DNA from: Thelocarpon superellum
Taxonomy: Eukaryota
Assembly: GCA_026025795.1 (NCBI GenBank)
Contig: JAPEUG010000008.1
Coordinates: 62,001 to 113,478, forward strand
Length of the DNA: 51,478 nucleotides
Direction of reading: 5' to 3'
Both the position numbers and the translations under genes were made by a program. How positions within the stretch are numbered: the first letter of the stretch is position 1; the number at the start of each line of letters is the position of its first letter. A model generated the notes under the pieces. The model did not search any database, had not been told where the DNA came from, and saw nothing but the letters and a program-made list of their open reading frames with translations. Shown in pieces: positions 1 to 51,478 of this stretch.

Positions 1-1209
1 ATCAGTCGCTCCGGGGACAGGGACCGCGAGCGAGATCGGGAGGGATATCGGGAGCTGCCGCCGCTGCGTCAAGAGATCATCACCCACCACCGCCACATTG
101 ATCACGGTTCGTGTGGATTGAGAGTGAGATTGTCCGAGGTCCCCCGCTAATGGTCGCAGGGATCGAGAGAGCCCCAGGATCTTCACCAATCATCCCCCCT
201 TCGCCCCCACTAGCACCCTTACGACGAGATCGAGGATACGAAGAGGAGATTGAGATCACGCGGCGGGGCACGCGCGACGGTCGAGAATACTATGACGATG
301 TGACTATTGAGCGTGAGCGTGAGCGTGAAGGGGGGCGACGACGACGCGGAGATCGAGACTGGGACGAAGGGGAATACTACAACCGACGACTGGAAGAGCG
401 CGGCGTGATCGGCGAAGCTTACAACGGCGCGACGCGAGACTGGGCCATCGTCGACGTGCCACCCGGCACAGAGCGGGTGCGCATGGATGGCGTCGGCGGC
501 GGCGCGGCCGAGATCACCTGGCAGCGATACAACGGGGTCCGACGCTCACGATTCATTCCGGACGGCGGGAGCGTCAGCACAAGTAGCACGGAGATCATCG
601 ACGACCGAATTGGCGACGGCCGCCGTCCCTCGGGGAACCGCAACGGCTACAAAGAGATGTGGACGGAGATCACCAAGGATCTCGTGGTTCGCGAAGCCAT
701 CGAGGAGGTTGGATACGAGTTTGAAGAGACGGAGTTTTTCTTCTACATTATGGAGTATTTGCGATATGTATGTTCCCCTCCCCCGCCCTCTCTCATCCCA
801 CCTCCTCCGCCTTCCTCGGTCTACCCTTTTCCTCTCTCCCATCCGCCCCTGGTCCCCCTTTCTCCCCGCTGTGTACATGTCTGCTGACAAAAAGCAGGAG
901 GACGTCGTCGAGCTGGTAGAAATCAGCGACGTGCGACGGGCACGACGGGACCGCATCCGCGAAATTCAATGGGAGCGAGCGTTGATCGAACGCGGCGGCG
1001 GGGGCAGAGACCGAGACCGAGACCGAGATCGAGATCGAGACTGGGACCGCGACAGGGAGAGAGAGATTGAGATCACGCGCGAGCGCGATCGCGAAATCAT
1101 CGCGCCGCGCGTCCCGGAACGTATCGAGTATCGTCCTGCTGTCGTCGATCCTCTCGAGCGGAGGATCTACGAGCGCGAGGTGGTTTATGAAGGCTCTGGA
1201 CGCCGCTAG
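1..1209 (+). CDS. 5'-partial Arg/Glu/Asp-rich fungal protein (DUF8035-like C-terminal domain); exons <1-106, 160-767, 898-1209
   Basis: Frame 1 reads ...QEIITHHRHIDHG. Introns 107-159 (gttcgt..gctaat..cag) and 768-897 (gtatgt..gctgac..cag) join WTEITKDLVVREAIEEVGYEFEETEFFFYIMEYLRY to EDVVELVEIS, a motif set I recognise from a conserved Pezizomycotina family. Confidence 0.8.
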
Positions 1210-1533
1210 TCTCCGTCCATCCACCCATCCATCGCTTCATCCGTTGTTGCTGATGATGGGTGAGGGATGAGTAATGACTTGGTACCTTGAACGAGTGACG
1301 AACAAATGGCACGGCATGGAATGAATTCAACTTCTTCATCTACACCTCCACATGTTCACATTCACATTGACATTCACATTCGCACATTTTGATTCCATTA
1401 GAGCGAAAACGCCGATTCGAAGTACAATCAGACAAGACAGGCTACTGTCTTATCCTACTCATACACTTCCCCGTCCTCTCAACCACCGCTCTCACAACCA
1501 ACCCATGCCAGATGCTGCACCCTTCGATTCTTC

Positions 1534-3066
1534 CTACAATGTCTTCTTCCCCGGGGTGTTCCTTACCGGCTGACTATACAACCAAAGAGCAACAAAGGCA
1601 AGCCATCCCGCAATCGTGGTGGCAATGCCCGCGATCCAGACCCAAGCGCCGCTGATCTCCCAGCTACGAGGCCACTCGTCATGCGCGAAATGGCGAACGG
1701 TGACGGTGCGTTTCTCGTCCACGGCGCTCAGGAATGGCCGCTTATAGTTGACTCGGAACGTGAACATGCCGTGTTGATCGGGCAGCGAGAAAGACGCCGT
1801 GTAGAGGCTGGAGTTGGCTGTTTGTCGGAGCGGCGTCAGGGGCAGGCGGTGGAAGGGCGATAGCATGCTGAATTCAAGCTGTACCGCGTCCTCGGCCGGT
1901 GCCGTGTACGGTGTGTAGTGCGTGTAGCTGTATTCCGAGAGTTCGATGGTAAAGGTCTGGGCACGTTAGCTGGGTCGGGGAAGACGGTGGAGCCAAGACA
2001 CTTACCACCTGGTTCTTGACCCGGTAGATCTGTGGGTTCCGCGTGACAATCTCGGTGGAGGTGGCATTGCTAGAGCCCGTGGTAGATGCCTCGTCGAGGT
2101 AATGTTCAACCTGGCCGACCTTGAGCACGCCAATCTCCTTGAATGTCCAAGCCGACAGCGCCTTGGCAAACTCTCGATTGGCCGTTTGCTGCGTCTTGGC
2201 GCCTTTGCCCGGTCCCTTGACCTTGGCTGTGGACCATTGGTCGGCAAGAGCCTCGACGGATCCTAGCACGGTAAAGCGCGCCGAGTTGCGGGCTTGCATG
2301 GCCGTTACCAGCGAGAGTTGCTCCCCAGTAGCAAATGGATCTTCCACCGACGCCGACTCTTCCTTCGGGTTGTAAGGATATGCCGTCTCGGGCGCCCTCA
2401 GGACGGGGGTCAAGAGAGGATTGCCATTGCCGAGTGCCTGGCCCACTCCTCGTGGAAAGGCGAGCACCTCCCCCTCCTTGCCGCTGCCACCAAAGAAGTT
2501 GGAAACATCCGGCCGGATGGCACCGGGAGGCGATAGCAGGAGGACGTCGTGCTTCTCGCTGGCGGAGATGGTGTCGTAATTGAAATGATCCACCACCACA
2601 GACGACCGGTCAGGGGCGAGAGAGATGTCGAGTTCGAGGAGAAGTGAGGCGATGGCTGAGGGGGTCGGCGAAGCGCCACTGAGGGTCAGAAGGACGTTGC
2701 CATCGGCCTTGATGAATTGCAGTAATTGGACTGGCGTTAGGGACGGGCCGAAGGCTTTAGATTTGGGAGGAAGTAGGATGACGTGGTCGTATGCTCGCGC
2801 GCCGTGCTCGAACAAGGCCAGTTTCTCATTTTTGGGAGACTCGAATGTGAGTTTGTATCCTCGGCCTGCGTGTTATCCTGTCAATGATCTGCTCGAATAC
2901 GACCGTCGACCGCCGACCACGTACCCTCTAGATCTGCCCAAAACTTGGAGTATACGCTCTTGTCCCCCAATTCCTCGAGCACCACCAGTAGCCGATTGCC
3001 CGACGTGCTCACCGCTCGCACGACCGCCAGCAGCGCCAAGGAGAAGACGAGGTGTAGAAAGCGCAT
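1534..3066 (-). CDS. WBP1: Oligosaccharyltransferase beta subunit (Wbp1/OST48), 474 aa; exons 3066-2925, 2865-2006, 1956-1534
   Basis: Signal peptide MRFLHLVFSLALLAVV; motifs YSKFWADLEGRGY, MQARNSARF, QLEFSMLSPFHRL, PDQHGMFTFRVNYKRP; C-terminal TM and KKTL ER-retrieval signal. Introns 2924-2866 and 2005-1957 are canonical. Confidence 0.95.
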
Positions 3067-3434
3067 GATGAGAGATGTGTTGTGGCCTGTCCTGGACCAC
3101 GTTGCACCTCGCCTGAAGCTTCCCGACTGCTGGACTATATTTCCAACCGCCGCGCAGTACCGACACCTGAAGAGGAAATCTGGCCGCTAAGCCACAGAGC
3201 AGCACCACCCGTGCCGCTACCGAACACGGCACGTGACCCATCCCGTCCTCGTCTCATGGAACAGTGACTGCCGCCCTCACCAACTGCGAGTAGTACCCGT
3301 GTTTCCCATCCAATTGCATTTGGATCCCGATTGACCTGCAAGGCACTCGGCTGGCATTCGATACCCGTCACTTGGGCTGCCCTGGGTCATTGTCATCGCT
3401 GAAGATCGTGGATTCATTCGGCCATCCCCTCAAA

Positions 3435-3722
3435 ATGTCCACCCCACGTTTCTTCTCCACCCCCTTCCGCTACCTCCACTGGGCATCCATCGAGAAGCCC
3501 GCCATCTTCTACTCCATCCTCGTCGGCAGTCTTGGTCCCGTCATGCTCGTCGCCGTGCCACCGATACGACACCGGCTGGGCGATGTTGATCCCGAGCCGA
3601 TTCCCATGACCTATCCTAGTGAGTATGCTCGCGTCTGTTCGTTACCGGCATAGCGTTGACTGTCAGGCGCAGTCCCCTCAGGTCCGCGAAGAATCCCCGT
3701 AGGCTACGACGATCCAGAATAA
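3435..3722 (+). CDS. NADH:ubiquinone oxidoreductase 9.5 kDa accessory subunit (NI9M/NDUFA3-like), 77 aa; exons 3435-3618, 3673-3722
   Basis: MSTPRFFSTPFRYLHWASIEKPAIFYSILVGSLGPVML...PIPMTYP joined over intron 3619-3672 to IPSGPRRIPVGYDDPE; typical of this fungal subunit. Confidence 0.9.
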
Positions 3723-3957
3723 TGGAAGAGCACAATGGCGACGGTCAAAGCGATACGTCCCAGGACGGCCGGGACCAGTAGCGTTGTCAAGCTGCAAGAC
3801 GCCCGATAAATCTTCTATTGTACATAGCCGGCGTTTGGGGGCCACGGAGCTGCAATCTGAGGTCATCCATAGTCGAATGACCAATGGTCCTTGCATCTTC
3901 TGTCTAACAGTTTCCGCCATGAGATACACTGGTTCCACTCCCCCGGATGTCTCGCAA

Positions 3958-5300
3958 CTAATGAAGCCTATCGATGCCGGCCAAGTTGGCCGGAAACTCC
4001 TCGTCATTCTCGTCGCTGATGCTGGGCTGTGGGCGATCGGCAGCGAGGGCATCCCCATCTACGCCTTCCCCATCGGAGGCTGTTCCTTTCTGCCACGGCA
4101 TGTCGCCCTTGACCACCTCGCAGCACGTCAGGTATGGCAGCGGCTCCTTGCGCACGTCCATCTGCGACCGGTTGAGCAAGAGGTCCTCGACAAATGGCTT
4201 CAGCTCCTCCTTGAACGAGCTCAAGTGGTTCTCCAGACACGACGAGCCCTTGGGACTCATGGGGAAGTACTGATGGAAGCTCTCGAGCACCTTGCGGTCG
4301 AGGTAGGCGTACCCTCCGGCTCCGATCTGGCGGTACAGCGCCGCCCCGCCATCCTTGGCCGGCCGACCGCGGTCCTCGCAGATGCATTGACTGAACCAGT
4401 GTCGGAAAAGAGACATGGCCATCCACATGTAGATGTCGTTGGAGTAGCTGATGCGTCCCGGATTCTCCGACGGCAGCCGCTGCACCTGATTGGTATAGTG
4501 GCCCAGGATCCGCACCTCAACCGCCTGCTTCACCAGGTTGAGCTCTTCGTGCTTGCGCTCGCACACCTCCAGCACCTCTAGCGGCAGCTTGGACCGCTCG
4601 TCCGCCGACAACGACTGCCACTGGCCCACGAGATGGACGACGGCCTCCTGGAAGATGCTCGGCGACTTCACGCGGTACGCCAGATCCGACCAGGCCGTGG
4701 GGCTCTTGGCGATGGAGCGGTACAGCACCTCGCCTTGCCGCAGCAGGGCAATGTCGATGGACTCGGCGACGACGTTGATGCTGCCCAGGCTCTCGGCCAC
4801 GTGGACCAGCTCCACGCAGTCCTGCAGCACCGAGGTGATGTCGCGGTCGTCGATGGCCGGTCGGACATTGTAGAAGGCCTTGAAGAGATTGTCGTAATGC
4901 TTGTACACGCTCTTGCCAATCTTGCCATTCTCGACCGTCGACAAGGCCATGTCATGGTAGCGCTTGTTCGCCGCAGGATCCTGTCTGCCGCTCAGGCGCC
5001 GGTCAGCAAGCCGTCTCTCACGCATTGCTCATGCCCCAGACACCATACCTGCACCACGAACTTGCCCGTTGTCTCGTCGTCACCGAGCACGAGGTTGACG
5101 CGGAAGCGGAGGACGCGGCCGTCGCGTTTATGCTTGGGAGAGATCACGGTGGCGCGCTCGTCAGTGAGCAGTTGGTTGAAGACGCTCGAGTTGCGGCGGA
5201 GGACGTTGGCATGCAGCTGATAGGCCTTGCTGGTCGCCAGCGTGATCAGCACGTCGCCGTCGTTGAAGCGTGGGAACACGCTGGACTCGGCGAGTGACAT
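3958..5300 (-). CDS. BTB/POZ-like fungal protein, 424 aa; exons 5300-5049, 4980-3958
   Basis: N-terminal FPRFNDGDVLI...YQLHANVLRRNSSVF BTB-like start; IFQEAVVHLVGQW and YLTC motifs; intron 5048-4981 (gtatgg..gctgac..cag) joins two ORFs in frame. Confidence 0.8.
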
Positions 5301-5883
5301 GGCCGGTCAGAGATTGATGAGGAGTCAGGAGCCGTCAACGGTGGTGAGAGCGGGGGGTTCGGTGTGAGTCCCGAAGGTCGAATCAGCACCGGCTCAGTAG
5401 AGGTAGATAGGAGGGAAGACGGGGCTGATCGTAAATTGAGAGATCTAGTAAGAGTCTCCGGGCGAACAGCGAGAAGGAATCGGAAGGAGGTAGGGGGAGA
5501 CGGTCCATGGCAGCAGGCATGTCATCACAAAAACCCAATGCCGGACGTAACAAGAACCGGCGCATGTCGGTGAATGGGCCGGACGATCAAAGTTCGTGTC
5601 ACGATGCAGGCGCAGCAGCCTCCGTTACGGCACATCAGAGACGTAGAAACGCAGCGACATCAGGACGAACACACGGAAGAGCTCTTTCATTCGATACCGC
5701 ATAGATATGGGACAAGGGGCACATAGAGCCGCATTTGTCTAAAGGGGATGGGTATCCGCAAGATGCGACGCCGAACCGTGACCCTGCTACCAATGCTCGA
5801 GCGCCGCCCCGATTCCGCCCGACAAATGCCCGCGCCCTACCATGAAGACACCACAGCGAGAAAAGAAAGTGACCATTATCGCG

Positions 5884-8800
5884 TCAGCGCATCGGCCCGG
5901 TAATGGGTGTACCGCTGGGCGTGTAATCGTCCCGCGCATTCAGCAGCGATGCAATCTCCCAGATGGTCGACTCGTCGAAATCGTCGTCTTTGACAAATGG
6001 CTCGTCCCCGTTTCCGTCCGCGCTCGGCCTAGGACTGCGCAAGGCCCGCTTCTCTGGGGGGGAGAACAAGAAGTGCGGGATCGTAGACTCTGATGGGCCC
6101 CACGGCGCGTTAAAAACGCCTAACCCTTCGCGCTGGCCCGGCAGAGGCTCTGGATTCTCAACTACTCCAAGGTTAGTCACGCGCATCTACGGGCGACAGA
6201 GGGGAGTGGGGCAGGGGAGAGAGGGGCACGCACTAATGTCAAACAAGTTCGTTCGGCGCTTAGATTTGCGCTTGGGCCTTGGCTTCCCGACGGGAGGAGG
6301 ATTCTTCGGCGGCACGGGCGGCTTGCTTCCCCAGAGACCAGGATGAACCGGAATGTGACTGGTGTTTGTCTTCTGCCACAACTTGGAGCTTTGAATACGC
6401 ATCGCGTCATCATGGACCCGCGACATCGGTTTCGACCGCCGTGAGCGAGGGAACCCGCTCGATGGTGCGCCTAAGACGGTGTGTGCTCGCTTCATGGTCG
6501 CGGCCGGCGCAGGACGAGGTTTCCACAGACCCAAATGGGCTGGATCTTGAGTGGCTGCGTGAGAGATCGCGTTCGATTCTGGTTTTCCGCTGATGGTAGC
6601 CGGCGACATGGATATCTCGGGCGCTGGGAGCGCGGTTTGGTCCAACATCTTCCCGGCTGGGATGTGGATCTTGAGAATCAACGGCGGCGGGCGGCGATCG
6701 CCACTCGGTACCACTAAGGGTGGGACGGGTGACGAAGCCGGAGGGTCCACTGCGCCACTGGTCTCGGTCTTGGGTAGCTGTATCGATTCCGGCTCTGACT
6801 CCGACTCCGACTCCTTGGTGGGCATCGCGGGCATCGCAGGAATCGTGGGCATCGTGGGCATCGTGGGCATAGAACGACGCTTGTTGAAAGGTAGGAGGTA
6901 CAAGGGGGTGGGGACGGATAGGGCTCTTGACCTGCGCTGGTGCATGCGTCGGGAGAAGGTGGGAGGATTCTCACCGACGCGCCGATGCCATGGGCGCTGG
7001 ATGGATTCCGCTCCCGAGAATTGGGCCAAATCTAGCAGCGGTGAAGTCTCGTCACCGACCCCGGTAAGTGTCAGCTGGAGGTCATTCAGGTCCAGCATCA
7101 TCGTAATGCTCTCCTTCCTCGCCGACCGAGGACTGGGCGAGCTGCGCGCCGTCATAGACCCGTGATCGCTGGTTGTAGCCTTGTCCCCGAACTCCACGCT
7201 GATGGACGACGTCGGCGTGGGGGGCAGCGTCGGGGCTACCTCGGGCGACGTGATGGGTGGATGCTCAAGCATGGGGCTCATCTCGAGCTCGCCATCCGCT
7301 GGACTGTGCCGAGGCGGCGTCGGAGGAGGGTGACCTGACGGGGAGAATGGCTGGCTTGCCTCCGTCGACTGGTATTCGGGGGAACAGACGGAAAAGTGCG
7401 AGCGAGGCATCTCTGGCCCGTGAGTACCCGCCGAGCCGGCCGGAGTCTCCCTGGGGACGCGGAGGGTCTGACGCGCCGGTACGACGGCTGGAGCCAGGAC
7501 GAATGGTACGGTTTTGCTGCCCGTGTCTGTGGTAGCGGACAAGGGCGAAGCCGTTCGCGTCGCCCACGATCGGGTGAAGGGCAGCGGCTCGGGAAGCTCT
7601 TGGCGTGGGAAGATGGCTCGTTCCGCCGTGGACCGGGTGCTGAAACGTGAACGCGTCATCATCGATTCGGCCCGGGAGAGCATCTGCTCCAAAGGCGACG
7701 GGGGATGGATCGGCCGAGGCTTGACGGCTCTGGATTCTCGGGCCGGTTGGCTCCACTGTGACATGGACCGAGAATACATCGAGGTTGCTGATACACCATC
7801 CGACGCCACCGATACATTACCCGACGCAGGTGTATCTGGGGACGCCGCGAAGGGCCGTGAGCCTTCGCTTCGATCGGACCCAGTTGGTGGACCGACGGAG
7901 GTCGGGGGTGATGTTGACCGGGTCGATGATAGGCTGTGACCGCCCGGGGTCCGAGGTGCGGGGACGGGCTTACGAGGAATGCTCGGCGTGGCCGAAGTGC
8001 GCACCACCGATCGGACCTGCAGCGGAGATTGGTGGGATAGATCCTCCACGAGGCACACCCTCATCATCTCCGTGCCGCCGAAAGACTCGACTCGATTTTT
8101 CCACAATCCGTCCAGCGACATGTTGTCGACGTCTTGTGATAGGAGACGATCGACGAGGTCGGACTTTCGACCAGAGTCTTGCGAGAGCTGGGGTGGCGAC
8201 AACGCCTGGAAGGCACTCTGGTTGGCGGAAAGTGCGACCGGACAAGTCTCCGATTCATTCCTCGCGGTCGGCGAGAATCCGGCCACCCTTGGAGGGGCAC
8301 GCGTCGCTTTCGTCGCGTCCAGCGGCGCCGGTGGTGGTAAGGGACTCAAGATGATAGGTAAGGGGCTCTTCACTGTGGGGCTGCTCTGCGAGTCTCGCTC
8401 AGGTCGAAGATGGCCGCGCGAGGTGGAATATGCCGGTCGTGCATTCCGAGGATCGGTTCGAACTGGATGGCATGGCGATGGTAGCGTCGGGGGCGGGGCG
8501 GAGAGCGTGACGGCGACCGCTGGCGCGACGGGCATCACGGGCCTCGAGAAGTTCTGTGACTTGCGCCCCATGGACGACGTCGCCACGCTCCTGGACCGCG
8601 CCGCGGAGGGGTCGAAGGGTGGCAGGTTGGTGGGAAGATATGGAGGGTTCGGATCCTGCTCATGGATGACGGGGAGTCGGGAGAACCTCGCATCCATGAT
8701 GACGGGAAAATCCTTGGCAGGTGGAGTGGGTCGACGGGGCTGTGGAGTGCCCGTGGATGCCCCTCGCAGATCGCGAGACGGCCAGTTGCGGTCTGCCGCG

Positions 8801-9786
8801 GGAAGGACGGAGCGGGCGCCGGAATATCTGTTGGCATTTAAGGGGCCGTTCGGCTCGGGCTTGACAAAGTCCGCCTCGGAGACGTCGGACACTCTCATGG
8901 TGCCGTGCAGGCCCCGCTCACGCTCCGCAGAGGAGCCATCGGAGTGGGGACTATTGGGGGGCGGGAACTCCGAGGGTCGGAGCAGTGCGCCTTGATAGAG
9001 ATCGAGAATCTGGATTAAGAGATACAGTCCGACGCAGGGCAGCGCGATGCGGAAGAAAAGGGGGATCGCCGCGGCGGGAAGGATACTGGGAATGCTGGTG
9101 GCGAACCAGATGGCATTACCGGCCAGGAGAAAGACCACGGCCTTGCATTGCTCCTTGCGCACGGAGGACGACAGTTCGCGAGCATGCGCCCAGATATTCT
9201 CGCTGAGGATATTGCGTAGGACGGCGAGGATGACGAGCAGGTCGAGGCCGATGACGATGGCCGATGACGGCACGGCGGAGGCGTAGGCCATGCAGATGGG
9301 GACCAGCTGCGGGCGAGTATAGGCGGTGAGAACGATGCCGGCGACAGAGCGCGCCAGGAGGAGGATCGGGCCTGCGGAACGGAGAGAATGTGAGGTGACG
9401 GTCTGGCCCGAGATGGCCAGCAGGGCGCCATCCACGATGGTGCGGGCGAGCTGGTCGACCAAGGTGGCGAGGACGGTGGTGACCTGACACGGAACCCGCG
9501 ATGGCATGGCGAAATTGACAAAGGTCAGTTTGGCCCACAGAGAGGCTAAGAACACCACCAACACCAGCACCAGCCGGGGTCGGTCCTGCAGCAGCGAGGA
9601 GCTGCATCCTCGCATGAGGACGAATTTGGTGGTGAAGGCATAGTGAAAGAGGACGCCGCTGGTCCGGCCGGCGGTCGTCAGCGTCGTCACCACAGGGCAG
9701 CTCGCGCATGGCGTGATTCGCGGCGGGAACGGGACTCACAGGAAGAAGGTTGCAACCAAGGTCTGGAAGGTGTCCAGGTAGCTCAT
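5884..9786 (-). CDS. Uncharacterised 1249-aa protein with N-terminal ~7-TM region and long Ser/Pro-rich tail; exons 9786-9740, 9658-6234, 6161-5884
   Basis: 1168-codon ORF plus introns 9739-9659 (gtgagt..gctgac..cag) and 6233-6162 (gtgcgt..actaac..tag). C-terminal motifs DIIENPEPLP..GLGVFNAPWG and DDDFDESTIWEIASLL resemble a Pezizomycotina hypothetical family. Confidence 0.75.
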
Positions 9787-11543
9787 ATCCTTTGCCGTGG
9801 CGCCCTCGACGCGGCGGACGCCAGCGCGGGCACTCGACGTGGCTTCGCGATCATATAAAGCTGGGCGGCGGAGGGCTCGTAGGCGAGCAGCTCGTGGACG
9901 TGAGACCGCACATGGACGATGAGCGGCGATGGAGACGGCGGACGAGATGAGGCGGAGGGTGAGGGTGGCCGCGACCCGGGGCTTCTATCTCTTTCCAGAT
10001 GGAGGTATGCGCGACATCGGTGTCGAGAGGATTGGCATTGCTCGTACGGGCGGAACATCGTGTCGTGTCCCATTGTGGGAGGGGTCTTCTGTATCATGCG
10101 GAGCACGGGCGTGAACCAAAGTTGAACCTGGCGGGCATCCTCAAACGCGAGACCATGGCCGTGGCAGGCTTCGTGGCTAGACGGGGCCAGGCGGGGAGGA
10201 GCTCCAGGGGCAAGCTATTTGGCGACGACAGAGCCGAGGAAGGTGGAAGGTGGAAGGTCGAGGCGACGACCGCGTGGACGGTGCATCGATCTGACACGGC
10301 CGACTCGGCCCGTGGGGAGTGGATGAACGACGGTTTGAGGTTTGACAGGGGGGACCCGCTATCTCGACACAATGAGATTTTCTACTCGTACGAAAACTCG
10401 CACCGAAGCTACCGGTGGCAATGAGCGGCGATGCAGCACCTTGGCTAGGACGTGAAACGCGGATCCGCTCTAGGGACAGCTAGGTAACGACCGTGAATGT
10501 CTCCTTCTGCAACATGATCCGCCACGATCCAGACTCGAACATCGTGCAGTCTCTTCCTTCCAGTCTGTTGGCTTGTTGTACCCTGAACTGCTTCCAACGG
10601 CGGACGGGCGACGAAGCGTATCTCAGAGGTCCAGGTGCGGACGAACTGAGCGAACGGAAACGTGCTCCCAGGCTTACATCTTCGTCCGGTCCGCGGAGCG
10701 ACCATAGGTGTCTCGCCTGTTTGTCGGAGCTACCACTTTTTGGCCACGTACCTACCCAAGAGGCGTGGACGGTCGTGTTCAAATGGCGGCTGAAGTAAGC
10801 GGCTGAAGTGCATTTCAGGCCTGACACCACCGGCCATTCCCGACGATGCGTCTCGACCAGTTGGCGCCTTTCGGCGAAACGTCGGCCGGAGGGATTGCGT
10901 GACCAGAACACAATGCAAAATCACTGCCTACGGGAGGTACAAAGTGGCTGTCGGACAGACGTGCGCCGGTGACTGTTATCGACTATAGGTACCGACGACC
11001 AACGCAGAGTAGGATTTTTGGAGTGAGCATCGAGCGCGGAGGATCGTCGGCCTCTGTGACAGTTTCGTAGCACCACCGATCATTTTGCTGCCTTGGCCAA
11101 GTTGGTCCCCGGGTCTGCCCGAGCATAGCTGCACAAACACGATGGCCCCTAAGGTCTTGAACGAAGTCTTATGATGGACGGGTCAGCGCGAACGAGGCGG
11201 GAGCACTCCTACAGCTTCATCTACGTAAGGATGTTACCAGCAAGCCGTAATTCCTCGAGGTCGCCGTATCGCCGGCTACATGTTGTGTGGCCCTTGCGCC
11301 ATACCCGGGAGGTGCTCTTTAAGCGAACGGTGACATCCGCGCCACATCAGGTGGGGCCAGGGTCTGTCGTCACTGGTTCAGAGAAAAGTTGGGAGCTACC
11401 GAGTGCTCCCGGAAGTCAGACCCCACCAGTACGAGTCCTCGGACCTGGACTACAGGGATTGCTCCGTACGAGTAGCACCAGCTCACGACCCCACCACCGG
11501 CGGCGGCGAAATTCGCGCGGCATCAGGCGAGCCTTCCGTCGTC

Positions 11544-11550
11544 TTAGTAA
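11544..11550 (+). promoter_or_regulatory. Candidate Yap1/AP-1 response element (TTAGTAA) upstream of TAL1
   Basis: Exact TTAGTAA about 170 nt upstream of the TAL1 ATG; a single 7-mer, so it could be chance. Confidence 0.3.
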
Positions 11551-11719
11551 GAGGGACAACCCCAAGCATAATATAGCAGAAGGAGGGGTCGTGCAGGGAA
11601 TGACGGAATCTCGATCCGACCGATTTATTAAAACAGTCCCAATTCCACTCGGCAATCGCTGTATTCCGATCGGATCACTCTTCGGACGCATCACTCGATC
11701 TCTGATAACTTACGGCACC

Positions 11720-13113
11720 ATGTCCAGCTCATTGGATCAACTGAAGGCGACCGGCACGGTGAGTGTGGAGTTTGCCCCACCTTCATCCAAAGCCCACGGA
11801 GACCTCGGATGGTGGCGGAAGCTCCTCCTTTCACCGCCTCGCCCGTCAGATCACGGCTAATGCAGCATGTACCATGTAGACGGTCGTCTGTGATTCGGGT
11901 GAGTCCTCCGCGTCCTCCAGTGCCCGAATCCACGGGCTGTTTCCCGCGTACCGCTGACCGTCGGCTTCTAGGGGACTTTGCCAGTGAGTGCGCCAACCCA
12001 ACGGGTCCCGAGACCTTCCACGCTGACCACTCCCTCCAGCCATCGCCAAGTACAAGCCGCAAGATGCGACCACCAACCCGTCCCTGATCCTAGCCGCGTC
12101 CAAGAAACCCGAATATGCCAAGCTCATCGACGCCGCCGTCGAGTACGGCAAGGCGCACGTGGGTCCACCGGATACCAGGGCCACTGCGCGCGGCTGACTC
12201 TGGCGTCACAGGGGAAAACGCCGGATGAGAAGGTGGATGCCACGCTTGACCGGCTGTTGGTAGCCTTTGGCGAGGAGATTCTCAAAATCATCCCCGGCAA
12301 GGTGTCGACTGAGGTGGACGCGCGCTTCTCCTTTGACACCAAGGCGTCGGTGGCCAAGGCCTTGCACATCATCGAGGTAGGTGAGATGGCTTCAGGCACG
12401 TGGGCCATCGTGCTGACGGACATGACGCAGCTGTACAAATCCATCGGCATCGACAAGTCGCGCATCCTCATCAAGATTGCCTCGACATGGGAGGGGATCC
12501 AGGCCGCTCACATCTTGCAGTCGGAGCATGGCATCAACTGCAACCTGACGCTCATGTTCTCTCTCGTCCAAGCGATTGCGGGGGCCGAGGCTGGCGCCTT
12601 CCTGATCTCTCCCTTTGTCGGTCGCATCCTGGACTGGTACAAGGCGTCGACCAAGAAGGAGTACTCGGCGCAGGAGGATCCGGGCGTGAAGAGCGTGCAG
12701 AGCATCTTCGACTACTACAAGAAGTATGGATACAAGACCATCGTCATGGGCGCCAGCTTCCGGAGCATTGGCGAGATCACCGAGCTGGCTGGCTGCGATT
12801 ACCTGACGATCGCGGTAGGTCGCCTTGGATGCTCTGACATTGTTCTGTCCTAGCCTGGCTGACGCGATGCTAGCCCAACCTGCTCGAGCAACTCTTCAAC
12901 TCGACCGAGCCCGTCCCCAAGAAGCTCGATGCCAGCGCCTCCATCGCCAAGGACATTCCCAAGCAGTCCTACCTCAGCGATGAAGCGCTCTTCCGCTTTG
13001 ACTTCAATGAGCAAGTCATGGCGGTGGAGAAGCTTCGCGAGGGCATCTCCAAGTTTGCAGCCGATGCCGTCACCCTGAAGGGCATCCTGAAAGAGAAGAT
13101 TGAGAAGGCATAG
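11720..13113 (+). CDS. TAL1: Transaldolase, 325 aa; exons 11720-11758, 11880-11898, 11972-11983, 12040-12158, 12212-12376, 12431-12814, 12874-13113
   Basis: Spliced product [41 protein letters not shown]...VSTEVDAR...[11 protein letters not shown]...CNLTLMFS...[11 protein letters not shown]...VMGASFR...[13 protein letters not shown]; six canonical introns. Confidence 0.97.
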
Positions 13114-14216
13114 GGGAGTGGCCAGGGAAAAGACAGGCTTGAGCCGGGTACTTGCGACAAAGGTTATCTAGACCAATTGAGAGAAACAGATCTTTCCTGC
13201 ATTCCTCTGTCGAAGCAGTGATCGGGGCAAAATCGTAAGATTGAGTGAGGGCGTATGGCGTATGAGAAGAAGGGCGTGCCGAGGTCTCTCATCGCGTGGA
13301 TGTGTGTTCCGGTCGTAGACGGTCGTGGACGGGCGCAGGCGAAAAAGACGACGGATATCACATGACCCACACTATTCGAGTACACTATACCTCTTCACGT
13401 AAGAAACAAAGGAACCGTTGCTTGTACCGACGAGAGTCTCCTCTAGAAAATCATTGCAGTGGCCCGGTCGTGGTCCTTTCTGACAAGCTCTCTTTCCAGG
13501 AAGTACGAAGTACCTTCGTCAAGGTCTAGCGGATCGGGCAGCGAGAGCAGTTATCATCTAATGGCCAAAGAAAGTTCCACGACATGCAGACCCCGGTCCC
13601 CACAGCCAATGATACGCGCGATCTGCTGCCCTCCATCATGGAGCAGCACAGCCTCGTCCATGTGGGGGACTGCCCGTTACTCGTCCGGGGCCGAACGTCC
13701 TCTCGTCGAATATCCTGAGTCGCTGCGGACTATCGATTGAGTTGAACGTTTACCTGTCGCTCTATGCTTTCCCTTCTCGATGTTTCACATCGCTGAGCCT
13801 CGAACTCGTCCAGGCTGACACGGGAGGTTCTCGTTCTCGCGGACGAACAATAACGATTGTGTCGTATATGTATGTGCGACTGTATCCCGCTCTTGCCTAC
13901 CCGTGCTGAAGATGAAGACCAAGCGAAGCTACGCCCGTCTCCGCCGGCCATCGTTCCGAGAGATACCGATAACTTTCTGCTCGCTGGTGGATCATTACGT
14001 TCACATGGGGGACTCCTGCGGAGTGTCTGAGTTGTCTGTCTTTCGCAGTCCCTCCTGGCATCTGCAACCTACCAGGCTCCCACGATCTTTCCACTGAGAT
14101 TCCTAAACTCGAACGGAAGCCTACCGCCGGAGAACTCCCCTGACCCCAAGAAAGCAAGCCGTTTGAGAGGCATATCCAGGCACGAGTTGAAGGAGGTGCC
14201 TTGCTCGTCCTTCCTT

Positions 14217-16276
14217 ATGGCCGAAGAGCATCCAGCTCCTCGGTTCTGGGGAGAGGATCCACCTTTTGGTCTCCGGGCAAAGAATCCTCCTCGTGGTCTT
14301 TGGGACAAGACTTACCATCCTGAACCTATGTACGTTGCGGGCTTCTTCTGCGTAGACGGCGCAGAGAAACTGGGGGACCGTGAGTTTCTTGGTGCGCTCA
14401 GGGAATGCCCTGATTGCGATACTGGTCTCATTCGGTCAATGTTTGGGGCCGTGCAACATCTCAGGACGGAACATAGCTCGCTACACCCAATTCCACATGA
14501 CCGCTTGATACGACACTGGATGCAACAGGTGAAGTATGTCCCGAAAGACGGGTCGGATACCTTCATGTGGCCGGAAAACGCTGGCAGATCACCAAACACC
14601 GTGCAACCAATCCATTTGCCAGAGTACTCCTTGCGTCCTGATGGGGCGGTTCAGGGTCCAGCTGGTTTTCCCAAAACCCCCTTAAGCTATGATGAGCCGC
14701 TTCGGGATCCAGCTCACAGCGAGGGTGCTGTTACCGACCACGCACACTCCAGCGACCACTACGTCCGCCAAATCGATCTTCTCTTCGCCCATGGTCATCT
14801 CGTCTTCGCCCATGTCGATCAGGCGCCCTTCGAGTACCTCGGGGTGATCGGTGGAGGATCAAACAGCCACGTGGACAAGGTGCGGCTGAGGGGCGAGGTC
14901 GACGAATATGCCCGGAAGGTCATTGTCATGTCAGCGTTGACTCGACATCAATATCTACCCGAAGTCCAGAAGGAAGTGGAAAATGTCAAACGCTTGACGC
15001 ATCCTCACATCATCACCATCGTCGGCACCTACGAGGTTCCAAGGGCCTATGGCATCATTATGTCACCGCTTGCCGAAGGAGATCTTGAGCTGTTCCTGGA
15101 GCGCGTCGCTGAGCAAAACTTCCCCGAGGTGGAGAGGCAGAAGCTTGCTAGGTGGACTGGATGCCTCGCTCATGCGCTTGCCTACGTGCACGCCCACGAC
15201 ATGCGACACCAAGACATCAAGCCTACGAATATTGTGTTCAGAGGCGACGAGATCTATCTCACTGACTTTGGCTCTTCTCATCACTTCACCTCGGAGTCGA
15301 CGAGCTCGACTGAAGGCACAGCGTACGGCCATACTCGAATGTACAGCGCTCCCGAGGTCATCCATGGTGGTAGACGAGGTCGGTCGGCAGATGTCTTCTC
15401 CCTTGGCTGTGTGTTTGCGGAGATGACCACGACATATGGAGGCCGGTCAGTCGTGGACTTCTATCGATTCCGAGAGGTTGGCGGGTCGCACGCCTATTAC
15501 GCTACTCTCCATCTTGTCGACCAGTGGTTTGAGAACCAGCACAATTTCGCTCAGCAGATGCAAGCCATGATGCGTCATCCAGACCCACAACAAAGACCGT
15601 CGGCGGCTCAAATCTGGAGAACTATCAACGGTTCGGCGCCTTGCCGAGCATGCAATGGCGCGGGGCCAGTAAAGACGTTCGTGAAGAAAAGCTGGCAGCC
15701 GTGGGCGTCAGACTTTACGAGCGAATCTTTTTCTCCCCAACTACGAGAGACCAGCGATCCTTCCCGCCCGGAACCTTTGCTCTATCGAATTCGGTACGGC
15801 CTCGCTAGAAACAGTCCGTGGACGAAAGTTGACGAGAGAATAGGGCTCCTATCAGGGACAAGGCTTCTATGGTGAACCGGATCGCTCAAAAAGAGGTAAA
15901 TGGCGTCATTGGCTCTAATCCAGGTCCCTGGATCGAGCCGACAGACAGTTATCACCGAGGACAGCCGACGTTTAAGAATCCCTGGGTCGAGCCGACAGAG
16001 AATTATAACGGAGGGCAGCCGAGATTTAAAAATCCCTGGATCGAGCCGACAGACAATAATCACCATGGGCAGACGAGACTTATGGATCCCACAGACAGTG
16101 GATATGGAGGCCAGCCCACAAGGACGGGCCGGTCAGACAGTGGATACGGAGGCCAGCCCACGAGGACGGGCCGGTCAGACAGTGGATACGGAGGCCAGCC
16201 CACAAGGACGGGCCGGTCAGACAGTGAATACGGAAGTCACTTCCCGCATACGGATGACAGTGGATACGGAATTTAG
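14217..16276 (+). CDS. Fungal Ser/Thr protein kinase with N-terminal C2H2-like motif and repeat-containing C-terminal tail, 669 aa; exons 14217-15793, 15844-16276
   Basis: Kinase motifs IGGGSNSHV, ARK, HQDIKPTN, TDFG, YSAPE, ADVFSLG; CPDC-x13-HLRTEH. Intron 15794-15843 (gtacgg..gttgac..tag) fuses ORF 14163-15875 in frame to ORF 15869-16276. Start codon uncertain. Confidence 0.85.
15926..16075 (+). repeat. 54-nt (18-aa) coding tandem repeat, about 3 copies (PWxEPTxxxxxGQxxFKN)
   Basis: ccctgg..cgagccgacaga starts at 15926, 15980 and 16034. Confidence 0.9.
16092..16234 (+). repeat. 42-nt (14-aa) near-perfect coding tandem repeat, about 3.4 copies (DSGYGGQPTRTGRS)
   Basis: cagacagtg starts at 16092, 16134, 16176 and 16218. 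Confidence 0.95.
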
Positions 16277-17463
16277 CCAATGAAGGCGAAAGACAGAGGA
16301 GATGGAGGAGAGGCCCAAACCTAATCCAGAACGGCCAACGAGATGCATCTAGGCAACCAAATCCGGTTCCACCAGACACCAACACATATCCAGCCCCGCC
16401 CAGTCTCCCAGCTAGCAATGTAAATGAAAGGCAGAGTGGAAACAAAACGGGAGACCCGGCTACTACCCATCCGGATCCTCTTGCGAGCATGTTCCTGAAA
16501 CAAGGGGGAGATACGCGATATGGAAACGGACAGGCGACTCGGGTGTCGAACGACAGTTTGCAATCGAGTCCAAGACCGCCGCGGACATTTCATCAGAGTG
16601 GGTACAACATAGACGCTTCCGGGAGATGACGAAATGGAGCTGGGAAGAGGGTGTTGGTCAGACGGAGACGAGCTGAAGCGCAGTCAATCTGGTACGAGAC
16701 GACGAGGCTGGTGGCGGGAGAGCAAGGGAATCGCGATGTCGCTTTGATATGTTCGTTTCATTCCGTCTCATGTCACTTCGATGGTGCATGTCTACGTAGC
16801 GGGGGCATGGTTCCCATATATCAACATCACAATGATCGCAGCAGTCTCCCAATTTCCTCGCACCAAGTAGAAATGGAGAAATGGGAGGACGACCGTAGAT
16901 GAGAAGAGCGTTCTCGTTCCCGACCAACTGCACGGTATAGTTACTATATACAAAAGAAAAACCAACACCGAGAGCAAGAGCAAGACCAAGACCAAGACGA
17001 GGGACAAGAAACGCGCACGAGTCATTGAATCGCCTGCCCAAACGAAACGAAGTGGCATCAATGAAATCGACCCAAGTGTCTTTGACGAACCAGTAGAGAG
17101 GGGTCGGTAAGAGACAAGTCAAATGGGCGAGAGAGAAGTGGAGGCGCGCTCTGCTGTCCTGTCCCCTCCCTTTTCTTCCTGCCCGGCAGTATTCCATTGT
17201 GCGGCGGATTTGTATTGTGAGCCGCATGTCATGTCGTGTCGTCGTGCTTGGTATTTCCTCCAAGATGTCTGGCCTGACTTTTCCTTTCATCCCAGCATCC
17301 CCGGTCCATCCCGATCCGCCCTATTTCGTCCCTTCCCATCCCTTTTGTTTGTTCGTCCGACCATCTGTCCTGCATGAGGCACGCAGGGGAAAGAAGAGCC
17401 TCCACATGTACACTTCACCACATATATCACAGTCCACAAGCATGCATCACTCATCATCATAAA

Positions 17464-20400
17464 TCACTCCTGCCGGCCTTCGTTCAAGAGCAGCTCAACA
17501 ACAAGCTGCATGCGCTCCGCCTCGGGATGCTGCAGCGCGATCTTGATGGTGCGATTGCCCGCGGAGCCGCCGGATCGCGCATCGTCGAGACAGCGGACGT
17601 CGCGACCGGAAATGACCTGCTTGAGGCGCCCGTTGTCTGCGTTGCGGATCTCGACAAAGTCGGAGTCGAACAGGAGGATGTACGGGCCGTACATGGCGGC
17701 CGACTTGGCCTTGCCGACGAATTCCATGATGAGCACGCGGTTGACGTCGCCGTGCTTGTCGACGTAGACGGCGCATTCCTCGTAGCAGAGCAGAAACTCC
17801 GTCTCGTTGAGCCGGAACATGCCCAGTGGTTTCTGGCCGGTGAGCCGTGCGGCGATGGAGGAGACGTGGGGTTCTTTGAGGTCGGGCACCGCCCAGCCCT
17901 GCTTCTTGTCCAGCGTGAGTACCTCGAACCCCCGCACCGTGCTGACGGCCAACGAGGAGTGGAAGAGATTGATGCCAAAGCAATCGCTCGGCATGTAGAA
18001 TTCGTCGAATTCGCGGAAGAACTCCGTCGTGCCTTTGCGTGAGAAGCGGGATCGCTTCTCCGTCGCTTTTTGGAAGACGGGCTCCAGCACCTGATTCATC
18101 TACGTGAGATTCGATGGGGATTGCAAGGAATGGGGCTGGAGGGCGTGAATCCCCTACCTTGAACGTCGACGACAGGCCCTCGCGCTTCTTGTAAAAGACC
18201 AGTGTTCGCTCCTTCATTCGGCCCGTCGCGAAGAATCCGACTTCTCGTGCCCCAGAGAGCTTCTGCGGTGCCCTGCGGGCCGAGTCGTTGCCCGGCGGTG
18301 CCCCTCCTACGGGACACACGACATCGAGGTGGTACGCGATGAGGGACTTGTCGGCGATGAGGAGAAAGAGACTGAATTCCTCTAGCACGGCGATCTGGGT
18401 CACTTTCGTGGTCGAGATGGCCTGGCACACGTCAGAAGAGTCTGTCGCCACATCTTCAACTGCAGCTTACCCGACTCCATCCCCGAGGGTTCTCCAGGTC
18501 CGACACATACACCCCGTAATCGGTCCCCACCGCCACCATCGCCCTCCCATAGGGTTGATTGAACGTCGTGGCGCAATTCACCGTGCGGCTGCAGATCGGA
18601 TGGGGTCGTGGTCCCGCCGAGGCAAAGGTCTGGTCGACCTCGCGCAGCGCGCGGTCGAGCGGCGTGCCCCGGATCGTGGCACCGGTGGGACTGGCAAAGG
18701 TCGAATCGTACGCAAACGCCGAGTCGGCCATGACGCGCAAGCGGAAGGGCTCGGCGTTCTGCGCAAACAGCGACGCCGCGTGTTTGGTCTTGGCCTCGAG
18801 GATTTTGTCGCACCAGTCCTGTCGATTCTGTAATGTCGGCGCGTACAGCGTGTACACATCCTGTCCGAGATGCTTGACGCGGAAGGGATACATGATCTTC
18901 TCGTCCTTGGGCCCTTCGAGCACCGTGCTGGCCACCAGCGTCTTCCCGGAGCTGGCCGTGCTGACCGACGACACAGACGAAGCGCTCGGCGTCGATGTCA
19001 GCGTCCCCGGTCCGATGTTCGAGGCGACCCGGGCAAGCTGAGGGTTCCCAGCCGTCGGCACGCGCGTCACAGACGTCGTCACCGTCCCGATGCCTTTGAC
19101 CGAGGACTTGACGACCGGGTCATCGTTGGTGCTCTCGAGAAGGAGCAGATCCATGGGAATCGGCAGCTTGGACACGTCGTATCGCTCCTGCTTGTTCCCG
19201 CCCGCGTTGTCTCGCTGATGGACCGTCTTGGCTAGGACGAGATAATGATCGAAGAGGATGGCATGCGTCTCCAGCCAGGTGAAGCGATTCGCGCCGGTCC
19301 GTTGGAGGTCGCCCTGGAAGATCAGCTGCCGACCGAGATGGTTCAGGTTGAGCTCGACGCGCTCCATGCCCGGCCGGAGGATCAACTTGGACCCCAGCTC
19401 GATCAGGTCCACCTTCTTCGACATCTCCGCCACCCGCGCGTCGCATTCCAGCGTGACCGCTTTGATCTCGTCCATGGCCACCTGCAGGTTGGCCTTCTCT
19501 TCCGTATCCTGCATCATACTCTTGTGCACGGTGTAGAGCAGCAGGCCGTAGCGCTGCAGGCGTGTGATGGGCGCTTTCAGATACGTGTCCCAGCCCAGCC
19601 GCTTCGATCGCTCATTCTCCCGCGCCTGGTCGAGGAACTGGCGGAAGAGCACATTGCGTTCGGCCTCCTTGCGCACGAGCATGGTCGCGTTCGGGAAGGA
19701 CGCGGCATACTCGGTGTAGGGGGCGCGGGCCTTGCGGATCCACTCGCGGAAGATGTCGCTGAAGCCGACGATCCACGGGCCTTGCTCCTGTTGCCGGTAC
19801 TTCAGCTGCGCCAGCAGAAAGTCCTCGTTGACCTTCTTGACCGCGTCCACCTTGCCAAAGACGTCATGCGCGAAGCGGGCCATGCGCTCGCGCTGGATGA
19901 TGGGCGGCTGCCACGATGCGAGCTGGTCGCGGTACAGGATGCGCAGCACGTTGAGCTGATCTGTGTACTGATCCTCCGTCTGCACGATCTCGTGCAAGAT
20001 GTTCTGGCGCTCAATCTCCTTCTTGCCCACGCCCTCGACCGACTCCTTGGTGACCTTGTAGAAGGTGGCCCAGTCCTCGAGCTTCCGCTGGGGCTCCAGG
20101 AGCTGGGTCTGCAGGTTGATCTTCTTCAACGTCCGTGAGCAGTGATGCGAGTAGCAGCGGCCCGGCGTGTCATGCTCATGCAGCTTTGGGGCGTAGCAGC
20201 CGACGCCGGTCAGCTGCCAGATGACGCCGGAGATCTCGCCGGGGCCGAACTTGACCCACTCCTCGTCGTGCACGACCGTGCCGCTGTCGAACATCTCGCC
20301 GACGACGCGGGCGCCGAGGGTTTCCGCGTCGGCCATGTTCATGGTCGGCACCTTGTGGGTGAACAGGGCGACGATGCCATCGACCAAGATCTTCTCCTTG

Positions 20401-22874
20401 AGATCCGTCTCGTCCTCGCCCATCTCGCGCACCCATTGCGTGATGGCGCTGAGCGCCCAGGGCTCGGCACATCGTCGGAAATCCGTCGTCGAGAGCTTGG
20501 CGGGATTGAACTTCTTGCGCTTGCCGGCCGGGAGCGCGGGCAAATCCAGCGTCGACATGGACTCGGACGAGGTGAGATCCAGCCCTTCCGTGCCAGGCAT
20601 GGCCGGGTAGATGCCGAGGGTCGGCTGCTTGAGGAGCTTCGCCCGACGCTCTTCGGCGTCGGTCTTGGAGCGGGCGGGCGTCATGGTTTGAGGCGTGCTG
20701 CTGTGGCTGGTCAAGGACGTTGAGCGCGGCACCGTGAGGCTGCTCAGGCCAAGGAACTTGTTCGTGTAGGCATCAGGCGCGGGGGGGTAGGCCGGGTGGG
20801 TCGGAGGATTGGAGGATTCCGTCGGATCGCGGTAGGTGCCGGTCGGCACCAGGTAGGGGATGTGATCATCCGAGGATGCTGGCACGGGGGGCAGCGGACG
20901 CTCCGAGCCTCCGTCCTGGCGCGGAAAGTAGAACATCTCGGGAATCTCCTCCTTGGCGGGACTCTCGCTCCCCGATCGTCGGCCCCACGTCGTTTCATCG
21001 CCTTCGTCGAAGCTCTGCTTGCGACCATAGGGACGTGGCTCGGCCAGGCCTCCGGTGCCGTAGGTGTCGACCCGGGCGGCCTGATTGAACGACCGAAAGG
21101 GATGGATGGCGTCTTGATCTGGGATGGAGTATTCATAGTCGACACCGCCCTGAGGGGACGGCTGGACTCCAGGATGGGGGAGAGGCCGCGCCGAGCCATG
21201 TCGAGAACGGTCGGGAGAGCCCTCATCGCCGTAGGACATGCGACCCTGATAGCCGCCACCATAGAGTCCCATGTCGACGTTGGCGTAGTCACTGTCACTG
21301 CTCTCTCCTTCCGGGTGCGACGGTTGGGGACGCCGCGCGCTGCCGTAGGCGCCATACATGGGTCCCCCACCGCCGCTCTGGCGTCGCGCGTCGTCGGCCG
21401 CTTCTTGCTCCTCGGCGACGCGCATGGCGGCGAGGCCCGCGGCCGCCTCCGGGTCGCTGTCGTCGCTGTAGCCCCCGGCGGAGTAGGATGCGGCAGCCGT
21501 GGTGGCGGCGCCGTTGTACGGGAGGCCGTTGGCCGTCGAGCCAGGGCTTGGGCCACGGCTGCTGGAGAAGAGCGGTTGGGGCTCATCGCTCTCGTCGGCG
21601 CGTGATTGGGGCCAGCCCGCGCTCTGCCGGGCGCGATGGGCCGACTGTGGCTGGGTGGGTCCGGTCATCACGGCGGCCTCAATCTCCCGCCAGATCTCCT
21701 CCTGGGCGATCTCCTCCGCGGTCCGGTCCTCGCCATGATCGCCATTCGGCAGCTCCGACTCGTCCTCGTCGTCGTCGAGCTCGTTTGGCGGACCGGGTAA
21801 GGGACGCGCGTGCGGATGTCGCCCCAGGGTATCCGTCCGATGCGGCAGATGTCGGGGCGGGCGGGGCGCGTTAGGTGACGGAGAGGGGGTCCCGGCCTGT
21901 TGGGGCGAGGCCGTGATGCTCTTCCGGCGGAGATTGGGGTCACTGAGATCCGATGGTCGCGGCAGCACTCGCGACGCGTACTGGCTTGGCGGGGCGGTGC
22001 CCGGGGGCACCGGCGGCGGTGGCGGCGCCGGCGGGGAGTAGGCCGAGGGCCGGTGGGGCAGCGGGGCCGATCCCGCCTGCGCCGGAAGGGGCGGCAGCGG
22101 AAGCGGGGGCGGTGCGGGTGAGACCGGCCCCGACGGTAGCCGCGGCGCCACGACGTATTGCGGCCGGATGTTGGCGGACGCGGCGGATGCGCCGTATTGG
22201 GTGGGAGAGGCAGCATAGGGCGAGGGGGAATACGGCTGGGCCACTGGGGCGGCGGAGGTCGGCGCGGCGCCCAGGACGGACGGATTGTATCCGTTTTGTG
22301 GGTATGGGAGACTGGACTGTCGGGGGGCGGATTGGGTCTGGGCCCGGTACAAGGCGGGGTTGTACGGCTGCGGGCCGGCGGGGGGGCGGGGCTCTGGCGC
22401 CGGAGGGTTACTGATGGGCATGGGGTAGGGGGTCTGCGTGGAGGCAAATTGCTGGGGGTTGTAGGTGAACTGCGTTTGCGTGGGCGACAGGGGCGACTGG
22501 TACTGATACTGGTATCCGGACATGGCGTGGCCGTGGGATGAAGCGCGACCATATTGCGGGGGGGGTGGATTCTGGTCCTGCAGGAACAGTTCCTCCTCTG
22601 GCCGGGACCCTAGACTGGCTCCTTGGCGGTAGGGGTCGGACAGGGCGGACTCGGGTCCCTCGGAGCCATAGCTCACGCCACCGTATACCCCTGGTCGTAG
22701 CAGGGCCGCGGCATCATCTCCGGTATCAAAACTCGAGGTCCGCCTCAAGGGCGGATCGGGGGCGGCGAGACGGTTGGGTGGTAGACTCAGCGGGTCTCGC
22801 CCTGGCCGCGGTGGAGGTGCAGGCGCGACAGACTGGTCGTAGGGCCGGGGGTAGTATTGCCCGTTGTGCGCCAT
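17464..22874 (-). CDS. RGF3: Rho guanine nucleotide exchange factor, Rgf3/Tus1 type (DH-PH-CNH), 1764 aa; exons 22874-18471, 18421-18158, 18090-17464
   Basis: DH domain (EIERQNILHEIVQTEDQY...YLKAPITRLQRYGLLL), PH domain (LFDHYLVLAK...NRQDWCDKI), CNH domain (VAVGTDYGVY, EFLLCYEECAVYVDKHG, FVEIRNA); introns 18470-18422 and 18157-18091. Paralog assignment (Rgf3 rather than Rom2) is by recall of the pre-DH region. Confidence 0.88.
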
Positions 22875-23896
22875 CGCGGCGGGCCGGTGGTCCAGCACGC
22901 GGAGATCTTGGGGCCGCGCTCACGACCCACGACGGACCGGGTCAGGCTGCGCTCCGAGAACAATTGAGACGGGCAAGCAGGGTGGTGGCATGTGCTCGAG
23001 CGCGATGTGGGCGCATTGAAGGCAGGCTCGAGATCGATGGTCATTCACGCTCCTCGATGATCCGAACCGGGCGGAATGCGTGTGGAGCGTGGCGGGAGGA
23101 CGAGCCCGCACGCACGCAGCGGATGGGGTCGGGTTCGGGTCGCAGCCGGAGGAGGAGGCGGACGGGCGGATGGGTGATCTCCGACAGCACCGTCGTCGCT
23201 GCTTTCCGGGCGATCATGAGCCTGAGGCGGGAGCGATAGGGCTGGCGATGCAATGATGGCCGTGGCCGTGGCTGTGGCTGTGGCCTAAGAGCTGGCCGTG
23301 GACGAGCGTCTTGCTTCCGACCTCTTACCCCTACACCTCTCAGCAGCTGCTACGGCCGACAAGGATAGGCCAGACGCGCGTGGTCATCAGGCGAAGCCTA
23401 GCTCTTGGCTGCTAGGCGACTGCTCGAAGTTCCAGCTCCAGCTCGCCGGGTCTAGGTTTGGGTACGAGGCTGTCTGTCCGCGACCAACAGGGATCTCGAG
23501 CATCTGTGCTTGGGCGGGTGCAGAGATAGCCTTTACCTCTGGCAATTTGTATTCCTTCTATAAGCCTACGGACTCCACTCGCCTCATCCATTCTCTACCT
23601 CTCCGCACGGCTTGTTCGTCCGTGTCCGAGGGACCGACAATCCAGCCTGTGCCATACGTGAATTTGCCGTGACATGACCAGCCATGTCTCGGCCGGTACT
23701 TGGTTGGGTGGGCAACTTCTTCAGTTGCCGAGAGCGCATGCACGGGATGGCCGCCCGGCAGGCGGCCCTTAGTACGCGGACGCGAGTTTACGGGCTGGTC
23801 TGATCGAGTCCGAGCCCTTTCTACGAGAACCTCCGCGAAGCCGCAGCTCAGGAGCGCGCTCGTAACGATTGTGCGCTCTACGGAGCGTCGTCAAAG

Positions 23897-23935
23897 CCGG
23901 TCACGTCAAGTCCGGTCACGTCAAGTCCGGTCGCG
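23897..23935 (+). repeat. 15-nt tandem repeat ccggtcacgtcaagt, about 2.6 copies, carrying CRE/ATF-like TGACGTGA (minus strand)
   Basis: Units start at 23897, 23912 and 23927 in the RGF3/SOD1 divergent intergenic region. Confidence 0.75.
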
Positions 23936-24491
23936 ATCCACGGCACACCACGATCCATACTTGATGAGCATGGGCTGCTCGTACAGATCGCGTGATGCAC
24001 TGGGCGTACCGCATCCAGCTGGTCCATCGAACGACCCGGCCCATGGAACGCCACAGACACCCCACGCCACGAGATCCTCAAGATCCTCGGGCGCTCGATT
24101 GAGTGGGAGTGGCCTGATGGCACCATCTCGCGGGCGACGTGAGCTACGGGCATACCTGGATGGGTGTGGTCATGGCATCAACGTGATGTAATTCTCGGGA
24201 TACCCCTCCCCCCCAGTTACAGAGTATGGCGCAACTACAGGGATGAGAGATGGAACCGAGCAGAGTTCATATTCGGTCGGAGTACTCCGGACGTGCACTG
24301 TGCTCCGTGCCTATCCGAAGGCACCGAAGCATCGGCAGAGGAGAGGCAATCCTCCGCACCTCTCAGCTCTTCCCCGCGACCTTTGTAATCATCAGTATCT
24401 TCTCTTCCCCACCGAGCAATTGCATTGCCCTCGCAGCTACTTGCTTTCGAGATCCTTTCTGGACATCCAAAACCCATCTGCATTCGCCATC

Positions 24492-25249
24492 ATGGTCAAA
24501 GCCGGTCTGTTACGCTCTTCCATGTCCGGTCCCGGAATGATGGGCAGTGCGGGGCAGACTCCAGGATGGAGCAGTGTCCCTTCTGACCCCCGGTCGCCAC
24601 AACAGTCCACATTTCGCTGACCATTCTCCACCATTCCAGTTGCCGTCGTGCGGGGTGACTCCAAGGTCTCTGGCACCGTCACTTTTGAACAGGCTGATGA
24701 GTCTTCGCCCACGACCATCACGTACAGTTTGACGGGCAACGACGCCAATGCGAAGCGCGGCATGCACGTTCATCAATTCGGCGACAACACCAATGGTTGC
24801 ACCTCGGCTGGACCGCACTGTAAGCGCGCTGTCATGTAGATGCGGAGCCCCGCTCATCCTCTCGTTCACAGTCAACCCACACGCCAAGACTCATGGTGCC
24901 CCTGAGGATTCGGACCGCCATGTTGGTGATCTCGGCAACGTGACGACGGACGGCCAGGGCAACGCGCACGGCACCATTGTCGACAAGCTGGTCAAGCTGA
25001 TCGGACCCGAGAGCGTGCTCGGCGTATGTATCCTCCCTGCACGTATCTGCGGCTGTACTAACGTCGCTCGACGCAGCGCACCGTCGTGGTGCATGGCGGC
25101 ACCGACGATCTGGGCAAGGGTGGCAATGAAGAGTCAAAGAAGACGGGCAACGCTGGCCCTCGACCCGCCTGTGGTAAGCATGCTCCGTGCCTTGTGTTCG
25201 ACGTAGTCCTGACGTGCGATTACCAGGCGTGATTGGAATCTCCAATTAG
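24492..25249 (+). CDS. SOD1: Cu/Zn superoxide dismutase, 154 aa; exons 24492-24504, 24640-24819, 24872-25023, 25077-25173, 25227-25249
   Basis: [12 protein letters not shown]...[23 protein letters not shown]...HVGDLGN...[14 protein letters not shown]...[14 protein letters not shown]; metal ligands and disulfide cysteines present. Confidence 0.98.
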
Positions 25250-25743
25250 CTGTATCGACGGTCGAGCTTGGTTTGGATTCGGCCCTGGAGCCCATATTCT
25301 GCGCTTGGGTCGGGGCCGTTGCCGCCGCCATGACGTAGCTGGAGGCCCAAAATGAATTCACTCCACCACGGATGCTCTTCACCACTCTTTGATCAAGACC
25401 ATCGCCCGCTCTGTAGAAATGCGTAGCATGGAGAGGAAGAGACAAGAGGTGGGCTACGGTGTTGCCAATGCATCCAAGCCTCCAAGCCTCCAAGCCTCCA
25501 AGCTAAGGTCCCACGACTCCACCCCTAGACCAATCGCCGTCACAACCAGCCGAACAAAGCACGCGAGACCCCAGAACCCCCGTCCCTCGCCCGTGCCGGT
25601 GAATCGAGGAAATCGAGGAAATCGAGAAGAAATTCCCCACGATTCCAAAGTAGCCCGATTCTTCCTCACCACCTCACCCGCCGCCCCTCTGTTGACCGCC
25701 CCTCCCCATCGCCATCCCGTTCCTCGCGTCCGCACGGTGCGCC

Positions 25744-28572
25744 ATGTCCATCCAGCAAGCCAAAGTCAAGAGCGCCAGCTCCGGCGACACCCTGGTGTTG
25801 GCCTCGGTCAACAACCCCGCGCAGGAGCGACAGCTGAGCTTGGCCTTTGTCACGGCACCGCGACTGAGGAAGGAGGGGGACGAGGTGGGTCATGGGCTGC
25901 GGCCTGCTCGCACCCTCCGCCGTTGCGGAACGTGCTGACCTAACGAAGAGCTAGCCCTACGCCTTTGAATCCCGCGACCACCTCCGACAGTTGGTCGTGG
26001 GGAAGGTCGTCCGCTTCCAAGTGCTCTACAAGATCTCCCTGCCCAACGGCAAGCCCATCGAGCTGGGTCGGGTGCTGCTGCCCGCCACCGGGCAATCCCT
26101 CCCTGAGCTCGCCGTGGCCGAGGGCTGGCTGAAGCTTCGCGATAACGCCGGACGCAACGGCGACACGGAGGAGGCCAGTGCCCTACTCGAGAAGCTCCGC
26201 CTGGCCGAGGCCAAGGCCAAAGAGGAGGGCAAAGGCGTCTGGGCGGCCAACCTCGTCGGCATCGAGACTGGGCAAGACCTGTTGGATCCCAAGAAGTTCT
26301 TGGACGAGTGGAAGGGGAAACCGATCAATGGTACGAGCCATGCGTCCACACACAGGGAGGTGGATAGCCCTGACCCATGACAGCGGTGGTGGAGAAAGTG
26401 TTGAGCGGCGACCGGGTCATCGTGCGCCTGTTACTGAGCCCCCGACAACACCAGCAGACGCTCCTCTTGCTGGCCGGCATCCGCGCGCCTCAGACCAAAC
26501 GCACCAATGCCTCGGACGGCAAGGAGCAGCCCGGGCAGGCCGGGGCGGAGAAGTCGCAGCAGTTTGTGGAAGAGCGGATCCTGCAGCGGAACGTGCAGGT
26601 CACCCTGGTCGGGCTGTCGACGCATGGCCAGCTGATCGGCACGGTGCGACATCCGAACGGGAGCATCGCCGAATTCTTACTCCAGGCCGGGCTCGCATGG
26701 TGCAACGACTTCCACACCACGCTCCTCGGCAACGAGATGCTCCCCTTGCGGCAGGCGGAAGAGGCGGCCAAGCAGAAGAAGCTCGAGCTCTTCAAGGACC
26801 ATGTCACCAGCCGAGGGAAGGCGGCCAGCGATGCCGATGCCGTCGTGGCTCGTGTCCAGAGCGCCGACACCATCTACCTACGAAACAAATCGGGCGGAGA
26901 GCGGCGGGTGAACCTTAGCAGCGTGCGACAACCAAAGTAGGTTCTGCATCCCTCACGCACAATCCGAGACGCTGACCACGGCAGGCCGTCGGATCCCAAA
27001 CAGTCTCCCTTCGTGCAAGAGGCCAAGGACTTCTTGCGCAAGAAGCTGATTGGCAAGTCGGTGCGCGTCTCCATCAACGGCAAGCGGCCCGCACAGGATG
27101 GATTCGATGAGCGTGAGATGGCCACGGTCACGCACAACGACAAGAACGTGGCGCTGCTGCTGGTCGAGCACGGCTGGGTGTCGGTGATCCGACATCGTCG
27201 CGACGACGACGATCGATCACCCATCTACGATGAACTGCTCCTGGCAGAACAGGAAGCGCAGAAGGAGCAAAAGGGCATGTGGGCTGCCAAACCGCCGGCG
27301 GTCAAGACCTACGCCGATGTGTCGGAGAGCGTGCAGAAGGCCAAGATCCAATTGTCGGTGCTCCAACGGCAGAAACGGGTACCGGCCGTGGTCGATTTCG
27401 TCAAGTCGGGATCACGCTTCACCCTGCTCATTCCGAAAGAGGGGGCCAAACTCACCTTTCTCTTGTCCGGCATCCGCGCTCCCAAATCCTCCCGAGGACC
27501 CACTGACGTCGCCGAGCCCTTCGGGCAAGAGGCGCACGACTTTGCCGTCAAGCGCTGCCTGCAACGCGACGTGGAGGTGGACGTCGAGAACATTGACAAG
27601 TTTGGCGGATTCATCGGCACCCTCTACATCAATCGGGAGAGCTTTGCCAGGCTGCTGGTTGAGGAGGGCCTGGCTAGCGTGCACGTCTACTCGGCCGAGC
27701 AGTCCGGCAACGCGCGGGAACTGCTGGCGGCGGAGCAGAAAGCCAAGGAGGCGCGCAAGCACCTCTGGCACGACTGGGACCCCAGCAAGGACGTGCCGGA
27801 AGCGGAGGGCGACCCCACCCCGGCGAATGGCACGAACGGCGAGGCGGCCGCGCCCGCGCGGAAGAAAGACTACCGCGACGTCGTCGTCTCGCACATTGAC
27901 GAGACTTGCCGGCTCAAGCTCCAGCAAGTGGGGACGGGCAGCGCGGCGCTGACGGAGATGATGAACGCCTTCAAGACCTTCCACGTCAGCAAAGACAACG
28001 ACAAGCCGCTCCCGGGGCCCCCCAAGGCCGGCGACATGGTGGCGGCGCGCTTCTCGGCCGACGGCGAGTGGTACCGCGGCAAGATCCGGCACAATGATCG
28101 CGAGAAGAAGGAGGCCGAGATCCTGTACGTTGACTACGGCAACTCGGAGAAGCGGCCGTGGTCGGCGCTCCGCCCGCTCTCGCAGCCGCAATTCTCCACG
28201 CAGACGCTCAAGGCCCAGGCCGTCGACGCCGTGCTCTCCTTCCTCCACTTTCCCACGCAGATGGACTACCTCGCCGACGCCGTGCACTTCGTCGGCCAGA
28301 CGACGGCCGACAAGCAGCTCGTGGCCAACGTGGACAACACCGCGCCCGACGGTCTCTTGCACGTCACCCTGTTTGATCCCAAGGTCTCGGGCAGTCTACA
28401 GGAGAGCGTCAACGCCGACATTGTCGGCGAGGGTCTCGCCATGGTCCCGCGCAAGCTGAAGGCGTGGGAGCGCTCGGCGACGGACGTGTTGAAGGCCCTG
28501 ACGGCCAAGGAGGAGGTGGCCAAGAAGGAGCGCAAGGGCATGTGGGAATACGGCGATCTGACCGAGGATTAG
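25744..28572 (+). CDS. SND1: Tudor staphylococcal nuclease (Tudor-SN/p100), 885 aa; exons 25744-25884, 25955-26330, 26384-26936, 26985-28572
   Basis: Repeated SN domains (VKSASSGDTL, VEKVLSGDR, VARVQSADT, VDFVKSGSRF), Tudor domain (AARFSADGEWYRG..YVDYGNSE) and the C-terminal GMWEYGDLTED; three canonical introns. Confidence 0.96.
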
Positions 28573-28960
28573 CGCTGTCTCTCACTGGTAGGATGGCCAC
28601 TCGTAGGAGGTTCGTTGTAGCCGCCGGCACGCGATGGATAGGATGGATACGTGCCGGATACGCGATGAAGAGGCTCGTTAGGCCGCATGGCTAGGGATGC
28701 ATTCTAGGCGCATCCATGAGACTTCGCCGACTCCACCTCGGGAGCATAGCACCGATCAGCATGCCATGCCGCGGGTTGGAGAGGCACTCGAATGTTCCGA
28801 GGCCGTCATTCATCAATCCTGGTTCAAGATCTTCACGGGGTCATGTGACGTTCTCGCTCTCCATCGAAGGAGCCTGATGCCGTTGACTTTCCCTTATATT
28901 CACAAGACCCTGGCTCGTAGGTACGAGATAAGTGTGGGTCACCATCTGCAGCTGCTCAAT

Positions 28961-30367
28961 ATGCAGGGACCAGGTATCGTACAGGACTTGGACGTCGATC
29001 TGGACGTCCTCGGGCAACAGCCGTTGCTCAAGATATATACTCAGATCTGCCTTTGCTATCCTGTGCCCCAGGTTTCCTCTCATTCCGCAATCATCCACAC
29101 GTTGACGAGTGGTCTCGACCGGCTGTCTGCCAGCTTTCCATGGCTCGCGGGCCAAGTCGTCATCGAAGGTGCAGGTGAAGGCAATACAGGAGTCTTCAAG
29201 ATCCAAGCACTGGCGAACAATCCCCGCTTGGTCGTGAAAGACCTCAGACGTGACCCCTCCATCCCCACCATGGATGCTCTCAGACGAGCCCAGTTCCCCA
29301 TGAGCAGGCTGGACGAGAGCATCATCGCACCTCGCAGAACTCTCCCAGGAAGCTCTGACGAATCCACGTCAGACTCAACCCCAGTTTTTCTCCTCCAAGC
29401 AACGTTCATCACCGGCGGCCTTTTGCTCACCTTCGTCGGCCAGCACAACACCATGGACATGACTGGTCAGGGCCAGATGATCCATCTTTACTCCAAAGCT
29501 TGCCGTGATGAAGCATTTACCCGCGAAGAAGTCTCTTCCAGCAGCCTTGACCGCCGCAACCTCATCCCCTTCCTCGACGACTCCTACAAACAAGGCCCCG
29601 AGCTCACCCCTCAGATTGTCAAAGCCAGTCCCTCTCATCCCCTCTCCCGCAGCACCAAAGAACGCTCAAATCCTCCTTCCCCTCCACAATGCGCCTGGAC
29701 CTCTTTCACCTTCAGCTCTACCTCGCTCACCGCTCTCAAATCACTCGCCACGGAAAGCATGACCGTCTCTTCAGGCTACGTCTCCACCGACGACGCCCTC
29801 AGCGCCTTTATCTGGCAATCCGTCATCCGCATCCGTCTCCCGCGCTTGAATGCCACGGCGGAGTCGACATTTGCCCGCGCTGTCGACGTACGGCGTCATC
29901 TGGATATTTCACCAACGTACCCAGGGCTTGTGCAAAACATGACATATCATACGTATCCATGTCAGAAGCTGGTCAAGGAGCCATTGGGCAGAGTGGCATC
30001 ACAGCTTCGTTCGGCAGTCGACCCCAAGACATCGGATCTAGGCTACCACACGCGTGCCCTTGCAACCTTCCTCGGTCGCACGCCCGACAAGAACGTCGTC
30101 TCCTTCACAGCGACGCTGGACCTATCGGCGGACCTCGTGTTGAGTTCGTGGGCGAAGTTGGACTGTTATGGACTTGATTTCGCCCTTGGACTGGGCAACC
30201 CTGAGGCGGTACGCAGGCCACAATTTGACCCCGTCGAGAGCTTGATCTATTTGATGCCGCGAAGGCTGGACGGCGAGATCGCGGTGGCGATCTGTTTGAG
30301 GGATGAAGATATGGAGAGGCTGAGGGCCGATGAAGAGTTTGCGAAGTATGGGAGGTATGTTGGGTGA
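28961..30367 (+). CDS. TRI101: Trichothecene 3-O-acetyltransferase-like (Tri101/Ayt1, BAHD-type acyltransferase), about 468 aa, single exon
   Basis: LDVLGQQPLLKIYTQICLCY N-terminus, catalytic QHNTMDMTG (HxxxD), STDDALSAFIW, RAVDVR, SSWAK, DFALGLG.PEAVRRP. ATG 28961 preferred over 28697 because family similarity starts there. Symbol indicates family, not proven substrate. Confidence 0.88.
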   Translation: MQGPGIVQDLDVDLDVLGQQPLLKIYTQICLCYPVPQVSSHSAIIHTLTSGLDRLSASFPWLAGQVVIEGAGEGNTGVFKIQALANNPRLVVKDLRRDPSIPTMDALRRAQFPMSRLDESIIAPRRTLPGSSDESTSDSTPVFLLQATFITGGLLLTFVGQHNTMDMTGQGQMIHLYSKACRDEAFTREEVSSSSLDRRNLIPFLDDSYKQGPELTPQIVKASPSHPLSRSTKERSNPPSPPQCAWTSFTFSSTSLTALKSLATESMTVSSGYVSTDDALSAFIWQSVIRIRLPRLNATAESTFARAVDVRRHLDISPTYPGLVQNMTYHTYPCQKLVKEPLGRVASQLRSAVDPKTSDLGYHTRALATFLGRTPDKNVVSFTATLDLSADLVLSSWAKLDCYGLDFALGLGNPEAVRRPQFDPVESLIYLMPRRLDGEIAVAICLRDEDMERLRADEEFAKYGRYVG

Positions 30368-30449
30368 GTGATCGTCCGCAAGATCATGGAGCGGTGAGAC
30401 GAAGTGTGGCAGGGTGTTGGTTTCCAGCAAGGCGGTGAACCTCGCCAGG

Positions 30450-32042
30450 TCATGGACCAGCTTTATCAAATACGCCTGTATACTTAATCCCCAGCTGGGC
30501 CTGCAGGCGTCTCCGACGACCGTGGGCCTCGTTGGGGTTGCTGGCAAAATACGTGAACCATATTTGCGCCGTGGAGACGGCAGCACCTTCGATCTGCTGC
30601 CATTTCCCATATCCTTCAACTGTTAACCCCACCCATTCGAATGGCACCATGGCCGATTTGACAACGTTGGGCGTCGGCTCGAGCAAGAAGGGCAGCAGCA
30701 GGTCTTGGATGTCGACGCGCGTGTGGAGAAAGGGGGCTACCTCGGCCCAATCGTCTAGGACCTCCTTGAACTTGTTGATGTCCTGCGTCGCGATACCAGA
30801 GCGGATCATTAGCGTGCCGGCAACCAACGAAAACGAGTTGATTGAGTCCTCAAAATGCTTCATCTCGTCTCCGGTCACACTCTCTCGCCTTTTCTCTTTT
30901 GCTGCTAAATTGTTCGCTTCCGACTTCAACGTACCAAACGCTTGAGCGGTGTAAGGGTTGTTCTTCGTGAGCTTTCTCAGCCGGACCTCTTGCTTCTGCA
31001 GGGAAAAGGCATTTTCCTTCTTCGTGTGATTGGCCACCAGCTCACGCAAGGTCCTTGCCGCTTTGCTCGTCTGAGCTCCATCCCAGAATTCCCGGTACAG
31101 CCTCGGCTGCTTCAGTGAGGTGAACGGATTCGAATCATCCGACCGGGCATCTTGGCTGGAGTCACTCTGCCTTGCGACAAGTAGGACATGTCGATCGACC
31201 AACTGCGTTCTCTGCGGCACCTGTCGAAAGAAGGTATCGATCGCCACGGCCTTGGCTCGCAGTTGCGCTCGGTCCGAATCCGAAGAGATCAGCTCACCTA
31301 GAGACGGGTCAGATCCACCTATCTTTCACCGCCGGCCGCGCTATGCCGAGAGACGGATGATGGACGTACTGTAAAACTCGCCCAATCCGTCGGTGTAGGG
31401 GAACGTCTCCGTGATCAAGACGTGATGTCGCGCAAGGGCGTTGAGGACAGACTGGTACTGGGACTGGTCCCAGCCCAATGCGTGCATTCGGTCCACATAT
31501 TCCTGTTTGAAAGGGGACCCACTCTCCCCGGGGAAGTTCTCCAGCTGGAAGACGCCAGACCAGCAGACGACGAATTCGAAGATGGGCCGCAGGCCTACGA
31601 TTATCGGACTGCTGACGGACGGGGTCTTGGCCATGGTGCTGATGACTTGGCGGAAGTCTTCGAGGCATGAAAAGGTCGATTCCAGTGCGCCCTGCATCGG
31701 ATGGTTTGCGGGGTCGTCCCGAATCTCCGGATGATAAAAATCCTCGCCCCACTTCCTCGCCTTTGCCAAGCCGGCATGGAGATCGGTCGGCCCGCGGTAC
31801 ACCTTGGTCGAGACATCAAAGGCCCGGGGCACAATACTCTCGTGTTGAAGGTACAGGAGGTAGCGAACCAACGCATTCCGCGTCATGTCCGAGTTGTAGC
31901 CCCCTCCACCAAAGACGGCCTTAATGGGATAGTCCTCGGGCCGGCACCCTAGCGCGTTGGCTTGCTTGAACAACGCCGGGATGGTCCACAGGTCGCCTGG
32001 CTTAAGGTCGGTGAAGATCAGGACCGTCGAGTTGCATTTCAT
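30450..32042 (-). CDS. Uncharacterised protein, about 506 aa, possible divergent nucleoside-hydrolase-like fold; exons 32042-31370, 31297-30450 (alternative start 32201, alternative acceptor 31319)
   Basis: Two same-strand ORFs (286 and 265 aa) are joined in frame by intron 31369-31298 (gtacgt..tctgac..tag). Globular composition; VLIFTDLKPGD start. The fold call is tentative. Confidence 0.6.
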
Positions 32043-33769
32043 CTCCGTCACGCCCGATTGCGCCGTCGACGCACATGGTTGCGCCTGGATCTGGACCTGA
32101 CGCGTGCTGGGTAGCCAGCTCTCGCTCGACGGGAAAAGTGAGCGGTAGAGGCTGAGGAACAGAACGGAGCCCAGCGTCGAGCCCACGTCGTTGCATTTCA
32201 TTGTGTGCGAGCGAGCGAGCGAGCCTCAAGGCCCGCGAGGCAATCAACGAGGCTCCACTGCGCTCCGATGGCTCGAGAGCTCAACAGGGTCAAAAAGCAG
32301 AACATGAGAGACTGGTGCATGGGGCCGAGGATCTGGCCCCGGGCCAGCGGTACCTCAGTACACTCATATACTCGTAGGACCAGGGTTGAGGGATTCCATC
32401 GACGTTCCATGCGAAAGCCGTTGAAATCACCGAGGTAAAGGGAAATGCGTGGTTTTGTGGCGCACTTGCCAGCCACGAGTCCGTGTCTGTTTGGTTTTGC
32501 CTGCAAAAACAGTATTCCGAGTAGTAGTGCGAGAGAACTAGTGAAGCACTGGCTAGGGCGCTCCTGATCAAGGCATTGCATTGCTGAAGAACACTTCGGA
32601 TTCGGCAGTCGATATGGCGATAAAGTTACGAGACTGTCCTGGCATTCTTCTGTGTCATGCAACGTTCCTCTCCACAACATACTTGGGACGAAGAGACAGA
32701 GCCACTGTCACGGATGGTCCGTGTCCTGGATCAAGACGCGAGTATGTTAGTCTGAGTCAGCAACTACGGAAGACCATTGGCTCAACCACGTGGCGCAGAC
32801 CCCAGCCAAGGCGCCCATCGGGGCGCTTCTGACACGGCCAACGACACAGAGCCAGGATGGAGGACGGCTGAGCAATGGACTCGGCTCGTCTGGGTGAGCG
32901 CGGGTGAGGGTCTCGTAGCGGGACCGTCGATATCTCCAGCCTGTTGATTGACTGTGCCGGGAGGAATCCCTAGGGGCCTACAACGCCCCTCGACTATGCC
33001 AAGTCACATGATGACCTCGTAATCGCAGCCAATACTCGTATCAGACTACTACTATGTTAGTATTTAGTCTAGTAGCGGGTCTCGCATTCGAGGACGGGGC
33101 TACGACCATCTGCGTCGTATCGCGGACCACGGGTACTCGTCCGTCACAGCCTCATCCTCCTTTCGCGCACCATGCTCGAACCTGTTCAAACCAAGAGGAG
33201 CAGATCACTCTGCGAGTGCCGCCTCAAGAGATGCAAGTCGAGATATTCGAGGTAAGACCAGGTCAGTGATTGGTGATATCGTCCCCCACCCACGAGGAGC
33301 AGCTTGCAGCAGCCAATTTTTGAGCGTCGCGGTCCACTCGCGTGATGCAACGAGGCTTCAAGCCCACCTACCAGGTCTCACGCCCATCAAGCGGTCCCTT
33401 GGGTGTGAGTCCGATTGCAGACCCATCGAACGTGAGATGATGCAATCGCAAAACGACTGGCTGAGACCCACGCTTCTGCCAGATAGGCAGGAACTGTGAC
33501 CGGGGCACCTTCCTGCATTGCACGGAGACAAGCCCCAACGAGTCTGGCGTCGAGTTGCACCATTGGCTTCGAGATCATGCGTTTGGGGTTCCCATTGCTC
33601 GGCGTTTGGGCGGAGTCGACCACGGCATGCTCTAGAACCTTGGCGGTCGAGCGTTCTAACTGATTGCCTCCCTCACTGACCACTATATCATCATGACCCC
33701 CCCGTCGCCTTGCCGCGCTCTCGGAGGGGGTTTGTTCGTCGTCCTTCACCAGTTCCACCGCTGCCCGTC

Positions 33770-35433
33770 ATGTATCTGGATCACCCCAGGACCCAGCCAA
33801 AGACTTTCTTGGCCCACTGCGTCCATGCCTGGCATGCGAATGAGCGCCATCATCTCTATACATTGCCGCAAGGCTCGCTCATACAGCAGCGCTTTGTCCA
33901 ACAGGCCGCCGTCCTAGCTAGGATCTTCCTCACCTTGCTTCTCTCCAGCCTGCACCGAGCCTCACATGTCGACCACCCTCGACATTTCACTGGACTGGGC
34001 AGTGTCGCCGTGGCCCGGCCACCAAAGGACGCTTGTCGGTTGAATTCGTCCACGCTGCACCAATATGGGCTCTCGCACACGGTGCAATACGCGCGACGGC
34101 ATATCACCACACCAGTGACAGACAGCTATGAGTCTCCGAACCTGGTCGATGTCGACGAGGCCCTCGTCCCGCTTCTCCAGCGGGTAAGTGTCATCGACAG
34201 GCCGACCGATGCGAGCACAGCGTAAATGGTGGGTGCCACGGCGGAGATGATGATCTTGGGCTTCTGCCACGCGCAGCCACTCGCCCTTCCCCTCCCCATC
34301 CCCCCACCGACGCATCCCGAGGCCGATCTTTCCATGCTGCTCGGGGTCACGACAGCGGCGGAGCGCCTGCACGACTCGATATCCCATATTCAGCTGTCGA
34401 TGCAGCAGGGCACGAGGATTCATCTTCTGGTCGTGCTGGTCGACGAGGCACCGGTCGAGGTCCTTCAGGAGGAACTGCAAGCCGCGGGGATCAACGCCAC
34501 CGTCCAGCTCACGGACCGGACGTGGAGGGAAGCGTGGTTTGAGATGGTGCCCCTAGTACATGAAGAGGTGGAGAAACGGCGTTCGTCGGACTCTCCTGTG
34601 CAATGGGTGGGCCTGATCGACGATGACACCTTCTTCCCCTCCATGACGAACCTCATGAACATGCTTCGGAAATACGACTTCACGAGACCGCACTACGTTG
34701 GCTCGCTGATCGGGGACTGGGAAGTAGTGGCGGCTAACGGCATGCTCGCGTCGGGGGGTGCCGGGGTCGTTCTCTCCATACCTCTACTGGACGAGCTCAC
34801 GGAGGCGTTCCCTATCTGCCGCGACAGTTTGCAGGCGATACCCGAAGGAGACCAACGCCTTCGGCGGTGCATTCTTGACAACACCCAGACGAGCTTGTCG
34901 CCGGAAAAGGAGCTCCCTCAACCCGAGACGATTGCCGATGCGCGCGGCGTCTTCGAGTCGGGCCGACCCATGCTATCCATCCACCACTGGAAGTCAACCT
35001 TCACACTGGACGTGGTGAAGCTGTACGCCGCCGCGGTCGGTGCGGGCCCGACTGTATTCTCCAGCGCTGGAAATTCTTCGCCGTCAACCAAACGCGAAAT
35101 CAACCCCCGGTCGTCCTGACCAACGGCTACTCCATCGTGGAATACCACGTGCCAGAGCTGCCCAATTTCGACAAGACGGAGATGACATGGGTGGGCAGCG
35201 GCAAAGATCGCTCGCTCACGGACGACGCCAACTTCCGCTACGGCCACAGTCTCGCGTCGATGCGTCCCCCGCTGAAAGAAGGCGCGGAAAAGCGGTCCGA
35301 TCTTCTCGCGGACACCGTCACCGAGCCTGACGGTCACATCCGCCAGGTGTATATCCGGAGGGGCTCAGACAGCAACGAGAACGGCACTGACGAGGATGCC
35401 GTGATTGAGCCGATCTGGCTCAACGAAGCATGA
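33770..35433 (+). pseudogene. Glycosyltransferase family 31 (Fringe-like) gene with in-frame stop and frameshift
   Basis: WVGLIDDDTFFPS, ASGGAGVVLS, GDQRLRRCI, FESGRPMLSIHHWKS. TAA at 34223-34225 splits two same-frame ORFs; a frameshift near 35040 is needed to reach CGPDCILQRWKF...LTNGYSIVEY. 5' end approximate. Confidence 0.75.
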
Positions 35434-35571
35434 GAGCGTGGGGAGTCCGCCCTCGATTGATCTCTAGGATGTGATGTGAAAGACCGCTCGTAGACGGGTT
35501 ACACACCCCGAGCATCCGGCACATTTGTGTCCCTCGTTGATACAGACGTTTGTTGAACTGACAAACTCACA

Positions 35572-35820
35572 AGAGCGTCTTTGGGGAGCTCTTGTATGCA
35601 TATGCAGCGATGTCAACATGTCGGAACAGAGGTGTAAGAGGGTTCCCTGATACATCTGTACCCATGTCGCCGCGTAGGGAGATAGGCGCGTGAGGCGCTC
35701 CGTACGCATATGCATCAATGTCGACACGCGGAATAGAGACCTTGGGGGGGGTCCCGTACGCATATACGTCTACGACGAGATATGCGAATAGAGGCGTGGG
35801 GGGTGTCTCTGTATGTCATT
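35572..35820. repeat. Degenerate ~54-nt tandem repeat, about 4.5 copies
   Basis: Recurring agag..gggg..(c/t)gta(c/t)gcatat..atgtc..gaa; gcatat at about 35598, 35706 and 35760 (multiples of 54). Confidence 0.6.
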
Positions 35821-35973
35821 TGTCGTCTTGCGCTCCTGTCCAGTCTATCTATCCCAACCTCCTATTCCGTCTACTCCTACCGCTCCAGTAACTCCAGTCC
35901 GTCTTTATGATTCATTCCGTCCGTCCTCTGTCCGTCGTCCGCCGTCCGCCATGGATTGTCCGTCGCGGATCGT

Positions 35974-36010
35974 CCGTCACCTGCCGTCACCTGCCGTCAC
36001 CTGCCGTCAT
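35974..36010. repeat. 10-nt tandem repeat (ccgtcacctg) about 3.7 copies
   Basis: Seen directly. Confidence 0.85.
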
Positions 36011-36190
36011 TTGGCGCCTTGTCGTGCATCCTAGCTCATCGGCCACAAGGGTGGGCACGGATACGGGCGGGTCGGAGGGGGGAGACGACGTGGGGTCTGT
36101 GGGCCGTAAGAAGAGGAGGGGGGGGGGGGGGGCACAAACGGGGGTGGGGGGTGGAGTCGCGACGATCGGCACGCCGACGGAGGTCTAACA

Positions 36191-39100
36191 CTAGTCACCA
36201 CTGTACTGGTAACTAGGCACGGTCGGTAGTTCGCCCTTCCAGACGTCTTCACCGGGGATCAAATCCGGGATGACGTATCGGCAGGTAAGGGCGAACCGAA
36301 GCATGTCACTGGACGCCACCGAGTGCTGAATCACCAAGAGTCAGCTCGGGTCCAATGCAGACGTAGATCATGAATGATGAAAGTGAAGAAAGGAAATGAC
36401 ACACCTCATAGTGCTTCTGTATGCCCCGACCGTGCATCACCACCATATCCCCGTGCATCAGTTGCATCTTGAGTGCAACGGGTGCAGTGGCCGATCGCTT
36501 GACTTTGGCGCGAAAGTCCTGGAACTTCCGGCCAAAGTCAAGGTCGCTAAGCTGCAGCTTTGCACGCTGCAACTCCACCCGTTCCTCGATGCCGCGGCAG
36601 CCGGGGATGATGGTGGGATCGTAGACCCCCGCCGATGTCACGCCATGGTACGGCGTCCCCTTCATTCGAAGGGTCATGACGGCGGCGCCGCCGAGGGAGA
36701 GGGTCCCAATAGTGGGACCCAGCGTTGTCTCGCCGTCGTCGTGGTACTGTGAGACACGGTGGATTAGCCGCGAAAATGACATGTGAGAGACGTTAGCGCC
36801 GTCACGACGTTCGGTCGTCTGGTCGCTCCACCTCGGAAGATGAGGCCGGTAAGATCTCACGAGAGAAAGGGGAGAGGGGCTTACCCCGATCGCCTGCGAC
36901 TCCACGTACCCCAGGGCGAGGAGTTCGTTAAAGGGGACGAACCCCTCACCCTCAACGCTTGACGCGCCGGCCCAGCTGAGCCGCTGAACGGCCTCGAGAA
37001 GCGGGACCGGCGCGTCGACGAACGGCCGGGATGCCACGGCCACATTATAATCGTATGGCATCCCCTGCCCGCAGGGGATTAGCACATACGTGAGATATAG
37101 GTGTATATAAAGGTGGTAAAGATGATGCCGGAGGATGAGGTTGTGGCGGTGGTGGATGAGAAAGGTTTGCGGGTGGGGAGAAAAGAAGAGAAGAAGAAGA
37201 AGTGAAAGTGGGCGACTCACGAAATTTATGCCAAACTGCGCTGTGTAGAAGGTACCGGAAACTGTGCACAATTTATCTATCAGCAGGGCCCCAGTCGCGT
37301 GACAAACAATAATGCAAGTGAACGGCATGGTGAACGACAGGGCCGGGGGTGAATGACAGGGGTCGGGTGTGAACGACGATGGCAAAGATGAACACAGGGG
37401 CGAGGGAGAATAACAACAGCAGGGACAAAAATCAACAGGGGCATTGAAGCACGACGATGACAGTAATAATCAGCCGAGGCGGGGAAGAATGACAACGACG
37501 GAAGTACTTGGCTGGGGCAGGGAAGAAAGATGACACCAGAGATAAAGGACAGGGGCGAGGAAGAACGACGATGACGGAGATAAGCGGCTGGGCCGGGGGG
37601 GTATAACGATAGCGGCGACAAACAACAGGGGCCGGAAATAACGACGACGCCGGAGATAATCAGCCGGGGCGGGGAAGAACGACGATGCTGAGGTAAGTGA
37701 CCAGGGTAGGGGAAAAAGAGAATGACGAAATGAGCGTCAGGAGCCGAGGAGAATGATGATAGTGGAGACAGACATCAGGGGCTGGGATAAATGACAACGG
37801 TGGACATGAACAGCCAGGGGTGGGATAAACGACCATAGCAGGTGTGAACGATAGTGGCCGGGTGTGAGCGACCATAGTGGACGTGAACGTCAGGGCCCGG
37901 GCGCAAACAACAACAGCAGGGGTAAAGAGCTGGGGCTGGGCGGAACATCACATCATCGCGCTGCGCAGAAGAGTTGCGCGGAGACAGTGATGTGCGCAGA
38001 CATTACAACGTGTGACTTACCGGTGCTATTCTTGAGCGGCGATCGTTGCAACCCGAACTCGATCTCTTGTAGTTCCTTGAACATGGAGTCTGGGCCTCGA
38101 GGTCGCTTGTTGATGGTGTCATTGGCCATGAAGTGCGTGATCGTCCCACACTCTGGAATGGTGTAGGTGATGATGCGGTAGTTGGCAGTGAACCGCGTGG
38201 TCTCTTGGATTGGCGACATGAACTCGTTCCGTGGGATAGCGTGTCCTTGGTACGGTACGAGATTGGGATCGAGAACGGCGCGTGGGCTGAGGGTGACATG
38301 TGGCAGCGGATGGAAGAAGTCACATCCCTCGTTGTGACATCTCCATCCGCTCCAGAGATCACGCGAATTGCATCGGTTGCATAGCGGACAGACCATGCCC
38401 TTGCGCGCAAGGCGAGCAACGGAAGACTTGGGATTGTCCGGGTCAGGCGTGAAGAGCGTGGGCTTCAATGAATAGGGCATGTTGATGGCCGTGTCCCATT
38501 CGATCCGCTCCCGCAAGAAGGCTTCATTGTACGTAAGTTGCGCCGGGGCCGACTCACCACCAGTCGTCCAGAAGGTCTCGCATCGGCTGTTGAGACAGAT
38601 CCAGGTCTCGACGTAGACATGCGGGTGCTCTTCCTTGCAGATGATGCAGCTGGCGCGCGGGGCTTTGCAGCCATAGTCGGAATGGTCGATGCGAGGCACG
38701 AAGCCAACGGGCGCCCACCAGCTGACCGACGACAGGTCCACCTTCTGATAGCGCACCTGGAACGTGGTCTTGTTGTTGAACTTCTCTCCCCAGATGTGTG
38801 TCACATGGAACCATGCCATGACGTTGAAGCGGTGCGGTGGCTGGCTGGGACAGTGCTGGTTACCTTTGCCTGCACGACGAGTAATTAGCTGGTGTCACGG
38901 TACGGCATTGGGTCACCTCCTACCAACAAGGGCCACGATGGGGATGCGTGAGGTCAGATTCCGCTTCAGGGCCGTCACCAGGGCTCCGCTATCGGTCTGG
39001 TCAATGACTTGTTCCATGGCGCCGGTCACCGATCGTTGACGGCCTCCTCCACTGTCCCGGGTCAGCGAAGATGCGTGTCGGTACAGGTGTACGCACACGC

Positions 39101-39771
39101 GCGAGATGATGATCTCGTCATCCATGAAGTCACGGTCGCCTCCGAACTTGTCAAAGAGGATGCCATAGCAGATGCCGCCCGTCATGTAAACCGCGCTCTG
39201 ATATGCACGGTAATAAGGCAAGGTCTCGCAGAGTTCTTGTCGATTCTATCGCCCATGGTTAGCAGGTGATACTGCACGAACCCTGTCACGACTCATCACG
39301 AAGACTCACGTCGGCCCACACTGGAGGCTGTGCCAGGCATAGCTGCCTCGGATCCATGACAGGCTCGATAGGTGCGGGTCGATGGGCGAGTCTCTTCGGC
39401 TTTTGGCCCACTTTGATAGCGGTGCTGGCCGAGGACTTGCGTTTCTTGGCTGACTGGTCCGGCTCTGGGACTGGAGAGCTTTCGGGAACCGTCGGACGCG
39501 GGGCCACGGGATAGTACTCCGTAGGGTCGAGGGTCGAGATGGTGCCAAGGGTGGAAGAATCCGAGTCATCCTCCGAGAGGACTCGCTTCGATAGCCCCGA
39601 CGATGTCAGGGGGCTTGCGTCGGTCATACCGACGTTGCCAGTGATGGGCTCAGAGGCCTCATTGGCATTGCTGCCGGGGGTGAAAAAGGTTCGCTGAGTT
39701 CGGACACGGCTGGAGCGTCGGACCAATTCATTGAGGGGGACGCCGCTATCTTTGGAGAATTCTTCGGCCAT
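36191..39771 (-). CDS. AlkB-family 2OG-Fe(II) dioxygenase with probable SAD/SRA-like and Cys-rich N-terminal domains, 761 aa; exons 39771-39310, 39245-39097, 39051-38924, 38869-38021, 37261-37221, 37064-36885, 36746-36405, 36325-36191
   Basis: Spliced product has PPVWADNRQELCETLPYYRAYQS, IISRVGGG, FNVMAWFHVTHIWGE, Cys clusters (CIIC..WICLNSRC; CPLC..WRC..C), FNELLALGY, YHDDGE (HxD), HGDMVVMHG..QKHYEHSV (distal His) and RFALTCR (2OG-binding Arg). Seven GT-AG introns; exon total 2286 nt. Confidence 0.88.
37339..37955. repeat. Degenerate ~38-nt minisatellite (about 16 copies) inside the 759-nt intron of the AlkB gene
   Basis: Plus-strand unit roughly aggggcnrggrwgaaygacrayrrcggagatraacrnc; G-rich starts near 37396, 37437, 37476, 37514, 37551, 37589, 37626, 37665, 37702, 37738, 37776, 37816, 37853, 37891, 37931. 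Confidence 0.75.
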
Positions 39772-42123
39772 CTTGGATGAGGAGCGGCGGGATCCGTTAA
39801 GTACTAAGGCGTTCTTATTGGTCAGAGGAGGACTTCCGATATCTAGTAGGTAGAGGATTGTCAGTATGGTACGAAGGGAAAGATCTAGAAGATCAAGCGG
39901 CGTGATGGAGGTAAGTGCGCAGAGTGAGTTGCGCGAAAGGTCATGTGCGGAGGACTTGCGCAGGAAGAAATGTGATGAAGCGCTCCTTGGCACGTGAAAT
40001 CGTAAGAATGCACGCAGGGGATAGAAAGACGTCTTCGACCGGCCCCAGTCGCGTCACAAGGAAAGGGCGGAAGGGGCATTGGTGAAAGTGGGGGAGGACG
40101 TGAAAGTGACGTGAACACAGCACACTTTTGTTGATTAGCTGGGGAAGAGGGAAGATGGAGGAAAGGGGGAGAGGAAAGTGCTTAGACAGACAAGACAAGA
40201 CAAGAGGTTTAAATAGACAAGAAGAAGACGTCGGAGAAGTCTCGTGAAGGTGGAGATCGGAGGGATTTGGAGAAACATCGCGGGGCAGCTCGCAGAACGT
40301 GGGAAATATCAAAGAGGAAGCGGTGGGAACGATGGGGTTTAGTGAAGAGGAACGTGGGGAAGGAGAATGGATGTGAGGTAATGAAAGGAGAGGAAGAGAG
40401 GAAGACTTACCTGGGAGGTTGGTGTGGTTGACGAGAGGGAGAGAGAAGAAGACGACTTACCTGGGAGAGTGGAAATTGATGTAAGTGTCGGGAAAAAGAG
40501 ATGAAGGGAGAGAGAACGGAAGGCTTACGTGGGAGGGTCGAAGTTGATGTGGTTGTGGAAGAGAAGAGAGGAAGAGAAGTCGGCTTGTGTGTGAAATTTG
40601 AAGTCGGCGATGGGAATGGTGACAAGAGAGGTGACGGGAATGGTGGAAGGACTTCTCTCAACTTAAACCCTAAAGGATTGTAAGAAGGGAGATTGTGCGG
40701 GGAGGGTAAATTTCGTGTGTCCGTGTGTGCGGCTCCGCTCGTGACGCGTCCTGTCAATAGGACAGGTGAAGGGTGTTCTCGACCGGGCTTTTGCGCAGTA
40801 GCGTAGACCTCACTTGGCACACCCACCTGGTCATGACAATCCGCCCCCCCGTCGTGGATGGCCGTAAGGGCTTGGGTCGAGCGAATGGATGCTTCGCTCT
40901 GGGCCTCCACAAGTCCTGGTGTGAGAAGGCTGCGGGGGAAAGAAAGAAGGTGAGAGGACGACGCAGCTCTTGTAGTGCGAGGAAGAGGGTGGTTGGAAGT
41001 CGTAGAACACGTAAAACACTTAGAAAGTCGAGGCGGGTGGGGATATGGGAGGTGACGCAGAGACTGGAAATGATCAGGCCCGGTGAAGCCCTGATGCACT
41101 TGACGCCTTTTCATTCCTCCCCGTGGGGGACATGTCACGACTCCAGAAGGAGCATTGGCAGACGGGAGAACTGAATCCGCATTGCGAAGTCCGGGCGGGA
41201 CATGCTCGAGGAAGCGTCTAGAGTTATTGACCACCGTCAGGGGCGAGGGCAGCTGAATCACGTCCGGGCGGGAATCACAGAGAAATGGTATCTTCACGCG
41301 TTCGAGTCCATGCGATTGAGGCTGACACCACGCAAAGCGTGCTGTATCTTGAGAAGCATCATTGCCAACCGGACCAGTCGCACCCGTTTTATCCGCGTGT
41401 CTCCACCGTTCACGGTCGCACGCTTCTCCGCCCCTCGAGCACCGGCAACGAGCTGCCGTTGGAGGCCCTCCTGATGGCTCACCTCGTCAATGGCGGCGTG
41501 GGTCCATTCCGAACTCATTCCCTCTCTCATTAGCATCTTTGGCTGCATCACCTCCGTCACCATGACAGCTCTGCGCGGGAGCAGCTGCTCGCCGTGGCGT
41601 CTATTCGGCTCCCGCTGTCGGAGGGGCACACGCGAGGTCGATCAAGGTTCATCCCGAGTTGATCGTCCGCGTCTTCACAATGTCCGCCGAGGATCTGCTC
41701 GGTCGAGAACAGGCATGATTAAGGCAGATGATGGGGACAGGATCAATCAGCATAAGCATCCTTTCAAATGCCTCCGGTCCGACCGTGTTCGGGCGGAAAC
41801 GTGGAGCTTCTCTATCCATCGATCGGCCTCAGGACACAGATGGAAAGCGAACGATCTCACCCGGCGAGATTGAGCGTCACAGTATCGCTTTTCCCAATAT
41901 GGGACGAGGTACGTGCGAGGGTCACAATAGGCATTGTATTGTTGGGCGCTGACCAGCTAAGGCCAAATGAAACCCCCTGTCTGCGATGTGACCCCCTGCA
42001 CAAGGTTTCGGCTGTTTGCCGCGGATATCGCGACGGAACACTGAAGCTCTTCCCTGGCCTCGGCGGATGCGCTGACGCCAGCAAGCTTTCATCTCCAGCT
42101 GAGACAGACCTGACGAGGTCAGG

Positions 42124-42477
42124 ATGGAGAGGATCGCCATGCAAGTCCATGTAAGGTCATCCCTAGATAAGTCATCTGGTGGCTCATCTCGAGTGTAGGG
42201 CAGGCCGGTGCACGTCGCCGAGCTTGAAAGCTACCTGCGTGAGCACGAAGCCGTCGGCGACGTTGCGGTCATTTCCGAATCGGACGGGCAAGGAGGCCAG
42301 CTGGCCAAGGCGCTCGTCATTCAATCGGCTGCCACGGGGCTGGAGGAGAGCGAGTGGATGCTGATACGGCAGATCAAGAGGCACGTCGAGAAGCACCGAC
42401 CCTCGCACGAATGGCTGTGGGGTGGCGTCGAATTCGTTGATGTTTTACCACGCCCCACGACGGGTGCAAAGCTCTAA
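42124..42477 (+). pseudogene. Remnant of an ANL-family (4-coumarate/phenylacetyl-CoA ligase-like) gene: only the AMP-binding C-terminal domain is intact; exons 42124-42150, 42199-42477 (101 aa, ends AKL)
   Basis: QVH|GRPVHVAELESYLREHEAVGDVAVI...IKRHVEKH...WLWGGVEFVDVLPR parallels KGxQVAPAELE...GGVEFVDxIPKS. Intron 42151-42198 (gtaagg..gctcat..tag). Faint broken traces upstream (about 41335-42065). Confidence 0.7.
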
Positions 42478-42637
42478 GAGATGTCTTCAATTCTACATTG
42501 CCGCTCCCACATCTAGGTTCGCCCCCATTCGTAGCTCACTTCTCATCTTTACCTCTCTTTGCGTAGAGCTCGTCCCTGACGCACGCACCCGCACATCAGC
42601 CACGCACGATGGAAGCAATCCCGTCGGCGGAAATCAC

Positions 42638-42880
42638 TTACATCTTGCCCCCGCCGCGGTCTCTAGCCTTTGAGCCCCCCTCGATTCGATCCAACGAGTC
42701 CTCAATGAGCCCGATGTGTCCACGTAGCGTACCCTCGAGCTCGTCCATGCGAGCCTCGGATTCCTCGTAGTTGTGCAGCAGCCCTTGCCGGAGGTACAGC
42801 GTGCTACCTATGATGGCGGCTAAGGTGGTACTGAGCTGTACCATGTGGAAGAGAAGTGCACGGCGGACAGGCTGCGACAT
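42638..42880 (-). CDS. Small hypothetical protein, 80 aa, one hydrophobic segment followed by a coiled-coil-like stretch
   Basis: ATG in cacc context; LSTTLAAIIGSTLYL segment then EESEARMDELEGTLRGHIGLIEDSLDRIE; protein-like composition. Confidence 0.55.
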   Translation of the reverse strand: MSQPVRRALLFHMVQLSTTLAAIIGSTLYLRQGLLHNYEESEARMDELEGTLRGHIGLIEDSLDRIEGGSKARDRGGGKM

Positions 42881-43478
42881 GGTGAATGGTAGGGCACAGA
42901 TTCTGCCGTCGACGTTGGGGGTTTGGAGATTGGCGGAGGACCAGGACGAGTGCGTGCGCCTACCGAGTGGATTACCCTACCACCGGCCGAACTGAGCGAA
43001 GACGCAGATGATGACGTCGCCGATGGCTTTCTGGCAGCGATAGGGAGAAGCTACTACGCATGCCATCCAGGCCGATGAATACCATTTTCAGAGACTGGGG
43101 TCATATTGCAGAAATCGCCAGGACTCGACTTAAGGTCACGCTACGTGGGGTTCTTCAGGTTTGGGTGGGGGAGAAGTGGATTAGTGAAAGTGGAGTAGAA
43201 GATGTCTATGACGGGATACGGTCACTCGACCAATCGACCAAGGGAGCGCTTGACAAGGGGCCAAAGGTGAATTGTCTGTATGACAGTGACCGTCATCACC
43301 GCGAAGGAGCGACGTGATGTAGGGTCCACACGTACAAGTGGCTGCGCACAGGTGAAGGATGACTGAGCGGTGACAGGGCGAAAAGGTGACACATCGAGGA
43401 CCATGCACAGAGGCTGGGAAAGAAGACGAGGGTGGCCACGGGCGCTTGGGTTGGATGAACAGAGTGATCTCACGTCGA

Positions 43479-45576
43479 CTACAAGGGGGGCAGTTCGCGT
43501 CCCTTGCTGGTGCCGTTGACAGGATGTGTGTAGGCGTGGGCATGCGCATGGGAGGGCCCGTGGGCCGCTTTGTTGGCCACGTTGAGCCCGCGCACCGGCG
43601 CTTGCGGCGCGTTGGTGAGCACGGCCTCATCCTCGAATTCATCCTCCAAGAACTCGTCGCTCTGCGTGCCTTGGCTTTGCACCTGTGTCACGTCCTGCGT
43701 CCCGGCGGCCGGTGCGCCCGGGGCTGTGGCCGTGGCCGACGCCGTGGCCGCCGCGGCGTTCTTGCCGCCCTTGCCCTTCTTACCGCGGCGGCCTTTGAGC
43801 TTGGCCTTCTCCAGAAGCCGTCGCTTCTCCGCCGCGCGTCGGCGCTCGCGGAGATCCTTGACCTCGTATTGTCGCATCAGGGCCTCGGGCGGTCCGCCGA
43901 AGATGCTCTCATACTCGCAGAACTCGCAGATCCAGATGTCATCGCGGCTGGGTGGGTGGTGATAATTCTTGTATTCTTGCTGGAGCCGGCGTTGACGTGC
44001 TGCCAAGGCCAACTCTTTGCCGGTGCGCCGGTGCGCCTTCTTGGGCGGGAGCGGGGCCGGGGCCTGCTCGGTCCCATACTGGCCCGGCGGTGGTCGAGGC
44101 GCGGCATGTCGCACCGTGCCGGGCCCTGACGCCGAAGGCGTGGCGCCGGGCATGTCGGGGCTCGTCTGGGTGCCTTGGGTGGCCATGTCGCGGGAGAAAT
44201 GGCCGTGGCTGGGCGTGCCGGCCGACATGGTGACGGAACTGGCGGCGAGCGTGGCGCTGTTGGTGCTGCCACCGCCGTCACCGGGCCAGGCGACGTTGGC
44301 GGCGGAGGTAAAGGTAAATTGCGTGTTGGTGGGGGTGGAATGCTTGCTCCCAGCTTGTTGCAGCAAGCTGATGTTCTCTTGTCCTTTGGGCGGCGTGCGC
44401 GGGTCACGCTCGACCGCGTTTGCGATGGCGGTGGAGATAATGCCTTGGTCGGGCGTTTGTGCGGCACCATTCACTGGCATGGCGTCAGCACCGCAATCGT
44501 CGTACGCTACAACACGCTGCCTACCAGTGGTCACCGCCCAGTCCCGCGGTCGCTGCCGTGCGCCACGGCCGCTCGCCCACGCATTCGAGCCATCGGACGA
44601 GACGCCCAACGGACTGCGCACGACTCCCGTCCGGGCACTGGGCCGGGCGAAGCGACCGCGACCGGCTCCCGAGAGCCCCAAGGCAGACGTGCTGGTGGAC
44701 GTGGACGTCGACGGGGTTGGTACGGCGTTGCCGGTGCCATAGTATTTGCCCACCCCCGCGCTTGTGTCGTCGGGTGATGGCGGTCCGGTGTCATTGGACG
44801 AGGAAATGCCCATGTTGGCCAGCTCCGCCGACAGGTGTGCGTGGTGAATGCTGGCGCTCCCCGGCGTCGGGATCTTCCGCTTCTTCTTGTTGTTGGCGTT
44901 TTCAAACGAGTCATACCCGTCGGCCGAGGAGGTGGTGGAGTTGGGTGGCGGCGGTTTGTCGTATACAGTGTGGAGCCGCGGCGGTCGTGCATGCTCTCCG
45001 CCCGGGGCCGCATGCCGGCTCTCTCGCATCGGGTGGCCGGTGGGCCCCTGGGATGTCCGATTTGTGCGGGCCGCGACTTCCTCCTCTTCGCTATCGACCT
45101 CATCCACGGGGCCGTCGGTCGCACGGCCGTGCTCGCGTGGTGATCGATATGCCCCGGGGCTCGCCTGTCCGTCGGGCGTGTCGCTACTCCGCGACCCCTG
45201 GCCGTACGGTTGCGGGAAGAAGAAGAGTGGGGTAGAGGTCGAGGGCGTCGGCGGATAGAGGATGGTGTCGGCCACGTCGGGTGACAGACGGGAGCGAATG
45301 CGGCGCTTGGGTAGCGGGCGGATCTGTCGATCGGGATAGAGGGGGGACATCATGTCGGGCGAGTCATTGGGGGAGGATGGGTACGTGGTCCCTGGCGAGG
45401 TCACCACAAGACGGGTCAGCCGTGCACGAAGCCAGGAGAACATGGTGGGCGCTGCGCCGCCGCCGCCGGCTGGAGAGGGCATCAGGCGGCAGCAAGCGGC
45501 GTGGAGACACCTCCGCAGGGAGGGGGCCCAGGGAGAGGAGGGGCACACATTTCGTACCCATCACGGCGGCGGGCAT
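43479..45576 (-). CDS. Conserved-type fungal hypothetical nuclear protein, about 626 aa; exons 45576-45558, 45391-44525, 44473-43479
   Basis: Motifs SPLYPDRQIRPLPKRRIRSRLS, FENANNKKKRKIP (NLS-like), IWICEFCEYESIFG.PP.AL.RQYE.KD; introns 45557-45392 and 44524-44474. First exon tentative. Confidence 0.8.
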
Positions 45577-47051
45577 GAGGGACCACCCAGGAGCCTTCCG
45601 TGCACCACGGCAAGGGTGAATAGCGATGCTCCCTTCCAACCGCACCGGTGTGGTCAGGGCCGGGGCGTGGCAAGGACGACGGACGCCGGGCTAGAGCTTC
45701 CATCCACGTCAGCGTCGCTGCCCCTTCACATGTACCATCAAGAATCCCACGCACCACGCCACCTGGTCGTCGTGGGCGCATGTACCGGCCGAGAGAATCC
45801 GCCTGGGTCTTCCGAGGGTGGGATGGACGGACGGGGGAGCGAGCATTAATGGGGGTGGTTTGCCTCACCTGGAGTCCGCCAGAGGATTTCGTGGCCGGAT
45901 GACGACGGCAGTCCCTGCACCCACGTTGGCCGAGACTGCGCGGACGAGATGCACGGGGTCACAGTCACAGTCACTTTCGAGACCTGGCGGCGCGCACGGC
46001 GGTGGGGACATGGGACGAGCACAGGCAACGGACAGCAGCGATCAGCGGTCACGACGAGCCTGGCACGGGCCGGAGAGGGCGGAGGGCAGATTATGCTAGA
46101 GAGTTGAAGGGTTTCGTCCTACTACTTGTATGCAGCATGGAGCATGTAGCACACAGCACACGAATACGCCGACGCCAGCGACTACTCGGCGTCGGTACCT
46201 CGGACAGGCGATGCGTGCATTCTCGCTCAAGAGCCCGTCACTCTCTCCTGCACTGGGGGCACTAGTACGGAGTGGTCGTAGCAGTATCGTAAGCCGAAGG
46301 GGACTTTCGTGGGTCGCGGATGGACCCAATCAACTCTTCCACGCCCGCCGCTAGCTGGATTAGGCCCTCTGATGAAATGAAGTGGTCCACCCACCGGTGT
46401 CATACTGGGACCTCTGGCACCACTGGCACCACTGGCATCGTCGCCGCACCTGAACGAGCCGACTAGGAGGGAGCTAGTGAAGTCTTTGGGCGCCGAAGCG
46501 TCGACGTCGCGGCCGTGGTAGCTCTTCAACGGTACGAGGACACGACGTGGGTGGCAGCTGCTTCATCATAAGGCACGCTCGCTGCCCACGAGCTGCCCCA
46601 GCGGTGCTACACGGGCAAGAAACCTCGCCGGCCATGGCCGGCTCGTGGGCCCTCGGTGTCCTCCCGTCGGTCGAGAGGAGGCGGATGGGGAATTGTCTCA
46701 GTCGCCAATCTACTCGGAATGGAACGGCTGGCCCGAGACACGACAGGCACCGGAGACACATGCACCTTGCCCGTCCATGCGTCAGGAGAAGATATCACGT
46801 GCCGCATCTCCGCTGCCTCGTCCGGCCAGAGCTCAGCTCGAAAAAGCTCGAGTATAACTCACGGATGATCCGCTCCCCTGTGCTGTCACTGCCAGATCCA
46901 GGCCCAGGGCGAGGCAGCCGCTGTGGAGCCCCGGTGAGCCAGATCACGTGCCGGGGCCGGCGCGGCGAGTCACGAGGACGCTCGCCCGACGTTCCACGGC
47001 TAGGTCACGTGGAGGCCGATCAACGACCGGATTAGTCATCTGGTCTCCTCG

Positions 47052-47098
47052 CTCCACCGCTCCACCACTCCACCACTCCACCACTCCACCGCTCCACG
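47052..47098. repeat. 8-nt tandem repeat (ctccaccr) about 6 copies in the divergent promoter region upstream of CTI6
   Basis: Seen directly. Confidence 0.8.
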
Positions 47099-47632
47099 GC
47101 CGAGAGTGGCCAAGAGGAGCGCGCGTAAGAGGTCGGTGTCGGCGGTCGTAGCGGGAGCGGTGGCCGTTGCTCGTGCGCCGGGCAGCGACGGCACTTTACC
47201 GCTTAGTTACCAGACTTCCGCAAAAGAGGAGCGGAAAGCAACCCACCGCGCCATTCTGCCCACGCTCCACCCTGCACCTCGTCGGCCACTCCTCCCACCA
47301 CCGGCCTCATTGTCCATTTCGCCGTTGACCATGCTCCCATTGCTACCATTCCCACCCTCGTTATCCCTCTACCACCCTCGGGCCCAATTTTCGCTGCCCC
47401 GCCCGCTACCGCCCCGCCTCTGACCCGTCATCCTCGCGCGCGGTGCGGGCTCGTCGTTCCTCTTGGCGTCGGCGCGAGCACCGCAGCTGCCGGAGCTCCC
47501 GCCGTCCCTCACCGTCCATCGCCCGCGCCCACCAGCTTCCGCCGAGCGGTCGAGCACCCGGCCCGTTGGGTCCAGGCCGGATTCATCCGCAAACTGCCTC
47601 CCTCACCCCCCGCCCGCGCCCTCCCTTCCGCC

Positions 47633-49756
47633 ATGTCGCCCCGGCGTTCGTCACGCGCGCGGACGACCCAACCACCTACCGGGTCGGAGCACACCCTCTC
47701 GTCCGCCTCGTCCACGACCTCGAGTCGCGCCGAGCGACCGGCTCGTTCGGTCCACAAGACCAGCTCGCCCGCCAAGTCCGTCGCCTCACGCTCGCCCTCG
47801 TCCGAGGCAGGCGAGGAGGCGCGACGACCCGCGCACAGCGAACCACCGCAGACGCGACGCCGCAAACGCGACGTGGGCGAGGGCGAGGGCGAGGGCGACG
47901 ACGTCCCGGGTCGCCACGCCTCCGCACCCAGGCTCGAGGGCGAGGGAGAAGACGAGGCGGATGAAGAAGAGGAAGAGGTGACGCGCTGCGTGTGCGGGCA
48001 GCTCGACTATCCGGGCCCGCCCGCCTTGGCCACGATCGAGCCCAAGCCCCTCCCCAAAGACGACGCGGACCCCGACACGTCCGCGGCGTCGATCGATCCC
48101 CTGCCGGAAGATGCGGGTGGCCTCTTCATCCAGTGCGACATCTGCAAGGTCTGGCAGCACGGTGGCTGCGTGGGCATCATGGATCAGGCCATGACTCCCG
48201 ACGAATACTTCTGCGAGCTCTGTCGGAAAGACCTACACCGCGTCAGCGTGGGACCCACCGGGTGAGTCGGCCATGCTGGAGCTTCGTGAGCGGGCTCGCT
48301 GATTGATTTTCACTCAGGCAACGGTCGTCGCGCTACCTGCCCGTGCTCGAGTCCGGTTCTGCCCGGGTCTCGCGAGCCAGCTCTCAGTCGAAAGAGGGCG
48401 AGGTCAAGACGCGGAAAGGCAAATCAATTCGTCCGCCCCCGCGGTCCGACGGCGGCAAGCGTCGCTCGACCATGAACAGCCGAGACGCGGCGTACGACGA
48501 GGAAGAACAGCTCCGACGAGCCATTGAGGAGAGCAAGGTCGAGAAGGCACTGGCCCGAGAGGAGGGGAGCATTCGCAAGGGCAAGCGCAGTCGCGGTGAC
48601 AGCGAAGAGTACGCCCCGACCAAGGGATTGTGGTGGATGAGTGACTGACGAGCGGGGCAATAGGACACGGCAGGGCTCGACGAAACGTCAACGGACTGGC
48701 TCCAGCACGCCCTCATCACCGTTGCACGCCAACGGGCGCTCGCACTCACCCGCGCTCGAGGCCGAGGAAGACGACTCGATGACGAAAATCTCCTCCCAGA
48801 ACGGACCGAGGAAGATCCGCGGCGCTGCAGCGCGCAACCACCGTGAGAAGGAACTCCGGGAGCGCGAGAAGGAACGCGAGCGGGCCGACGCTGCGGGCCG
48901 ACGGAAAGGCCGGGCGGAGCGGCGACGGGGCGACGGTAGGTTGAACGATGGCAGCGGTGAGGCTCGACTGACGATCCCAGACTCGGACCCGTCGGACGAG
49001 TACCCGCCCTCGCGGCCAGCATCGACGAAAGACGGCGTGGACAGGAACTCGCACCCCCCGGAGCTCCCATCGTCCTCTCAACCTCCGCCGGAAACGCCAC
49101 CGTCACACGTCGCGCCCGTCAACCACACGAGCAGCCATACGCCGACCCACCGAAAGACGGGCCGACCACCAGCGCGTCGTGGGCGGGTCGGGCGCAACCA
49201 ATACACCCGGGATCGAGACATGCGCAACGAGCCCCACGGCGAGCGGGACGGGTCTCGAGAACGGGAGGGGTCTCGCGACGGCCGACGAGAAGGGGCCAAC
49301 GGCACCAACGGGCACACGTCGCATCACCACGGCGCGAATGGCGGCGAGGCCAGCAAGCCCAGCAAGCCGAAATACCTGCATCCGCAACGCACGAGCATAA
49401 ACGAGATGAAGCGGCGCGTGGCCGCCATCCTCGAGTTCATCTCGCGCACGCAGGTCGAGATGGCGGGCGAACAGACGCCTCCGTCGGGTAGCAGCGAGAC
49501 GGCCACGGCGACGCTCCTCCGCGGACTCGCCAGCGAGCTCCCTGCCATCACGGGGAACGGGCGTGGAGGCAGCGGGACCAAAGGCTCTAATGCTACCCAC
49601 AGTAACGGTACTGGGAACGGTCATGGTGGAGGCGACGGCGTGCAGGCCCTCGACGAACGCGACTTTACGCAGCTGTCGAGCCTGGAGATGATGGACGTGT
49701 TGACGCGGAAACTGGTGCTGTGGCAGAAGGAGTTTGGGAAGTACGGCGAGAAGTAG
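47633..49756 (+). CDS. CTI6: PHD-finger Rpd3L histone deacetylase complex subunit Cti6, 655 aa; exons 47633-48261, 48318-48608, 48664-48935, 48981-49756
   Basis: PHD finger TRCVCG...FIQCDICKVWQHGGCVGI...YFCELC; RRSTMNSRDAAYDEEEQLRRAIEESK; EMKRRVAAILEFISRTQ; MMDVLTRKLVLWQKEFG; three canonical introns. Confidence 0.92.
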
Positions 49757-50222
49757 CTCGTGGCATGCTCCCTGGACATGCCCTCCCGATAGCTGGGTGG
49801 ATGGGATAGAGAGAGCGCGCGGGAAGGAGCACGGGAAGTGGCATACCCTGGCGCGTAGAGATTCGAACCTCCATAAGAACAAAGACGAACAATATCACGA
49901 TACTCGACAGAGAAGTCGCCGAACAATGGAAACGAGAAATCCGCGCGACGTGGAATTAAATAATAACATTTTTCGAATGAAGAATGACGCCAGAACCTGT
50001 GCAGCTATGTTCTCACGTTCGATCCATTATTCCGAAAACAGGGGAAGACGAGGACAAGGGGAGGGGGACATAAGAAGTCATGGTCCGCGTCCGATAGGAT
50101 TCGACCCAATGCAAAGACGCCTCTCCCTACCTCCCCCTACCTCCCTCTGCCTCCCTCTGCCTCCCCCTGCCTCCCTCTCTTGCCTCTGCTGGCCAGTCTC
50201 CACCCCGCCTCGGTCCGCGACA

Positions 50223-51281
50223 ATGTGCCAGCTGAAGCTAACGAGATGGGAGTGCGGGCATAAGCAGCTGAGCCGGGCGGTACCGTGCGTCTCGACCAGT
50301 GTCGGGTCCGGCTCACATTGTTCCCCCTTTTCTGCTTCCCTTTCGTCTTCATCTTCCTCCTCGTCCTCTTCGGGGGGCAAGACAGACTTCTGGAGCACAC
50401 CAGACGGAGAATACATCTCCGCGTCAGAGGCAGGGCAAGTACTCGGCGTGGCAGGCGAGAAGCTGCGCACGCTGCTGGGGCAGATGCGGCGGATATGTCC
50501 CACGGCGCACGCCGAGGACGTCACGCTCACGATGCAGCGAAAGGGGAAATGCCCCCTACCGCGCCACCGGTGCGCGTGGACGACGCCACCACCACGCACG
50601 TCCCGTGGCGCAGCTCCGTCGACGCGGGGGCAGCCCAAGCCACTCACACGCGACGAGCGGCAGTCGTTCCTGCGGCGCTCGCGCACCTACCTCGACACCT
50701 GGCCGCGCGTCGACGCCATCCACGCGCTGTACGCCGCGCTGGGCGAGAGCTACTTCACGCTGACGCGCAGCTCGCGCGACCACTCGAGCATCGCGCCGGC
50801 CGCGCGCCAGCTGGCCACGGACGCCTTCCAGGCCGAGGTGTCGCGCGACGCGTGCAGCGCCTACCTGGCCTTCTGGCAGCCGCTGCTGACGGCCGAGCGG
50901 GAGCTGCTGGGGCTGCTCTGGGCGCGGGAGCTGGAGGTGGACGAGGGCGAGACCTGCGCCCGGCTGGCGGAGATCGAAAGCAGCCTGGATGCCATGGAGC
51001 AGACGATGGCGCGGCTCAAGGCGGTCCTGTTCGCCATGGCCACGGTGGAGGATGCGAGGGACGTCGAGGACGTGCAGACCGAGTACGCGCGGCATGGGCG
51101 CGAGCGCGCGGAAAACGGCGAGCTGACGGAGCGCGAGGTCTGGCTCATGCGCGTCAATCTCGTCGACGATCGGTCGTATGGTCCTGACCTCCCCAGCGTC
51201 CTCCCTGCCGGCGTCGATGATGGCTGGTGGGGTGCTCCGCCGCGCGTTCAGTCGGAAGAGCCCCGGGAAGAGCAGCAACAG

Positions 51282-51343
<62 letters not shown>

Positions 51344-51401
51344 GCAGCAGTCTGCTAGGGAGCTTTCACCCAGCGAGTGTCCGGATCTGTGGCTGGACTA
51401 G
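50223..51401 (+). CDS. Hypothetical protein, 392 aa, with MC-x-CGH N-terminus, helical region and poly-Q tract
   Basis: MCQLKLTRWECGH start of a type common in fungal orphan proteins; GC3-rich codons in the body; single ORF. Confidence 0.7.
51273..51350 (+). repeat. CAG/CAA trinucleotide repeat encoding Q26
   Basis: 78 nt of CAG interrupted by four CAA. Confidence 0.97.
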
Positions 51402-51478
51402 GGGAGGTGAGAGAGTGGGGGAGTTTGACATTGGCAAATTGCCAGCATAGCGGGGTTGTCTTGACATGGTGACAGTTG

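Follow-up and report, generated by a model that had tools for sequence, protein, structure and literature searches.

Iyer, Zhang and Aravind (Bioessays 2016, PMC4738411) have reported fungal proteins that join a divergent SAD(SRA) domain to an AlkB dioxygenase of the AlkBH3 type. In the part of that paper accessible to us, they note features that set this SRA version apart and propose that m6A could be what it recognises, its AlkB partners then being possible m6A demethylases. The closest well-studied dioxygenases are human ALKBH3 and ALKBH2, which repair 1mA and 3mC in DNA and RNA and share with the protein studied here the HxDxE, H and RxxxxxR motifs, at only 15-18% identity. On the side of the reader, the comparison is with the SRA domains of SUVH5/KRYPTONITE and UHRF1, which are fused to SET or RING and not, as in our case, to an oxidase. 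The canonical 5mC pocket of the UHRF1 and SUVH5 SRA domains is made of two stacking tyrosines and an aspartate. The restriction enzymes TagI, MspJI, AspBHI, LpnPI, SauUSI and ScoMcrA likewise combine an SRA-like base-flipping reader and a nucleic-acid enzyme on one chain. However, the effector of these bacterial enzymes is a nuclease that destroys modified DNA, whereas the dioxygenase described here would restore the base.

The gene that we describe lies on the minus strand at 36191..39771 of the window, the whole 51,478-nucleotide stretch of a Thelocarpon superellum contig (JAPEUG010000008.1) that was analysed. Its product belongs to the SAD(SRA)-AlkB fusion family of Iyer et al.: architecture and kingdom are the same and, as far as the accessible text of PMC4738411 goes, there is no difference in kind. 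The same text bears out the statement of the initial annotation that fungal SAD/SRA-AlkB fusions had been predicted computationally before, and our literature searches for biochemical work or assays on family members found none, in line with its remark that the subfamily lacks biochemical characterisation. To the family of Iyer et al. we add a checked gene model, a corrected intron, a two-helix insert and conservation counts. The zinc ribbons between the two domains may also be an addition, but could already have been drawn in that paper, beyond its accessible part. The architecture is almost certainly that of a tail followed by a divergent SRA domain, two zinc ribbons and an ALKBH3/ALKBH2-like domain. 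We regard the locus as an intact filamentous-ascomycete gene, probably for a four-part nucleic-acid dioxygenase, and most likely for an oxidative N-demethylase of DNA that would act either in 3mC/1mA repair or in the erasure of 6mA.

Gene structure and splicing

The coding region ends in a TAG stop (36193-36191) and, as mapped with the public protein P0001, is divided into eight exons, at 39771-39310, 39245-39097, 39051-38924 and 38869-38021 (exons 1-4) and at 37261-37221, 37064-36885, 36746-36405 and 36325-36191 (exons 5-8), all on the minus strand. Joined by script, these give 2286 nt and a product of 761 aa with a single terminal stop. The seven introns, of 64, 45, 54, 759, 156, 138 and 79 nt, all start with GT and end with AG, and a CTRAY motif lies 10-18 nt upstream of every acceptor. 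No single open reading frame reveals the gene, the stop-to-stop frames across the locus measuring 255, 110, 313, 387 and 49 aa. The initial annotation had proposed such a chain of eight exons and 761 aa, invisible as one reading frame, and this was borne out at its coordinates, on the minus strand, with a single stop and GT-AG signals; at the level of homology and splice signals, the eight-exon splicing is confirmed.

P0001 is a public model of 776 aa (“hypothetical protein M1838_005918 [Thelocarpon superellum]”, from a lichen-fungus MAG), identical to the 761-aa product except for 15 added residues that come from the 45-nt intron at 39096-39052. Residue numbers given here are those of P0001; after residue 204, 15 must be subtracted for the 761-aa form. 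This in-frame intron (39052..39096, minus strand, GTGCGT...CTGAC...CAG) is read through in P0001 within the “ISR|GGG” loop of the SRA-like domain. Residues at the insertion are present in none of 25 aligned homologues, and the 15 residues that it encodes have an AF2 pLDDT below 50. Among 63 related loci, obtained with the 8-sequence alignment A4 as query (a search with exon 4 alone, 38025-38867, found none), the same profile position is a break in 19, and 14 of these change frame. The splice made in the initial annotation is thus supported both by the homologues without residues there and by the loci that break at the same position. At least one relative, P0034, also reads through the intron. 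The intron is short and conserved and falls in the loop predicted to form the base pocket, and any alignment or model of the family that is built on such records contains a false insertion.

The 759-nt and 156-nt introns enclose a mini-exon of 41 nt (37221..37261, minus strand) that codes for residues 545-558 and has AG and GT at its borders; its product aligns with a conserved segment in all 22 aligned relatives. The long intron that precedes it (759 nt, 37262..38020, minus strand, GT...AG with CTRAY at -18) contains a degenerate 38/76-nt tandem repeat at 37433-37687, detected by Tandem Repeats Finder and a repeat search. Inverted repeats of at least 25 nt were sought in this intron and none was found; an Rfam scan over 35500-40500 gave no match above thresholds, so that the intron has no known RNA family above the Rfam thresholds. 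Five sequencing runs are listed as matching this DNA; they come from two studies, probably include the source data, and are all DNA, none being recorded as RNA. An unusually long, repeat-bearing intron and five runs without RNA among them would be compatible with a decaying or untranscribed gene copy devoid of function. We consider this highly improbable, however, as the frame stays open across eight exons with canonical splice signals, the catalytic and predicted zinc-binding residues are all intact, the predicted fold is confident, and the gene is placed among ordinary neighbours of single-copy type.

The SRA-like domain and the zinc ribbons

The first 131 residues (39379..39771, minus strand) form a low-complexity tail that is unalignable among relatives and predicted to be disordered, with pLDDT below 50 in the full-length AF2 model. 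Residues 140-318 (38700..39354, minus strand), the coding sequence of which is split by the introns 39309-39246, 39096-39052 and 38923-38870, correspond to a divergent SAD/SRA domain according to profile searches, AF2, Foldseek and VIA-align. The Pfam model SAD_SRA (PF02182) finds no match in P0001 or P0002 even at E<=10; in 16 of 52 relatives it matches at the homologous place with E-values from 1.4e-5 to 8.9e-3, none of them reaching the 30.7-bit cut-off, and the relative P0202 bears a precomputed PF02182 label. A family profile built from 26 sequences of the domain retrieved from the PDB the SRA domain of SUVH5 (E 1.6e-6), followed by SUVH4 (3.7e-5) and SUVH6 (3.2e-3); up to E<=10 its list of matches was completed by SUVH9 at 0.19 and by two unrelated chains, at 0.77 and 1.6.

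Structure comparison points in the same direction. The AF2 model of the domain reaches a pLDDT of 88.7, and the Foldseek matches listed for it are all of SRA type, including some complexes that we take to hold UHRF1. VIA-align gave Z-scores of 14.6 to 10.6 for TagI (the best, at 14.6), SUVH5, UHRF1, KYP, Np95, SUVH6 and SUVH9; its best 14 matches, from Z 14.6 down to 5.2, are all of SRA type, and the first unrelated fold also has 5.2. The neighbours of the domain in the ESM Atlas are SAD_SRA clusters throughout. The initial annotation, which called the N-terminal region SRA-like and proposed a fold comparison with SRA/PUA domains, was therefore right on this point, the model of residues 140-318 having SRA domains at the top of its matches, in agreement with the SUVH5 profile match and the sub-threshold Pfam matches. 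With the SRA domains of SUVH5/KRYPTONITE and UHRF1 the fold is shared at Z 14.0-13.6, with rmsd of 2.2-3.7 Å over 132-152 residues, together with core motifs that include the Gly-rich loop and a glutamine aligned with the SUVH5 thumb. Unlike them, the family has its own invariant R192, R203 and W312/W313, and the aromatic pocket position is not conserved.

The details of the pocket depend on an alignment to SUVH5, whose thumb glutamine, stacking tyrosines and pocket aspartate we presume to have these roles. The mapping is uncertain because the three HMMER alignments (to SUVH5, SUVH4 and SUVH6) differ by one or two residues near the “ISR-GGG” loop. The position that HMMER aligns with the thumb is a glutamine in 117 of 145 sequences, and that aligned with the pocket aspartate is Asp or Glu in 123 of 145. 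The position of the first stacking tyrosine is variable, its commonest residues (P in 25, C in 25, E in 22, D in 14 and G in 10, or 96 of 145) being none of them aromatic; the second pocket tyrosine falls in an alignment gap and has no aligned counterpart. Family-specific residues are conserved near the pocket loops instead, R192 in 135 and R203 in 110 of the 145. No other part of the family is as well conserved as this domain, in which W152, R156, Q170, R192, G220/G221 and W312 are near-invariant. The lack of conservation at the aromatic cage position argues against a plain reading of 5mC, and judging from these alignments the domain may not read 5mC at all, which would weaken the idea of 5mC-guided repair.

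The same observations bear on another proposal, that the protein is a reader-oxidase of 5-methylcytosine in which 5mC is flipped out by the SRA domain and oxidised by the AlkB domain, replacing TET in fungi that have none. The fold does match SRA domains that flip 5mC, the cytosine-reading acidic position is mostly kept, and AlkB, ALKBH2 and ALKBH3 have been reported to oxidise 5mC weakly in vitro. Yet C5-methyl oxidation is not what the AlkB clade normally carries out, a base lodged in the SRA pocket cannot at the same time be in the active site of the AlkB domain, and the stacking tyrosine position is not conserved, so that we give this proposal very little credit.

Between the SRA-like and AlkB domains lie two clusters of cysteines, already noticed in the initial annotation and found here to be conserved. 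The first is a zinc ribbon C336-x2-C339-x13-C353-x4-C358 (38580..38648, minus strand), in which all of 54 sequences keep C339 and at least 90% of them keep C336, C353 and C358. The second, C422-x2-C425-(C428)-x13-C439-x4-C444 (38322..38390, minus strand), has the same spacing, and all five of its cysteines are conserved in at least 90% of the 54. Profiles of the two ribbons (ZN1 and ZN2) match each other's ribbon in a few relatives, and the two are paralogous. Neither Pfam nor an Atlas feature search yielded a named family for this region, and an Atlas structure search returned resemblances that are all below threshold, among them Zn_ribbon_Top1. The ribbons also remind us of GRF-type fingers, an impression that found no support in any of the searches.

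The dioxygenase domain and its proposed activity

From about residue 480 to residue 776, the protein forms an ALKBH3/ALKBH2-like Fe(II)/2-oxoglutarate dioxygenase domain, encoded by exons 4-8 (36194..38216, minus strand). Pfam PF13532 matches residues 559-737 of P0001 with E 2.3e-14, scoring 54.5 bits where the cut-off is 31.2, and the full-length family profile retrieves ALKBH3 from the PDB at E 7.6e-9, its only PDB matches at E<=0.01 being four ALKBH3 sequences and the SUVH5 SRA domain. A phmmer search of the single protein against the PDB found no AlkB and one insignificant match (E 0.89); Pfam run on the separate exon frames recognised the AlkB domain and, apart from it, nothing but a zf-CCCH_10 match that is insignificant (E 0.097). 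With the full-length model, Foldseek gave 262 matches at E<=0.001. ALKBH2 and ALKBH3 were placed best (TM 0.70-0.75 on the target), and the top matches, with E 1e-8 to 1e-6, also included ALKBH6 and the AlkB of E. coli; they support a double-stranded beta-helix with a predicted AlkB-type nucleotide-recognition lid. In comparison with ALKBH3/ALKBH2, the T. superellum protein has about 480 extra N-terminal residues, made up of the tail, the SRA-like domain and the zinc ribbons, and, within the jelly-roll, a two-helix insert of roughly 50 residues (about 655-705), with helices at 671-683 and 686-699 in the model.

The HxD motif, with its metal ligands H620 and D622, is encoded at 36735..36743 (minus strand), E624 coming next at 36731-36729; all three are invariant in 54 of 54 aligned sequences and align with the H-x-D-x-E of ALKBH3. 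H733, as third ligand of the metal, and R742 and R748, the RxxxxxR pair that binds 2-oxoglutarate (together 36278..36325, minus strand), are conserved in at least 90% of the 54 sequences; in the alignment to ALKBH3 they fall on its H and R...R. Both the AlkB assignment made in the initial annotation and its complete HxD...H...RxxxxxR set consequently stand, the former on a Pfam match above cut-off with ALKBH3 as best profile match, the latter on H620, D622, H733, R742 and R748 aligned with human ALKBH3.

The full-length AF2 model has a pTM of 0.79 despite 131 disordered residues and, the retained-intron loop excepted, is confident throughout from residue 140 onwards; it predicts that the SRA-like, zinc-ribbon and AlkB modules form a single rigid body. 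Such packing could also mean that the SRA-like domain is past base reading and serves as a scaffold or general nucleic-acid binder, with ssDNA, RNA or tRNA as substrate in the manner of ALKBH3. ALKBH3 prefers single-stranded substrates and is the best sequence match, SAD_SRA finds no match in P0001, and the cage residues are not conserved. Against this reading, which we find improbable, the SRA-like domain is the best conserved in the family, its near-invariant surface-loop residues argue for a specific ligand, and the thumb-aligned glutamine is largely kept.

In the mechanism that we propose, the SRA-like domain and the zinc ribbons would bind DNA and either extrude a base or recognise it, and the AlkB domain would use Fe(II), 2-oxoglutarate and O2 to hydroxylate an N-linked methyl on a flipped base; this methyl would then be lost as formaldehyde and the base restored. 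DNA-directed N-demethylation is the activity that we favour on balance, while the choice of 3mC/1mA as the specific substrate is a tentative one. The likeliest substrates would be DNA lesions of the 3-methylcytosine/1-methyladenine type, as for ALKBH2/ALKBH3, with N6-methyladenine as the main alternative. In methylated DNA, such lesions may be by-products of cytosine methyltransferases. According to the accessible part of PMC9246332, ALKB2 and ALKB3 repair 3mC, DNMTs make 3mC off-target, and the evolution of ALKB2 is coupled to that of the DNMTs, though less strongly in fungi; the link between methylation and 3mC repair has so far been backed only by this co-evolution. If its substrate is 3mC, the present family would physically connect DNA methylation with the repair of the collateral damage that it causes.

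The principal alternative is that the protein is an epigenetic eraser and not a repair enzyme, its SRA domain reading N6-methyladenine in DNA or m6A in RNA and its AlkB domain removing the mark. Iyer and colleagues favoured m6A over lesion repair in the accessible text of PMC4738411; the 5mC-type aromatic cage position is not conserved, R192 and R203 near the pocket loops are family-specific, and fusions of a reader with an enzyme are typical of chromatin regulators. We nevertheless think this unlikely, because the AlkB domain is nearest to the ALKBH3/ALKBH2 repair clade and not to ALKBH5, FTO or ALKBH4/NMAD-1, and because the characterised fungal 6mA erasers named in the accessible part of a 2026 review (PMC13297926), Dmt1 (NMAD-1-like, Mucor) and CcTet, differ in architecture.

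Returning to N-demethylation of DNA, the family would unite a base-flipping reader with an oxidative demethylase, both needed for demethylation or targeted repair. It is conceivable, though rather doubtful in our view, that one chain acts as reader and eraser at once, its SRA domain flipping out and reading a methylated base in duplex DNA, be it 5mC in regions targeted by methyltransferases or 6mA, and its rigidly attached AlkB domain demethylating the same or an adjacent site. If true, this would make the protein a dedicated cleaner of methyltransferase-made 3-methylcytosine in methylated DNA or, alternatively, the missing active DNA demethylase of filamentous ascomycetes. To our knowledge, these fungi have no TET enzyme, and we know of no DNA demethylase of this kind in them. 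A substrate of 6mA or 5mC would define a new class of eraser.

The fusion family and its surroundings

The family is widespread, with 710 cluster representatives at E<=1e-3. Its named members are all fungal, from filamentous ascomycetes with lichen-forming, plant-associated and soil lifestyles. An SRA-like and an AlkB domain occur on one chain in 135 of 150 representatives, the fusion being close to obligate across the family. In the T. superellum window, the neighbouring genes, which gave no functional hint for the SRA-AlkB locus, encode Tudor-SN, an acyltransferase, a Fringe-like glycosyltransferase, a PHD-finger protein, a RhoGEF and a kinase.

Two fungal AlkB proteins from the literature were considered as possible members. 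CpALKBH of Cryphonectria (PMC11708048) was rejected because its architecture differs: the protein is small, and its jelly-roll occupies residues 222-345. The “ALKBH2” of F. graminearum, FGRRES_09872, is presented in the accessible part of PMC10826363 as an ALKBH3-related protein of 933 aa induced at ascospore formation and, judged by this description, might belong to the SRA-AlkB family.

A gene of eight exons and its 45-nt intron

The initial annotation proposed that a gene at 36191–39771, invisible as one open reading frame, splices from eight exons into a protein of 761 aa with an SRA-like region, two Cys clusters, and an AlkB domain. This observation is confirmed, and the gene is on the minus strand. 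The stop-to-stop frames measure 255, 110, 313, 387, and 49 aa, and the eight exons, assembled by script, total 2286 nt and encode 761 aa with a single terminal stop. All seven introns (7/7) are GT...AG, with a CTRAY motif 10–18 nt upstream of each acceptor, and the annotated start corresponds to the earliest in-frame ATG of the open frame. When the largest exon served as query in a word-indexed search, two proteins matched among 574 candidates: the public protein of this gene (P0001, 776 aa, 100% identical, named ‘MAG: hypothetical protein M1838_005918 [Thelocarpon superellum]’ at NCBI) and a 1372-aa protein of Piccolia ochrophora (P0002, 38% identical). Mapped onto the window, P0001 gives seven exons, and the sole difference from the eight-exon model is the removal of 45 nt at 39096–39052 in the latter. 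Residue numbers hereafter are those of P0001; for the 761-aa form, 15 must be subtracted after residue 204.

These 45 nt carry a GTGCGT donor, CTGAC at −10, and a CAG acceptor, and three results from sequence comparison and structure prediction favour the eight-exon model, in which they would be spliced out. The 15 residues that they encode are an insertion found only in P0001, with residues there in 0/25 of the other sequences of the 26-sequence domain alignment. They also form the sole low-confidence stretch within the folded part of both AF2 models (pLDDT <50 at residues 77–87 of the domain model and 209–216 of the full-length model). Finally, we ran the domain family profile over the three forward frames of 63 related loci from metagenome contigs, a set that includes near-duplicates from parallel assemblies (e.g., L001–L007, L057–L060) and not only independent genes. 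The position was read straight through without insertion in 33 of them, and 19 broke exactly at profile positions 63–66 (R203|G220 of P0001) with gaps of 46–62 nt; the frame changes across the gap in 14 of these 19, so that the gap must be spliced out. Among the other 11, seven end their match at position 64–65, the break falls close by in two, and the last two are fragments not covering the site. A second break in the related loci, at profile positions 107–108, corresponds to the next intron in the window. The segment encoded by a 41-nt mini-exon (37261–37221) is conserved in 22/22 aligned relatives. Among the sequencing runs listed as containing this DNA, none is of RNA.

The public gene model reads through this short in-frame intron (39052–39096) in a loop of the SRA-like domain. 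The relative P0034 has an insertion at the same spot (columns about 415–430 of the family alignment A2), which suggests that the intron has been missed more than once in annotating the family. The fourth intron (37262–38020, minus strand) is 759 nt long, versus 45–156 nt for the other six, and contains a degenerate 38/76-nt tandem repeat (37433–37687), purine-rich on the plus strand (37001–38000 has a GC skew of 0.34 and an AT skew of 0.40). Neither an Rfam match nor an inverted repeat was found in it.

The SRA-like domain and its putative base pocket

No SAD_SRA domain was detected by Pfam in P0001, even at E ≤ 10. A phmmer search with residues 132–328 against 1.84 billion representatives retrieved 710 relatives at E ≤ 1e-3, 312 of them at E ≤ 1e-10. 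We picked 52 top-ranked relatives by hand from P0003–P0060 for a Pfam scan; PF13532 was present in 36, and 16 had a sub-threshold SAD_SRA match in the corresponding region (E 1.4e-5 to 8.9e-3; 16.2–25.3 bits, cut-off 30.7). Against the PDB, the 26-sequence domain profile matched the SRA domains of SUVH5 (E 1.6e-6), SUVH4 (3.7e-5), and SUVH6 (3.2e-3), then SUVH9 (0.19) and two unrelated chains (>0.7). The AF2 and Foldseek comparison that the initial annotation had proposed for this region led to the same fold: the domain model (pLDDT 88.7, pTM 0.83) yielded 57 matches at E ≤ 0.001, and those listed were all SRA entries (SUVH5, TagI, KRYPTONITE, UHRF1/Np95, UHRF2, SUVH6, SUVH9) or complexes that presumably contain UHRF1. 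VIA-align, which is independent of Foldseek and covered 48,161 representative chains, placed TagI first (Z 14.6), followed by SUVH5 (14.0), UHRF1 (14.0), KRYPTONITE (13.8), Np95 (13.6), SUVH6 (12.1), and SUVH9 (10.6), and then by SRA-like reader domains from modification-dependent bacterial nucleases (Z 8.8–5.2), the first unrelated fold appearing at Z 5.2. In the ESM Atlas, both the feature-based and the structure-based neighbours were SAD_SRA clusters without exception. These profile, model, and structural comparisons therefore support the SRA-like nature suggested for the N-terminal region.

We mapped the putative pocket through the alignment of the domain profile with SUVH5 and counted residues across 145 domains of the family, taking the key SUVH5 residues to be Gln392 in the thumb and Tyr416, Asp418, Tyr428, and Thr429 in the pocket. 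The thumb-aligned position is Gln in 117/145 domains, and an acidic residue (Asp or Glu) occupies the Asp-aligned position in 123/145. The Tyr416-aligned position is variable, its five commonest residues being non-aromatic (P25, C25, E22, D14, and G10, that is, 96/145), and Tyr428 lacks an aligned counterpart in the family. Near-invariant residues of the family’s own are R192 (135/145), R203 (110/145), G221 (145/145), W152, R156, and W312. This sequence-based mapping is provisional because the three alignments of the domain profile with SRA domains are inconsistent near the ‘ISR-GGG’ loop, where they differ by one or two residues.

Fusions of AlkBH3-type domains to SAD/SRA had already been predicted computationally in fungi, as the initial annotation stated (Iyer, Zhang and Aravind, Bioessays 2016; PMC4738411). 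The provisional mapping agrees with the remark made there that the SRA version of these fusions shows ‘distinct features’ and may not be a 5mC reader.

Putative zinc ribbons, AlkB domain, and candidate substrates

Two Cys clusters of identical spacing lie between the SRA-like and AlkB domains, C336-x2-C339-x13-C353-x4-C358 and C422-x2-C425-x13-C439-x4-C444, the second with an extra C428 and both with a Trp two residues ahead of the third Cys. Their Cys residues are conserved at a level of at least 90% among 54 relatives, and the clusters look like a duplicated Zn ribbon, for which no named family was found in Pfam or in ESM Atlas by features and structure.

The C-terminal domain is recognized by Pfam as 2OG-FeII_Oxy_2 (residues 559–737; E 2.3e-14, 54.5 bits versus a cut-off of 31.2). 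At E ≤ 0.01, a profile of 23 full-length members matched no PDB sequences other than four for human ALKBH3 (E 7.6e-9 to 4.6e-7) and one for the SUVH5 SRA domain (8.5e-6). The HxD...H...RxxxxxR set is complete, as initially claimed: in the ALKBH3 alignment, H620, D622, and E624 fall on H-x-D-x-E, H733 on the second His, and R742 and R748 on the Arg pair. Among 54 aligned relatives, H620, D622, G623, and E624 are invariant, and H733, R742, and R748 are at least 90% conserved. The full-length AF2 model (mean pLDDT 82.3, pTM 0.79; <50 only at residues 1–131 and 209–216) matched best by Foldseek ALKBH2 (3h8r_A, E 9.6e-9, TM 0.70 on the target) and ALKBH3 (8jnk_G, TM 0.75), followed by ALKBH6 and E. 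coli AlkB at about TM 0.5. A two-helix insert within the jelly-roll (671–683 and 686–699) occurs in most aligned relatives and is absent from some. Sequence comparisons and predicted structures establish the domain folds, the complete set of catalytic residues, the fusion of the domains, and a confident model of a single body, and the initial interpretation of an SRA-like domain joined to an AlkB one is supported.

The SRA-like domain and the Zn ribbons would contact DNA and extrude or recognize one of its bases; the ALKBH3-like domain would hydroxylate an N-methyl group, the methyl leaving as formaldehyde. Lesions of the 3mC/1mA type are the favoured candidate substrates, since the catalytic domain is nearest to the repair clade and the acidic residue after HxD is kept; erasure of 6mA is the main rival, and oxidation of 5mC or a degenerate SRA-like domain with a scaffold role appears less likely. 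An attractive version of the preferred repair activity would have the SRA-like reader steering it to methyltransferase-targeted DNA. In a review on eukaryotic methylation, 3mC is described as an off-target product of DNMTs, and ALKB2 as co-evolving with DNMT1 and DNMT3, a link that is weaker in fungi (PMC9246332).

Full-text literature searches found no experimental work on a fungal SRA-AlkB protein, as the initial annotation had supposed, and the gene adds a member to a family that is known from computation and biochemically untouched, for which we contribute a corrected intron, a conserved Zn-ribbon pair, and a conservation map of the putative pocket. According to a 2026 review, Dmt1 (Mucor) and CcTet are the first characterized fungal demethylases (PMC13297926); neither has the architecture of the present protein. 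In Fusarium graminearum, the 933-aa ‘ALKBH2’ (FGRRES_09872) groups with human ALKBH3, and its expression reportedly rises sharply in ascospore formation (PMC10826363). Such a length points to additional domains; the protein may belong to the family, and its species is a tractable one.

Family distribution and genomic neighbourhood

Family-specific profiles detected the AlkB part in 135 of the 150 representatives listed, a test that is circular for the 23 from which the profiles were built; the other 15 are short records (124–484 aa) or end soon after the SRA-like/Zn-ribbon part. A profile search of a named collection gave 165 matches at E ≤ 1e-10 among 8000 scored candidates. The organisms of the 120 matches listed are all fungi, whose genera we take to be filamentous ascomycetes of five classes, Talaromyces species among them, and the protein names listed are ‘hypothetical protein’, ‘alkylated DNA repair dioxygenase AlkB’, and ‘AlkB-like domain-containing’. 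Seven distinct loci with 30–37% identity to the query (L016, L017, L018, L020, L021, L026, and L034) share one metagenome contig prefix, which may reflect several paralogues per genome or several carriers in that one sample.

The neighbouring genes are ordinary, with eukaryotic domains. Six open frames with domains encode a protein kinase (14031–15875), a RhoGEF with RGF3 winged helix and PH domain (18456–22919), an SNase+Tudor protein (26941–28572), a trichothecene 3-O-acetyltransferase-like transferase (28682–30367), a Fringe-like/DUF604 protein (34226–35119), and a PHD finger protein (47207–48265); no methyltransferase was found among these six. Just past the 3′ end of the gene, a simple-repeat run (35916–36160) comprises (TCCG)n, CCGTCACCTG x3.6, a G15 homopolymer, and GGGGGTG x2. 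In a very purine-rich stretch upstream of the gene (40383–40586; GC skew 0.44 for 40001–41000), overlapped by a 359-aa minus-strand open frame without Pfam match (40407–41486), a 26-nt unit that includes CTTACCTGGGAG occurs three times at intervals.
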